DNA of 64,000 nucleotides from an uncultured Planctomycetota bacterium (GTDB lineage Bacteria > Planctomycetota > Planctomycetia > Gemmatales > Gemmataceae): positions 1,248,001 through 1,312,000 of the forward strand of contig CAWKHF010000012.1 of NCBI GenBank assembly GCA_963849325.1. The letters run 5' to 3'. Positions 1-64,000 of this stretch are shown here, piece after piece; position 1 is the stretch's first letter, and the number at the start of each line of letters is the position of its first letter. Position numbers and translations under genes: made by a program. The notes below the pieces were generated by a model. The model had not been told where the DNA came from, searched no databases, and worked only from the letters and a program-made list of their open reading frames with translations.

Positions 1-1
1 C

Positions 2-208
2 CATTCGGTCGCGCGCAAGACCGGCTTCCAGGGCGAAATTGTCTTCCAGACAGACAAACCGGACGGCCAGCCGCGGCGCTGCCTCGACGTGCGCCGGGCC
101 CGCGAACTCCTCGGCTTCGAGGCGACGACGAGCCTCTCCGATGGACTGGACCAGACCATCGCCTGGTATTTGAAGCACTCAAGGAAGGCGCGGCCGGCAG
201 CGGCGTGA
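2..208 (+). CDS. fcl: GDP-L-fucose synthase-like NAD-dependent epimerase, C-terminal fragment (5' end outside window)
   Basis: Manual translation from position 2: HSVARKTGFQGEIVFQTDKPDGQPRRCLDVRRARELLGFEATTSLSDGLDQTIAWY, stop TGA at 206-208. KPDGQPRRCLD is typical of the Fcl/WcaG C-terminus. Confidence 0.8.
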   Translation, partial: HSVARKTGFQGEIVFQTDKPDGQPRRCLDVRRARELLGFEATTSLSDGLDQTIAWYLKHSRKARPAAA

Positions 209-289
209 GCGAAGTCCGCCGTGATTTCGCCGGAGTGGAGAGGGATCGTCAACGGCTGGCGAAGCCGAGCCTGGACGTGGAGAAAGCGA

Positions 290-2578
290 ATGAGCCGACC
301 GGATGGTGTCGAGGAACGAGAAGTGTCCGAGCCGCAACAGGACGAAACGCCGCGCTTGCGTCGGCGGAACGCATTCGCCTGGGCGGCGATCGCCGCCACG
401 ATCGTGCTTCAGTACGGTCTGTTCCGCGAGTTCGCCCTGCGGGAGGTCGTCTGGGCCTATCCCGCCGCGCACGATCAGACGCAGTTCCTCACCGACAGCT
501 ATGACATCTATGAGCAGATCCTGGATAAAGGTCTCGTCCACGGCCTGGGATACGCCCTGCATCTACCGGTGCCCCAGGGAATCATCCTGCACGTCCAGGC
601 CAGTTTGTTCTACCTGGTGATGGGTCCGGGCCGTCTGAGCGCGCTGACGTTGAACTTCTTGTATTTCGCCTTGCTGCAAGCGGTACTGGTGTGGACACTT
701 CGCTGGCTGTCCGGGCGATGGTCGATGGCCCTGGCCGGGCTGGGGCTACTCTTGTGCGCCTTGACGCCGTTCTTCTGGGCCGGCGGGTTGATGGACTTCC
801 GCGCCGACTTCGCGGCCATGTGCCTGTTCGGCGTGCTCTTGTGTCTGGCGATCCGTTCCGGTCTGTTTGTCTCCCGGCCCTGGTCCGCCGTCGTCGCCGC
901 CGCTGCCGCTTACCTCATCCTTTTCCGCATCATCACCGTCGTCTTCCTCGGCGGCATCCTGGGCCTGTTCGTCGCTTTCCTCGTGGTCCGGCTGTGCTGG
1001 CTCCGACGCGACGCCGGTCTGCGGCGAACGGAATGGCGGCGGCTCGCCAACATCGTCCTGGCCAGCGCGATCGTGGGCCTCCTGACGGTGCCTGTCCTCT
1101 GGCAGCAGCGACACCTCCTCAAAAGTTATTACATCAAGGGCCACGGCGCCAGTGAGGAGTCGAGGATCCGCATGCTGGAGACCGGACGCGCCCTGGGGTA
1201 CTATCCTCCGGTCTTGTTGCGCGAGCAGGCGGGACCAGTGTTCGTGAAGCTCGCCGTGCTGGCCCTTCTGTCGGCGGCCCTGCTCAGCTGGCTCCGGCGT
1301 AGCGCTCCGACACGGGCCGGAGAGGAGGGCGGAGGACCGATCCGGCGGTACCGATGGGCCTGGATAGCGGTCCTCGCGGCCGGGATACTGGCCTATCTCG
1401 CCGTCAACGCCACCGAAGACGATACGCCGAGGATGTGGTGGAGCAGCGCGTCGCTGGTCCTGGTCGCCCTGGGACTGGGCCTGTCCCGGCGCTGGGGCCG
1501 CGGCCGAACCGCCACCGTCGGATCGCTGCCGGCAGGGCCGGTCTTTGTATTCCTGGCGCTGTCTTTCGTTCTTCCGGTGGTGGTCCTGACCATTGACCTG
1601 CATCGTTCGCCGGTGGTCGTCAGCGTGGCGATCCCGCCTTTGCTCTTGTTGGTGTTCGCCGCGGTCGCCTGGTTCGCCGGGATCGGCCCGCGAGAGGAAA
1701 GACCACTGCCGGAGGCCGGTCTGCGGGCCTTGGCGGCGGTCGCGGTTATGACCGCCGGCTGGCTGCAACTATCGCAATACTCCCAGCGCTGGAAGATGAC
1801 GCGGAATCGGCAGGACGTGGAGGAAGTGATCCGGCTGCACGATGCCATTGGCACGGCCTGCCAGGAGTACGATATCCGCGCCCCGATGGTGGCGCTGACG
1901 ACCAATCCCGATTACCTGCCGGGACGCATCACTTCCGTGCTCAATTACGAGCGTCAGGGAGTATTTCGCCATATCTCCTCGATCCTCGGAGGGCATTACA
2001 ACGTCACCGAAGCGGAGGCGATGCTGGCGGTACAGCGCTGTAACTTCGCCATCATCACTCGTCCCGACACGGTGACGACGCCCTTCGGTCAGAGCATGTT
2101 GAAATGGATGCCTCAGCTGCGCCAGTACTGCGATCAGCACCTGGTGCGACTCGGCCGCTTCCACATCTTCGGCGACGACGTCCTGCTGTACGTGCGCAAG
2201 CTGTGGACGGAGGGAGACAATGGCGGCTGGATCACCAGTGCCGGCTTCAAGATCAAGGCTCCCGGCTGCGAGCTGCGCTCCGGCAAGGTGCAGCTGTGGG
2301 GAAAGATGATGGGACCCTGGCAGGATGGACTTCCGCTGCCCCGAGCTATGCTCTCGATCTCCGGTCAGTCGCCGCGGATGCTGCCGGCGAAGATCGCCTT
2401 GGAAGGCTCGCTTTACGTACTCACCGTCGATTGCACCAACGCGGTCGTTTCCTCTGATGCCGACGCCGAGCTGCACCTGACCTTCGACCGGCATTTTGTG
2501 CCCAAGGAGCGCGGGATCAACGAGGACACCCGCAAACTGGTGCTGCCAACGCCAATGGAGGTCTTGATTGTACCTTAG
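290..2578 (+). CDS. Polytopic membrane protein, putative GT-C-fold (ArnT/PMT-like) glycosyltransferase with C-terminal soluble domain
   Basis: ORF 221..2578 (start uncertain, ATG at 290). Many TM helices, acidic first-loop motif (YPAAHDQ) and DFRAD motif, located in a glycosyltransferase locus. Confidence 0.6.
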   Translation: MSRPDGVEEREVSEPQQDETPRLRRRNAFAWAAIAATIVLQYGLFREFALREVVWAYPAAHDQTQFLTDSYDIYEQILDKGLVHGLGYALHLPVPQGIILHVQASLFYLVMGPGRLSALTLNFLYFALLQAVLVWTLRWLSGRWSMALAGLGLLLCALTPFFWAGGLMDFRADFAAMCLFGVLLCLAIRSGLFVSRPWSAVVAAAAAYLILFRIITVVFLGGILGLFVAFLVVRLCWLRRDAGLRRTEWRRLANIVLASAIVGLLTVPVLWQQRHLLKSYYIKGHGASEESRIRMLETGRALGYYPPVLLREQAGPVFVKLAVLALLSAALLSWLRRSAPTRAGEEGGGPIRRYRWAWIAVLAAGILAYLAVNATEDDTPRMWWSSASLVLVALGLGLSRRWGRGRTATVGSLPAGPVFVFLALSFVLPVVVLTIDLHRSPVVVSVAIPPLLLLVFAAVAWFAGIGPREERPLPEAGLRALAAVAVMTAGWLQLSQYSQRWKMTRNRQDVEEVIRLHDAIGTACQEYDIRAPMVALTTNPDYLPGRITSVLNYERQGVFRHISSILGGHYNVTEAEAMLAVQRCNFAIITRPDTVTTPFGQSMLKWMPQLRQYCDQHLVRLGRFHIFGDDVLLYVRKLWTEGDNGGWITSAGFKIKAPGCELRSGKVQLWGKMMGPWQDGLPLPRAMLSISGQSPRMLPAKIALEGSLYVLTVDCTNAVVSSDADAELHLTFDRHFVPKERGINEDTRKLVLPTPMEVLIVP

Positions 2579-4403
2579 AGCGCGTGAACAATACCTGGCG
2601 AGCGGAGAGTGTCAGCCCCCTGTTGCCTGCGAGAACAGGGGGCTGACGCCCCCCGCTCGCCGGGCTACCGCCTTTTGGGCCTGGGGCGCGATCGTCCTGG
2701 CCCTTGTGCTCCAATATGCTCTCTTCCGCCAGTACGCGCTCCGCGAGGTCGTCTGGTCCTACCCGGCCTCCCACGATCAGACGTTCTATTTGAGCATCAG
2801 CTACGACACCTACGAGCACATTCTCAACGACGGTCTGTTCGAGGGATTGAAGTACGGCTTCAGCCGGCGCGCTCCGGCCGGGATGGTCCTGCACGTGCAA
2901 GCGTCCCTGCTGTACCTGATTCTGGGTCCGGGCCGTCTGAGCGCCTTGACGGTGAATTTCCTGTACTTCGCGTTGTTGCAGGGAGTGCTGGCCTGGACGC
3001 TGCGTTGGCTGTCCGGGCGGTGGTCGGTGGCGCTGGTGGGGCTGGGATTGCTGTTGTGTAGCTTGACGCCGTTTTTCTGGGCCGGCAGCCTGATCGATTT
3101 CCGCATCGACTTCGCGGCCATGTGCCTGTTCGGCGTGCTCCTGTCTTTGACCGTCCGCTCCAGCCTGTTCGCCTCGCGCGGCTGGTCCGTCGTCGTCGGC
3201 GTCACGGCTGCCGGCCTCATCCTTGTGCGTTTCATCACGGTGGTGTACCTGACCGGAGTCATGGGCCTTTTCGTGGCCTTGCTCGTGCTCCGGTTGGGAT
3301 GGCCGTGGCGCGATCCGGTCTCGCGGCGGAAGGAATGGCGGCGGTTGGGCCACATCGGACTGGCGGTCGTGGTCGTGGCGGTGGTGGCGGGGCCGGTCCT
3401 GTGGTGGCGCGCGGACTTGCTGCGCTCCTATTACGTAATTGGCCACCTTACCGGAGAGGAAAAGTACATTCGCGTGCTCATGTACGGCTACGATCGGCTC
3501 TACTATCCGCGCTCTTTACTTCGAGACCACGCCGGCCCGACGTTCGTAGTTGTGACGGTGGTCTCCGTGCTGATCGCGGGCGCGCTCGCCGTGGTCCGGC
3601 GGTGGACCGCCCTCCCGGCCAGCGCGACGCCATCCCAACGACACCTACTCCCACCCGTCGGCCTGACGATCGCCTTCACCTCGTTGACGCTGCTGGTGCC
3701 AATGATCGTCCTCACCATCGACATGCACCGCTCTCCCGTGACCGGGGAAATCATGCTGGTCCCGTTGGTCTGGCTGGTGATGCTCGTCGTGGCCGCCCTC
3801 GCCGGCTCGTCGGATACGGGGGGCCGGCCACGGGTCGAATACAGCCTGGCGGCGCTGGTCGGCGTTGCTTTCGTGATGGCGGGGCTTACCCGCGTCGCAC
3901 AAGTCGGTCAGCACTGGAAAATGACCCGCGAACGTCCCAACATGGAGAAACTACTCGCTCTTCACGACCTGATCGGCCAGGCGATGCGCGATCGCGGCAT
4001 GCAGCACGCCTTCGCCCTCAGCACGTCCAACGCCGACTACTTGACGTTCGAGGCTACCGAGGCGCTGGTCTACGAGCGCCAAGGGTTCTACTGTTCGTTC
4101 GAGTCCTACCTGCGGCAGCTCTCCGCCGTCTCCGAAGACCAGGCCCTCGCCGCCCTGGGGCGCAGCCAAGTCGTTGTTCTGGCTCCCCCCGAGCGCGTGC
4201 AGACGCCGTTCGACCAGTCGATGGTGCAGCTGTTGCCTCGACTGCGCGATTACTGCGAGACCCATTTGGAACATTTGCAGACCTTCCAAGTCTTCGGCAG
4301 GGACATCGCCGTCTACATCCGAAACAACTCCGCCGGCCGACCGGGACCGAAGCCCGGACCCGGTCGGCCGGCGGCCGGGACGTCCGTGTCCCGCGCCGAC
4401 TGA
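2568..4403 (+). CDS. Polytopic membrane protein, tandem paralog of the upstream gene (putative GT-C)
   Basis: Shares ALREVVWxYPAxHDQT, LHVQASLxYLxxGPGRLSALT, WTLRWLSGRWS and DFAAMCLFGVLL with the preceding ORF. Start uncertain. Confidence 0.6.
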   Translation: MYLRAREQYLASGECQPPVACENRGLTPPARRATAFWAWGAIVLALVLQYALFRQYALREVVWSYPASHDQTFYLSISYDTYEHILNDGLFEGLKYGFSRRAPAGMVLHVQASLLYLILGPGRLSALTVNFLYFALLQGVLAWTLRWLSGRWSVALVGLGLLLCSLTPFFWAGSLIDFRIDFAAMCLFGVLLSLTVRSSLFASRGWSVVVGVTAAGLILVRFITVVYLTGVMGLFVALLVLRLGWPWRDPVSRRKEWRRLGHIGLAVVVVAVVAGPVLWWRADLLRSYYVIGHLTGEEKYIRVLMYGYDRLYYPRSLLRDHAGPTFVVVTVVSVLIAGALAVVRRWTALPASATPSQRHLLPPVGLTIAFTSLTLLVPMIVLTIDMHRSPVTGEIMLVPLVWLVMLVVAALAGSSDTGGRPRVEYSLAALVGVAFVMAGLTRVAQVGQHWKMTRERPNMEKLLALHDLIGQAMRDRGMQHAFALSTSNADYLTFEATEALVYERQGFYCSFESYLRQLSAVSEDQALAALGRSQVVVLAPPERVQTPFDQSMVQLLPRLRDYCETHLEHLQTFQVFGRDIAVYIRNNSAGRPGPKPGPGRPAAGTSVSRAD

Positions 4404-4446
4404 TCCGCCATCCTATTTCTTTCCGGAATCGAGAGGGGACAACGCC

Positions 4447-7400
4447 ATGCCCGCGCCAGACCGCCGAGACGACGCCCTTTCCCCGGCCGACTCCCCCGTC
4501 TTGCCGCGAATCAGTGTCGTGGTGCCGTCGTACAACCAGGGTCATTTTCTGCCCGAGTGTCTGGAGAGCATCTTCCGGCAGAATTATCCCGACCTGGAAG
4601 TGGTGGTGATGGATGGTGGCTCCCGCGATGACAGCGTGGACGTGATCCGCTCGTATGCGCCGCGCCTGAAGCACTGGCAGAGCGAACGCGACGACGGCCA
4701 ATCGGCGGCCATCAACGGCGGCGTCAAGCACTGCACCGGCGAACTGGTGGCCTGGCTCAACTCCGACGACTTCTATTGGGGCGACGCCCTGTGGACGGCC
4801 GGCCGCGCCTGGGCCGCCTACCCTCGCCGCGGCCTGTACATCGGCAACGGCCTGCGCTATGACCAGCGCACGCGACAATACACTCCGTTCCTACCTCGAC
4901 ACGTCGCCCTGGATCGCGCCGCCCTCCGCGACGGGCCGGATTACATTTTGCAGCCCTCGACCTTTTTCGGACGACAAGCATGGCAGGAGGTTGGCGGACT
5001 CGATCCGGATCTCCGTTTTTGCATGGACTGGGACCTCTTTCTCCGCATCGGCCAGCGCTATCCCGCCGTGCTCATCAACGAGTTCCTGGGCGTCAGCCGC
5101 GAATACGAGGAGACCAAAACGCGCAGCGGCAAGACGACGCGGGCCATCGAAATCATTCGGATGGTTCAGCGCCATACGCAGGTCGAACTCACGTTCGGCG
5201 CCCTGTCCTACCTGCTGGAGACGCTGCTGGGCGGCGCTGCCGGAACAACTACCCGGCGTCTGCGCGGACACTTGATGCATAGCTTGTACGCGACCACGGG
5301 GTCGTTCTATCACCGCTTCGGCGATGGCCACTGGTCGGCCTGTTACGGCGATGGCCAGGACGACACGTATCTGCCCATCGCCGGCCCCGGCCAACTCCAT
5401 CCGCCGCGCCCGGCCTCCGCGCCGCCATTGCCGTCCTTCAGTATCGTCATTCCGTCCGGCGACGATGGCGTCGCCCTCGAACAGACGCTGGCGAGCGTCT
5501 TGAACCAGGATTACCCGCGTCTGGAAGTGCTGGTCGTCGAACGAGGGTCCGCGGACGGCCTGCCGGATCTGCGCGACCGATACGCGGATCGCCTTACCTG
5601 GCTCCGGTGCCCCGCCGAGGGAAGGGACGTCCAGGCCATCAACCAGGGTTTGGCCGCTGCTGGCGGCGACATCCTGGCCTGGCTGCACCCCGGCGACCTG
5701 CTGGCCGTCGGCGCCTTGCGCGCGGCGGGGGAGGCGTTCGCCTCCGACGGCAAGGTGGGATTGCTTTACGGCAATGCCGTCTTTCTCGATCCCCACGGCC
5801 GGCCCGCGCTGGCCGATCTACACTCCTGCCGCACCGCCTTCTGGATCGGGCGATTGGAAGCGAACGGCCGGGCGCCGGTTTACGACACGGAAGAGTATCA
5901 CGTCCCTCAGCCGACCCTTTGCTTCCGTCGCGGCCTCCTCGAAAAGTACGGTGGACTGGACGAATCGTATTCGCACATCTTCGCCTATGAATGGGTCAAG
6001 CGTCTGGCGGAGCGAACGCGCGTTCGCAAGCTGGAACGTACGCAAGCTTTCATCCGCCTCGGGACCAAGGAAGCCCCTGGTGAGTGGGACGCGATTCTGG
6101 CCGAGCTGTACCGTTTCAGCCGGCCGCGTTGGCCGGGACTCTTTTCCCGTGAGTTCTTCGCGGTCCTGACGCGCTACGTAGGCGGCTACATGCACCGGAA
6201 GTTCAATGGGCGGCCGCGCGATCTGTCTTCCTGGGCCGCCTGCGCAATGGTGACGCTGTCCACCTTGACGCGGCTAGGCAATCCCGAGCGTTGGTGGCGC
6301 GGCCGATTCTGGACGCCGCCCTGGGGCGCGCCGCCGCTGCATCTACCGCTGCCGTCGGTTCAAATCCGACCCTCGCTGCCCCTGGTGCGCAGGGAGGAGT
6401 TACCGCTCCGCGAGGGCACGAACTTTCGGGCTGCTGTGTGCATGTCGCGGCTGCCCCTCTATCCCGGTCGATCCGGCAGTGAGGCCCGTGCCTATCAGAT
6501 CGTGCGCCATCTGCTGCGCTTCACCACGTTGACGTTTTTCACCCAGCACGGCGCGCCGTCCGAACCGCCTGCCGGCGTGAGCGTCCCGGACGTGGACGTC
6601 CTGCACACGCCCGAGACCCTCTGGAAACAGCGACCCGACCTCGTCCGGCCCGCCCTGCTCAAGAAACGGTTGCATGGCCGCATCGCCTCCGGTTTGCGCC
6701 GCCTGAAAATCCCGGTCCCTGGACCGCGCAATCCCCTCGCCGTCACCAAGCAATTCCACATCGTCCGCGCCCACTGCACCCTGGCCGTCCAGGCCGCTCT
6801 CGACCGCGAGTCGTCCCGACCCGATTTCCTCTTTGTCGCCGATCAGACCAACCCCCTGGCCCTGACGCTCAACACGCGCGAGCGGCCGGCGCGACTGGTC
6901 CTCATCTCGCACAACGTCGAAGCGCAGCGCGTCCGCCGTGAGGCGAAGAGTCAGCGCGGCTTCCTTCATCTGGGCATGCGCTGGGAGGCGGCGCGAGCGC
7001 GGCGGTACGAGAGGAAGAACCTCTCTCGCTATGACGGCCTGATCGTCGCCGGCGAGGAGGACCGCCGCCGTTACGTCGCCGACTACGGCGTCCCCGACGA
7101 ACGCATCCTCGTTGTCGGCCGAGGCGTGGACCTCGACTACTGGAGCGCCTTGCCGCGCCAGCCGGAGCCTGGCGTCGTCGTCTTCGTGGGCGACCTGGGC
7201 GTGGCGGACAATCGACTGGCCGTCCGCCGCCTGCTGCGCGAGATCCTGCCGCGCGTCCGCCGGCGCCTTCCCGAGACACGCTGCTGGGTCGTCAATCCGG
7301 GTTCTCCCGCTGTGCTGGGCATCGGCGAGGACACCCGCACACAAATCCTCCACCGCGTCGAGGACGCGCGGCCCTACCTGGCACGGGCGACCGTCGCCTG

Positions 7401-7761
7401 CCTGCCGCTCCTTTCCGCCGTGGATGGGACGGTCCTGGAGACGATGGCGGCTGGGACTCCCGTGGTATGTACGCCCGAGGGAGTCGATGGTCTCTCTCTC
7501 CAGGCCGGCGAGCATTTTCTGTGTGGCCGACATCGGCATGAGCTGGCCGCTGCCGTCGAACGCTTGCTGACCGATGTCGCTTTCGCCGAAAAAATGGCGA
7601 CCCGAGCGCGTCAGCGGGTCGCGCGCGTTCACTCCGGGGAGGCTCACCTTGCCGGCCTGCGCGCCTGGCTCGAACGGATCGCCGACATGCCGCGCCGCCG
7701 TGGGGCGAAGCCCGGTCGCACGGAGACAGACGACAACTTGGCCGCGCCGAAGGCGGCGTGA
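4447..7761 (+). CDS. Multidomain glycosyltransferase (GT2 + second GT2-like domain + GT4/GT-B domain)
   Basis: RBS GAGGGG before ATG 4447. First GT2: ISVVVPSYNQG...DGGSRD...WLNSDD. Second: FSIVIP...SVLNQDYP...WLHPGD. C-terminal GT-B: LETMAAGTPVV. Confidence 0.85.
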   Translation: MPAPDRRDDALSPADSPVLPRISVVVPSYNQGHFLPECLESIFRQNYPDLEVVVMDGGSRDDSVDVIRSYAPRLKHWQSERDDGQSAAINGGVKHCTGELVAWLNSDDFYWGDALWTAGRAWAAYPRRGLYIGNGLRYDQRTRQYTPFLPRHVALDRAALRDGPDYILQPSTFFGRQAWQEVGGLDPDLRFCMDWDLFLRIGQRYPAVLINEFLGVSREYEETKTRSGKTTRAIEIIRMVQRHTQVELTFGALSYLLETLLGGAAGTTTRRLRGHLMHSLYATTGSFYHRFGDGHWSACYGDGQDDTYLPIAGPGQLHPPRPASAPPLPSFSIVIPSGDDGVALEQTLASVLNQDYPRLEVLVVERGSADGLPDLRDRYADRLTWLRCPAEGRDVQAINQGLAAAGGDILAWLHPGDLLAVGALRAAGEAFASDGKVGLLYGNAVFLDPHGRPALADLHSCRTAFWIGRLEANGRAPVYDTEEYHVPQPTLCFRRGLLEKYGGLDESYSHIFAYEWVKRLAERTRVRKLERTQAFIRLGTKEAPGEWDAILAELYRFSRPRWPGLFSREFFAVLTRYVGGYMHRKFNGRPRDLSSWAACAMVTLSTLTRLGNPERWWRGRFWTPPWGAPPLHLPLPSVQIRPSLPLVRREELPLREGTNFRAAVCMSRLPLYPGRSGSEARAYQIVRHLLRFTTLTFFTQHGAPSEPPAGVSVPDVDVLHTPETLWKQRPDLVRPALLKKRLHGRIASGLRRLKIPVPGPRNPLAVTKQFHIVRAHCTLAVQAALDRESSRPDFLFVADQTNPLALTLNTRERPARLVLISHNVEAQRVRREAKSQRGFLHLGMRWEAARARRYERKNLSRYDGLIVAGEEDRRRYVADYGVPDERILVVGRGVDLDYWSALPRQPEPGVVVFVGDLGVADNRLAVRRLLREILPRVRRRLPETRCWVVNPGSPAVLGIGEDTRTQILHRVEDARPYLARATVACLPLLSAVDGTVLETMAAGTPVVCTPEGVDGLSLQAGEHFLCGRHRHELAAAVERLLTDVAFAEKMATRARQRVARVHSGEAHLAGLRAWLERIADMPRRRGAKPGRTETDDNLAAPKAA

Positions 7762-7796
7762 TCCGGCAATCCAAGTCCCCAACCCGCGAGGCGGCG

Positions 7797-8687
7797 ATGG
7801 AACTCGTCTCGATCGTCACGCCCTCTTACAATCAGGGACGGTTCTTGCGGCGCACCATTGACAGCGTTCTCCATCAGACCTATCCGCACATCGAATACGT
7901 CGTGATTGATGGTGGTTCGCGGGACGAATCGGTGGCGATCCTTCAGTCGTATGGCGATCGCTTCGCGTGGGTCTCGGAGCAGGACCGGGGGCAGACAGAC
8001 GCCATCAACAAGGGCTTCGCTCGCACGCATGGCGACATCCGGGCCTATCTCAATTCCGACGACGTGCTCTTGCCGCACGCGGTCGAACAGGCCGTCGCCC
8101 ACTTCCGCCGGCATCCGGATTGGGACATGGTCTATGGCCGCGCCGACTACATTGACGAGCGGGACCGCGTCATCGGCGACTATGCGACGGCGGACTATTC
8201 CTTCCCGCGTCTAATGAGGGACTGCTGCGTCTGCCAGCCGGCGGCGTTCTGGCGCAGCCGTATCGCCCAGCGAGTCGGGCCTTTCGACGACCGGCTGCAC
8301 TACGCCATGGATTACGATTACTGGCTGCGCATCGATCGCGCGGGCGGGCGGATTGAGCACGTGCCGGAAACGCTGGCCTGCTCCCGGCTCTACCCGGAGA
8401 CGAAAACACTGTCGGCGCGGCGAGAAATATACCGCGAGATCTTTGCGGTATGTCAGCGGCACGGCGGCTACGTGGATCGGCACTTTTTTTACGGACTCTG
8501 GCATCACCTCTGTGAGGAGCGCGATCGGGGACTGGCTCGCCATCTGGCCGGGTGTCCGCGGCTGCGCGAGGCGGCCGTATCCCTGCACTACCGCTGGTGG
8601 CACCGGCGGCAGTATTCGTTTCGACGGATCTTATTGGGTGCCGGACGGCGACTCCGACAGTATTGCGCCGGCAAGAAAGATTCTTAA
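7797..8687 (+). CDS. Glycosyltransferase family 2
   Basis: VSIVTPSYNQG, DGGSRD, YLNSDD, CQPAAF, AMDYDYW motifs. Confidence 0.9.
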   Translation: MELVSIVTPSYNQGRFLRRTIDSVLHQTYPHIEYVVIDGGSRDESVAILQSYGDRFAWVSEQDRGQTDAINKGFARTHGDIRAYLNSDDVLLPHAVEQAVAHFRRHPDWDMVYGRADYIDERDRVIGDYATADYSFPRLMRDCCVCQPAAFWRSRIAQRVGPFDDRLHYAMDYDYWLRIDRAGGRIEHVPETLACSRLYPETKTLSARREIYREIFAVCQRHGGYVDRHFFYGLWHHLCEERDRGLARHLAGCPRLREAAVSLHYRWWHRRQYSFRRILLGAGRRLRQYCAGKKDS

Positions 8688-8745
8688 CCACGGATAACAC
8701 GGATAAGAAAGACAGCGAGGCTGTCTTATCCGTGTTATCCGTGGT
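8687..8745. repeat. Palindromic element, family A (tandem CACGGATAA units in inverted arms)
   Basis: ACCACGGATAACACGGATAAG...CTTATCCGTGTTATCCGTGGT between convergent genes; abuts the TAA of the GT2 gene. Confidence 0.85.
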
Positions 8746-8786
8746 CCATTTTTTGTGCGCTGATTTTCGTGCAATGGAAGCGCTCG

Positions 8787-10226
8787 TCAGGCAAGAATTT
8801 GTTTCACCACCTCGCCGGACACGTCGGTCAAGCGAAAGTCACGACCTTGTGATCGGTACGTCAGCCTTTCGTGATCGATCCCCATCAAGTGGAGGATGGT
8901 GGCGTGAAGGTCGTGGACATGGACCGGGTCAGTGACGACGTTGAAACCAAACTCATCGGTCTCTCCGTGTGTGTGTCCTCCCTTGACGCCGCCGCCCGCC
9001 AGCCACATGGTAAAGCATTTATTGTGATGGTCCCGGCCGGGATCGTCCTTCAGATCCTGGGCCACCGGAGACCGCCCAAACTCTCCGCCCCAGACGACCA
9101 GGGTATCTTCCAGCAGTCCGCGGCGTTTCAAGTCGATCAATAAGGCGGCCGTCCCCTGATCGACCTGGGCGGCCGTTTGGGGAATCGTTTTTTTGATCTG
9201 GTAGTGATGGTCCCAATCGAGGTGGATGAGTTGCACGATCCGGACACCGGCCTCGGATAGACGCCGAGCCAGCAAACAATTGGCCGCATAGGAACCATCG
9301 TAGCCTCCGATCCCATACAGTTTGAGCGTGTCGGCCGTCTCGTTGGAAAGATCGGCGATACTCGGGACGCTCATCTGCATCCGAAACGCGGTTTCATATT
9401 GCATGATGTGCGTCGCCACTTCCGGGTCGTTGGCGGCGTAAGGGGAAAGCCGATCGAGATCTTGGACCGCCCGCACGGCGTCCTGCTGATCGTCGCGAGT
9501 CACTCCTTTCAAATTACCCAGGTAATGCACGGTGTCGCCTTTCGAGCGGAAATGAACTCCCTGGAGGCGTGTAGGAAGGAAACCGTTGCTCCACAGTTCC
9601 TTGTTCAGGGGATGTCCTCCCTGGACGGCACGCAGCACCACGAATCCAGGCAAGTTATCACTCTCGCTGCCCAATCCGTACCACAACCAGGAACCCAGGC
9701 ACGGCCGTCCGGCAACCACCGATCCCGTACTCATCATCGTGTGGGCTAGGTCGTGAACGAAACTGTCCGTCTTGAGGGAGCGGACGATACAGAGATCGTC
9801 CGCGACGCCGGCCAGGTGTGGAAAGAGGTTTGTCATGTACAGACCGGATTTGCCGCAACGCCGGAAGGGGAAGAGAGGGCCCACACAGCGATTGGTGCTC
9901 CGGCCATTGGGCGAAAGGGGCTGTCCATTCAGGATCGAGGTCGGGAGAGGCTTTCCGTGCATCTGTGCCAAGGTCGGCTTGGGATCGAAGGTCTCCAGGT
10001 GAGAGGGGCCGCCCGCCATGTACAGGTAAATAATTCGCTTGGCCCTCGGTCGATGGTGTGGTGGATTGACATTCTCCGACATCTGGCCGACCGTCGATTC
10101 GGTAGTCGTGGCGAAGAGATCCCGGTTCAGCAAGGCGGACAGTGCCAAGTATCCCATGCCGCTCGCCGCACGAGCGAGAAACATGCGACGGGCCTGCCTC
10201 CAGGCGATCGTGTTGGCGGCGTTCAT
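8787..10226 (-). CDS. DUF1501 domain protein (planctomycete, alkaline-phosphatase/sulfatase-like)
   Basis: Tat-like RRMFL leader, [48 protein letters not shown]. Confidence 0.9.
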   Translation of the reverse strand: MNAANTIAWRQARRMFLARAASGMGYLALSALLNRDLFATTTESTVGQMSENVNPPHHRPRAKRIIYLYMAGGPSHLETFDPKPTLAQMHGKPLPTSILNGQPLSPNGRSTNRCVGPLFPFRRCGKSGLYMTNLFPHLAGVADDLCIVRSLKTDSFVHDLAHTMMSTGSVVAGRPCLGSWLWYGLGSESDNLPGFVVLRAVQGGHPLNKELWSNGFLPTRLQGVHFRSKGDTVHYLGNLKGVTRDDQQDAVRAVQDLDRLSPYAANDPEVATHIMQYETAFRMQMSVPSIADLSNETADTLKLYGIGGYDGSYAANCLLARRLSEAGVRIVQLIHLDWDHHYQIKKTIPQTAAQVDQGTAALLIDLKRRGLLEDTLVVWGGEFGRSPVAQDLKDDPGRDHHNKCFTMWLAGGGVKGGHTHGETDEFGFNVVTDPVHVHDLHATILHLMGIDHERLTYRSQGRDFRLTDVSGEVVKQILA

Positions 10227-10230
10227 GCTT

Positions 10231-12792
10231 CTAGTACCTCGTTATGGTCTCGCGCAGATTCAGGATGACGCGCATCACGGCGGTCGTGGCCGCCAATTCC
10301 GCCACGTCCACGTCGGAGGGAACGGGAGACTCGCCAATGTTCAGGAATGCGGAAGCAGCAGCGGAGTCTTTCCGGTAACGTTGAAGTTCCTTGGCGTAAA
10401 GCGTTTGAAGGACCGTTTCTTCCGGGGAAGTGATGTCGCGGAGAAGGGCCTGTTGATAGGCATAATGGAAGCGCTCGGCGGGCGGAGCTTCTTTGACCAC
10501 ACGATAAGCGAAGACACGGGCCGCCTCGGCGTAGGACGGATCGTTCAGCAGAGCGAGGGCTTGAAGCGGAGTGGCCGAACGCGGCCGGTCTCCAATGCAC
10601 GATTGCCGGGGCGGGGCGTCGAACAGGTAGAGACTGGGATGGGGATAGTTGCGACACCAAAAAGTGTAGAGACCTCGACGATGTTGGTTTGCTCCCGTGT
10701 CGGGTTTATAGATTTTGTTCTCCTGCGTGAAACGGTCGGCCCAATATCCATCGGGTTGGTAGGGTTTGACGCTCGGGCCGCCGACATCGCGGGCCAGAAG
10801 TCCGCTGATCGTCAGGGCGTTGTCGCGAATAAACTCGGCGTCGATGCGGAATCGGTTCTGTCGCGTCAGCCAGGTGTTGGCGGGATCGCGCTCTTCCATG
10901 ACGAGGTCTGCCTGGGAGTCCTGCCGATACGTGTTCGACATGAGGAGCAATTTCAGCGTGGATTTGATGTCCCACGAGCGTTCCTGAATTTCGACGGCGA
11001 GCCAATCGAGCAATTGCGGATGAGTCGGTAAGGCGCCTTGAGCGCCGAAATCATCGACGGAGGCCACGAGTCCCTTGCCGAAAGCCAGCTTCCAGAGGCG
11101 ATTGGCGAGGACGCGCGACGGGAGTGGGTTCGAGTCGGAGAAGAGCCACACGGCCAAGTACAATCGATTTAGTCCGACCTCCGGGGGAAGGCGATGAGGA
11201 AACAAGGCGGCGGGTAGGCCGGGCTTCACTTCTTCTCCCGACTTGTCCTGCCAATCGCCGCGCGGAAGGATGCGCACCGGACGCGGCGGCTCCGATGTGG
11301 AAACCAGGGTTGCCAGTGTCTCGTTCTCCACGACACTGCGCCGCGCGACGGTCTCCTCAAGCTGTTTGGAGATTTCCGCCAGACCGGGAGCCACCTTGGC
11401 GTAATAACGCTCGATATTGATGTTTTGATCGGACGTCCGCTGGCTCTTGTCCAGGCGAAGGAACGCCCGGATGTCCTCGGGGACCCCCTTGTAATCTTCC
11501 TGTTTGAGTTTCGCTTCCCATTTTTCCCGTGCCGCTCCCGACTCGGAAACTTTTTTTTGCAACTCGGCGTCGAGCCGTCCGGCCCTGTCCTGGACTTCGT
11601 GCAGCTTCCGCTTCTGCTCCTCGGTTTGCGGGAAGAAGGTCAGGCTTTGTTGCCCGACCGCTGTTTCCTGGATGTCGGCAAAGAAAGCTGCAAGCTGATA
11701 AAATTCCTTTGTGGTAATTGGATCGAATTTATGATCGTGACACTCGGCACATCCCATCGTCAAACCGAGCCAGACCGAGGACACATTTCTCACGCGATCG
11801 GCCGCATATCGCGCTCGCCGCTCTTCCGGCTCGGCGCAGCCTTCTGCCGAATTCATCAAGATGCGATTGTATCCTGAACCGATTCGGTCCTCCTGTTTGG
11901 GCTCCGGCAAGAGGTCGCCGGCGAGTTGCTGGATTGTGAACCAATTGAATCTTTTATTTCGGTTAAAGGAATCGATGACGAAATCGCGGTACAACCACAC
12001 CCGGCGGTCACTATCCACGGAATAACCTTCCGTGTCGGCATAACGCACCAGGTCGAGCCAGGCCACCGCCATCCGTTCCCCGTAATGCGGCGAAGCCAGC
12101 AGTCGGTCCACGAGAAATTCGTATGCGTCAGGGGAAGGGTCGTTGACGAAACTTTCTACCTCTTCGGGAGTAGGCGGGAGGCCGGTTACGTCCAGGGTCA
12201 GACGGCGAATCAACGTCCGGCGATCCGCCTCGGGGGCCGGGTGCAGACCGTGTGCTTCCTGTGCCGAGAGGATGAAAGTATCGACGGGGTTGCGAACCCA
12301 GACCAAGTTGCGAACCGCCGGCAGCGGAGGCTTCACGGGACGGACGAACGACCAGTGCGCATCGAACGACGCACCCTCGTCGATCCAACGGCGGATAAGA
12401 TCGATTTGATGGGGTGTCAGTTGCGGTTTTTTCGACGACGGAGGGGGCATCCGCTTACGGGGATTGGCACTGGTGATCTTCGCCACCAACCGACTTGCGT
12501 CCGAATGGTTCGGCACGATGGCCGATGCCACGGCTTCCTCCCGAACATCCAGGCGGAGACCCGCTTCGCGTGATCCCTCGTCAGGGCCGTGACAGGAATA
12601 ACAATAATTGGACAGGATGGGCCTGATGTCTCGATTATAGTCGGCCCTCTCGTTCTCGCCCAATCCCGACAGCGATACGCTGCTCTCCTGCTGATCCGCG
12701 GCACTTTTCTTGGATACCCGGTGCCACAATCCCCAGACCGAAAGCAGGCTCGCAACTGCCAGGATAGCGACGATACTCCGAAGATGTTTCAT
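10231..12792 (-). CDS. Planctomycete cytochrome c / DUF1549 / DUF1553 (PSCyt1-PSCyt2-PSD1) protein
   Basis: CYSCHGPD heme motif, SPHYGERMA, WLDLVRYADT, CAECHDHKFDP, PTHPQLLDWLA, TPLQALALLND. Confidence 0.9.
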   Translation of the reverse strand: MKHLRSIVAILAVASLLSVWGLWHRVSKKSAADQQESSVSLSGLGENERADYNRDIRPILSNYCYSCHGPDEGSREAGLRLDVREEAVASAIVPNHSDASRLVAKITSANPRKRMPPPSSKKPQLTPHQIDLIRRWIDEGASFDAHWSFVRPVKPPLPAVRNLVWVRNPVDTFILSAQEAHGLHPAPEADRRTLIRRLTLDVTGLPPTPEEVESFVNDPSPDAYEFLVDRLLASPHYGERMAVAWLDLVRYADTEGYSVDSDRRVWLYRDFVIDSFNRNKRFNWFTIQQLAGDLLPEPKQEDRIGSGYNRILMNSAEGCAEPEERRARYAADRVRNVSSVWLGLTMGCAECHDHKFDPITTKEFYQLAAFFADIQETAVGQQSLTFFPQTEEQKRKLHEVQDRAGRLDAELQKKVSESGAAREKWEAKLKQEDYKGVPEDIRAFLRLDKSQRTSDQNINIERYYAKVAPGLAEISKQLEETVARRSVVENETLATLVSTSEPPRPVRILPRGDWQDKSGEEVKPGLPAALFPHRLPPEVGLNRLYLAVWLFSDSNPLPSRVLANRLWKLAFGKGLVASVDDFGAQGALPTHPQLLDWLAVEIQERSWDIKSTLKLLLMSNTYRQDSQADLVMEERDPANTWLTRQNRFRIDAEFIRDNALTISGLLARDVGGPSVKPYQPDGYWADRFTQENKIYKPDTGANQHRRGLYTFWCRNYPHPSLYLFDAPPRQSCIGDRPRSATPLQALALLNDPSYAEAARVFAYRVVKEAPPAERFHYAYQQALLRDITSPEETVLQTLYAKELQRYRKDSAAASAFLNIGESPVPSDVDVAELAATTAVMRVILNLRETITRY

Positions 12793-13324
12793 TGCCAGCC
12801 TCTATCACTTCCCTGAGATGGCAGGACCGACGAGTAACATGAGGAGACCCTTGTCCTTCTTGACTTTGTGCCTCTTGTACGCGATGCTCGCATCCATCGT
12901 CCAGGTCAAATATTCCGCCCTCCCCAAACACAAACGTCGGAACCCACCGTATTGTTAATGGTCTGGTGCCATTCCGGGGTTTCAGGAGCACCAAGCCTTC
13001 ACCTCTATAACTTTCCTCCCCCTCTTTCCACTTCGCTACAAGTCCCCCTTGCCCGCGCCGCCTACTTCGCTTGGCGCTTCTCCCAGGCGTAAGCTGCTCT
13101 GCACAGTTTGCCATGCCACAGGAATGAATCGGCCATCGAAAGTTGACATCCCCTATTCCTTCATCGTCAATCCCATTCTGGATTATTAGTTACTTCCCTT
13201 TCCCGCGATCCCTTCTGACGTTGACCCCATCGGCGGAGAATGGGTATGAGCGTAGAGGGAACGAAGCGCCTCCGCCCGGGTCGATACTTCGTCCTCTCTT
13301 TCGCCTGTGCAGGAGGTTACGAGC

Positions 13325-13885
13325 ATGATTCGTTCACGAAGCGTTCTGGGGTCTCTGGCCGTCGCGTTGCTGACGAGCGGCGTCGCCCTGGCCGGCTCGG
13401 TCACGTCGGGGCCCCAGCTAGAGGAGAAGGTTCCGGGTCCGTTCGCCCCGCTCAACGTCACCGGGCCGAATGCCGGCGAGAAGTTCTGCCAGTATTGCAA
13501 GAACAAATCGCGCCCGGTCGCCGTCGTCTTCGCCAAACAACTCACCCCCGAAGTGGTGCGGCTGCTCCAGAAGATCGATTACGCCACGGCGAAGAATGCG
13601 GAGCGGAGCCTGGGCAGCTATGCGGTCTTTTGCAGCGATTCCGAGGGACTGGGCAAGCAGCTCCAGGACGTCGCCCGGCAGGCGCAGATCCAGCAGACCA
13701 TCCTGACCCTGTACAAGGCCGGCGGACCGGAACGCTACCACCTGTCTGCGGAAGCGGACGTCACCGTCCTGCTCTACACCAACTTTACCGTCAAGGCCAA
13801 CCACGCCTTCAAGGCCGGCGAACTGACGGAGGCCGCGACCGACGCCATCCTCGCCGATCTCGCCAAGATGCTGTCAGACAACTAA
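13325..13885 (+). CDS. Secreted thioredoxin-fold-like protein with CxxC
   Basis: RBS GGAGG; signal peptide ending ALA; SGPQxxEKVPGPFxPLNVTG followed by CQYC. Confidence 0.6.
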   Translation: MIRSRSVLGSLAVALLTSGVALAGSVTSGPQLEEKVPGPFAPLNVTGPNAGEKFCQYCKNKSRPVAVVFAKQLTPEVVRLLQKIDYATAKNAERSLGSYAVFCSDSEGLGKQLQDVARQAQIQQTILTLYKAGGPERYHLSAEADVTVLLYTNFTVKANHAFKAGELTEAATDAILADLAKMLSDN

Positions 13886-13912
13886 CGGGCCGTCTGACAA
13901 CGGATATCTTGT

Positions 13913-13973
13913 TTCGCCGCGACGCGCAGCGGAGCGCGGGAGAGTCCCGCGCTCCGCTGCGCGTCGCGGCGAA
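13913..13973. repeat. GC-rich palindromic element, family E (REP-like)
   Basis: TTCGCCGCGACGCGCAGCGGAGCGCGGGA-gag-TCCCGCGCTCCGCTGCGCGTCGCGGCGAA, a perfect long hairpin. Confidence 0.8.
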
Positions 13974-14008
13974 TCGAAATGATTCCCGAACCAGTCAGGG
14001 AGAAGGAC

Positions 14009-16228
14009 ATGGTCGCCGCGCGCGGCATCCTGCTGACCGGGGCGACGGGCTTGCTCGGCCGCTACCTTCTGCGCGACCTGCTGGCCCGTGGCCGCCGAGT
14101 CGGCGTCCTGGTCCGCGATAGCGGCGACAAGAGTGCGGCGGATCGCCTCGCGGAACTCGTCGCCTTCGGCAGCGAAACGCTCGGCCGTACCCTGCCGCGG
14201 CCGGTGCTGCTCCACGGCGACCTGACGGCGCCGGGTCTGGGCCTGGGAACGGCGGAGCGGCGCTGGCTGGCACGACAGGCGGAGTCCGTGGTGCATTCGG
14301 CCGCCTACGTCTGCTATCAGCCGAGACCGGACGGCGAGCCGTGGCAGACGAATGTCCACGGCACGCGCCGCTTGCTGGAGCTATGCCGATCCCTGGGATT
14401 GAACGAGGTCCATCATCTGTCCACGGCCTTCGTCTGCGGCGATCGTCGCGGGGTCGTCCAGGAGGACGAGTTGGATTGTGGCGGAGGCGGCGGCAACGCC
14501 TACGAGCAGAGCAAGTTCGCCGCCGAGCAGATGATTCGCGGCTTCGACGGCATTCGCGCGACGATCTACCGCCCCTCGGTCGTCGTCGGCGACAGCCGCA
14601 CCGGCTACACAAGCACTTACCACCACTTCTATCGCTTTCTGGAGTTGGCGGTTCGCCTCTCGTCCGGCCCGGCCGGCGAGAGAGGCTCCCGGCCGCGCCG
14701 GCATCGTCTGCCGCTGCGTCTGCCCTTGACCGGCGAGGAAACACAAAACCTCGTGCCCGTGGACTGGGTCTCGCAGGCGCTGGTCGAGTTACTGCACCGT
14801 CCACGCTGGCACGGCCGCACGTATCATCTCACGGCCCGCCAGTCGGTGCGCCTGCAGGAGATCAAGGCCATCATCGAGGACCTGTTGCACCTCGAAGGCC
14901 TTCAATGGGTCGGCCGCACGGGGCTGACCAGCCCCACCTCCCTCGAACATCTCGTCCAGGAGCAATTTCGGGATTACTGGTCGTATCTGCACAGAGGCCT
15001 CGTCTTCGACTGCCGCAACACGCGCGAGGCGCTGCCGGACCTGCCGCCGCCGCCGTTCGACCGCGACCTGGTGGTTCGGCTGCTACGCTTCGCGCGGGAG
15101 GACGGCTGGGGGCGCGAGCGAAGCCGTAGCGGGCTGACGCGGACTCCAGACCTCGGGCGTTATCTGGAGGAGATCTTGCCCGGACAGATCCAGCAGTCGA
15201 CGATCGCATCGGCCCTGCCGCGCGGGCTGCAATTTGCTCTCGACATCCGCGGCCCCGGCGGAGGACAATGGGCCTGCCACTGCGGTGATCGAACGCTCGC
15301 GGTGCGGCAAGGACCTGACCCCGGCGCCGCCCTGACCTTCCGCATGGATGTGCCTACCTTCGACAGCCTCCTCAGCGGCCGGCAAACGGCGCAGAAAGCC
15401 TTCTTCGACGGACGGATCGAGATGGATGGCGACATGGAGAAAGCCCTCAAACTGGCCATGCTCATCGAGCAATTCCTCGCCCAACGACCGGAGCACCCCT
15501 ACAGCAAACAGAGAGGCTACATGCCGTTGGCGGACGCTAGAAGCACGGTGATCGAAGGGGTCCAGTTCCCCGCCGGTGCGCACCTGCTGGAAGGCGAACT
15601 GGCCTACCCCGAAGAGACGGACGGTCTTCTCGGCGGCGTCGTCCTCGCCGGCTCGCATCCGCTGCTGGGCGGCAACATGCACAACAATGTTGTGCGCGGC
15701 CTCGGCGACGGCCTGGCCGAGCGCGGCCTGGCGACGCTGCGCTTCAATTACCGAGGCGTCGGCCGCAGTGAGGGACCGTCGGTCGATGTGGCCCGGCACA
15801 TGGCCGAGTTCTGGGAGACGTCCCATGTCGCCGGTGAGATGGACCTGTGGCGGGACGTGCAGGGGGCCGTCGATTTCCTCTGTCCCCTCACCGGGGCGGG
15901 GCGGCCGCTGGTCCTGATCGGCTACAGCTTCGGCTGCGCCTTGCTGCCGTCGGTTCGCCCGTCCGAGCCGCCCGCTGCCCTGGTGCTCATCGCCCCTCCC
16001 CTGGGCAAGCACGATTATTCGGAGTTTGAAAAGGTTAAAAGTCCATTGTTGGTGATCGTGTCGGAGGGGGATTTCACTCTGGAGCCGGCACGCCTGCGGC
16101 GGTGGTTCGACCGGCTCGCGGCGGAAAAGGAACTGGTGCAGGCGCCACGGGACAATCACTTTTTCCGCGGCCATGAGCCGTGGCTGGTGGACACCGTGTC
16201 CGCCTTCCTGAAGGAACACCTGCCATGA
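14009..16228 (+). CDS. Fusion of extended SDR/thioester-reductase (NAD_binding_4-like), SCP2 lipid-binding domain and alpha/beta hydrolase
   Basis: Reductase: LLTGATGLLG, HLSTAFVCG, YEQSK, YRPSVVVG, NLVPVDWV. SCP2: AFFDGRIEMDGDMEKALKL. Hydrolase: HPLLGGNMHNNVV, RFNYRGVGRSEG, GYSFG, DNHFF. Start 13979 or 14009 (RBS GAAGGA). Confidence 0.8.
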   Translation: MVAARGILLTGATGLLGRYLLRDLLARGRRVGVLVRDSGDKSAADRLAELVAFGSETLGRTLPRPVLLHGDLTAPGLGLGTAERRWLARQAESVVHSAAYVCYQPRPDGEPWQTNVHGTRRLLELCRSLGLNEVHHLSTAFVCGDRRGVVQEDELDCGGGGGNAYEQSKFAAEQMIRGFDGIRATIYRPSVVVGDSRTGYTSTYHHFYRFLELAVRLSSGPAGERGSRPRRHRLPLRLPLTGEETQNLVPVDWVSQALVELLHRPRWHGRTYHLTARQSVRLQEIKAIIEDLLHLEGLQWVGRTGLTSPTSLEHLVQEQFRDYWSYLHRGLVFDCRNTREALPDLPPPPFDRDLVVRLLRFAREDGWGRERSRSGLTRTPDLGRYLEEILPGQIQQSTIASALPRGLQFALDIRGPGGGQWACHCGDRTLAVRQGPDPGAALTFRMDVPTFDSLLSGRQTAQKAFFDGRIEMDGDMEKALKLAMLIEQFLAQRPEHPYSKQRGYMPLADARSTVIEGVQFPAGAHLLEGELAYPEETDGLLGGVVLAGSHPLLGGNMHNNVVRGLGDGLAERGLATLRFNYRGVGRSEGPSVDVARHMAEFWETSHVAGEMDLWRDVQGAVDFLCPLTGAGRPLVLIGYSFGCALLPSVRPSEPPAALVLIAPPLGKHDYSEFEKVKSPLLVIVSEGDFTLEPARLRRWFDRLAAEKELVQAPRDNHFFRGHEPWLVDTVSAFLKEHLP

Positions 16229-17359
16229 CCTCCCGCACGCTGTCCCGAGAAAAGACCCCTTGTCCTCCGGCGATCTCCGGCCGCGACGGGCGGCTGCGCG
16301 AAGTGCTGGCGCTGCACTTCCATCCCGAATACGGCAGCGAATACTGGCTGCAACGTCAGGAACGGCTGGGCTGGGATGTGTGCGACCGAGTGCGCACGCT
16401 CGACGACCTGTGGCTGCTCGGCCCCACCCCGGCGGCCGACCTGCGGCGATCCCCTTTGCGGGCGTTCATTCCGCGTGCCTTTCATCGGCAGCTGCCGCGC
16501 TTCGTGATCGGCGAGACCGCCGGCACCAGCGGCGCGCCGCTGGCCACGGCCTACCGTGAGGATGAGTTCCAGGCCGCCTTCGTCACGCCGTTCCTGCGCG
16601 TGGCCGAGGCGACGGGATTCCCGCGCGGCGAGCCTTGGCTGTGGGTTGGTCCTTCCGGCCCGCACATCATCGGCAAGGTGGTCCGCGAGCTGGCCCGGCA
16701 GAGCGGCAGCATGGACCCCTTCAGCGTCGATTTCGACCCGCGCTGGGCGAAGAAACTGGCCGACGGATCGCTGGCCCGCCGGCGCTATCTCGATCACGTC
16801 ACGAGCCAGGCGCTGGACGTGCTGCGACGCGAGGACGTCGGTGTGCTGTTCACCACGCCGCCGGCCTTGGCGGCGCTGGCGGAGCAACTGACGGATCACG
16901 CAGCGCGAGGCGATTCACGGCATCCATTACGGCGGCATGAGCCTGACGCCGGAGACGGTCAACGACTTCCGGGCCGCCTTTCCCCAGGCGGTGCATCTGG
17001 CCGGCTACGGCAATACGCTCTTCGGCGTCGTCATGGAAGTGGCTGACGCGCCACGGCAGGACATCGATTACTTCCCGCTGGACGAGCGTGTCCGGTTCCA
17101 CGTCGTGGAATGGTCCGACGATGAGGAGGAGACGCTTCGCGCATGGCCGCCGCGCCGGCGCGAGCGGGGCCAGAGCGGGCGCGTGCTGTTCCATCGCCTC
17201 GACGAGAGCTGCCTGCTGGTGGGCGTGGTGGAGCGCGACGAGGCGGAGCGCATCGCTCCGAGCGCGGCGGCGCGGCCGCTGGGTTGTACCGCCGACGGCT
17301 TACGCAATCCACGGCCGCCGGCCCCACTGGCCGGCCGACTGCAACTGGGGCTGTATTGA
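16225..17359 (+). CDS. EhpF-like atypical ANL-superfamily adenylating enzyme (frameshift near 16900)
   Basis: N-terminal HFHPEYGSEYW...DRVRTLDDL, P-loop-like GETAGTSGAP, later YGGMS and GYGNTLFG; about 375 codons once ORFs 16180..17046 and 16937..17359 are joined. ATGA overlap with the upstream gene. Confidence 0.65.
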
Positions 17360-17360
17360 C

Positions 17361-17422
17361 AATCGATTGCCCAATCCGCTTGCGGCTTAGCGCTAAGCCG
17401 CAAGCGGATTGGGCAATCGATT
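17361..17422. repeat. Perfect 62-bp palindrome with family B core (CCGCTTGCGGCTTAGC)
   Basis: AATCGATTGCCCAATCCGCTTGCGGCTTAGC is followed directly by its exact reverse complement, with no loop. Confidence 0.9.
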
Positions 17423-17439
17423 CGGTCAAGGAGGACCGC

Positions 17440-18312
17440 ATGGAAGCGCTGAAGCGGCTGCGCATCGCCTACACGCCCGACAGCGACGACGCCTTCTACT
17501 ACGACGCCCTGGAGACCGGCCGTGTGACGCTGCCCGGCTACGATCCGGCATTCGATCGTCAACCGATGAGCGTCCTCAACCGCTCGGCCCTGCACGGTCT
17601 GTACGAAGTGACCGCCATTTCCTCTGTTGTTTATCCGCAAATTGCTCGCCGCTATGCGATCCTGAGCGTGGGCACCAGCGTCGGCCGCGGTTACGGGCCG
17701 GTGCTGGTCAGCCGTGAGCCGCGCACCCTGGGCGAGCTGGCCGGGCGACCCGTCGGCGTCGGCGGCATCCCGACGACCGGCTGGTTTTTGCTTCGCTGTC
17801 TCTGCCCCGAGGCGGTGCCGATCGAGATGCCGTTCGACCGCATCGCCGACGCCGTCGCCGCCGGCGAGCTGGACGCCGGCGTGATGATCCACGAGGAGCT
17901 GCTGTACTATCCCCGGCTCGGTTTGCACCGCGTCCTGGACCTCGGAGCGGAGTGGTGCCGGCGCCACGGTTTGCCGCTGCCGGTCGGACTCAACGTCATC
18001 CGCCGCGACCTCGGCCTGCCGGCCATGCAGCGCATCTGCGCCGCGATCCGCCGCAGCCTGCGTCACGGCCTCGAACATCGCCGCGAGGCGCTCGCGCGCG
18101 TCCGCCGCTTTGGCCGCGGCGCGGAAGGCGGATGCACCGAGCGTTTCGTGGCGATGTTCGCCAACGAGGACTCGGTGCACATGCCCGACGATGTGCGCAT
18201 GGGTCTGCGGGTGCTGCTGGCCCAGGTCGCCGACCTGGGCGTCAGCGCCGGAGTGCCGGACCTCGACATCATCGAAGGCGCATCGCCGGTCCTGACGCCG
18301 CAGGCCGCCTGA
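17440..18312 (+). CDS. MqnA/MqnD/SBP-family protein (1,4-dihydroxy-6-naphthoate synthase MqnD-like)
   Basis: RBS AGGAGG; IAYTPDSDDAFYY, SVGRGYGPVLV, GVMIHEELLYY, DLGAEW...LPLPVGLNVIRRDLG resemble MqnD motifs. Confidence 0.8.
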   Translation: MEALKRLRIAYTPDSDDAFYYDALETGRVTLPGYDPAFDRQPMSVLNRSALHGLYEVTAISSVVYPQIARRYAILSVGTSVGRGYGPVLVSREPRTLGELAGRPVGVGGIPTTGWFLLRCLCPEAVPIEMPFDRIADAVAAGELDAGVMIHEELLYYPRLGLHRVLDLGAEWCRRHGLPLPVGLNVIRRDLGLPAMQRICAAIRRSLRHGLEHRREALARVRRFGRGAEGGCTERFVAMFANEDSVHMPDDVRMGLRVLLAQVADLGVSAGVPDLDIIEGASPVLTPQAA

Positions 18313-18334
18313 CTCAACCCCGGAGAGGACAAGC

Positions 18335-19576
18335 ATGGACCGTGCGCAACAATTGCTCGCCGCCAAGCGGGACTTCCTGGTTCCCTGCGTCTATCACTTC
18401 TACCAGCGGCCGCCCGTGCTGGTGCGCGGCGAGGGCGTCTACCTGTTCGACGCCGAGGGGCGGCGCTACCTCGACTGCTACTGCGGCGTCACCGTCGTCA
18501 GCGCCGGCCACTCCAATCCCGAGATCCTGGAAGCGGCCATCGAGCAACTCCGCCGGTTGCAGCACACGACGACCATCTACCTGACCGAGCCGATGCTCGA
18601 GCTGGCCCGCGCCATCGCGGAACTGGCCCCGGCCGCCGCTGCGGCGCAGCTTCTTCTGCGCCAGCGGCAGCGAGGCCAACGAGGGCGCCCTGCTGCTGGC
18701 CGCGCTGGCCACCGGCCGGCGCGAGTGCGTCTACCTGCGCGAGGGGCTGCACGGCCGGACCAAGTGGGCGATGAGCGTCACCGGCCTGGACCTGTGGCGC
18801 ACCGACCCCGATCCGCTGCTGACGGCCCACGCCGTGCCGGGGCCGCGCCATCCCGATAGCCTGCTCCGCCGTCGAGCGCCTGCTGCGGCGAGAGACGATC
18901 GCCGCCGTCATCGCCGAGCCGATCCAGGGCAACGGCGGCATCGTCGTGCCGCCGGACCACTACTGGCCGGAGCTGCGCCGACTGTGCAGCCAGTACGGGA
19001 CACTGCTGATCGCCGACGAGGTTCAGACGGCGTGGAACCGCACCGGCCGTTGGTTCGCCACCGAGCACTGGCAGCGTCGTGCCCGACATCGTGACGGTGG
19101 CCAAGGCGCTGGGCAACGGCTTCCCCATCGCCGCCTACCTGACCAGCGACGCCATCGCCGCCCACTACACGCGGCCGGGCGCGGCGACGTTCGGCGGCAA
19201 CCTGGTGTCCTGCCGCGCCGCCCTGGCCACGCTGCGCTTCCACCAGCGCCACCAGCTGGGCCGCCGCAGCGAGACGCTCGGCGCGCACCTGGCGGAGACG
19301 GCTGCGGCGAGTTGCAGCAGCGTCACCCGGCCATCGCCGAGGTGCGCGGCCGCGGGCTGATGATCGGCGTCGAGCTGCACGGCGCCCGATGGCAGCCCGG
19401 CGGCCGCGCTGACCGATACCGTCCTGGAAGGCATGAAGGACGCCGGCTACCTGATCGGCAAGACCGGACCCGGCCGCAACGTGCTGACGTTCTTGCCGCC
19501 GTTGATCGTCGAGGCGAGCGAGCTGGACGGATTGGTCGATGCGCTCGATCGCGTGCTGACGAGCGAAAAAGCCTGA
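18335..19576 (+). CDS. Class III PLP-dependent aminotransferase (several frameshifts)
   Basis: [70 protein letters not shown] are spread over consecutive frames. Confidence 0.85.
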
Positions 19577-19589
19577 ACGGGGAGGAGTC

Positions 19590-20710
19590 GTGCCATGTCC
19601 TGCGCCGCGTCCGCTCCTGGTGCTGGTTCGCCCTCGCTCTGCCCCTGGCCGTGGGCCTGACCGCGGTCGGCTGCAAGGCCATCTCCAACCGCCTGACCCA
19701 CTGGAAGATGCTCGGCCAGGAAGCCCTCGAAGACCCCATCAAGGCCGTCGGCGGCGACGGCATCGTCTTCGCCCCGCGCCGCGAAGGACCGGCCGCTGAG
19801 CCGCCAGCAACTCGCCGCCGCCACGCCGGAGATGCTGGCCGATTACTACGCCCCCATCTTCGTGCAGCAGCGCGTCAACTCGCAGGCGCTGAAGCACCCC
19901 TATCCGCCCGAGTACGACATGATCGGCCAGGCCCACCTGCGCCACGACGACAAGGGCAAGCTCAAAGCCTATGTCGCCGGCAGCCCAAGGTCTACGCCAT
20001 CTTCAAGCAGCAGGCCATCGACGGGCCATCCGCACGTGCAGATCACCTACACGGCCTGGTATCCCGCCCACCCGCGCATGAAGAACTTCGACGTGGAAGA
20101 GGCGGACATCGATAGCTGCGTGGTCCGCGTCACGCTCGACGCCGACAACGCTCCGCTGTTCTACGAGACCATCGCCGCCTGCGGCTGCTTCCACAAGGTC
20201 TTCGTCGAGAAGCACATCGAGGACGCGGCCCGGCAGACGCTTCGGCGCGCCGGAGAAGGGCAAGAAATTCTGCGTGGCCAGGACGCTCAAGGACGACATC
20301 GACTGGGAGGTGGCCGGCATCGTGGACGAGCCGCGCGACGCAGCCGCGCCGGCCGGTGGTGTTCCTCAAGGCCGGCGAACACAAGGTCTTCGGCCTGGGC
20401 AGCGCCGCCCGCCTGCGCGTGCCGCCGCAGGCGAAGACGCACCCCTACGACATGGTTCCCTACTCGGACCTGTACCGCGTGGCCGTGGACGGCGGCGGGC
20501 AGCCGGCGCCGTTCTTCGACCTGGGCAACGGCGGCAAGGTCTACGGCGCCGAGCGCAAGAAGGAGCGTTTCCTGATGTCGTTCGCCGGCGTGGACAGCGC
20601 CGGCCAGCCGCGCGCCGACGACCAGATCAAGATGCACTTCGATCAGAGCACCTGGGGCGATCCGACGATTTACAGGCAAATACCTGCGTCTGCCGCCCGG
20701 AACGCTGTGA
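19590..20710 (+). CDS. Putative lipoprotein of unknown function (frameshifted)
   Basis: RBS GGAGGAG; lipobox-like LTAVGC; continuous coding across ORFs 18946 (3' part), 19832 and 20356; contains ETIAACGCFHK. Confidence 0.55.
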
Positions 20711-20740
20711 GGACAGACGGCCTGCGGAAGAGGAGTGGTC

Positions 20741-21612
<872 letters not shown>

Positions 21613-21616
<4 letters not shown>

Positions 21617-24127
21617 ACCTCTGGACCTACAACGTCCGCGAGATCCAGCGCCGGCCCGGCCGAATGCTGCTGACGCTTCTCGGCATCTCGCTGGGGCTGG
21701 CCACCGTCGTCGCCACGCGGCTGACCATCCGCACGGTCGATCGGGCCTATCGCGAACTTGTTCGAGGGCGTCGCCGGGCGGGCCTCGCTGGAGGTGACGG
21801 CGAAGGGACAAGGCGGCTTCGACGCCGCCTTCGCGTCGGGCCTGGAATCGGTGCCCGGCGTCAAGGCCGTGGTGCCGCGCATTCAGAGCGCGGCCGCCCT
21901 GGTGGGCGCCTCCGGCAGCGTGGCCGTTCCGGTACTGGGGATCGACCCGCGCGGCGCGGCCGTCGCCGACTGGCCGCTGCGCGACGGCCGTCCGCTCGCC
22001 GGAGACGACGACGCCCTGCTCGATCCGGGCCTGGCGGAATCCCTGCGTTTGACGCCCGGCCAAACGATGGAGCTGTGGGCGCCGGCGGGGCCGGCACACC
22101 TCCATCTGTCGGGCATTCTTCAGCCGCGCGGGGCCAGCGCGGTCACGGGCGGCCAGATGATCGTCTCCCTCGCCTGCGCCAGCGATCTGTTTGAGCTGCC
22201 TCGGCGTGTCAACGGCATCCAGGTGCTTCTCGCGGACGATGCCGATGCCGCTGTCGTGCAAGCGGAGATCGCAACGCCGTTTGCCGGCGGGTCTGGTCGT
22301 GCAGCCGCCGGGGATGCGCGGCGAGATGGCCCGCGCCACCCTGCTTGCCGCCGAGCAGGGGCTGTCGTCGCTCAGCCTCGTCGCCCTCATCGCCGCCACC
22401 TTCGTCATCCTCAACACCTTCCTGCTCAACCTCGGCGAGCGTCGCAAGCAGGTGGCCATCCTGCGATCGCTCGGCGCCAGTCGAGTGCAGGTGCTGCATC
22501 TGCTACTGCGCGAGACGCTCGCGCTCGGTTTGGTCGGCACGCGTGGCGGGCTGCGGCGCCGGTGTGGCCCTGGCCGTGGGCCTGAACTATGCGATGCAGC
22601 AGTTCCTCGGCATCGCCCTGCCCGCGCCTGCGACTGAGTGCGGGGCCGTTCCTCCTCGCCGCCCTGTTGGGGCCGGGTACGTCGCTGGCCGCCGCCGGCC
22701 TGCCCGCCTGGCGCGCCAGTCGCCGGCCGCCGCTGGCGGAACTGCTGCCCGGACAGGCCCACAGCGAGGAGATGCTGCCGCGATCGCTCTGGCAGCTCGG
22801 CGTGCTCCTGCTCGCCGTGGGACTGGGATTACAAATCGGCCTGTGGACACGGCTGGATTCTCCGAGGCGGCCGGACGGGTACTCCTGGCCCCCGCCCTCG
22901 CGCTTCTCCTGGTCGGAGGCGTCCTGGCGCTGCCGCTGGTGGTCGATCCGCTGGTGAGCCTGGCTGGCGTCTTGCCGCTGGGCCTGGAGGGAAAGCTGGC
23001 CGCGCAGCAGCTGGCGCGGCATCGCGGCCGGACGAGCCTGACCAGCGGCGTTCTCTTCCTCGCCCTGGTCGTGGCCATCGCCTTCGGCCAATCGCTGCGG
23101 ACGACGCTCGCGCGATCTGCGGCACTGGTACGGACAGACCATCGTCGCCGATTTCCTGGTCCGCGGCGCCATGCCGGACACGTCGTTTCTGCTGGCGCCG
23201 GCGTTACCCGAGGCGCTCGGCGAGGAGATTCGCCCGCTGCGGCGATGGGGTCGCGGTGGATCGCATCGCCTTCGTGCCGGCGGAGATCGAGGACCGGCCG
23301 GTCCTCGTCCTGGCCCGGACCTTCGCGGCCGACCGCTCCCTGCCGCTCGATCTGCAGGAGGGAGACGAAGCGAGTGTTCGGCGCGGACTGCTGGCCGGCG
23401 AGGCCGTCCTGGGGACCGGACTGGCGCAACGACTGGGGCTGCACCAGGGAGGTGTCCTGAAGCTGACGACGGTGCAGGGCGTCCGCGAGGTGCGCATCGC
23501 GGGGACCGCCGTGGAATATGCCAGCGGCGGCCTGGCCCTGTACCTGGAGTGGGAGACGGCCCGCCGTCTCCTCGACGTGCCCGGCGTCCACGTCTTCCTG
23601 GTCAGTGGCAAGACGGGCGGAGTGCCCGCGCTGGCCCCCGCCCTGCATGGCTTCTGCGAACGGCATCACTTGCTGCTGCAATCCAACGCCGACCTTCGCG
23701 CCTTGATCGATGCCATGCTGGGCCGCGTCACCGGCGTCCTCTGGGGACTGATGGCGCTGGCTTTCGCCGTGGCGTCGTTGGGGATCATCAACACGTTGAC
23801 CATGAACGTCCACGATCAGACGCGCGCGTTCGGCGTGCTGCGCGCCTGGGCCTGAAGCGCGGCCAGGTGGGCAAGATCGTCGTGACGCAAGCCGTGCTGC
23901 TGGCCGGCATCAGCCTCTTGCCTGGCGCGCTGGCCGGCATCGCCCTGGCCTATGCGATCCATCGCGCGGGTGCCGCCTGGGCGGGACCGCAGGCGGCCTT
24001 CCGGGTCGACGGCGTGCTGGTCGTCGGAGCGTGTGGGCTGTCGGTGGTCATGGCGGTGCTGGCTTCCCTGGCGCCGGCGCGGCGGGCTGTCAGGCATTCG
24101 GTGGCGCAGTCGCTGCACCACGGTTGA
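21613..24127 (+). CDS. ABC transporter permease, FtsX/MacB-type with two repeats (multiple frameshifts)
   Basis: RRPGRMLLTLLGISLG, ILNTFLLNLGERRKQVAILRSLGA, GIINTLTMNVHDQTRAFGVLRA, LASLAPARRA. Confidence 0.8.
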
Positions 24128-24248
24128 AGAGAAAAGGGATCAGTGTTCTATTTGGACACAAAATATCCTTTATACCTTTCCTTTTCCAGCTTGACGTGCC
24201 GCAAGGTTTGTGGAGACTCGCCGAATGGGCCAAACGCTTCCGCGAGCG

Positions 24249-27200
24249 TCACGGTTCGACGACGGTTCGTCCAGCGAGACGTTGCAACGATGCTTTCGCC
24301 TCACGAGTCAGACCGTCTTCCAGCGCTCCCGCAGCCAGCGAACGGAGCACGGTTCGCGCCTCGCCGCTGCCGATGTGTTCCAGGACTTCCACGGCCCGCA
24401 AAGCGCGTAGTTGTTCGGTCGAGAGCGTTCGGATCTCCACCTGTTCGAGCAAGGCCCGCAGCCGTCGCGCCATCTCCAGCGAGGGCTTGGCCGCCAGTGC
24501 CTTGCGTAAAGCCGGTTCAGCCCGTTCGCCCAACCGGCGCAACTCCTGCGAAGCGCGATTGCGCGGCTCGAATTGATCGCTGTCCAGATCGGCAAGGAGA
24601 CGAGTCAAGCGTTCTTCCTCCACGCGCGGCACCGGCCGAAGATGTTGGGCCAGAAAAGCGACCACGGAAGGGCCGGCGGCAACGAGTCGCCATAAGGCGC
24701 GATAGGCTCGCATACCATCCTTGTCGCCGAGTTCGGCCCACAAGCGTTCGATCTCGCCGGACTTCACACGGCGGGAAGACCATTTGCCGTTCGGGCAGAT
24801 GCCCGTCACGTCCCACACGCAAGCCGTGTAGTCGAGGCTGCCCGAAGCCAGCAGTCGGCCGTCCGGCGAGAACGCCAGCGACCAGATCCATTCGCGGTGG
24901 CCGGTGAAGCGGCCGCGCTCCTTCCCGCTGGCCTGCTCGAACAGCAAGATGGTAGCGACGTCCGCAGCCGCCAACGTCTTGCCGTCTGGGGAAATCGCCA
25001 TCGCTGGGATGTTGCCCGTCCGCACGGGGATGCGGCGCAATTCTCGTTTGCTGGCCACGTCCCACAGGCGCAAGGAATTCCCCGGATGTCCCTCCGTCAA
25101 AGGCCTCTCTTCGTGAGCCGCGAGGAGGTACTGGCCGTCGGGAGAGAACGTCAGGCAAGTGGGCATCGTAGGATCGTGCCAGGTGAATCGGTCTGCTTCC
25201 TTTGCCGTCCTCGTCTCGTACAGGTAGATAATCCGGTTATCGAGAGACGGCGGAGCAACCGCCAAGATCCGGCCATCGGGCGAGAAGACGTGGGGGTGGC
25301 GGTAGCGTTGGTCGCCCGTCTTCTGGAGGGAACGCAACAGTTTGCCGGTCGTCGCGTCCCAGAGGCGAAGCCGGTCATCCTGGTGCCCGACCGCCACCAT
25401 TTTTCCATCCGGAGAAAAATCCGCCTGATCCTTGTCAATAGGCGGTTCGCCGATGCGACAGCACGCCTTGCCGGTCGCCGGCTCCCAGACGTGGAGCACG
25501 CCCTGGAGATTCGCCAGGGCGGCCCTTTCGCCGTGGGCCGTCAAGGCGGTGCCGAGAAGCACGTCGGTTCGCCGGCCAAAACCTTCCGGGAGATCGTGCA
25601 AGGGCGTCAGCGGCTCGCCGGTGAGGGGATTCCACGAGCCGATTCGGCCCCCACAACAGCTGGCGATCAGCACTTTTGCGTCCCGGCTAAAGCGTACGGC
25701 CGTGACGTAATCCGGCAGTCCCAAAACAGGCATAAGCGGCTTGCCTGTCTGGGCGTTTCGCAGCCGGATGACACCGGATTGCACTTGGGCCAACACCTTG
25801 CCATCGGGAGAGAATGCCAGCTGGACGGTGAAGTTGTTGCCCTCATCCCAGCGGCGTAGCTTTTCTCCCGTGGCCGCCGCGAAGAACTGGGTTTGATTGC
25901 CCCAGCCGGCGCGCCGGTCTCCACAAACGAGAACCTGGCTATCCGGGGAGAAGCACAGGCAAGAAGCGTAGAATTCCGGATTCCAATCGACCTGGTTGGT
26001 TTCCAAAACGACTCGATTGATTTCTTTCCCCGTGACGGCATCCCACAGGAAGAGCACGTTGTGCGAACGGTTGGCGGCGAGCCTTTTGCCGTCCGGGGAG
26101 GCGGCGAGATGACAAAAGCCGTCTTCCGGGCGGTTCCTCTTCTGGTAGATTCTCCGAACTTCCTTGCCTGTGGTCATGTCCCACCAGCGGATGCTCGCTC
26201 CATCTCCCGAGACCAAAGTCTTGCCGTCCGCCAAGAAGACGAGGCTATCGCTGTTGGCCATGCTCTCCGCCGTGAAGCGACGTATCTCTTTCCAGGCGGC
26301 CGTATCCCACAACCGAATAGTCGTATCCTCCATCCCCGCAGCGAAGTGCTTACCGTCTGGGCTAAAGGCGAGGACTCCCGTACCGTCCGGATCGCCCTCG
26401 ATTTGGCGAAGCTCCTTGCCGGTACGTACGTCCCAGATCCGGATCACGGAGCTACGCAAGCGAGCCGTCGCCACCATCTTGCCGTTCGACGCGAGGGCAA
26501 AGCAAGACCATCCACCGCCATCTGGGATCGCTATTCGCTGCAATTCCTTTCCCGTCGTCGTATCCAGAAAGCGGACAACGCCCCTGTTCTCGCACAGAGC
26601 CAAGCTTTTGCCGTCGGGTGCAAACGCCAGAGGTCCATGACTCTTACCGCACCACCAGCGCACCGTGCCGATGCGGGCCACGGCTCGCGGCGGCAGTGGA
26701 TCGCCGAAACGATCCGTGCGTGCGCGCACGTCGCGCTCCGCTCTGGGCAGGTCTGCTTCTCGCGCCGCCCCTTCCGTGACTGACTCCAGTTTGTCCTCGG
26801 GTCTCTGCCAGGCAAACCCGGCGACAGCCGTGGTAATCACGGAAGCCGCCAGCGTGAAGACCACGAGGCGGAGTTTCGTCACGGCGAACATTTGCGTCGC
26901 CTGGCGCAGCAGGGACGCGACCGAGGCGGAGATGACCCCGGCCGTCGGCCCTCCTGAGGCGAGGGCAAGCGCGGCGTGCAAGGTTCCCTCCACCAGCGCG
27001 GCCGAAACCGCGGATGCCGGCGCGGTGGCGAGGGCCAGTCCGGCGAGGACGGCCGACAACTCCACGCCGCGACGCGCCAATCGCCGCCGCAATTGCTCGC
27101 GCGCCCGGCTGAGCGTGCCGGATACCGTACCCTCCTTCCAGCCAAGCTGCCCGGCTACCTCGGCCAAGCGCTTGCCCTCTAATGCACACAGCACGAACAC

Positions 27201-27662
27201 GGCGCGTTGCCGCGCAGACAACTTCTGGATTTCCTCATCGAGAATGGCCTGCACTTCCCGCCAGGACGACTCGGCGGCGACTTCCGCTCGCGGCATGTTG
27301 GCTCCCTTGCGTTCGTGCTTCCGCCGGGTGATCGAATCGCGCCGCGCACGCCAAGCGATGTGATAGGCCGTCCCGTGAAGCCAGCTCGCCAACGCCGTGC
27401 CTTTGCGGATGGAGGCGGCCTTGCGAGCCAGCACGAGAAACGTCGCTTGAAACGCATCCTCGGCGTCCTGCTCCTGGCCCAGCACATTGCGGCAGACGCT
27501 CCAGACCATGCGGCCGTGTCGCTGCATCAGCGCCGCGAAGGCGTCGCTGGCCCGCTCGGTGACAAAGCGTGCCAGCAGTTCCGCATCGGAGAGTGAGGCC
27601 GCCTCGGGCGCGGCCCACCGGCGAAGATGTTCGAGGATGGCCGGCCATTGTCCGCCGCTCAT
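24249..27662 (-). CDS. ECF sigma-70 factor with C-terminal WD40-repeat domain
   Basis: Start MSGGQW at 27662. SDAELLARF...RHGRMVWSVCRNVLG...DAEDAFQATFLVL and GTVSGTLSRAR (sigma regions 2 and 4), then TDRFGDPLP and many AFSPDG...WD repeats. Confidence 0.9.
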   Translation of the reverse strand: MSGGQWPAILEHLRRWAAPEAASLSDAELLARFVTERASDAFAALMQRHGRMVWSVCRNVLGQEQDAEDAFQATFLVLARKAASIRKGTALASWLHGTAYHIAWRARRDSITRRKHERKGANMPRAEVAAESSWREVQAILDEEIQKLSARQRAVFVLCALEGKRLAEVAGQLGWKEGTVSGTLSRAREQLRRRLARRGVELSAVLAGLALATAPASAVSAALVEGTLHAALALASGGPTAGVISASVASLLRQATQMFAVTKLRLVVFTLAASVITTAVAGFAWQRPEDKLESVTEGAAREADLPRAERDVRARTDRFGDPLPPRAVARIGTVRWWCGKSHGPLAFAPDGKSLALCENRGVVRFLDTTTGKELQRIAIPDGGGWSCFALASNGKMVATARLRSSVIRIWDVRTGKELRQIEGDPDGTGVLAFSPDGKHFAAGMEDTTIRLWDTAAWKEIRRFTAESMANSDSLVFLADGKTLVSGDGASIRWWDMTTGKEVRRIYQKRNRPEDGFCHLAASPDGKRLAANRSHNVLFLWDAVTGKEINRVVLETNQVDWNPEFYASCLCFSPDSQVLVCGDRRAGWGNQTQFFAAATGEKLRRWDEGNNFTVQLAFSPDGKVLAQVQSGVIRLRNAQTGKPLMPVLGLPDYVTAVRFSRDAKVLIASCCGGRIGSWNPLTGEPLTPLHDLPEGFGRRTDVLLGTALTAHGERAALANLQGVLHVWEPATGKACCRIGEPPIDKDQADFSPDGKMVAVGHQDDRLRLWDATTGKLLRSLQKTGDQRYRHPHVFSPDGRILAVAPPSLDNRIIYLYETRTAKEADRFTWHDPTMPTCLTFSPDGQYLLAAHEERPLTEGHPGNSLRLWDVASKRELRRIPVRTGNIPAMAISPDGKTLAAADVATILLFEQASGKERGRFTGHREWIWSLAFSPDGRLLASGSLDYTACVWDVTGICPNGKWSSRRVKSGEIERLWAELGDKDGMRAYRALWRLVAAGPSVVAFLAQHLRPVPRVEEERLTRLLADLDSDQFEPRNRASQELRRLGERAEPALRKALAAKPSLEMARRLRALLEQVEIRTLSTEQLRALRAVEVLEHIGSGEARTVLRSLAAGALEDGLTREAKASLQRLAGRTVVEP

Positions 27663-27893
27663 GGTATCGATCTCATTTCGGGCCGTAGGTGTATCTACCC
27701 TTATAGTCCCCTGCCAGTGGCAAACCCTACACCATCTTCCCAAAATGCGTCGGCCGAATTTGCGGATCGTGCCGGTTGCGATGCCTCCTCGGCCTGTTTT
27801 CCGACCACGTGAAGTCGAGAATCGCTTGCATCGCAACCTGAACTGTTGTACCCTCTCTGGGTTGTGTACCCAGTTCGAGCATGGACGTGCCTC

Positions 27894-29144
27894 ATGCCAC
27901 CTCCCTTTCCACCCGCCGGCGTCAAGATCCTCAGCATCGGCGAACTGACGCGCGCCATCAAGGGGCTGCTCGAAGAAGCGCACCCTATCGTGTGGGTGGA
28001 GGGCGAGGTGTCGAACCTTTCGCGGCCCAGCTCCTACGGTCATCAATACCTGACGCTCAAGGACGACGAAGCGCCGCTGAAGGCTGTCCTGTATCGAGCC
28101 ATCGCCCTGCGCATGAAGTTCGACCTGCGCGACGGCATGCGCGTGATCGTCCGCGGCCGGCTCACGCTGTACATGCCGCGCGGCGAATATCAGCTGCTCA
28201 TCGAGGAGATCCAGCCCAAGGGCATCGGTCCGCTGGAGCTGGCGTTCCGACAGCTCAAGGAAAAACTGTCGCTCAAAGGCTATTTCGATCCCAAAAGGAA
28301 GCGAAAGCCGCCGCGTATTCCGCGCCGCATTGTACTCGTCACCAGTCCGAGCGGCTCGGCGGTGCGCGACATGCTCGAAATCCTGTCGCGGCGCTGGCCG
28401 GCCGCCGAGGTGTGGGTCTGTCCGGTCCACGTCCAGGGTGAAGGCGCCGCCGCCGAGGTCGCCGAGGCCATCGCCGCGCTGAATCGCCTGGCCGACGACG
28501 GCACCGCTATCGACGTGCTGATCGTCGGCCGCGGGGGCGGCAGCCTCGAAGACCTGTGGACGTTCAACGAGGAGTGCGTCGCCCGCGCCCTGTTTCAGTC
28601 GCGCATCCCGGTTGTCACCGGCATCGGCCATGAGGACGACCTGACCATCGCCGACATGGTGGCCGACCTGCGCGCCCTGACGCCCAGTGAGGCGGCCGAG
28701 AAGGTCGTGCCCGATCGTGTCGCCGTGCTCGACTGGCTGGAAGGCCTCGAAACGCGCTTCCGTTCGGACCTACGCCGACGCCTGGACGCGGCCCGGTCGC
28801 GCCTGGACGAGCTGGCCGGCCGGCCCTGTTTCCGCCGGCCGCTCGAACGGGTCCACGAAGAGCGACGCCGGATCGACGACTGGAACGAACGTTTGCAGCG
28901 GGCCGCGCAGCGCCGCGTCGAACAGCTGCGCGAGCGGCTCAAGGCGGAGGCGGCACGGCTGGAGAACCTCAGCCCTCTGAACGTCCTCGCTCGGGGCTAC
29001 AGTTTGACGCGGAAGGAAGACGAGGACGACGCTGCTGCACCGTGCCGCACAGGTTCAGCCCGGCGAACGCATCGTGACGCGGCTGCACGAGGGACAGATC
29101 ATCAGTCGGGTCGAAGAGACGAGAGGAGGCGAATGAAGCGATGA
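27894..29144 (+). CDS. xseA: Exodeoxyribonuclease VII large subunit (probable frameshift near the 3' end)
   Basis: VWVEGEVSN, HQYLTLKD, VGRGGGSLEDLWTFN, GIGHEDD, TPSEAAE, LSPLNVLARGYS. Confidence 0.95.
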   Translation: MPPPFPPAGVKILSIGELTRAIKGLLEEAHPIVWVEGEVSNLSRPSSYGHQYLTLKDDEAPLKAVLYRAIALRMKFDLRDGMRVIVRGRLTLYMPRGEYQLLIEEIQPKGIGPLELAFRQLKEKLSLKGYFDPKRKRKPPRIPRRIVLVTSPSGSAVRDMLEILSRRWPAAEVWVCPVHVQGEGAAAEVAEAIAALNRLADDGTAIDVLIVGRGGGSLEDLWTFNEECVARALFQSRIPVVTGIGHEDDLTIADMVADLRALTPSEAAEKVVPDRVAVLDWLEGLETRFRSDLRRRLDAARSRLDELAGRPCFRRPLERVHEERRRIDDWNERLQRAAQRRVEQLRERLKAEAARLENLSPLNVLARGYSLTRKEDEDDAAAPCRTGSARRTHRDAAARGTDHQSGRRDERRRMKR

Positions 29145-29410
29145 ACGAACCAGTGGCCGACCGGCGGACCTTCGAGGAATCGCTGCTGGAACTGGAGCGC
29201 ATGGTGCGCGAGCTGGAAGACGGCCGGCTCGGCCTGGAGGATGCCCTGGCCCGCTACGAGCAGGGCGTCGGACTGATCAAGGGCTGTTACCAGCAGTTAC
29301 GCCAAGCGGAGCAGCGCATCCTGCTGCTGACCGGGGTTGATGAGGAACGGCAGCCGATCCTGCAACCGTTCAAGCACGAGGCGACGGCAGTAGCGAAGAA
29401 ACGCCCGTGA
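29141..29410 (+). CDS. xseB: Exodeoxyribonuclease VII small subunit
   Basis: TFEESLLELERMVRELEDGRLGLEDALARYEQG; directly follows xseA. Confidence 0.95.
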   Translation: MNEPVADRRTFEESLLELERMVRELEDGRLGLEDALARYEQGVGLIKGCYQQLRQAEQRILLLTGVDEERQPILQPFKHEATAVAKKRP

Positions 29411-29423
29411 CCCCGAAAAAACT

Positions 29424-29519
29424 TCGACCACGGAAAACACGGAAGACACGGAAAAAAGACAGATAGGGTGCATTGTTTTGATTATTTTTTTCCGTGTTTT
29501 CCGTGTTATCCGTGGTCGA
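29424..29519. repeat. Palindromic element, family A
   Basis: TCGACCACGGAAAACACGGAAGACACGGAAAAAA...TTTTTTCCGTGTTTTCCGTGTTATCCGTGGTCGA between convergent xseB and the arginase-family gene, whose stop lies within it. Confidence 0.85.
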
Positions 29520-30342
29520 TATTTTCGTGGCGGCGCAGCAGTAGGTATTCGAGCAGCCATACCAGCGTCGCGAGGCTTTGGTCATTGCGGTCGCGTCCGG
29601 GGTCGAACTCGGAGACGATCACGCCGGCCACCCGCGGCGACCAGATCGCATCGAGCAAGCGCAGAAGCAGAGACGGACTGAGGCCGAACGGCACCGGCTG
29701 CGTCACGGCCGGGAAGTGGACCGGATCGAACACGTCACAATCCACGTCCAGGAAAACACGGCGGGCACTCTGAGCGGCCTGGCGGAGGTGCGCGAGGGCC
29801 GGCTGCGGATCGATGGCCAGCTCGGCCGCGGCGAAGGTACGGCGATAGTAGCGATCGATGTAATCCGGCGGCAGCAGCAGGTCGCGGTGGCCGACGTTGA
29901 TCAGCGGCGGCAGCGGACCCTCGCAGTGCAGCAGGAAGTTGCCGTGCGATAGCTCGCGGGTGCAATCGTGGAAATGATGAATGTCCAGGTGAGCGTCGAG
30001 TTGCACGACGAGCGTGCTCTCGTCGGCGCCGGCCAGTTCGTCGTAGACCGGCAGCGCCCCGAGATGGTTGCCGGTGATCCAGAACAGGAAATCGCCTTGA
30101 CGTAGCACCGGACGCACGGCCTGCCGGCCGCGTCGCCGCCAGTCGGCGTAGGCTTCCAGGTTCTCGAAGTGAAACTCACGCAGGCGGACCCGATCGGTGT
30201 AGGCTTGCGCCCGTGTTGGTACGCGCTCGCGGCGGTTGTCGGCGAGAATTTCGCGCAGCTCATCGGCCAGCAGCGCGACGCCCGGCGCCGCGCCGGCGCT
30301 GCCGAACAGGTCGAACGGAAAAAAGATGAAGCAACTCTTCAT
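29506..30342 (-). CDS. Arginase/agmatinase (ureohydrolase) family protein
   Basis: GNH, QLDAHLD, SHGNF, LDVDCDVFDP, SEFDP metal-binding motifs. Confidence 0.85.
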   Translation of the reverse strand: MKSCFIFFPFDLFGSAGAAPGVALLADELREILADNRRERVPTRAQAYTDRVRLREFHFENLEAYADWRRRGRQAVRPVLRQGDFLFWITGNHLGALPVYDELAGADESTLVVQLDAHLDIHHFHDCTRELSHGNFLLHCEGPLPPLINVGHRDLLLPPDYIDRYYRRTFAAAELAIDPQPALAHLRQAAQSARRVFLDVDCDVFDPVHFPAVTQPVPFGLSPSLLLRLLDAIWSPRVAGVIVSEFDPGRDRNDQSLATLVWLLEYLLLRRHENIDHG

Positions 30343-30536
30343 AGTGTCCCCCTCACGATCGCGGCCCCGATGGGAGCTTCGCTCGACGCAACCTCATAAT
30401 ATCGTTGCCTGTCCACCTGTTGTCGGCTACCGTAGACGAAGGAAACGCGCTTAACGGCCGACGCCACCGATAGCAATCCCAACCCGATTAACTTTGACAA
30501 CGGCGAAAGTAACCGTAATTATCCTCTACATCTGAC

Positions 30537-33191
30537 ATGAAGCGCTCTCGACTCCTCGCCGCAACGGTCCTGGCCCTGCTCCTGGGAGGGGGACCGCTTT
30601 TCGCCGCGCCTGTGGATTACCTGCGCGAAGTCAAGCCGCTGCTGGCGGCACGCTGCTCCGCCTGTCACGGCGCGTTGCAGCAGAAGGGCGACCTGCGCCT
30701 CGACACGGTCGCGTCTCTCCGCGAGGGCGGCGACAGCGGGCCGGCCATCGTTCCCGGTCGCGGCAGCGAGAGTCTGCTGATCGCCGCGTATCACCGGCGC
30801 GGGGCAAGCGCCGCATGCCGCCGGCCAGCGAGGGAGAGGGACTCAGCGGCAAAGAGATCGCCCTGCTACGCGACTGGATCGACCAGGGCGCTGCCGGGCC
30901 GGCCGACGAAAAGCCCGAGCCCGATCCGAAAGACCACTGGGCCTTTCGCGCCCCCGTCCGCCCCGAGTTGCCTCGTCTCGGCGGCGACGCCCGACCCCGC
31001 AATCCCATCGACGCCTTCCTCGCCGCCGCGCGGCGAAACGCAGGCCTGACGCCGCAGCCGCCGGCCGACCGGCCGACCCTGCTGCGCCGCGTCTATCTCG
31101 ACCTGGTCGGCCTGCCGCCCAGCCGGGAACAGCTGCAAGCCTTCCTCGCCGATACCGCCCCCGATGCTTACGAGAGGGTGGTCGACCGGCTGCTGGCATC
31201 CCCGCAGTACGGCGAGCGCTGGGGCCGGCACTGGATGGACATCTGGCGCTACAGCGACTGGTGGGGGCTGGGCGACGAGGTGCGCAACAGCCAGAAGCAC
31301 ATCTGGCACTGGCGCGACTGGATCGTCGAGTCGCTCAACGCCGACAAGGGCTACGACCAGATGCTCCGCGAGATGCTCGCCGCCGACGAGCTGTACCCCG
31401 ACGACCTCGACCGCCTCCGCGCCACCGGCTTCCTGGCCCGGCACTACTTCAAGTTCAACCGCAACACCTGGCTGGACGAGACGGTCGAGCACACCTCCAA
31501 GGCGTTCCTCGGCCTGACGATGAACTGCGCCAAGTGCCACGACCACAAGTACGACCCGATCGCGCAGGCCGACTATTACCGCTTCCGGGCGTTCTTCGAG
31601 CCGTACCAGGTCCGCACCGACGAGGTGCCCGGCGAGGCCGACCCCGAGAAGGACGGCATCCCGCGGGCCTTCGACTGCAACCTCGACGCGCCGACCTACC
31701 TGCTTCGTCCGCGGCGACGAGCAACGGCCGATGAAGGACCGGCCTTTGACGCCGGGCCTTGCCGCGTTTGCTGTCCTTCGGCGAGCTGGACATCCGCCCG
31801 GTGGTGCTGCCGCCGGAGGCGCACACGCCGGGGCTGCGGCCCTTCGTCCTCGAAGCACCATCTGCGGCAGGCCGAGAAGCAGATGCCAAGCCGCCCGCGC
31901 GAACCTCGCTAGGGCGAAGCAAGACAGCTCGTCGAGGCTGGCCGTCGTCGATGGCGGAAAAGTCGCTGGCCGCTGCCGAAGCCCAGTCGGCGGCGCTGCA
32001 GGCTCGCGCGGCGGCGGATCGTGCCCGTCACCAATCGCCTTCCGCCCCGAATGCCCGCGACTTGGCTCGACAGGCGTGCGCCGCCGAACGGCGCCTGGCC
32101 GTGGCCCGCGGCCGAGGAAGCGCTCGGCCCGCGCCGAACGAACCCTGCTCCAGGCCGACGCCGGCAAGAGGACGGAAGCCGAGAAGAAACGCGACGCGGC
32201 CCAGCGACGCCGTCGCCGCGGCCCGCAAGGCGCTCGACGCGCCCGGCGAGACGTACACGCCGCTGCGCGGCGCGCTGAAGACGCCCGAGTCGAACCTGGA
32301 GACCGAGGCGTCGCGCAGCCGGCCGTTCCCGACGACGAGCACCGGCCGGCGTTCGGCGCTGGCCCGCTGGATGACCGACCGACGGCACCCGCTGACGGCC
32401 CGCGTCGCGGTCAATCACGTCTGGGCGCGGCACTTCGGCCGCCGCTGGTCGCCGACCGTCTTCGACTTCGGCCGCAAGGGCGCCGCCGCCGACGCACCCC
32501 GAGTTGCTCGACTGGCTGGCCGTCGAGCTGATGGAGAACGGCTGGAGCATGAAGCACCTGCACCGCCTGATGGTCACATCCGAGCGCCTACCGGCTGACC
32601 TCCTCCGCCGCGGGGCCGACGCCGCGAATCGAACGGTCGACCCGGAGAACCGCTATTACTGGCGGATGAACCCGGTCCGCATGGAGGCGCAGGTCGTGCG
32701 CGACAGCCTGCTGCACCTGGCCGGCGAGCTGGACGCGACGATGGGCGGCCCGTCCCGATCCCGTGCGCAGACGAGGCGTCGCGGCGGCGCAGCCTCTACT
32801 TCGTCCACTCGCACAACGACCACCACGCTTCCTGTCGATGTTCGACGACGCCAGCGTGCTGGAGTGCTACCGCCGGGCGCGAGAGCATCGTCCCGCAGCA
32901 GGCGCTGGCCCTGTCGAACAGCCGGCTCGCCCTGGACATGGCCGCCCGCATCGACGCCCGTCTGCACGACCGTCTCGGCCCGGTGCTCCGACACCGCGTT
33001 CGTGCGGGCAGCCTTCGAGACGGTCCTGCCGCCGGCCCGACCGCCGCCGAACAGGCGGAGTGCGAGCAAACCCTGGCGCGGCTGACCGCCTTGCTGGACA
33101 AGCAGGAACGCGCCGGACGCGGTCCGCCGCGCCCGCGGCGATCTCGATCCAGGCGCTGCTCAACCACAACGATTTCATCACCATCCGCTGA
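30537..33191 (+). CDS. Planctomycete cytochrome c / DUF1549 / DUF1553 protein (multiple frameshifts)
   Basis: Signal peptide, [58 protein letters not shown]. Confidence 0.85.
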
Positions 33192-33202
33192 ACGAGGCCA
33201 AC

Positions 33203-34678
33203 ATGAGTCCGCGCTGTCCCTGCCATCAACCCGGCCACGGCATCCACCGCCGGACCTTCCTCGCCGACCTGGGCATGGGCTTCACCGGCCTGGCCCTGGG
33301 CGCCATGCTGCACCGCGACGGCCACGCCTCCGACCGGTCCCGCCTGGGCGCCGCCCGACGGCAAGCCCGCACTTCCCGCCGAAGGCCAAGAGCGTCATCT
33401 GGCTGTTCATGAACGGCGGCGTCAGCCACCTGGAGACGTTCGACCCCAAGCCGATGCTCAACCAAGTACGCCGGCAAGACCATCGCCGAGACGCCCTTCA
33501 AGGACACGCAGGATCCCGAGAAGCTGAAGCTGGCCCGCGTCGTCGTCGTCAACGACGCCAACGGCCAGCAGCGCAACAAGCTCTATCCGCTCCAGGTCGG
33601 CTTCCGCAAGCACGGCCAGAGCGGCATCGAGATCAGCGACTGGTGGCCGCACCTCGGCGGCTGCGTCGACGACATCGCCGTCGTCCGCTCGATGTACACC
33701 ACCGACGACAACCACGGCGCCCAGACGCAGTTCCACTCCGGCCGGCACATGCTCGACGGCGAGTTCCCCACGCTCGGCGCCTGGGTCCATTACGGCCTCG
33801 GCTCGCTCAACGACAACCTGCCGCAGTTCGTCTCGATGGGCCGCCGCGAATACTGGAACGCCCGCGACGGCCACTACCTCGGCCCGGCCCACGACGCCGT
33901 CCCGCTGCGCATCGACCCGGCCAACCCGCTCGACTACGGCCAGCCCGAGGGCGACGTCGGCGCCGAGGAGCAGCGGGTCGGCTTCGACCTCGTCGGCCGG
34001 CTCAACCGCCTACGCGCCGTCGAGTACCCCGACGACCCGGCGCTGGCCGCCCGGATCCAGGCCTACGAGCTGGCCTTCCGCATGCAGACGTCGCTGCCCG
34101 AGGTGCTCGAACTTCAACGGCGAGACGGAGGAGACGAAGGCGACTCTACGGCCTGGACGACCCGGAGACCCGCGACTTCGGCATGCAGATGCTGGCGTCG
34201 CGGCGGCTGGTCGAGCGCGGCGTGCGCTTCATCCAGATCCAGCACGGCGCCGGCGGCGCCGGCGTCTGGGACGCCCACGGCGGCCTGCGGGCCAACCACG
34301 CGCGCAACTGTCCGCCAGGTCGACCAGCCGATCGCCGGCCTGCTGAAGGACCTCAAGCGGCGCGGCCTGCTCGACGAGACGATCGTCGTCTTCGCCACCG
34401 AGTTCGGCCGCACGCCCGGCACGCAGGGCTCCGACGGCCGCGACCACCACATCTACGGCTTCTCGGTCTGGCTGGCCGGCGGCGGCATCAAGGGCGGCGT
34501 CGTCCACGGCGCGACCGACGAGATCGGCTTCCACGCCGTCGAGGACCGCCACTACGTCACCGACATCCACGCCACGATCCTGCACCTGCTCGGCCTCGAC
34601 TCGCGGCGGCTGGAGATCCCCGGCCGCAAGCGGCTGGAGATCGACCACGGCCGACCCATCGAGGCCATCATGGCATGA
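33203..34678 (+). CDS. DUF1501 domain protein (frameshifted)
   Basis: RRTFL leader, [42 protein letters not shown]. Confidence 0.85.
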
Positions 34679-34685
34679 ACCTGGA

Positions 34686-34724
34686 CCGCTTGCGGCTTGG
34701 TGGCAAACGCTAAGCCGCAAGCGG
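34686..34724. repeat. Palindromic element, family B
   Basis: CCGCTTGCGGCTT...AAGCCGCAAGCGG, 8 nt after the DUF1501 stop. Confidence 0.8.
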
Positions 34725-34979
34725 CTTGAATATCACCCCACCAAACTCTTGGATGAAGCTTTGATTCAAAAAACGGGAAAATGGCAAGATGGTGAAGGTA
34801 GGTGGCTACCTATGTTCGCTAGATTGCTATTCCTCCGTTTATTGAATCAAAGCTCCCTCTCCACGCCGGCAAAGGGTCCGCGTGGCACCGTCCATCCGGG
34901 AAACGACAGAGGACAGCCAACCTTGCGGTCGTCCGTCCTCCATCTGCCTCGGGATGTTCGTTCGTGTTCCCCGAAGGGG

Positions 34980-35366
34980 TCACGGCAATTGCCTGGCGTC
35001 CTCTTTCTTGTCGCTTGGTGCGTCGTCCTTGCTATCGGGCTTGGGAAAGGGCAGAGGTTCCTTGGCGGGCGGCAGCATGGCCGGGTTCGCCGCATTGATC
35101 GCCAGGATGCGTTCCTTGACGATCTGGGCGGACTCGGCGGGCGGCGTCCAGTACTGAACGACCTGGTAATCGGTGTGCGGCGGTCCAAAATACTGCGGCC
35201 ACCAGTACGGATAAGGAGCGTACCAGGTGACGGAGGGCACGAACGCGCCCTCCCTTCCACGCATCGCGGTTCGGACGTCGCAACCGTCCGCTCGGCTCGG
35301 GCTTCCGGTCGAGAACAGGGTCAAAAAGAAACCGGCGGTGAGAAGTAAGGTGATCATACGCGGCAT
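34980..35366 (-). CDS. Small secreted protein of unknown function
   Basis: RBS GGAGGAG, signal-peptide-like MPRMITLLLTAGFFLTL, aromatic/Pro-rich YAPYPYWWPQYF core. Confidence 0.6.
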   Translation of the reverse strand: MPRMITLLLTAGFFLTLFSTGSPSRADGCDVRTAMRGREGAFVPSVTWYAPYPYWWPQYFGPPHTDYQVVQYWTPPAESAQIVKERILAINAANPAMLPPAKEPLPFPKPDSKDDAPSDKKEDARQLP

Positions 35367-35607
35367 GGGCTCCTCCCAAGAGACTCGGCCAGCGCGGGAA
35401 CGTCCGGCCGTGTGATTTTCCATCCGATACAGCCAATCCTATCATTCGGCGCGGCGGGAGGCGGGTGCGTTCTCGGCTGCGCGGCGCTTTTCACCACCAC
35501 CTGCGCCGGATAGTCCCTATGGGCGATACATTTCCTGTCTCCGGAAGGATCGTCTGTCCGTTTATAAGGAATAGGTGTTGCATGTTTTTTTCCAGAAAGG
35601 TTCAGCG

Positions 35608-36282
35608 ATGATGCGACTTGGGAAACTCGGTTTGGTGTTGGCGGTCGTGGCGATGGCGTCCGGCCCGGCGTTGGCGCAGCAGCGTCAGCCGGGCGGCCGC
35701 GGTTTTGGAGGCTTCGGCGGTTCTCCGCTCTTCCTCCTGGCCCAGAAATCGGTCCAGGATGAGCTGAAGCTCTCCGAAGACCAGGTCAAGAAGGTCAAGG
35801 ATCTCAGCGACAAGCAGCGCGGATCGTTCCAGGGTCTGCGCGACCTCAGCCCTGAAGAGCGCCAGAAAAAGATGCAAGAAGCGAGGAAGGCCAATGACAA
35901 GGCGGTTGCCGATATCCTGAAGGCGGAACAACTCAAGCGTCTCAAGCAAATCTCCCTGCAACAGCGCGGAGCACGCGCGTTCAGCGATCCCGAGACGGCC
36001 AAGGCCCTCCATCTCACCGACGGGCAGACGGAGAAAGTGAAAACCATTCTCGAAGCGTCACGGCCCGCGGGCGGTCAGCGCGGTCAGCGCGGTCAGCGGA
36101 CGGAGGAAGAGCGCCAGAAGCTGGACGCGGCACGCAAGGCGACCAACGAGAAGTTGATGAACGTCCTCACGTCCGAGCAGAAGGCGAAGTGGAAGGAATT
36201 GACCGGCGAGCCGTTCAAGGGCGAGATTCGCCGGCCGGAGTTTGGGGGTCGCAATCGGCAGACTCCCCGTCCGGCTCGGTAA
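35608..36282 (+). CDS. Secreted alpha-helical protein (Spy/CpxP LTxxQ-like repeats)
   Basis: Signal peptide ending ALA; VQDELKLSEDQ, LHLTDGQ, VLTSEQKAKWKELTGEPF. Confidence 0.7.
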   Translation: MMRLGKLGLVLAVVAMASGPALAQQRQPGGRGFGGFGGSPLFLLAQKSVQDELKLSEDQVKKVKDLSDKQRGSFQGLRDLSPEERQKKMQEARKANDKAVADILKAEQLKRLKQISLQQRGARAFSDPETAKALHLTDGQTEKVKTILEASRPAGGQRGQRGQRTEEERQKLDAARKATNEKLMNVLTSEQKAKWKELTGEPFKGEIRRPEFGGRNRQTPRPAR

Positions 36283-36303
36283 GGGAAAGCAACGGATGGC
36301 GAC

Positions 36304-36359
36304 ACGGGGCAGGAGGGTTGCGCCTCCAAAGCGGGGTAGGCGCGACGCTCCTGCCCCGT
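36304..36359. repeat. Intergenic GC-rich hairpin
   Basis: ACGGGGCAGGAG...CTCCTGCCCCGT with an inner GCGCCT/AGGCGC stem, between two co-directional secreted-protein genes. Confidence 0.55.
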
Positions 36360-36393
36360 CCGTCCGGTGACTGTATTCCAGCAAGGGGAAAAA

Positions 36394-37638
36394 ATGAGGA
36401 AGTTCGTTGTCTTCATGGGCATTGGAGCGGCGTTGTTGCTGTCCGCCGCGGCGCGAGCAGATGATCCGGCGCCGGGCGGCGCGGGCAACGCGCGTTTCCA
36501 GCGCGATCGTTCGCGCGGCTCGCGCGGCTTCGCCGATTGGGACAGCCGCCGAGGAAGCTACGATCGCTCTCGGCGTCAAGAGCTTCGTGACCGAGACGAC
36601 AAATCGGGCGAGGCCGACCGAGGCCGGCGCGACCAGCGCCGCGGCGGTTCGGCCGCCCCTGCGGGCCGTCGTGAAGAGGACCGTGCTCGGCGCGAGGATC
36701 GTCCCGGCGCTCCGCCCGCTCCTCCGGCACGTCGGGAGGAAGGTCGCGGCCGAAGCGACGACCGACGGAGCGGCCCAGCGGCCCCTCCTCGGCCTTCCGC
36801 GGATCGACGCGAAGGGCCAGGACCACGAGAGGGCCGTCCTTCCGTCGGCCCCAGGGGGCGTTTCGATCGAGGAGTCGGCCCGGCGCGCGAGTCGCGTCCG
36901 CCGCAACGGGAAGCCTCGCACCGTCCGGACGAGCGACGTCCTCAGGCGGGACCGGCCCGCGGCCGTTCCTCGTGGCGCGATCGAGGTTCTCGCCAGGGCG
37001 ACTGGCGCTCCCAGGCCCGTGAGTCCGAGCATCGCCGTCCGGGGCAGCGGGGCGCGGAGCAGGGGCGTGGCCGAGGACGAGAGCACAGCTTCCATCGCGG
37101 CACCGCGCGAGGTGGTCGCCTGGGGATGGGTTCGGCGCGGCATGGACGCGGAGGAGAGCATTTCGCCCCACGCGGACGTGCGCAGGCGTCGCAACGTCGA
37201 GGTCACGGTTCGCGCGGCCATCACGCTTTTGGCCATCCCGGCCGCGGCGCACGGCATGAAGGTCGGGGCGAACGAGGGCGTCATGGACCCGCCCATCATG
37301 GTTTTGCACGTGGCTCCCACGGCCGAGGGCATCACGGACATCACGATTCGGGACGCGCTCACGAGGTACGCGGGCGCGGCGGTTGGGGCCGCGAAGCCTG
37401 GCACGGACACGGCCCCGCGCATCGGGGTCAGGGGTCGGGACACTATGGCCGAGGTCATGAAGTCCGCGGGCATCACGGGCGCGGCCATGACGGCCCTTAC
37501 GGTCATGGCTTCGCCGCCCATCGCGACGAAAGGTCACGCGGTCGCGGACAGGGCTTCCATCACTGGGAAGACCGTGGCGGTTTCTCCGCTCATCATTCGG
37601 TGAGCCACGGCCGGGGCGAGTGCCGACATCGCCGATAA
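36394..37638 (+). CDS. Secreted Arg/Gly/His-rich low-complexity protein
   Basis: Clear signal peptide MRKFVVFMGIGAALLLSAAARA, then about 390 residues rich in R, G, D/E and H. Confidence 0.6.
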   Translation: MRKFVVFMGIGAALLLSAAARADDPAPGGAGNARFQRDRSRGSRGFADWDSRRGSYDRSRRQELRDRDDKSGEADRGRRDQRRGGSAAPAGRREEDRARREDRPGAPPAPPARREEGRGRSDDRRSGPAAPPRPSADRREGPGPREGRPSVGPRGRFDRGVGPARESRPPQREASHRPDERRPQAGPARGRSSWRDRGSRQGDWRSQARESEHRRPGQRGAEQGRGRGREHSFHRGTARGGRLGMGSARHGRGGEHFAPRGRAQASQRRGHGSRGHHAFGHPGRGARHEGRGERGRHGPAHHGFARGSHGRGHHGHHDSGRAHEVRGRGGWGREAWHGHGPAHRGQGSGHYGRGHEVRGHHGRGHDGPYGHGFAAHRDERSRGRGQGFHHWEDRGGFSAHHSVSHGRGECRHRR

Positions 37639-37668
37639 ATTGCCGTTACCGTTCCACACTCGCTCGGG

Positions 37669-37806
37669 GCGATTGATGCTCTGGGCGAGATTGGTCCCGC
37701 CGCGCGGGCGGCCATCGTGCCGTTGAGCCGATGCTTGAAGGACGAGGACGCCGAGATCCGCAAGGCCGCCGCCCTCGCCCTCGGGAAAATCCAGGAGATG
37801 GAGTAA
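37669..37806 (+). pseudogene. HEAT-repeat protein C-terminal remnant
   Basis: Translates as AIDALGEIGPAARAAIVPLSRCLKDEDAEIRKAAALALGKIQEME*; no start codon of its own before the repeat. Confidence 0.6.
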
Positions 37807-37813
37807 AGAAATG

Positions 37814-37938
37814 AACCACGGATGAACACAGATGAACGCAGATAAGACAAAGACAAAGGATAAAGGGCGTTTATTTTGTCTCTATTTCTTTTTTGTCTTT
37901 TTTGTCTTATCCGTGTTCATCTGTGTTCATCCGTGGTT
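37814..37938. repeat. Palindromic element, family A variant (10-nt CACGGATGAA units)
   Basis: AACCACGGATGAACACAGATGAACGCAGATAAGACAAA...TTTGTCTTATCCGTGTTCATCTGTGTTCATCCGTGGTT; overlaps the sucD stop. Confidence 0.85.
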
Positions 37939-38809
37939 AATTCTTCTTCATCGCTCGCTGGATGGTGGCGCCGAGGTCGGCGGGGCTGTCGGCCACGGCG
38001 ATGCCGGCGGCGCGCAGGGCGGCGATCTTGTCGGCGGCCGTGCCGCTGCCGCCGCTGATGATGGCGCCGGCGTGGCCCATGCGCTTGCCCGGCGGCGCCG
38101 TCTGCCCGGCGATGAACGCCGCCACCGGCTTGCTTACACGCAGCTTGACGTACTCCGCCGCCCTCTCTTCCGCCGTGCCGCCGATTTCGCCAATCAGCAA
38201 GATCGCCTCCGTCCGCGGATCGTCCTGGAACATTTTCAGCAGATCGATCTGCGTGGTGCCGATGATCGGATCGCCGCCGATGCCGACGCACGTTGACTGT
38301 CCCAGGCCGAGGTTGGACAGCTGCCAGACGGCCTCGTAGGTAAGCGTGCCGCTGCGGCTGATGACGCCGACAGGTCCGGGCTTGTGGATATAGCCGGGCA
38401 TGATGCCGATCTTGCACTGGCCCGGCGTGATAATGCCCGGACAGTTGGGGCCGATCAGGCGGCAGTTCTTGTCCTGGAGGAAGCGCATGGTGCGGGCCAT
38501 GTCGAGAACGGGGATGCCCTCGGTGATGGCGACGATGACCTCGATGCCGGCGTCGGCGGCCTCCAGGATAGCGTCGGCGGCGCCGGCGGGCGGCACGAAA
38601 ATCATGGTGGCGTTGGCCCCGGTCTTCTTGACGGCCTCGGCCACAGAGTTGAATAGCGGGAAGCCTTCCTTGGTGGTGCCGCCCTTGCCAGGCACGACAC
38701 CGCCGACGACCTGCGTCCCGTACTCGCGGCACAGCTTGGCGTGATTGGTCCCCGCCTTGCCCATGCCCTGGCAGAGCACGCGCGTGTTCCTGTCCACAAG
38801 GATGCTCAT
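37937..38809 (-). CDS. sucD: Succinyl-CoA synthetase alpha subunit
   Basis: [40 protein letters not shown]. Confidence 0.97.
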
Positions 38810-38815
38810 AGGTAG

Positions 38816-39172
38816 TTAATCCTTCTCCACGAGATGCTCCGAAGCTTCCCAGGCACGTCTCCCTTCGGCCGTCATGTGGAACCATGCCCGCCAAACGTAA
38901 CTTGGCTCGCGCGGGTCCGACACCGTCGAACCGGATTCTTCCAGGCGCGCCGCCAAAAGGCCCGCTTGCACCAGGCTGGTTATCCGCTCCGCGATTTCTT
39001 GCAGCGATGCGGCTCCTCGGGCTGGGCGCAAGTAGTAAGCCCCGCGCTGCCGGTCCTCATAGTGTTCCGCCGAGAAATCCAAACTGATCAGGTGATAAAT
39101 CTGCTCCAGGTTTTCCCAGTCGTCGGCGGTGGCATTCAGGACCTCCCACGCCGTCTTATCGAGAGCGTGCAT
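38816..39172 (-). CDS. Hypothetical protein (possibly winged-helix-like or immunity/antitoxin)
   Basis: RBS GAGGAG; 118 aa acidic ORF ending WFHMTAEGRRAW; sits between sucC and sucD. Confidence 0.6.
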   Translation of the reverse strand: MHALDKTAWEVLNATADDWENLEQIYHLISLDFSAEHYEDRQRGAYYLRPARGAASLQEIAERITSLVQAGLLAARLEESGSTVSDPREPSYVWRAWFHMTAEGRRAWEASEHLVEKD

Positions 39173-39183
39173 GAACGACTCCT

Positions 39184-39414
39184 CTATGTCCAGTTGGGGC
39201 GGAAGTGCGGCGCCGTGAACCAGGTGCCATCAGGTTTCAGCAGGGTATGCCGAACCAATTCCTCACCCGTGGTTTTGTGGCGAAGCAGCTCTTGAACACT
39301 CGATCCGCCCCGATTCCGCCGGTTGGTGGAGGGGAGGGTCTCCGTTCGTACCATCTCCCATTGCATCGGATCGGTTTCATAGTCGCGGATCCGTTCGGGG
39401 AGTGATCGCGGCAT
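39184..39414 (-). CDS. Small hypothetical protein
   Basis: 76 aa, protein-like composition (SVQELLRHKTTGEELVRHTL...HFRP); tightly spaced with the next gene. Confidence 0.6.
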   Translation of the reverse strand: MPRSLPERIRDYETDPMQWEMVRTETLPSTNRRNRGGSSVQELLRHKTTGEELVRHTLLKPDGTWFTAPHFRPNWT

Positions 39415-39448
39415 CGTGCGACACCCGAAAATCGATCCTTCTTCTATT

Positions 39449-40641
39449 TTAAGCCTTCGCCGCCGCGACGACCTTCTTCGCCGCCTCCGTCAACCCGCTC
39501 GCCGTGGTGATGTTCAGCCCGCTTTCCGCCAACATCTTGCGGCCCAACTCCACGTTCGTGCCCTCCAGACGCACCACCAGCGGCACGTGGAAACCGACCT
39601 CCTTGAAGGCGGCGAGGATCGCTCCGGCGATGATGTCGCACTGCATGATACCGCCGAAAATGTTCACCAGCACCGCCTTGACGCGCGCGTCGCTCAGCAG
39701 GATGCGGAACGCCTCCGTCACCTGCTCCTTGTTGGCGCCGCCGCCGACGTCGAGGAAGTTGGCCGGCTCGCCGCCGTGATACTTGATGATGTCCATCGTC
39801 GCCATCGCCAGGCCGGCCCCGTTGACCAGGCAACCGATGGTGCCCGTCAGGCTGATGTAACTCAACCCCGAACGACCCGCCCGCAGTTCGGCCGGGTTCT
39901 CCTCCGTCTCGTCGCGCAGCTGGGCGATGTCGGGATGGCAGAACAGGGCGTTGTCGTCGAAGGTCATCTTGGCATCGACCGCCAGCACGTCGCCGTTGTC
40001 CATGACGGCCAGCGGATTGATCTCGGCGAGACTGCAATCCTTCTCCAGGTAGACCTTCGCCAGGGCCGCGACGATCGCCTCGGTCTTCGCCGCCTGCTCG
40101 CCGGAGAAGCCCAGGTCGTAGGCCACCCGCCGGGCCTGGAAGGGCTGCAAGCCGAATTCCGGTTGAACCATCGTCTTGAGGATCTTTTCGGGGCTGTGCG
40201 CGGCGACCTCCTCGATCTCGACACCGCCCTCGGCGCAGGCCATCAGCACCGTGCGCCGACGGCGCGATCGAGCACCATGCCGACGTAGACTTCGCGCACG
40301 ATCTTGGCCGACGCCTCGACGAGAAGCAGCTTCGACACCTTTTGGCCGGACTCGCCGGTCTGCTTGGTCACCAGCGGATACCGGAGCATGACCTCGGCGA
40401 CCGCGCCGGCATCGGCGCGGTTGGTGACGAACTTGACGCCGCCGAAATCCTTGCCGCTGTCCTTGAAGCGTCCCTTGCCACGCCCGCCGGCGTGGACCTG
40501 GGCCTTGACGACGACAGGACCGCCGCCGAGCTGATCGAAGGCTTGCTGCGCCTCGGCCGCCGACGAGGCCACGAGGCCGCGAGGGATGGCAGCACCGGCC
40601 CGCGCCAACAATTCTTTCGCCTGATATTCGTGGATTTTCAT
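39449..40641 (-). CDS. sucC: Succinyl-CoA synthetase beta subunit (frameshift near 40250)
   Basis: [52 protein letters not shown]. Confidence 0.96.
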
Positions 40642-41011
40642 GCGACTGTCCTCGGAGGGGGTGTCCCGTTCCGCTGCGGGCGTGTCACTCTCTTTATAGG
40701 ATGCTGGTACAGTCCTGGCAGGGCCGCTGGCGGCTTCGATCCAAACCGCAAGGGTCTTACCAACGGTAATGGACGCTCGATCGCATCCGTCCCCCAGGCT
40801 TATCACTCCCTCGATGGCTTGACCAGCCTCCGAAGGCCGCAAGAGTTGCGGCTTGCGGGTATTCGCGCGGTCGTGGAGGCGCGGCGGACTCTTTTCCGAA
40901 ACGCTCCGGTGATTTTTCTTCCAGAATGACCGATCTATCCGGTGTGGGGCGCGACGTGCCCGAGTCGTGTCCCCCAACGATCGTGCTCGCATTCAACCAA
41001 GGCGAACTTCC

Positions 41012-41314
41012 ATGACGCAGCTCCTGCTCCAGTGCATTGGCGAAACGACGAACGAACCGTGCGGCTTGTGCGGCCAGGCGACGACGGCATCCGCGGGCAT
41101 ACGGCTCGTTGTCGCCGGCTCCGGCGCCGCCGTCTGCCTGGAGTGCGGCCGCCGGCACGCGCCGTCGCTGTCGGCCCTGGTCGGCCTCGCCGACGCCGCC
41201 ACGCGCATCGGCCGCATCGGCCGGCATTCGGTCTTTCCGCCATTCACCGCCCTGCTCGACCTGGCCAGCGCCGCCGAGAAGTATGCTCAGACCTCTCCGC
41301 CCGCCACCGGCTGA
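41012..41314 (+). CDS. Small putative zinc-binding protein
   Basis: CGLCG and CLECGRRH motifs in a 100-aa ORF. Confidence 0.55.
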   Translation: MTQLLLQCIGETTNEPCGLCGQATTASAGIRLVVAGSGAAVCLECGRRHAPSLSALVGLADAATRIGRIGRHSVFPPFTALLDLASAAEKYAQTSPPATG

Positions 41315-41432
41315 CAACTCCCGCTGTCCTCGTTCGGAAAGAATGCGTGTTTCCGTGAGCGGAGCCGTTACAATCAACGGCACCGGCCGCCAAACATCCG
41401 GCACACGCATCGTCTTTCCTTCGGGGACCGTC

Positions 41433-42603
41433 ATGCTCGAAACCACCCGTCTGCTCCGCGATCTCGTTGCCTTGCCCAGCGTCAACCCCATGGGCCGACC
41501 CCTGCAAGGCCCGGACATCTACGAGCACCGCGTCACCGCCTACCTGGAAGACTTCTTCCGCTCTCTCGGCGTCTCCTACGAACGGCAGTCCGTCGCCCCG
41601 CTGCGCGACAACATCCTGGCCTGGACGGACGCGCCCGGTTCGGCCCCGACGCTGATGTTCGAGGCCCATCAGGACACCGTACCGACGGACAACATGACGA
41701 TCGAGCCGTTCGCGGCGCGGATCGAGGACGGTCGGCTGTACGGTCGCGGCGCCTGCGACATCAAAGGGGGCATGGCCGCGATGCTGGCCGCCTTCGCTCG
41801 ACTGGTGCGCGACAAGCCGCGCGGCGCCGCCCGCGTCGTCATGGTCTGCACCGTCGATGAGGAGTTCACCTTCCTCGGCGTCCAGCATCTGGCCCAGGCG
41901 GACTTGCGGGCGCTTCGCCGGCCTTGTCGGCGCCGTCGTCGCCGAGCCGACGCAGCTGCACATCGTCGATGCCCACAAGGGCGCCGTCCGCTGGGACTTG
42001 ACGACGACGGGCCGATCCTGCCACAGTTCGCGGCCGGAACTCGGCGTCAACGCCATCTATCGCATGGCCGATCTGCTGCCCCTGATCGCGCGCTACGCCG
42101 ACGATCTACGTGCCTCGCGGAGCGATCCGCGCCTGGGACCAGCGACGCTGAGCGTCGGCCGCATCGACGGCGGCACCAGTGTCAACACGGTGCCCGACCA
42201 GTGCCGCATCGAGATCGACCGCCGTCTGCTGCCGGGCGAGGACGCCAAGTCGGCCCTGGGGCAACTGCACGAATACCTGCGGCAGCACGTTGATCCCTCT
42301 CTGGCGTTCGCGTTCTCCGCGCCGTGGCTGTCGGCCCCCGCGCTGAGTCCGACCGGCTCGGCGGAACTGGTGGCTCGCCTCGGACGAGCCATCGACCAGG
42401 TGGCCGGCGCTGATCAGGTGTTGGCGGTGCCCTACGGCACCGACGCCGCGCCCCTGGCGGAGTCCGGCATTCCTTCGGTGGTTTTCGGTCCCGGTGACAT
42501 CGCCCGCGCCCACACCTGCGACGAATGGGTTCCCCTCGCGGAGGTCGAGCAGGCCAGCGAGATCCTCTATCGGTTGGCCTGCGGTGGAGACGGCTATTTC
42601 TAA
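41433..42603 (+). CDS. M20 family metallo-hydrolase, ArgE/DapE-like (frameshift near 41910)
   Basis: EAHQDTVP, GRGACDIKGG, DEE, AEPT, HSSRPELGVNAI, GTDA, AHTCDEW. Confidence 0.9.
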
Positions 42604-42759
42604 TCCAAGCGGACACGGACCATTTCTAAGTTGTCACTCCGGGGTCGTCTCGGTTACGCTGGGAGGTAGGAACGGGAGTCATTTCACGGCCCGTTCGGAG
42701 CGGAGGAGAGGTTGCATCCGCGGTCCTTCGCCAAGAAGCACGTTCCGGGAGCACATTCC

Positions 42760-43604
42760 ATGAAAGGCAACGTGAATCCCTTCGAGCCGTGGCGCCCCTC
42801 GGGACGGGATGTTCCGCCGCCGGTCCACGCTGCCCGGCCCTGGCGTCCGCCGCAGAGGAGGCGGGCTGGCGCCGCCGAGGAGGAGCCGCCCTTCGTCGAA
42901 CCCGTCGATCCGCCGGTTCGCAAGGACCGACCCAAGCGGGAGCGACGGCCCGAGCCGGAACGACGGCGACGGCCGCAGCCGTCTACCCTGAACCCACCCA
43001 TCTCGGAGTTGCGGACAGATCAGAAGGTCGTCTTGGCGATGTTCTTCGTCCTGGTCCCTTTGGGTTTGGCCGGCCTGGGTTGGCTCGGCGGCACGCACCT
43101 GCCGCGCGTGGTCGTCACGCTGCTGACCGTCGCCGTCGGTTTCACCACCGGCCTTTCGTTGGCCCATCGACGGAGCTGGTATGTGCGACTGGGCTGGATG
43201 GCGGTCGGCCTGGCCCTGGCCGCTCTGTCCGGCTGGTTCGTGCCGACCACGCGCGGCGTCAACCTCTGGTCGGCGTACCAGCGCGTGGATGAACTGCACG
43301 CTCTGTCGGCGGGAGATGTTGCCGGATACACGCGCGGGCGCCGGGCCGTCAGGAGGTGGTCGCGGAATTTCCGACCTTTGCCGGAGACGTGACCGCCGCC
43401 GAGAAGGCATGGCTCCGCCGCACGGTGGACGCCGCCGTTGAGGAGGCCGACCGGCAGCTGGAGACCGATCCGCACCAGGCGGTCGCCGACCTTCACCATC
43501 TGAACGCGGCCCTCGAACGCCTGGAACACTACCCGCTGGTCCGGGCCGAGTTGGCGTCGGCCCGTCGGCGGGCGCTGCAAGCCTGCCGGAAGGCGGCGCG
43601 GTAG
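42760..43604 (+). CDS. Membrane protein of unknown function (frameshift near 43340)
   Basis: Pro-rich N-terminus, three TM segments, helical C-terminus continuing in ORF 43356..43604. Confidence 0.6.
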
Positions 43605-43750
43605 GAGGTCGAACGGTTGTTTGACCTCAAATAAAGTACAAAGGCACCCTTTTTGCACTCTTTGGCAAGGAGGTAGGAGGTACAGGGTGTCGGCGGCCGG
43701 TACGACGCCCTCCAGGCCACTGTTCAGCCGGCCAAGCCAGAGGGTGAATC

Positions 43751-44329
43751 ATGACTACGGCAACACGATCCGCGGTCGTTGGCGTCTTCAACACGCGCGA
43801 ACAGGGACACCAGGCGGTCGAGGAGCTTCGTCGCGCCGGCTTCTCGGACCACCACATCACCATGGTGATGCATCACAACGAGGATGCGAAAGTCGAGATC
43901 ACCGACATGGACGCCGCCAAGGCGGCGCAAGTGTCCGGCGAGAGCAAGGCCGGCGAAGGCGCTCTGGCCGGCGCGATCGCCGGCGGGATTGGGGGAGGCG
44001 CCTTGGCCCTGGCGATTGGCCTGATCCCCGGTATTGGGCCTGTCCTGTCGTTTGGCACTCTGGCCGCCTCGGTCTTCGGCATCGGCGCCGCCATCGGGGC
44101 CACGGGGGGCGGCATCGTCGGTGCTCTGATCGGCCTGGATTTCCCGGAGGAGGATGCTCGATTCTACGAGCAGGAGTTGAAGGCCGGCCGCGTCCTGGTG
44201 GGTGTGCATGCGGGGGATCGAGCGGATGAGGCGCAAGCCATCCTCGACCGCACGGGCGGTTACCACGCTCAGACACCGAGGCGAGCGCCGGACACGGACG
44301 AGCTTCCGCCGCTCGCTACTCCGTACTAA
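43751..44329 (+). CDS. General stress protein-like (YflT-like) with glycine-zipper region
   Basis: VVGVFNTREQGHQAVEELRRAGF, GALAGAIAGGIGG, IPGIGP, EEDARFYEQELKAGRVLV. Confidence 0.75.
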   Translation: MTTATRSAVVGVFNTREQGHQAVEELRRAGFSDHHITMVMHHNEDAKVEITDMDAAKAAQVSGESKAGEGALAGAIAGGIGGGALALAIGLIPGIGPVLSFGTLAASVFGIGAAIGATGGGIVGALIGLDFPEEDARFYEQELKAGRVLVGVHAGDRADEAQAILDRTGGYHAQTPRRAPDTDELPPLATPY

Positions 44330-44444
44330 AGACTTAACCACGGATAGGCTTTGCTCCTTTATTCCTGAAACTGGCAAGATAGCAAAATTGGGAAGCTGCC
44401 TGGCTTCACCACATTGCCATTTCGGGGAATAAAGGAGCAAAGCC

Positions 44445-44534
44445 CCACGGATAACACGGATAAAACGGATAAAAAGACAGAAGAACAAATCGATTCTTCT
44501 GTCTTTTTATCCGTTTTATCCGTGTTATCCGTGG
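44445..44534. repeat. Palindromic element, family A (perfect 41-bp arms, 8-nt loop)
   Basis: CCACGGATAACACGGATAAAACGGATAAAAAGACAGAAGAA-caaatcga-exact reverse complement; an extra half-unit AACCACGGATA at 44336. Confidence 0.9.
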
Positions 44535-44553
44535 TTTATTTAAAGGGGCAAGA

Positions 44554-45967
44554 TTACAGCAGTTCGGTGATCGGCTCGCCGTAAGGCAACATCGGCATCG
44601 GCCGCCCGCCGGGATCGAGGAAGGACGTGTTCGCGTAATCGATGCCGAGGTGGCGGAACATCGTCGCCCACAGGTCGTTGGGCGTCAGCGGTCGATCCTT
44701 GGGGTGCTCGCCCTTGGCGTTGGTCGAGCCGACCACCTGGCCGGTTCGCATGCCGCCGCCCGAGACGAGCAGCGACATCGCCTGCGGCCAGTGGTCGCGG
44801 CCCGGTTGCTCTACCTTGCTCTCTGTTCCCTTGGCGTAGCTGATGCGCGGCGTCCGGCCGAACTCGCCAGTGACGATGAGCAACACTTTGCGGTCCAGGC
44901 CGCGCGCGTACAGGTCCTCGATCAGCGCCGTCACCGCCCGGTCGTAGAGCGGGAAGCGGACCTTGGCGTCGTTGAAGAGGTGGCAGTTGACGGCGTGCGA
45001 GTCCCAGTTGTAGGTGCCGTCCTTGAGGAACGGCACGCCAGACTGATAGGGGTTCTCCAGCACCATCGTCACGAAACTGGCGCCGTGTTCGACCAGGCGG
45101 CGGGCCAGCAGCGCCCGCTGGCCCCAGGCGTGCATGCCATAGCGCTCGCGCAGTCGGATCGGCTCGCGCGACAGGTCGAACGCCTTGGCGGCGACATCGC
45201 TCGTCGCCAGCTCCAGGGCTTTGCCCCTGTAAGCGTCCATCGCCCCCATGCTGCCGCCGGCGTCGAGCTGCGCCGGCAAGGCGTCGAAGCGCCCGAGCAG
45301 CTCCAACCGCTCGCCGAGCCGGCCCCGCGCCTGCGGCGGCAACGAGACGTTTTTGACCTCGAACTTCGGCGAGCTGGGATCGCCGACGACCATGAACGGG
45401 TGCGTTGAGGGGCCGAGGTAAGCGGCGCCGAAGCTGTAAACGTCGATGCTGATCGCGGCCGGGGTCGGTGCCGGCGATGTAGTTGGGTACGCCGGCCTGC
45501 CGCTCCTGACGGGCTCGGGCGACCATCGAGCCGACCATCGGGTAGTCGTTGACGAAGCCGACCGGCGAGCGCGGATCGCGGCCGGTCAGGAAGCGTTTGT
45601 GGCCGCCGCCGTGGTCGGCGAACTGGTGAGCGATGGAGCGGACGAGGGTGAACTTGTCGGCGATGCGGGCGTGCAGGGGCAGCAGTTCGCACACGTCGAG
45701 GCCGGGAACGTTCGTGCGGATCGGCCGGAACGCGCCGCGGTACTCCGCCGGGGCGTCCGGCTTCATGTCGTAGGTCTCCATGTGCGGCGGCCCACCCGGC
45801 AGCCAGATGAGGATGACGGCGGTGTCGGGCGCCTTACCCGTCTCCGCCGCCTCCAGACGCAAGGGCAGCAGTCCGCGCACACCCATACCGCCCAGGGTGA
45901 GCGCACCCATTTGGAGGAAGCGGCGCCGGGTAAGAGGGCCGGGGCAGTGGAAAACAGCAGGACGCAT
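44554..45967 (-). CDS. DUF1501 domain protein (frameshift near 45450)
   Basis: TRRRFLQ leader, WLPGGPPHMETYDMKP, WDSH, TGEFGRTP, GRDHWP. Confidence 0.88.
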
Positions 45968-46077
45968 GAGGAATCTCGGCAGGAGGGTCGATGGCGGGAG
46001 GGCGAGGTTCAATCTACTCCCAAGCTACGGGGCTGCCTGGGTCGTGTCAACTTCTTGTGCGAAGCCAAGCGGTCTTA

Positions 46078-46135
46078 CCGAGCCGCGACCGTTAGGGAGC
46101 GGGGCTTTCTCCGCTCCCTAACGGTCGCGGCTCGG
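46078..46135. repeat. Palindromic element, family C (REP-like)
   Basis: CCGAGCCGCGACCGTTAGGGAGCGG...CCGCTCCCTAACGGTCGCGGCTCGG; second copy at 59221. Confidence 0.88.
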
Positions 46136-47534
46136 CTTGGTCCGCTAGGAGAGCCTTCTGCACACATTCGATCAGTAAGGCTTCTTGATGCGCGAAAATC
46201 GTGCGGACGTCGAGTACCAGCTTGCCATCGCGCAGACGGGCCATGACGGCAGGCGTTCCCAGACGCAGACGGCGAGCCAACTCGGCATCGCGGAGAATGG
46301 CGGCTTCGACTTCGACCACCCAGGAGGTCATGGCCTGGTCCGGCAGCGAACCTCCGCCGGCATAGGCGACGTCCTCAGCCGCCTTCACCGACGCTAGGCC
46401 GGCGAGGCCGCGCAGGCGCTCGGCCAGTGCCTCGGCCCGCCGGCGCAGCTCGTCGAGTGGCGTGCCGAGCATGCGCAGCACCGGCACGTCGCGCAAGCGC
46501 GCGTTCCTCGTGGAGATATAGCCGCAATGTCGCTTCGAGGGCCGCCAGCGTCATCTTATCGAGGCGAAAAGCGCGCATGAGGGGGTCTTTCTCGATCCGC
46601 TCGACCCAGTCGCGTCGGCCGGCGATGATGCCGGCTTGCGGCCCGCCGAGCAGCTTGTCGCCGCTGAACAGGACCAGATCGGCGCCCGCCGCGATGCTCG
46701 CCCGCGCCATCGGCTCATCCTGGAAGCCGAAACGCGCGAAGTCCAGCAAGGCGCCGCTGCCGATGTCGTCGATCACCGGCAGGCCGTGCTTGCGTCCCAA
46801 CTCCGCCAGGTCCGTCAGCGCCACGGAGTTCGTGAAGCCGGAGATGCGATAGTTGCTCGAATGGACCCGTAGCAAGGCGCCGGTGTTCGGGCCGATGGCG
46901 CGCTCGTAGTCGGCCAGGCGCGTGATGTTGGTAGTGCCGACCTCGCGCAGCACGGCGCCGCTGACGGCCATGATCTCAGGGATGCGGAAGCTGCCGCCGA
47001 TCTCGATGAGCTGGCCGCGCAGAGGACGACTTCCTTGCCCGCCGCCACGGTTCGCAGCACGATGACCGTGGCCGCGGCGTTGTTGTTGACCGCCGTGGCC
47101 GACTCGGCGCCGGTCAACCGGCACAACCAATCGCGGATGGAGATTTGTCGGGAGGAACGTTTGCCGCTGTCGAGATCGAGTTCCAGGTTGAGATAGCCGC
47201 GCGCCGCTTCGTAGGCCGCCTTCGCCGCCTCTTCCGCGATCGGCGACCGGCCAAGGTTCGTGTGCAGAACGATGCCCGTGGCGTTGAGGACCGTCCGAAG
47301 TTTGGGGCGTAATTCGCGGACCAGGCGCTCGGCCACGCGCTCCGCCACGACCTCCACTCGCGCCTGTCCATCGATGGTCTCCCCCCGGCCCAGACGACAG
47401 CGCAAATCGTCTAACTCGATGCGGATGGCGGCGACAATCCGATCGTGTCCATGTTGAAGGGCCAACGCCTGGACGGCCGGCGCCGTCAGGATCTCGTTGA
47501 CCGAAGGGAGATGCCGTAAGGGATTGTCCACCAT
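46092..47534 (-). CDS. selA: L-seryl-tRNA(Sec) selenium transferase (frameshifts near 47020 and 46500)
   Basis: [51 protein letters not shown] (PLP Lys). Confidence 0.95.
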
Positions 47535-47592
47535 AACTGAATCTCGACTGACGGTCTGCCCTAAAGAACTAGTCTGGCCCATAAAGAACCTA

Positions 47593-49510
47593 TTAGGCCG
47601 AAGGCGATAAGCGGAGGTCGCCCTCGCGTCTCGTGACTCCGATCCGGTCCAGGTATTCGCACAGCGGCACGGCGTATTTCCGCGTCGTTCCGAGCATATC
47701 GCGGATATCCGCCACCGTCAGCGCCGCGCCTTCCGCGAGCCGTTGCGTCACCCGGCGGCGCATGTCGGCTTCCACGTCGGAATGAATATAAACGCCCTCT
47801 GTTATATGTATTAAGTGGCCCTCGGCGACGCAGACGCCGAGCAGATCGTCGAGGTTGGCCGCGTTGCCGCCTGCTTGTCCGGCGAAGCTGCTCGGCTCCG
47901 GCGGTTGGAAGCGCGCCTCCTGATACGCCGCCACCAGCTTGTCCTTGAGCTTGCGCAGGTTGGCGCTCAGCTTCGGCTTGAATTCGGCTCGGCCGATGCG
48001 GCGCAGGTCGCCCACCAGTTTCTTCGCCGCGATCAGCCGATCCACGGCCGCATGGACCAGCGCCTCATCGCCGACGTAATCGAGCTGCGACTGCACTTTC
48101 TGGCGGTCGTGCGTGGACATGAGGGGAAACTGGTCGTGCAGTCGATCGAGAGCGGTTCGGATGCGCTCTTCCAACTCGTGGACCATGTCTTTATGCAAGA
48201 GAAGTCGGCGGGCCGTGCTGATGACCACGTCCACTAACTCGCCCTGCTCCTTGAGCTGAGACACCAACTTCGCCGCCTCGTCCGGGCCGACGTTGGCGCC
48301 GCGCACCAGGTCCGGCAGTGTGAAGCCGGCGAAGGCGCCGAACCACGCCACGGTCAGCACCCGCTCGCGGGCGTCGCCGCTCCACAAGCGTTCGATGCGT
48401 TCGAGCATCTCGATGTGCCGCCGACGGATCTTGCGCGCCACCGGCTGCAACACCTGGCCGCCGCCGAGCGTCTGCGCCGCCGACGATTCGCGGACGACAA
48501 ACGGCTGGCCCCAGATGCCCGTCGCCGGCTCGTCGAGGAACACTTGCGCCAGTCCCCACTGACCCGGCTCGATGGCGTCGGCGTCGAGCAGCGACGACCG
48601 CGCCCATGATCTCGGACGTACCGAGGTGGAAGCGCACCGGCATGCGGTGTTTGATCGGCCGTTTCATGTCGGCCAGGCAGTGCAGGCGAACCGTCAGCAC
48701 GCGCGACGGCACCAGATAGCCCGGTGTCGCCAATTCCTGACCGCGGACCACATCGTCGTGATGAACGCCGGCGAGATTGATCGCCGCCCGCTGGCCGCGG
48801 TGCAATTCCTCGACGGCCTGGTCGTGATTCTGCAAGGAGCGCACGCGCACCCGCTCGCCGCGCGGCAGCCATTCCACCTCGTCGCCCACGCGCAGACTGC
48901 CCGACGTCACCGAGCCGGTCACGATCGTGCCGTGGCCCTGCACGATGAACGAGCGATCGATCGCCAGGCGAAACCACTGCCGTCCCTGTCGCTCTTCGAC
49001 CTGCCGGCAGGCGTCGGCGAGGGCCGTCTTCAACTCCGCGACGCCCTGCCCGCTGGGAGCCGACGTGGCGATGATCGGGGCATTCTCCAGGAACGTGCCG
49101 CGCACCAGGTCGCGGACCTCCAACTCGACGACCTCGCGCGTCGTCTCATCGACGAGGTCGCACTTGGTCAGGGCGATGACGCCGTGTCGCAGTCCGAGCA
49201 GGCGCAGGATCTCCAAGTGCTCGCGCGTCTGCGGCATGACCGAGTCGTCGGCCGCCACCATGAGCACGGCCAGGTCGATGCCGGTGGCGCCGGCCAGCAT
49301 GTTCTTGACGAAACGCTCGTGGCCGGGCACGTCCACGATGCCGAGGCGGAAGGGCGGCAGATCGAGGATGGCGAAGCCGATGTCGATGGTGATGCCGCGG
49401 GCCTTCTCTTCCGGTAGGCGATCGCAGTCGATGCCGGTCAGCGCCTTGACCAGGGAAGTTTTGCCGTGGTCGATGTGTCCGGCCGTGCCGAGGATGAGGT
49501 CGCGGGTCAT
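47593..49510 (-). CDS. selB: Selenocysteine-specific elongation factor (frameshift near 48600)
   Basis: [40 protein letters not shown]-terminal winged helix [13 protein letters not shown]. Confidence 0.95.
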
Positions 49511-49606
49511 GGTTTGCTTCTCTTGCCCTGGAGCGTCCTCCTATTGTAACCTGACACGGCGGGAAGCGTGTAGTCGCTCAGGTCGTATCACCCAGAACGG
49601 AAGGAG

Positions 49607-49846
49607 ATGGTCATGGCACAAGGGAGATTGGAAGAACGGGTCGTGGAGTTGGAAAAGGAAATCGCGGCCTTGAAGACGCAGGTTGCGGCGCTAACGAAGC
49701 CGACGGACTGGCGCAGCGTCGCCGGCATGTTCGACGGCGATGAAGTGATGCAGCGCATCTTCGACAATGCACGCAAGATTCGAGAAGAGGACCGTCGACG
49801 GACCCGACCGAAAGCGTCACAAAACAAACGGCGAACGCGGCCATGA
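49607..49846 (+). CDS. Putative antitoxin of the PIN-domain toxin
   Basis: RBS AAGGAG; coiled-coil [16 protein letters not shown] plus [12 protein letters not shown] overlap with the PIN gene. Confidence 0.7.
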
Positions 49847-50271
49847 TTCTACTGGATACGGATCATTTAACGATCTTGGCCATTCCACGAAGTGAACGGC
49901 ACACCCATCTGAGAGCACGCATGGCCGCTTCGGGCGATCAAGATTTTGTCATCACCATTGTAAACGCCGAGGAACAACTGCGCGGATGGCTCGCCGAAAT
50001 CAAACGTCAAAAGACACCGCATAAGCAGGTTCCTCCTTACGGGCGTCTCCAAGGCTTGTTGGCCTTTCTGCGACCGTTCTCTTTGCTTGCGTTTGACGAA
50101 AGTGCCGCCAACGAGTTCGAGAGGCTGCGGCGGATGAAAGTGCGCATCGGCAGTTCGGATCTGAAAATCGCCTGTATCGCCCTTGTTCACAAGGTACGCC
50201 TTTTATCGGCGAACCTGCGCGACTTCCGCCAGGTGCCGGGCCTGCAAGTCGAAAACGGGTTACACGAGTGA
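49843..50271 (+). CDS. vapC: PIN-domain (VapC-type) toxin
   Basis: [29 protein letters not shown] acidic PIN residues. Confidence 0.88.
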
Positions 50272-50287
50272 TTCGGGAGATGAATTG

Positions 50288-50878
50288 ATGCTGGGAACCA
50301 AACTCGATGTTCGGCCGTTCATGGAGCGAGTGGCGCACGAGCTGATGCAAGTCGATCCGGCTCAGATCAAGGCGTTGGCCGACGCCATGTACGATTGCTA
50401 CGAGCACGGTCGTTTCATCTTCGTGTGCGGCAACGGCGGCAGCGGCTCCAACGCCTCACACTTTTGCGAGGACATCGGCAAGGGCACCCTGCGCCGCGAG
50501 GACTTCGACAACGACCACAAGAAGCGCATGCGCATCCTCAGCCTGACCGACAACACCCCGTATATCCTGGCCTGGGGCAACGACGAGGGTTTCGAGCGCG
50601 TTTTCGTCGAGCAACTGAAAAACCTGGCCAGTCCCGGCGACCTGCTCCTCGCCGTCAGTGGTTCGGGCAACAGTCCGAACATCTTGCGTGCCGTCGAGTG
50701 GGCCAACACGCACGGCCTGAAGACGTTCGGCTGCACCGGCTTTTCCGGTGGCAAGCTGCGCACGCTGGCGCAACACAACCTGCACGTCCCCCTCGACGAC
50801 ATGGGCATCGTCGAGTCGATCCACCTGACGGCGTTCCACTGGATCGTGGACGACCTGCACCGGCGGATCTCTCTCTGA
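50288..50878 (+). CDS. SIS-domain phosphosugar isomerase (GmhA-like)
   Basis: [35 protein letters not shown]. Confidence 0.85.
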
Positions 50879-50887
50879 GAGGGGCGC

Positions 50888-51844
50888 ATGTGGCTCGGCA
50901 TCGAAATCGGCGGCACGAAACTGCAGCTCGGCGTCGGACCCGATGACGGCGCGCTGCGCGGATTGTGGCGCGGCCCGGTCGATGTCGCCGCCGGCCCGGA
51001 GGGCATTCGCCGCCAGATCGTCGCGGCTGTGCCGGAGTTGATCGCCAGGGCGGGAATCGAGCGCGGCGAACTGCGCGGCATCGGCATCGGCTTCGGCGGC
51101 CCGGTGGACGATGCCACGCACACGGTCATCACGTCGCATCAAATTGAGGGTTGGGACGGATTTCCGCTGGCCGACTGGATCGCGGAGATGCTCGACCTGC
51201 CGGCGGCCCTCGGCAATGACGCCGACGTGGCGGGGTTAGCCGAGGCGCTGCATGGGGCCGGGAAGGGACTATCGCCGATCTTTTATATCACGATTGGGTC
51301 GGGCATTGGTGGCGGCTTCATCATCAACGGCGAGATTTATCGCGGCTGCGGACGCGGAGCGGCGGAGATCGGCCATCTGCGAATCGCGGCCATCTTGCGG
51401 AACCAAGAGAGCGTAATTCGCCCTCTCGAAGACTGGGCCTCCGGTTGGTCGATTGCCCGCAATGCGGAAAACCTCTTAGCTTTCTTCAAAGCTCCGCCAG
51501 ATCGAGTCGTTGATCTGGCAGGCGAGGGGCGGATTACAGCTCAGACAATAGCTCAGGCTGCGGAACAAGGCGATGCGACAGCTCAGAACCTACTGGCTTT
51601 CACGCGGGATGCACTCGCGGAAGGGATCTGTCATGTCATCACGCTGTTGTGCCCGCAGTGCATTGTCATTGGCGGCGGTGTCTCTTTGATGGGTGAAAAG
51701 TTGCTGTTTGAACCCTTGCGTCAACTCATCGCCGAGCGGGTCTTCAAACCCTTCGCCGGCCTGACGGACATCGTACCGGCGACCCTCGGTGAGGAAGTGG
51801 TGGTACACGGGGCCATCGCACTGGCCCGCAAGCGGCTCGGATAA
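50888..51844 (+). CDS. ROK family sugar kinase
   Basis: GIEIGGTK, NDADVAGLAE, GSGIGGG, EIGH, IVIGGGVS. Confidence 0.9.
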   Translation: MWLGIEIGGTKLQLGVGPDDGALRGLWRGPVDVAAGPEGIRRQIVAAVPELIARAGIERGELRGIGIGFGGPVDDATHTVITSHQIEGWDGFPLADWIAEMLDLPAALGNDADVAGLAEALHGAGKGLSPIFYITIGSGIGGGFIINGEIYRGCGRGAAEIGHLRIAAILRNQESVIRPLEDWASGWSIARNAENLLAFFKAPPDRVVDLAGEGRITAQTIAQAAEQGDATAQNLLAFTRDALAEGICHVITLLCPQCIVIGGGVSLMGEKLLFEPLRQLIAERVFKPFAGLTDIVPATLGEEVVVHGAIALARKRLG

Positions 51845-53396
51845 TCACGGCTTTGCGGCGGCCTCGCCTCGCGCCGCCACCATCGCCATTTCCTCCATCA
51901 TCTGCTTCTCGCTCCATCCTTGCTCATGTCCCCGTCCGACGGCGAAAGTGATCTTGCCCTCATACGGCGGCTTCGCTGCGCAAGAATTCGTCGAGTCGGT
52001 GTACCGCATTGTTGAGGAAATACTCGTCGGCCTCGCCGACCCAGATGCGGAGCTTGCTGCGCAGCTTCGGGCCGAGCGTCTTCCAGTTCGTTTGCAGCAC
52101 CAGCCGTAAATCATACTGCTTCCAGTGCTCGATCGCATCGCGGTCGATTCGGCCGGTGACGCCGTCCCACAGCGGACGCGGCAGGCCATCGCGGCCGCGC
52201 GGACCAAAGACGGCGTTCCAGGCGCCCCAGTCCCGACCCGACAACTCCCAGCGCCCGCCGCGGCCGAGCACGCGCTCGATTTGACATTCGTGCCGCACCG
52301 TGTAGCGAACGTCGCCGTTACGCTCGCGCGCGGCAGGGCGCTCGAAACCGTGGACGTTCACATAGACATTCTCGTCCTCATAAATGTTGATGAGTTCATA
52401 CGCCCGAAAATCGACCGGATCGGGAGCGTGCGACCAGGCGCCATTGAAGAAGTCCGGGTAGAAGACCTGCAAGGCCAGCGACACCCAGCCACCCGTGGAG
52501 GCGCCGTCCAGCACCCGCGCGGATGGCCGGCCGATGGCGCGGAACTTCCGCTCGACGTGGGGAACCAGCTCCTGCGTAACGGCGTCGCCGTAAGGGCCGT
52601 TGTTGGCGGAGTTGACTTGGTACGGATCGCCGTAAGGCCCGGCACCGTCGAGGTGCAGCAGGATCATCCTCGGCGTATCGTCGGCCAACCACGTTTTGCG
52701 GAAGTCAGAGTCCGCGTGCATCATGTCCTTCACGGCCGTGTAGCGCGTGCCATAGCCGCCGATGTGGATGCGCAACGGATAACGCCGTTCGCGCTCGCGC
52801 TGGTAATCGCGTGGCAGAATGACGCCGGCACGCAGATACATCGGCCGGCCGTGAAACCGGCTCAGCAATTCCGAGCGGAGCTTGACGTACTTGACGTACT
52901 CGTCCTCCTCGGGCAGTTCCTCGGGCGGGACCTTGCGCGTCAGTTCGATCTTCACCGTGCCGCCGCGCAGCGGGTCGAGCTTGACGGCGAGCGGATCGCT
53001 GTAGAGGTTGTCCGGGGCGTCCGTCCGCTGCAGATCGCGGTTGACGTCGAAGACGGCCTGCACGAAGTACTCGCCTTTGGGCAGGTCGGCCAGATGTTTG
53101 ATGGGAGAGAGGAGGGCCGTCTGGTCGATCGCGGCGGTGACGCCGGGAGCGAAGCCGTACACGTCGCGGCCGAGGATTGGCGGCGCTTTCCGGCCCGTTT
53201 GGCCGATCGCGCGGCGCGGCGCGGGGTTTTTCTCGCGGTCGAGGACGAGGATCAAGCGGCCGTCCCGTGGGTCCGGCAAAAGCTCCTTCGCCACCGTCAC
53301 CTCAAAGCGCAGCGATGTGGACGGGGCGCTCCGGTCGCAGCTCGCGGCGACAAGTGGAAGGAACAGTAACAGCACGGCGGAGCGTCTTCGCGTCAT
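51845..53396 (-). CDS. Putative esterase (alpha/beta hydrolase) lipoprotein (frameshift near 51975)
   Basis: Lipobox LVAASC, NSANNGPYG, nucleophile motif GASTGG, GEADEY; C-terminal GRGHEQG in the shifted frame. Confidence 0.8.
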
Positions 53397-53433
53397 GGCG
53401 GCATTCCTCGTCTTGTGGACGACGACGCCTAGC

Positions 53434-56400
53434 CTACTTCAATCCCGCCAGGAACTCCACCAGATCGCGTATCTCCGAGCGAGATAGGTGCTTGGTCAAA
53501 TCGTCCGGCATCGCCGACTTGCCGGTCTCGCGCTCCTCGATTTCGTCCTTGGGCACGACGAGGAGTTGCCCCTCGGCCGTCATCAGTCGGACCTCGCGGA
53601 CGTCCTCCGACTTGAGTACGCCCGTGCAGCCCTTGCCGCTCTTGAGCGTCAGTACCACCGTGTCGAAGCCCTTGGCGATCTGCTTGTTCGGCGCGACGAT
53701 CGACTCCAGCAAGTAATCGCGTTTCTGCCGGGCACCGACGCCCGTAAGGTCGGGGCCAACGTCGCCGCCGACACCGTGGACCTTGTGACAACGCAGGCAC
53801 GAGACCTCGGCCTTGGCGAGGAAGATGCGCCGACCCGCCTCGGCGTCGCCGCCCACCAGGACGTCTTGATAGGGACTTAGCGGATCGTTCTTAACCGCTG
53901 TAGCCTCATATCGTTTCAATCGATCCTTGATGGCCGGTGTCGGATGCCGTTCGGCCGCGTCCACGAGATCGAGCCGTGCCTCCGCCGGCACCTGGCCGGC
54001 CAGCAACTTATCGAGCCACTTCGACAACTCGGACTCGACGCGCGGCCCCTTCATTTCCCCCAGGATCGCAAAGGCGCCCTGGCGCTCGCTCATCGAACCG
54101 TTCTCCAACGCACGACCGAGTTCGGTCAGCGCCTCCTCGGGCCGAGCGTGGGCGAGTAAGCGACGGCCCTCGGTGCGCACGCGCGGGTCGGCGTCTTTCA
54201 GGGCCGAGTGCATCGCCTTGTCCAGGCTGCCGTCGTGTAGCGACTCCAGCGCCCGCAGCGCCTCGACGCGCATGGCGGCCGGCCGCTTGCCGTCGGCGGC
54301 CAGGGCGAAGAGGACCGGACCTACCTCCTTGACGCCGAGGCTGGCAGCAACCTTGGTCGCTTCCTGTCGGACTGCGTTGGGACCGGCGAAGATGCCGGCC
54401 AGCGAGTGCTTGATCGCCTCCGTGGCGATCTTCGCGTCACGCGGATGGAGATCCTGCGTCAGGCCGGTGACACGGTTGCGCCGCGGCGGCTGCGCCCACA
54501 AACCGAGCAACTTCAGCGCCTCGACGCGCATCTTCTCCGGGGCGTCGGGGCGGGCGGCGTAGGCGGCCAGGGCTGTGGCATTCTCGGTCTGTCCCAGGCG
54601 GAAATGGGAGTTCAGCGCCCGCAGGACGAACGCTTCCGGCATCCCCGGCCGGTGGAGTCGTTCCGCCAACGGCTTGCCTGCGAGCGGGTCATCCGCCAAC
54701 GAGTCATGGAGGACGCGCGCCGCTTCCACGGCGATCCGCGGTTCCGGATCATCCAGAAACGGCCACACGACAGGACTTTTCTTGTGCCGCAGGGCGAGAA
54801 CGGCGGCCAGACGCACGGACGCGGAGGGATGCTTGACCGCGTTCACCAGCTTCTGGCCATGATGGAGAGCCATCACTCGCGCGGCGGCGTGACGCAGGTA
54901 GGGGTCGCGGCCGGCGTTGTCTTCCAACAGACGCACGACGGCGTCCCACATTTTGTCCTCGCCTTGCTTGAATTGGAAACGAGCCGGACGTAGGGTCAGC
55001 GACAGGGCCGCCTGGAAACGAACGCGCGGCTCCGGATCATGGAGCAGAGGCACGAGAACCTGCGATTCCGCTTCCTTCAACCAGCCGAACGCGCGCGCCG
55101 TTTGGCGACGCACCTCCGCATCGGGGTCGGCCAGAAGTAATCGCAGCGTTTCAACCACTTTCTCGCCACGGCGGCCGAGTTGCCCCAAGCCCCAGATTGC
55201 GTGCAGTCGGGCGAGAGAATTCTTCTCCTCCTTCGCCACTTTCGCCAGCAGAGGTATCGATGCCGTTCCCCGGTCGGCCAAGGCGAACTGCGCTTCCTGC
55301 CGTACGCGCAGGTCGGCATGTCCCAGCAGTTGGACCAACTCCGCATCGGGGCGGCGCTCGAACCCTTCGGCTAGGAGTTTTTTCACTTCGGCGACGGCCG
55401 GCTTCTTCGCCGCCTCCGCGTCGGCGAAGCGATAGATGCGGCCCTTGCCGGTCAGACCCCAGCCCTGGACCCAATCGCTGACGTAAAAGCCGCCGTCCGG
55501 CCCGAAGTCGCAATCGGTGGCCAGAATCGACCCGATGTATTCGTGACCGTCGGCGACTTCATACGACGCCCCTTTCGGCTTGACGGCGAAAGAGTAAAGG
55601 CTGCTGCCGCCAGCGTTGCCGCGAAAGTCGCAAACGAAGAAGTGATCGGCGTAACGCGGCGGCAGCGCCGTCGCCCCATAGTTGAAGCAGAAGCCGGATG
55701 GGCCGGAGGTGATGTGCGCCAGCGGCGGCACGACGTAGGCCGGTTGCTCCGGGTTGGGCAGGTGCCAGATTTTCTCGGCGTTCCACGGGCCGCGGTTGCC
55801 GAAGTCGCTGCCGTACTGGTAGCCGGTGCGCCAACCGCTGTCGCCGCCCTCGACGACTTGGACGAGCCGGGCGCGGTCGCCGGAGTCACTGTTGTTGTCC
55901 ACCGTGAACAGGTCGCCGTGAGCGTTGAAGGCCAGTTCTTGCGGGTTGCGCAGCCCGATGTGTACTACCTCCAGGTTCGAGCCGTCCGGCTCGCAGCGCA
56001 GCACGGCGCCGGTATCCGGGTAGAAGAGCGTCGTACACTCCTTCGTTCGCACGTTCAGGCCACGGTCGCCGATGGAGAAATAGAGCAAGCCATCCGGCCC
56101 CATGCGCAGACCGTGCATGTCGTGACCGACGAAGGCGACGTGAACGCCGAAGCCGGTCGCCAGCGAACGCCGCACGTCGGCCTGTCCGTTCCCCTTCGTG
56201 TCGCGCAGCAGCCACAGGTCGGGGATACAGGTGTAATAGACGCCGCCCTTGTGGGCCAGCACGCCGGCGCCGAGGCCGTCGGCGGCGTGATGGAAGCCGT
56301 CGGCGAACACCATCGCTCGGTCGGCGACGCCTGCTCCCTTCGTGTCCTCAAGGAGACGAATGCGGTCGTGCTCGGTCTCGTAAGTCCGAAACTGGTCCTT

Positions 56401-56766
56401 GAGGTGCTTGCGGTACATGGCGACGCGATCGGCGACGGTGCGCGCGGCGAGGTCGTCGTCGAGCCAGCTCATGTGGCCGCGATTGTCGGTGACGCCGTGG
56501 TGCATGCGGAACGTCTCGGCGACGTAACAGCGGCCCTTGTCGTCGAAACAGAAGGACACGGGGTTGGCCAGCAACGGCTCGGCAGCCCACACGCGAGCCT
56601 CGACGCCCGGCGGCAGGCGCATGCGCTGGATTGCCCGGATCGGCTCGCCGGAGGCCGGGGCGACATGCGGCGAATAGGGTTGGGCCGCAGGCTCGGCGGA
56701 CTCGGTCATCCCGGACAGGGAGAGGGCGCCGAGGATGAGGAGGGAAACCGCGATCGTTCGATACAT
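53434..56766 (-). CDS. PVC-type membrane-bound dehydrogenase-like protein with beta-propeller, HEAT repeats and C-terminal heme c domain
   Basis: WAAEPLLANPV, GLRNPQELAF, HEAT repeats, CLRCH...VGPDL, LLESIVAPN, SAMP. Confidence 0.88.
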   Translation of the reverse strand: MYRTIAVSLLILGALSLSGMTESAEPAAQPYSPHVAPASGEPIRAIQRMRLPPGVEARVWAAEPLLANPVSFCFDDKGRCYVAETFRMHHGVTDNRGHMSWLDDDLAARTVADRVAMYRKHLKDQFRTYETEHDRIRLLEDTKGAGVADRAMVFADGFHHAADGLGAGVLAHKGGVYYTCIPDLWLLRDTKGNGQADVRRSLATGFGVHVAFVGHDMHGLRMGPDGLLYFSIGDRGLNVRTKECTTLFYPDTGAVLRCEPDGSNLEVVHIGLRNPQELAFNAHGDLFTVDNNSDSGDRARLVQVVEGGDSGWRTGYQYGSDFGNRGPWNAEKIWHLPNPEQPAYVVPPLAHITSGPSGFCFNYGATALPPRYADHFFVCDFRGNAGGSSLYSFAVKPKGASYEVADGHEYIGSILATDCDFGPDGGFYVSDWVQGWGLTGKGRIYRFADAEAAKKPAVAEVKKLLAEGFERRPDAELVQLLGHADLRVRQEAQFALADRGTASIPLLAKVAKEEKNSLARLHAIWGLGQLGRRGEKVVETLRLLLADPDAEVRRQTARAFGWLKEAESQVLVPLLHDPEPRVRFQAALSLTLRPARFQFKQGEDKMWDAVVRLLEDNAGRDPYLRHAAARVMALHHGQKLVNAVKHPSASVRLAAVLALRHKKSPVVWPFLDDPEPRIAVEAARVLHDSLADDPLAGKPLAERLHRPGMPEAFVLRALNSHFRLGQTENATALAAYAARPDAPEKMRVEALKLLGLWAQPPRRNRVTGLTQDLHPRDAKIATEAIKHSLAGIFAGPNAVRQEATKVAASLGVKEVGPVLFALAADGKRPAAMRVEALRALESLHDGSLDKAMHSALKDADPRVRTEGRRLLAHARPEEALTELGRALENGSMSERQGAFAILGEMKGPRVESELSKWLDKLLAGQVPAEARLDLVDAAERHPTPAIKDRLKRYEATAVKNDPLSPYQDVLVGGDAEAGRRIFLAKAEVSCLRCHKVHGVGGDVGPDLTGVGARQKRDYLLESIVAPNKQIAKGFDTVVLTLKSGKGCTGVLKSEDVREVRLMTAEGQLLVVPKDEIEERETGKSAMPDDLTKHLSRSEIRDLVEFLAGLK

Positions 56767-56929
56767 GGGGGTCGGACTCGGGTGGGAGGCGAATTCGGGA
56801 GTGTTACGCGGGAAGACCTACTTTTCCAGACTACCTCGCTTGCCCCCGGCTGACAAGCCCGTTGCGCGTGCGATTTTGGGCTTGCACGCGGCGAAGGGGT
56901 TGCTATTCCACCCTCTCCCGGAGAACAAC

Positions 56930-56935
56930 TATAAT
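56930..56935 (+). promoter_or_regulatory. Candidate -10 box for guaB
   Basis: Perfect TATAAT about 30 nt upstream of the guaB ATG in a GC-rich context; -35 box not clear. Confidence 0.45.
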
Positions 56936-56967
56936 GCCGAAGAAAGCCCTCTCTCAAGGAGCCCCCC

Positions 56968-58443
56968 ATGCAGGATCGGATTGCCTATCAGGGCATCACC
57001 TTCGACGACGTTCTCCTCGAGCCCGGTTACAGCGACGTGTTGCCCCGCGACGTAGACATCCGCACCCAACTCACGCGCAACATCCGCCTCAACCTGCCCA
57101 TCATCTCCTCGCCGATGGACACGGTGACGGAGAGCGACCTGGCCATCGCCCTGGCTCAGGAAGGGGGCATCGGCATCATCCACAAGAACATGACCATCGC
57201 CGACCAGACGCGCGAGGTGGACAAGGCCAAGCGCAGCGAGAACGGCATCATCACCGATCCCATCACGCTGCCGCCCGACGAATCGGTGGGCACGGCCCGC
57301 CGCATCATGGAGCAGAACAAGATCAGCGGCGTGCCCATCACGGTCAACGGCTACCTCAAGGGCATCCTGACGCGGCGCGACCTGCGCTTTTTGACCGACA
57401 ACAACCAGCGCCTGGCCGAGGTCATGACGCGCGACAACCTGGTGACGGCCACGGAGAATACGACGCTGGAAGCGGCGGAACGGATTTTGACGGAAAACAA
57501 GGTCGAGAAATTGCTGCTGGTTGACGATACCTATAAACTACGCGGTCTGATCACCATCAAGGACATCGACAAGCTGACCAACTTCCCCAACGCCTGCAAG
57601 GACCAGCGCGGTCGGCTGCGCGTGGGGGCGGCGGTCGGCGTACACGATTACGAGCGGGCCGAGTCGCTGATCCGGGCCGGAGTGGACGTCCTCGTCGTCG
57701 ATTCGGCGCACGGTCACTCCGCCAACGTGCTGGACACGGTGTCCGAGATCAAGCGACGCTTCACCATCGACGTCATCGCCGGCAACATCGCCACGGCCGA
57801 CGGGGCGCGGGCCCTCGTGGAGGCCGGCGCCGACGCGGTGAAGGTAGGCATCGGCCCCGGGTCGATCTGTACAACCCGCGTGATTTCGGGAGTTGGCGTA
57901 CCGCAGATAACGGCGATCTCTCAAGCGGCTAAAGGCGTGGCGGGGGCGGTGCCGATCATTGCCGATGGCGGCATCCGCTATTCCGGCGACATCAGCAAGG
58001 CCTTGGCCGCCGGCGCCCACAGCGTCATGCTCGGCAGTCTGCTGGCCGGTTTGGCCGAAAGTCCGGGGCAGATGATTATCTACAAGGGACGCAGCTTCAA
58101 GACGTATCGGGGCATGGGTTCGATCGGCGCCATGGTGGCCGGCTCCAAGGACCGCTACCGCCAGGAAGAGGGCGTGCGCGACAAGCTCGTGCCGGAAGGG
58201 GTCGAGGGACGAGTGCCCTACAAGGGGCCGCTGGCCCCGTTCATTTACCAGCTGGTCGGCGGACTGCGGGCCGGCATGGGGTACTGCGGCACACGGAATA
58301 TCGAGGAACTGCGCATGCGCAGCCGCTTCATCCTGGTGAGCGCGGCGTCGGTGCAGGAGAGTCATCCCCATGACATCGCCATTACGCAGGAAGCGCCCAA
58401 TTACAGCTCGCGCGCCGAGTACGGCAGCCCGGACGGCATGTAG
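56968..58443 (+). CDS. guaB: IMP dehydrogenase
   Basis: [18 protein letters not shown] pair, [26 protein letters not shown]. Confidence 0.98.
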
Positions 58444-59193
58444 CCTGCTCGCCCTTCTGGCCGGCGGCGTCGCGTCCGCCCAGACGCTGAAGCCGTATCC
58501 GAACGTGACCCCCTACGCCGCCGCGCCGGCGCCCTCGGCCGAGCTGGGACCGCCGCAGCGCATGGAGCCGACGGCCACGGCGCCGTTCCCGTTCGCCCAG
58601 CGCAGCCCCCGGCCGGAGGACAGAAGTTGCCGGGCGCGCCGCTGCCGCCGCGCGGCGGCATCCTGACCCCCGAGGCCGGCCTGGAAATAGAGCAAGCCGC
58701 CCCCTACACCATCCAGCTCGAACCTCCCGGACTCGAACGACTCGCGCAGTCGGTGCAGTCCGACGCCCAGCTCCAGGAGCGCATCCGCCAGGAGAACCGC
58801 GAGCGCAAGACGCCCGAGCGTGTCACCTTCCCGATGGACCCGGTCCTGTCGCGGGACACCTACCACGGCCGCAAGTGGGATCCCATGAAGCTGGAAGTCG
58901 CGCCGTACTACGTCTGCCACGGCCGGCTGTACTTTCAGCAGATCAATTTCGAGCGCTACGGCTGGGGTCTCGGCATCCTGACGCCGGTCTTATCCGCCGG
59001 CACCTTTCTCTGGGACTTCGTGACCTTCCCCTACCAGTTGGCCATGGAGCCGTGCCGCTGCTTCGAGTACAACACCGGCTGGTGTCTGCCCGGCGATCCG
59101 GTTCCGTTGCTGCTCTATCCGGTCGAAATCAGCGCCACCGGGGCCGTCGCCGAGATCGGAACCATTCTGACGCTGGTGGCGGTCTTCCCGTGA
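58370..59193 (+). CDS. Putative secreted/outer-membrane-associated protein (frameshift near 58610), start overlapping guaB
   Basis: Signal-like [15 protein letters not shown]-terminal [15 protein letters not shown]...PGDPVP reads as a folded domain. Confidence 0.6.
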
Positions 59194-59220
59194 GGGCGAG
59201 CCGCAGGGCAAAAGCCCTAT

Positions 59221-59275
59221 CCGAGCCGCGACCGTTAGGGAGCGAGGACCCCGCTCCCTAACGGTCGCGGCTCGG
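59221..59275. repeat. Palindromic element, family C
   Basis: CCGAGCCGCGACCGTTAGGGAGCG...CGCTCCCTAACGGTCGCGGCTCGG; arms identical to the 46078 copy. Confidence 0.88.
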
Positions 59276-59393
59276 TAGCTTACGCTGCGGGGTCGTCCGA
59301 CAAGGAACCGAAAAAAGAGTTGCAGACCGCCTCGCGGGGAGGGATGATCGGGCAGCGGATACCCCGATTTCGTTCCCCACGAGAGCCATCCTC

Positions 59394-60852
59394 ATGAGAC
59401 CCCTCTACCTCGCTGCCGGAGTCTTGCTGACGCTCGCGGCCTCCCGTTCGCCGTTGGCGTCGGCGGAGAAACGACCCAACATCCTGTACATCATGGCCGA
59501 CGACCACGCCGCCCACGCCATCAGCGCCTACGGCAGCCGGATCAACCAGACGCCCAACATCGACCGCATCGCGCGGGGCGGCATGCGCTTCACGAACTGC
59601 TTCGCCACCAACGCGATCTGCACGCCGAGCCGGGCGGCCATCCTCACCGGCAAGTACGCCCACATCAACGGCGTGCCGGTCTTCAACCGCTTCGACGGCA
59701 GCCAGCCGACGCTCGCCAAGTATCTGCAAGCGGCCGGCTACCACACCGGCATGATCGGCAAGTGGCACCTCGGCAGCGAGCCGACCGGCTTCGACTACTG
59801 GAACATCCTGCCCGGCCAGGGCGTCTACCACGACCCGGTCTTCCTCGACATCGAGCGGCCGCCAGAAACACAACGGCTATTGCACCGACCTCATCGCCGA
59901 CTTCTCGCTGTCGTTCCTGGAGAAACGGCCGAAGGACCGGCCCTTCTTCCTCATGTGCCATCACAAGGCGCCGCACCGTCCCTGGCAGCCGGACGAGAAA
60001 CATCGCAAACAATGGGAGAACGTGCAGGTGCCCGAGCCGGAGACGCTCAACGACGACTACGCCACGCGCTCCGACGCGGCCCGCGAGGCGACCATGCGCA
60101 TCGACCGCGACCTGAAGCCTACCGACCTCAAGCAGAAACCGCCCGAGGGATTGACCGGCGCGGCGCTGAAGAAGTGGAAGTACCAGCGCTACATGCGCGA
60201 CTACCTCGCCTGCGTCGCCTCGGTGGACGACAACGTTGGCCGGCTGCTCGACTATCTCGACAAGAACGGCCTGGCGGACAACACCATCGTCATCTACACC
60301 TCGGACCAGGGCTTTTTCCTCGGCGATCACAACTGGTTCGACAAGCGTTTCATGTACGAGGAATCGCTGCGGATGCCGTTCCTGGTGCGCTGGCCGGACG
60401 TGGTCAAGCCGGGCACGGTCAACGACGCCATGGTCCTTAACGTGGACTTCGCGCCGACGCTGCTGGACGCCGCCGGCCTGAAGGTGCCGGCCGACATGCA
60501 GGGCCGCAGTTTTGTGCCGTTGCTGCGGGGCGAACAGCCCAAGGATTGGCGCACGGCCATGTACTATCGCTATTACCACTATCCCCAGGACCACCGCGTT
60601 CAGCCCCACTACGGCATCCGCACCGAACGCTACAAGCTCATCTATTTCAACAAGATCGACCAGTGGGAGCTGTTCGACCTGCGGAAAGACCCGCACGAGC
60701 TGAAGAACGTCTACGCGGACCCGGCCTACGCCGATACGGTCCAGACGCTCAAGACGGAGATGTACCGTCTCAAAAAGGAGTTGAAGGACGAGAACCAATT
60801 CGAGAAGGAACTGCCCAAAAATGGCGTCGGTGCGCCGGGGAAGAAGAAATAA
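59394..60852 (+). CDS. Formylglycine-dependent sulfatase (frameshift near 59860)
   Basis: [49 protein letters not shown]. Confidence 0.93.
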
Positions 60853-60875
60853 GCGTCGGTTGTAAAAGGTATCAA

Positions 60876-60926
60876 TCCGAGCCTGAAGCGTAAGCGAAGT
60901 TCCTTCGCTTACGCTTCAGGCTCGGA
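60876..60926. repeat. Palindromic element, family D
   Basis: TCCGAGCCTGAAGCGTAAGCGAAG-ttc-CTTCGCTTACGCTTCAGGCTCGGA. Confidence 0.85.
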
Positions 60927-61003
60927 CATACTCTTCCTCCTCGCTGGGCACGCCACTTGCACAGAGATAAGATGCCCGCACTTTCGCCGCGAAGGAGCAC
61001 ATC

Positions 61004-61207
61004 ATGCCGCAGAAACACAGCCAGCCGCTCGACGACGTCTCCTCGGCTCCCGAATCGGGCACCGTCTGCGACGACACGAGCGGAAACAAGCCGTCTGACC
61101 GAGGCTGCAATCCAGGGCAAGGTCGCGCTGCAAATAATCAAGGTGGGCAACGGCCCAACCCCTCCCAGGAGAAAGACGATCCCGCCATCGCCGGCGAGGA
61201 GCGGTGA
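61004..61207 (+). CDS. Small hydrophilic hypothetical protein
   Basis: Good RBS (GAAGGAG) before the ATG; 67 aa, disordered-looking. Confidence 0.45.
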   Translation: MPQKHSQPLDDVSSAPESGTVCDDTSGNKPSDRGCNPGQGRAANNQGGQRPNPSQEKDDPAIAGEER

Positions 61208-61230
61208 CACGCGGCCGGCGAGGACGTCCC

Positions 61231-61530
61231 ATGAGCAAGCACGTTAGTCGCAAGCAACGCTGGAACCGGGACGACGCGCAGCACTACTCCTCGACGCTGG
61301 GTCGAGTCTTCTATGAGCGGACGGGTTGGTACGCCCTCCTCGATTACCGGACTTTGGCTCCCTCGGAAGGCGAGAAGAGACTGCCAACCTGGATCACCCG
61401 TCATCAACGTCTCGGACCTTTCAAACGCCCCCGTAACGCGATGATTGCCCTGGAGCGAGAAGCCACCACACTTCGTAACCGCCACGGCACGGACATTCTC
61501 TTCTCGACCTCCTCCGAGCCGGAAGCGTAA
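61231..61530 (+). CDS. Hypothetical protein
   Basis: RBS GAGGA; globular-looking sequence (GWYALLDY...LGPFKRPRNAMIALE); stop lies inside the family D arm. Confidence 0.6.
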   Translation: MSKHVSRKQRWNRDDAQHYSSTLGRVFYERTGWYALLDYRTLAPSEGEKRLPTWITRHQRLGPFKRPRNAMIALEREATTLRNRHGTDILFSTSSEPEA

Positions 61531-61889
61531 GCTTTGAAGTTGCGCCGAACGCTCGTTGAGTATTGTTGGTGGAGAACAAGGGACCGCTTTCCGCGGGTTA
61601 GGGCGGGTGATAACGTCACCCGTAGCCAACAACTCCATCCCCGGGAGCCGAAGCTCTCTGCGAAGGCAGAAGAAAGCGCACCGCCATGCCTGCCATTGCT
61701 TTATCTTCGGCCTGCTCATCGCGCCGGTCACCGGCACGCGGCTGCCCGGCGTGCGCAGCTACTCCAACCGCGAATACGGCCGGCAGCGGGCCGCTACCGC
61801 GCGGTGCCATTGGAACCGCGTCGCCCGGCCTGACTCGCGGCGTACCATACGAGCGTTCAGCGCAACTTCAAAGCTTACGCTTCCGGCTC
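61516..61889. mobile_element. MITE/REPIN-like element bounded by 41-bp inverted repeats (family D-related)
   Basis: GAGCCGGAAGCGTAAGCTTTGAAGTTGCGCCGAACGCTCGT at 61516-61556 and its reverse complement with one mismatch at 61849-61889. Confidence 0.55.
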
Positions 61890-62079
61890 CGATGGCGTGT
61901 CCCTTTCGATGACCGGACGGAGGAGGGGGTGGAGGTGGGAGAACGCGCCGGTCGCTTTTCGGTTCCATCCCCGGCCGCGGAGGATTGCTCGGCCGGGAGG
62001 AAGTGTTTTCCGGCTGGCCGCAACCGGCTGCGACAGCGAGCAACAACAAAGCCGTCCAGCAGCGGAGACGGGTCGTCAT
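61759..62079 (-). CDS. Small Pro-rich lipoprotein accompanying the DUF1559 gene (3' end uncertain)
   Basis: MTTRLRCWTALLLLAVAAGC lipobox; the frame reads into the inverted-repeat element. Confidence 0.6.
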   Translation of the reverse strand: MTTRLRCWTALLLLAVAAGCGQPENTSSRPSNPPRPGMEPKSDRRVLPPPPPPPSGHRKGHAIGAGSVSFEVALNARMVRRESGRATRFQWHRAVAARCRPYSRLE

Positions 62080-62092
62080 CGCAGGCGCTCGC

Positions 62093-63085
62093 TCAGTTGC
62101 CGATCTGATCGAAATTGACCACCGCGCCATCCGACCAGCCGGACGCCGCGATGTAATTGGTATACGCCGGAGTGCCGGGAGCGATGCCCTTGCGGATGCT
62201 GCGCACCGCGCCGTCGCCCATGCTGAACTGGATGATGCCGCTGTGCTTGCTGTTGAATTCAGCCACCGCGGTGTCTCCCGTTCCGGCGGTGCCGTAGGCC
62301 GTCGGCAGCGAGCCGGTGCCGATCCAGGCGGGAGCGTATTGCCGGGGTCCGACCTCGACATCGTCCAGCCATTCGCCGAACATCAAGGTATTGCTGCTGC
62401 CGTCGCCGATCGTCACCTGGTGCAGGCTGACGCTCGAACGGTTGCAGAAGATGCCCGCGTACTGATCGACCGAGCCGTTGTTGATCTGGCCGCCGTAGCC
62501 GGCGACGCCGACGTAACTGGTCCGGCCCAGGTTGCCGCCGCCCTCGGTGATGCCGAAGCCACCGATGAACAGGTCGAATCCCTGTCCCGTCCGAAAGGTT
62601 TGCGTCAGGATGTCGGTTTGCACCGTGTTGGAGTAGGGATCGTCCGCCGGACACAGGTACGTCTTGACGCGCGCCTGGGCCGCCGCGTAGGTCGAACTGT
62701 AGTTCCACCACGGCGGATAGACCTTGCCGGGGTTCAGGTAATCCGCCGGCAAGCCCTGCATCAGGGCGCGATAGGTGTTGTCCTCTTCAACGTAGGGCAG
62801 CAGATACGTCAGCAGGCCGATGAACTGGGCGTTGAACGGGGGCACGCCCATGCCGGTATCGGGGTACGGCCCGAGCTGTCCGGGTGGGAGACAATTGTAG
62901 GTATCGGCGTAGTTGTGGGCGGCCAGGGCCAGCTGTTTGAGGTTGTTGCAGCACTGGGTCCGGGCGGCGCCCGCCCGGACTTTCTGGACCGCCGGCAGAA
63001 GGAAGCCGATGAGGACGCCCATGATGGCGATGACGACAAGCAGTTCGATCAGGGTGAATCCCGAGCGCCGGACGGTGCGGGCCAT
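62093..63085 (-). CDS. DUF1559 prepilin-type N-terminal cleavage/methylation protein
   Basis: [48 protein letters not shown]9-DG motif ([12 protein letters not shown]). Confidence 0.93.
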
Positions 63086-63124
63086 GCATTCTTCCTTGGA
63101 CAGAGGGGTAATCGAATCCGAACA

Positions 63125-63171
63125 CCGCTTGCGGCTTAGCGTTTGCCGCTGGCCCGTTAAGCCGCCAGCGG
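63125..63171. repeat. Palindromic element, family B (degenerate)
   Basis: CCGCTTGCGGCTTAGCGTTTGCC...TAAGCCGCCAGCGG upstream of DUF1559. Confidence 0.7.
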
Positions 63172-63447
63172 CTTCGTGGACAGACGCGGAGTCATCCGGA
63201 GACAGCGAACCGGGATAGGAGGAACGAGGGACGCTGCTCGGCGGCTTGGGGGCATGGTAGTGTAGCCGATCCCGGCCCGTGAGCAAGCCACAATGATAGG
63301 TCGTTACTCCATTACAATCCTCACTATAGTAGCGGAGAAATGGCCTCGCAACAAAAATCCGTCCGGAAAGGCGCTTTTTTTCGTTTTTTTGTTTTTTTCG
63401 AGGGTGGAAGGGTTCGCCCGGCGGGTGTCGGCGAGAGGAACGTCGTG

Positions 63448-64000
63448 ATGCGTGTACTGTTGACGGGTGCGAGCGGGCAACTGGGCGGCTACCTGCTGCG
63501 CGAACGGCTGAGGCAGGGAGGGGAGGTCGTGGCCTGGAGCGGGGGGCGGTGTGGCGAGCTGTTCGGCCATCCTTTGCGTCCGGTGGACCTGGCCGACGTG
63601 GATGCGACGGCGTTGGCTTTCCGGGAGGCGCAGCCGGACGTGATCGTTCATGCGGCGGCGCGGGCCGGCGTCGCTGACTGTCACCGCGAACCCGAACGGG
63701 CCGAGCAGGTCAACACGCGCGGCAGCGCCGTTCTCGCCGAGCTGGCCGACCGCGCCAAGGTCCGGCTCGTCCACGTGTCCACCGACATGGTGTTCGACGG
63801 CGAGCGCGGAAACTACCGCGAGGACGACGCCGTTGCACCCCTCTCGATCTATGGCCGTACCAAGGCCGAGGCCGAGCGTGCCGTCCTCGCCTACCCGCGC
63901 AACCTGGTCGTGCGTCTGAGCCTGCTGTTCGGCCCGTCGCTGGTCGGCCGGCCAGCCTTCTTCGATCAACAGATAACGGCCTTGCGCGAGGGCCGGCCCA
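63448..64000 (+). CDS. dTDP-4-dehydrorhamnose reductase-like SDR (RmlD family), 3' end outside window
   Basis: Manual translation: [13 protein letters not shown]...IVHAAA...[10 protein letters not shown]...[13 protein letters not shown]. Confidence 0.88.

Follow-up and report, generated by a model that had tools for sequence, protein, structure and literature searches.

EhpF and EhpG of D-alanylgriseoluteic acid biosynthesis in Pantoea, and GriC and GriD of grixazone biosynthesis, combine a lidless ANL enzyme with an ALDH-type partner and use no carrier protein. The ALDH partners presumably receive the acyl group on a Cys. In LuxCDE, a lidless adenylating enzyme (LuxE, with a swinging, acyl-accepting conserved Cys near the C-terminus) is accompanied by a hydrolase and an ALDH-like reductase (LuxC). 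A branch of the futalosine pathway is known from PM100117/PM100118 biosynthesis in Streptomyces caniferus (GonM1-4). Duplicated futalosine genes there reportedly send 5,8-dihydroxy-2-naphthoate (DHNA) from menaquinone to another product, activation of the carboxyl is proposed, and deletion of the dedicated mqnD (gonM4) lowers product formation, removing most of the naphthoquinone unit (PMC4763440).

The operon described here lies in a window of 64,000 nucleotides from an uncultured Planctomycetota bacterium. Like EhpF/EhpG and GriC/GriD, it encodes a lidless ANL enzyme, with the terminal Tyr also seen in EhpF, and no carrier protein. However, the cassette ligase forms a separate subfamily and is accompanied by an SDR R domain, SCP2, a Ser hydrolase and a lipid exporter, with no ALDH-type partner, phz or AHBA genes. 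Compared with LuxCDE, the terminal residue is Tyr instead of Cys, the reductase is an SDR instead of an ALDH, and there is no luciferase. An R-type reductase and a class III aminotransferase are shared with MxcG/MxcL (myxochelin B) and the CARs, but the cassette lacks A-T-R architecture and PCP and scores far below the cut-offs. Whereas the PM100117/PM100118 pathway uses ACP/PKS carriers and decorates a macrolide, the cassette has no carrier or PKS and contains lipid-handling and often cytochrome genes. The key positions of its MqnD paralogue (MqnD*) and the upstream genes present in the carriers are as in the futalosine menaquinone pathway (MqnA-E, MqnP, MqnL); however, the cassette would activate the carboxyl rather than remove it, and gammaproteobacterial carriers lack MqnP. 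In its anaerobe form, the cassette has a U32 pair and SCP2, as does the UbiU/UbiV/UbiT O2-independent ubiquinone module, but these U32 proteins score below the UbiU/V cut-offs (171 vs. 440; 84 vs. 275), and no U32 was found in the window's genome, where MqnD* occupies its slot. A literature search found no description of the operon.

Organization and conservation of the operon

Eight genes are tightly packed on the + strand (14009..24127), with purine-rich, RBS-like stretches upstream of the starts (Table 1). The packing, common direction and RBSs had been noted in the preliminary description, which counted seven genes. The operon matches NAD_binding_4 (E-value of 4e-45), SCP2 (4e-10), Hydrolase_4 (2e-10), PF02621 (3e-57), Aminotran_3 (three pieces), ABC_tran and MacB_PCD/FtsX in Pfam. 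As described previously, genes for NRPS/PKS or ACP, phz genes and further mqn genes are absent from the 69 window ORF references scanned with Pfam. A promoter and terminator scan gave nothing useful.

Table 1. Genes of the operon, with positions in the window
Gene product	Positions	Strand	Basis and remarks
Thioester-reductase (R-domain-type extended SDR) + SCP2	14009..15540	+	Pfam; 69% to intact 511-aa relative; exact end blurred by 1-nt loss
Alpha/beta hydrolase, Atu1826-like, separate gene	15521..16228	+	Own RBS and ATG; motifs; relatives; PDB 3TRD/2I3D
EhpF/GriC-family lidless adenylating enzyme, "tier A" subfamily	16225..17359	+	Ends ...LQLGLY-stop; one frameshift near 16897-16900
MqnD*, cassette-specific paralogue of 5,8-dihydroxy-2-naphthoate synthase	17440..18312	+	PF02621; intact ORF
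Class III (omega) aminotransferase	18335..19576	+	Aminotran_3; about five frameshifts
Unnamed lipoprotein, CGC motif, possible NLP-like beta-sandwich fold	19595..20710	+	About five frameshifts
LolD/MacB-type ABC ATPase, accessory	20741..21450	+	ABC_tran; frameshifted
Double FtsX/MacB-type permease, accessory	21613..24127	+	MacB_PCD/FtsX; six or more frameshifts

The ligase, aminotransferase, lipoprotein, ABC ATPase and permease genes of the window contain frameshifts. The same genes are intact in relatives, and sucC, selA and selB, ordinary genes of the window, are broken up alike. Thus, the frameshifts probably reflect assembly error, and pseudogene decay is unlikely. The operon is genuine and widely conserved. 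A one-base assembly slip also explains the 749-residue reductase-SCP2-hydrolase protein reported previously, and this protein almost certainly corresponds to two genes. Where the two meet, four of the five aligned relatives have 1 nt more than the window, the fifth being a frameshifted assembly itself, and the relatives have separate ORFs; the three-domain fusion was therefore rejected as a real protein. The hydrolase has its own start (AGAGAGG and ATG at 15521), and none of the 70 loci carrying both domains (some of them duplicates) has them in one ORF.

The catalytic Thr, Tyr and Lys of the reductase are conserved. It has the NAD_binding_4 SDR domain expected of fatty acyl-CoA reductases, but its match to a fatty acyl-CoA reductase (E-value of 3e-20) is weaker than those to the R domains of NRPSs and CARs (6e-50 to 1e-28), and the nearest solved structures are the MxaA, PKS and CAR R domains. 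Scores against the MxcG (96 vs. 2300), CAR (47 vs. 1300) and PRK07201 (163 vs. 549) models are below the cut-offs. The conserved gene set contains no A-T-R architecture or PP-binding domain, the reductase being a stand-alone R domain with SCP2; an ACP-KS neighbor gene occurs in locus L137 only. The hydrolase has the GYSFG Ser, Asp and HFF His motifs.

Gene counts were made in 80 loci, 43 of them long, by a reference-based neighbor scan that may miss families outside the reference set; histidine kinases are not among the counts, as their reference was in a wrong frame. The core (thioester-reductase with SCP2, EhpF/GriC-type ligase, Ser hydrolase and lipid exporter) was found in members of the Planctomycetota, Desulfobacterota, Hydrogenedentota and Gammaproteobacteria and in 60 of the 132 genomes of the anammox class; its distribution is patchy. 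This recurrence across phyla supports the earlier proposal that the genes form a conserved unit for biosynthesis and export, free of carrier proteins, which would activate an aromatic acid. SCP2 is found in all 43 long loci, whereas the reductase is displaced from four, with close homologues elsewhere in three of these four genomes. The aminotransferase, whose intact relative scores below every specific NCBIfam cut-off, is absent from 14 of the 43 and tracks U32 or MqnD* (28 of the 29 loci with either vs. 1 of the 14 without). U32 and MqnD* never occur together (0/80), and the same slot was swapped at least four times on the tree. The idea that U32 stands in for a missing housekeeping MqnD was discarded, two PF02621 genes being present in many U32-type carriers. 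Cytochrome genes are present in 15 of the 21 U32-type long loci vs. none of the eight window-type cassettes; in anaerobes, cytochrome b and multiheme c genes are embedded in the operon. YceI is recurrent near the cassette, and ArnT-like lipid glycosyltransferase genes are interleaved in the anammox loci. As for ladderanes and hopanoids, no such genes recur in the loci, and a literature search listed nothing relevant.

The lipoprotein assignment made previously is borne out by a lipobox-like LTAVG-C in the window protein, and its family has an invariant CGC motif. Structural comparison with the NLP beta-sandwich gave a Z-score of 9.4-9.5 and an r.m.s.d. of 3.7-3.9 over 166-172 aligned residues with 10-11% identity (Foldseek E-value of 2e-3). 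The NLP fold binds membrane lipids, and NLP/Nep1-like proteins carry a GHRHDWE heptapeptide; the heptapeptide is not in the 27-sequence lipoprotein consensus, which shows no sign of a toxin. An Atlas search of the lipoprotein matched unnamed clusters only. The ABC exporter, previously taken as part of the cassette, is not core; an MMPL pump takes its place in most carriers (MMPL in 32 of the 43 long loci).

The adenylating enzyme and its probable substrate

The homology of the ligase to EhpF is confirmed by sequence and fold. EhpF is the sole significant PDB match of the window ligase (E-value of 2e-24), a profile comparison gave an E-value of 8e-46, and the nearest folds are those of EhpF (TM of 0.76) and of aryl ligases. 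The ligase has ~360 residues without the ANL C-terminal lid, and the P-loop (ETxGTTG), YGN and ERD motifs are present. A variable linker precedes a terminal Tyr that is near-invariant (114 of 116 ligase-family sequences, EhpF itself and all eight outside members), and the alignment contains no conserved Lys or Cys (top Cys column, 17/37). From this pattern we infer that the C-terminal Tyr is a candidate built-in acyl carrier. GriC is presumably homologous to EhpF, as RefSeq labels also suggest.

In the family tree, the window ligase subfamily is one side of a branch with a support of 100; the row "Halo", a wrong-frame translation, affects just the drawn root and is disregarded. A separate clade is represented in a Streptomyces cluster, flanked by mqnE and mqnD; the genes of this cluster are ordered as in the naphthoquinone block of PM100117. 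PKS-linked members are near stand-alone acyltransferases in three of the four regions viewed. The direct neighbor of the ligase is the hydrolase in 48 of the 80 loci and the reductase in three (hand count), and the hydrolase often occupies the slot held by the ALDH partner in EhpF/G-type clusters. No Aldedh (ALDH-like reductase) gene was found in the 80 cassette loci, but one is present beside the tier-B ligase copy. The scanned window ORFs and the recurrent cassette neighbors include no phz core genes. Phenazine tailoring was rejected because these scanned genes include neither phz genes nor an ALDH partner.

MqnD* belongs to PF02621 and to the MqnD rather than the MqnA branch, in agreement with its first assignment. 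It forms its own clade (support of 100/100) apart from the housekeeping MqnD and MqnA of the genome and is not orthologous to the former, since carriers keep a second, canonical MqnD. Its PDB matches are AF1704 and TTHA1568, and it retains the Asp14 and His145-Glu146 positions of TTHA1568, which we take to be catalytic. MqnA, the housekeeping MqnD, MqnC/E and MqnP are encoded elsewhere in the window's genome, and PF02621 is present in 54 of the 55 carrier genomes. The MqnD query matched in all 41 genomes of the window's order; futalosine genes are thus general there, and only the gammaproteobacterial data discriminate. In Hydrogenedentota and Gammaproteobacteria, mqnA/B/C/D/E adjoin the cassette. 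Among the 81 genomes of one gammaproteobacterial order, 11 have an MqnC/E-type pair, 11 have the ligase and 10 have both, these 10 being kin of one clade, three of which helped to build the query. The ligase and the MqnC/E pair are on one contig within 35 kb in nine of the 10. MqnP exceeds the cut-off in none of 10 gammaproteobacterial carriers vs. five of five controls. The MqnL model TIGR03701 was not used because two of the five controls exceeded its cut-off, making it non-discriminating. The annotated cassette neighbors include no MqnP or MqnL family match.

Thus, the ligase substrate is probably futalosine-derived DHNA or a close derivative, an assignment that also holds if the naphthoate is reduced (see below). 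The preliminary description had the ligase activating an aromatic or lipid acid; the aromatic acid is retained and is probably a futalosine-pathway naphthoate.

Possible pathways and products

Most likely, a precursor of vitamin K2 is channeled by the operon into a fat-soluble, quinone-like molecule that has not been described before, and the product is then exported; a non-isoprenoid, lipid-tailed naphthoquinone ester or amide is the best guess for it. The exact order of the five steps of this futalosine side branch is tentative, at somewhat less than an even chance. MqnD* would provide DHNA or a close derivative from the MqnA/E/B/C steps of the host. The ligase would adenylate the carboxyl and keep the aryl group bound to its C-terminal Tyr through an ester link, which would make an ACP/PCP unnecessary. 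The reductase-SCP2 may turn a long-chain acyl-CoA/ACP into an aldehyde or alcohol, and the aminotransferase, where present, may put an amine on the chain or the ring. The Ser hydrolase, a putative aryl transferase, would receive the aryl group and couple it to the lipid alcohol or amine. Finally, the MMPL pump (ABC in the window) would deliver the product to the inner membrane's outer face, where it may meet the lipoprotein or, in anaerobes, the cytochrome b/multiheme c module and act as a redox carrier.

The constant SCP2, the frequent MMPL pump, the recurrent YceI and the possible NLP-like fold argue for a lipid tail. The transfer step is favored by the adjoining hydrolase, its position in the ALDH slot and the acyltransferases near the PKS-linked members, and the cytochrome genes of the U32-type loci would encode redox partners. 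However, the proximity of the reductase to R domains speaks against acyl-CoA reduction, the lack of cytochrome neighbors in window-type cassettes against a redox role, and the tracking of U32/MqnD* by the aminotransferase, left unexplained, against chain amination.

Reduction of the naphthoate carboxyl itself, the route of the preliminary description, is fairly unlikely, yet stands near-equal to the lipid-tailed ester or amide route, and the affinity of the reductase to R domains fits it at least as well. The ligase and the R domain would form a two-protein aryl-carboxylate reductase by the logic of GriC/GriD, with an SDR for the ALDH. The aminotransferase would then give an aminomethyl-naphthoquinol, or a second reduction a hydroxymethyl product, for SCP2 and the hydrolase to handle or acylate. 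GriC adenylates and GriD reduces 3,4-AHBA (PMC10179220). Some ligase-family members are annotated as "arylcarboxylate reductase", and the reductase matches the MxcG and CAR models, below cut-off. However, an SDR R domain lacks an acyl-accepting Cys, a gene for a carrier protein is absent, the reductase rarely adjoins the ligase and can be displaced while SCP2 stays, and the aminotransferase is often missing.

Another chorismate- or prephenate-derived aromatic acid, made via a neofunctionalised MqnD* or U32, with a product that is not a redox cofactor but a secreted antimicrobial or signal, is improbable. The exclusive and repeatedly swapped U32 and MqnD*, a hydroxylase and a DHNA synthase that need not share a step, would fit it, as would the low, conditional expression and the patchy distribution. 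The whole mqnABCDE block traveling with the cassette and the cytochrome genes inside the operon in anaerobes argue against it. Less probable still is a fatty-acid reductase module resembling LuxCDE, in which the hydrolase would stand for LuxD, the ligase for LuxE and the reductase for LuxC; it would supply an envelope lipid with fatty aldehydes, alcohols or amines, and the mqn genes would be bystanders. One of the Atlas clusters close to the ligase bears the automatic name LuxE, and SCP2, MMPL, the ACP-KS gene of L137 and the ArnT-like glycosyltransferases are compatible with it; but the ligase fold is nearest to EhpF and aryl ligases and has no conserved Cys, and MqnD* and the 10/11 mqnC/E linkage without MqnP would be left unexplained. 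Although class III aminotransferases and ABC systems commonly serve catabolism, a role of the operon in the breakdown or uptake of an external amine or aromatic acid is highly improbable, since the transporters are of exporter type (MMPL/HAE3, LolD/MacB), the conserved set has no solute-binding protein or ring-cleavage gene, and the linked mqn genes are biosynthetic.

The futalosine side branch with a lipid-tailed product would, in its furthest form, create a new class of membrane electron carrier, a rather unlikely extension: a futalosine naphthoquinone in which an alkyl chain in ester or amide linkage replaces the prenyl tail, the ligase Tyr as a swinging acyl carrier, tuning by interchangeable U32/MqnD* and the aminotransferase, and, in most anammox genera and in other anaerobes, connection to a cytochrome b/multiheme c chain of its own. 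In published expression data, the anammox cassette genes are nearly silent (RPKM 0-16; PMC7438415), and expression of the genes for the reductase, SCP2 and the ligase is 2.4- to 5.6-fold lower on an electrode (PMC7188810). Thus, a constitutive or electrode-induced respiratory role is unsupported, and an electrode-induced electron shuttle in anammox bacteria is contradicted by the latter data.

If true, the diversion proposed here would be a new branch of the futalosine pathway across several phyla, bundled with mqnABCDE in the gammaproteobacterial loci. It would include genes flagged as anammox core yet never interpreted and would predict a findable new quinone-like lipid. The Tyr carrier would offer a testable answer to how the lidless EhpF/GriC-type enzymes of phenazine, grixazone and PKS-starter clusters pass on the acyl group.

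Gene content and conservation of the operon

The co-directional genes bearing the domains named in the preliminary description are present in the window. The reductase-SCP2-hydrolase fusion proposed there proved to be an artefact: in four of the five relatives aligned, the junction holds one extra base, and no open reading frame joins the reductase-SCP2 and hydrolase domains in the 70 loci holding both (duplicates included). The apparent fusion is thus explained by a 1-nt loss at the junction, and the operon therefore comprises eight genes rather than seven, encoding a reductase-SCP2 protein, a hydrolase, an EhpF/GriC-type ligase, a cassette-specific MqnD paralogue (MqnD*), an aminotransferase, a lipoprotein, an ABC ATPase and a permease. 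Compared with intact relatives, the ligase has a single frameshift, the aminotransferase and the lipoprotein have about five apiece, the ABC ATPase has one or two, the permease has at least six and MqnD* has none. The window, at G000:C12:1248001-1312000, belongs to a planctomycete assembly with numerous indels, and its housekeeping genes are split likewise. The 192-residue gene preceding the operon had no Pfam or NCBIfam match and no counterpart in 40 related loci.

Coordinates of the operon and of other features in the window and in the loci compared
Feature	Location	Strand	Remarks
Operon	window 14009-24127	+	
192-residue gene	window 13307-13885	+	signal-peptide-like start, CQYC motif; co-directional, immediately upstream of the operon
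Ordinary planctomycete genes	window 8787-12792; 24249-28631; 37937-40992; 46375-49510		several split by frameshifts; include DUF1501 with PSCyt/DUF1553, an ECF sigma-WD40 fusion, sucCD, selA/selB
Second EhpF-like gene, tier B	G000:C2:542814-545942 (own genome)		with ALDH partner; also in loci L061-L075
Plasmid cluster with EhpF-family gene between mqnE and mqnD	L175:24412-31448 (Streptomyces angustmyceticus p1, NZ_CP104318.1)		
MqnD* tandem duplication	L108:11108-12925		within the cassette
Lipoprotein family fused to thioredoxin domain	L050:6834-8483; L057:11802-13256		

Of the phylum's 401 genomes, 109 match the N-terminal part of the ligase, and these fall into two tiers: 30 genomes, own genome included, with E <=5e-49, and the remainder with E 4e-36 or weaker. 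The alignment of the cassette-type (tier A) ligases gave at least 598 matching stretches in the genome contigs, the best 80 of which were analysed; titled records among the matches listed belong to Brocadia, Kuenenia, Scalindua, Anammoxibacter, Gemmataceae, Phycisphaerae, Desulfobacterales, Hydrogenedentota and Gammaproteobacteria. Among the 43 loci of at least 16 kb within these best 80 of at least 598, SCP2 occurs in 43, the reductase in 39, the hydrolase in 35, MMPL in 32, the aminotransferase in 29, U32 in 21, the lipoprotein in 19, PF02621 in 14 and the permease in 2. Conserved synteny was confirmed, with the gene order of the window up to the lipoprotein found again in L106, L118-L120, L122, L133 and L142, and in L108 but with an MMPL gene inserted. 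Loci L165, L167 and L170, from the same genus or family, show this order as well; others are truncated by contig ends, and in L171 MqnD* is present with no cassette neighbours detected. MqnD* is carried by 8 of the 10 genomes from the same genus, by 1 of 14 from elsewhere in the family and by 0 of 16 further relatives. Within the anammox class, 60 of 132 genomes hold the ligase, distributed by family as 33/47, 20/28, 2/2 and 5/14, with 0/41 in the other seven families (0/31 in one of these). The operon is real and conserved across phyla. Among the loci compared, L119/L167, L122 and L133 are the only ones with the ABC pair after the lipoprotein. Neither the MMPL nor the U32 query matched the own genome; since the MMPL query was unmatched, the ABC exporter probably stands in for MMPL there.

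Published data on the anammox orthologues were taken from parts of three studies. The orthologues from Brocadia, Jettenia, Kuenenia and Scalindua are classed as anammox core genes; 7 of 8 genomes contain them, annotated with unspecific labels such as 'Phenazine antibiotic biosynthesis protein' (PMC7814187). The locus tags were tied to the cassette by annotation and gene order, not sequence; a term search of the portion of the main text covered returned no mention of U32, aminotransferase, CoA ligase or sterol. The Kuenenia cassette genes have RPKM values of 0-16 (PMC7438415). In the electrode data covered, the log2 changes were -1.27 for the reductase, -2.48 for SCP2 and -1.30 for the ligase (each with padj < 0.02); the pump, U32, aminotransferase and hydrolase did not change significantly (PMC7188810). 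No description of the cassette was found in full-text searches of a library outside which most subscription journals and bioRxiv supplements fall, and the cassette is apparently not yet described.

The ligase and its probable link to the futalosine pathway

The predicted model of an intact ligase orthologue (pLDDT 87) matches EhpF best (TM 0.76), followed by PaaK-type aryl ligases; the adenylate-binding motifs are kept and the lid domain is absent. The C-terminal residue is Tyr in 114 of 116 near-full-length sequences and the terminus is G-[LVI]-Y in 104 of 116 (duplicates included, over-long or cut reading frames excluded), the two exceptions to Tyr being a contig end and L130. EhpF ends in VIEGVY, and 8/8 outside family members end in G-[VLI]-Y. 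About ten variable residues, of low confidence in the predicted model, precede the Tyr, and the ligase alignment contains no conserved Lys or Cys column. We infer that the terminal Tyr may be a swinging aryl-ester carrier, for which the terminal Cys of LuxE offers an analogue; a literature search on this idea found no relevant paper.

MqnD* forms a 16-row clade (100/100 support) distinct from canonical MqnD and from MqnA, and the own genome holds all three together with MqnC/E and MqnP. The futalosine pathway is not normally used by Gammaproteobacteria, which therefore provide an informative substrate test. In the gammaproteobacterial loci L137, L144 and L152, mqnA/B/C/D/E adjoin the cassette. 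In the 81-genome order of G414, 11 genomes have two short MqnC-like matches, all slightly below the family cut-off, besides a common long-frame match read as putative FbiC; the ligase occurs in 11/81 genomes and together with the MqnC-like pair in 10, G495 and G489 being discordant. MqnP scores are 111-137 bits in 10/10 gammaproteobacterial carriers tested versus 263-301 in 5/5 controls (cut-off 181). These carriers, whose assemblies are incomplete, seem from their gene content to produce naphthoate without completing menaquinone. In genus g133 (G132, G266, G311, G393; L161), each of the four genomes has a single PF02621 match, which in G132 adjoins an MqnC/E gene, and the PF02621 search of these four found no second (MqnD-type) gene; G132 also holds MqnP and MqnL.

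As an independent line of evidence, a plasmid search for the wider ligase family gave 29 records, eight of which were examined. The S. angustmyceticus p1 cluster has the same mqn block gene order as the PM100117 cluster, but with an EhpF-family gene inserted, a candidate DHNA (5,8-dihydroxy-2-naphthoate)-activating enzyme. Deletion of the dedicated mqnD of PM100117 gave products without naphthoquinone (PMC4763440, in the part covered). Other plasmid members lie beside phenazine, anthranilate or PABA genes with ALDH, or beside PKS/acyltransferase genes, and one record is unannotated. The tier-B type is matched in 20/20 genomes of family f2; its neighbours in other lineages include Fe-ADH, a HemN-like radical SAM enzyme, PQQ-type propellers, an SSF symporter, a TonB receptor, a glycosyltransferase and a thioesterase. 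With its ALDH, the tier-B gene seems to belong to a distinct GriC/D-type cluster that is not yet described.

Exchange of modules between cassettes

U32 is found in 31 loci and MqnD* in 14 (assigned by hand from the MqnD/MqnA tree), and the two occur together in 0 of the best 80 of at least 598. The aminotransferase is present in 28 of 29 long loci with U32 or MqnD* versus 1 of 14 with neither (same best 80). In these counts related carriers are not independent, and 'neither' applies at the level of the locus rather than of the genome. On the tree of 58 ligases, MqnD* requires four changes, every one forced by well-supported branches, and in sister loci one and the same slot is occupied by either U32 or MqnD*. 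The swap may be a single step achieved in two ways, or it may reflect the oxygen regime; U32 proteins are an O2-independent hydroxylase family. No locus in the best 80 of at least 598 has both the lipoprotein and cytochrome genes; in anaerobes, genes for petB/ExtP-like cytochrome b and multiheme c lie within the operon.

A radical SAM/DUF3641 gene adjoins cassettes without aminotransferase in L050, L101 and L132. DUF547 and YceI-like genes recur in or beside the cassette (L136, L137, L144, L108, L109; L085, L100, L107). In family f35 (L036-L047), the cassette is interspersed with ArnT-like PMT_2, GT2 and LAB_N genes and with a sigma-54 two-component pair, a lead towards the inducer of the cassette.

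Proposed chemistry and product

The reductase retains the SDR triad, is closest to the R domains of MxaA, PKS and CAR, and carries a fused SCP2 in 54 loci; the hydrolase retains its Ser-Asp-His motifs, and the aminotransferase passed no specific family cut-off. The lipoprotein model (pLDDT 94) resembles the NLP beta-sandwich (Z 9.4-9.5, following match 3.4), a similar predicted fold from which the NLP heptapeptide is absent.

Two leading readings share their ends, which we consider probable: the carboxyl of DHNA would first be adenylated by the ligase, and a lipophilic naphthoquinone-type product would finally be exported. Tentatively ranked first is a middle step in which the aryl group would be passed onto a lipid tail made by the reductase, because SCP2 is universal (43/43 long loci within the best 80 of at least 598), the ligase is usually adjoined by the hydrolase (48/80 by hand count, same best 80), the SDR has no Cys to accept the acyl group and the exporters belong to lipid types. 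Only slightly less likely is direct reduction and amination of the naphthoate carboxyl; the GriC/GriD precedent (PMC10179220, in the part covered) and the R-domain affinity of the reductase argue for it. The cassette combines known kinds of enzyme in a new way, and its product might with rather low probability represent a new class of redox lipid.
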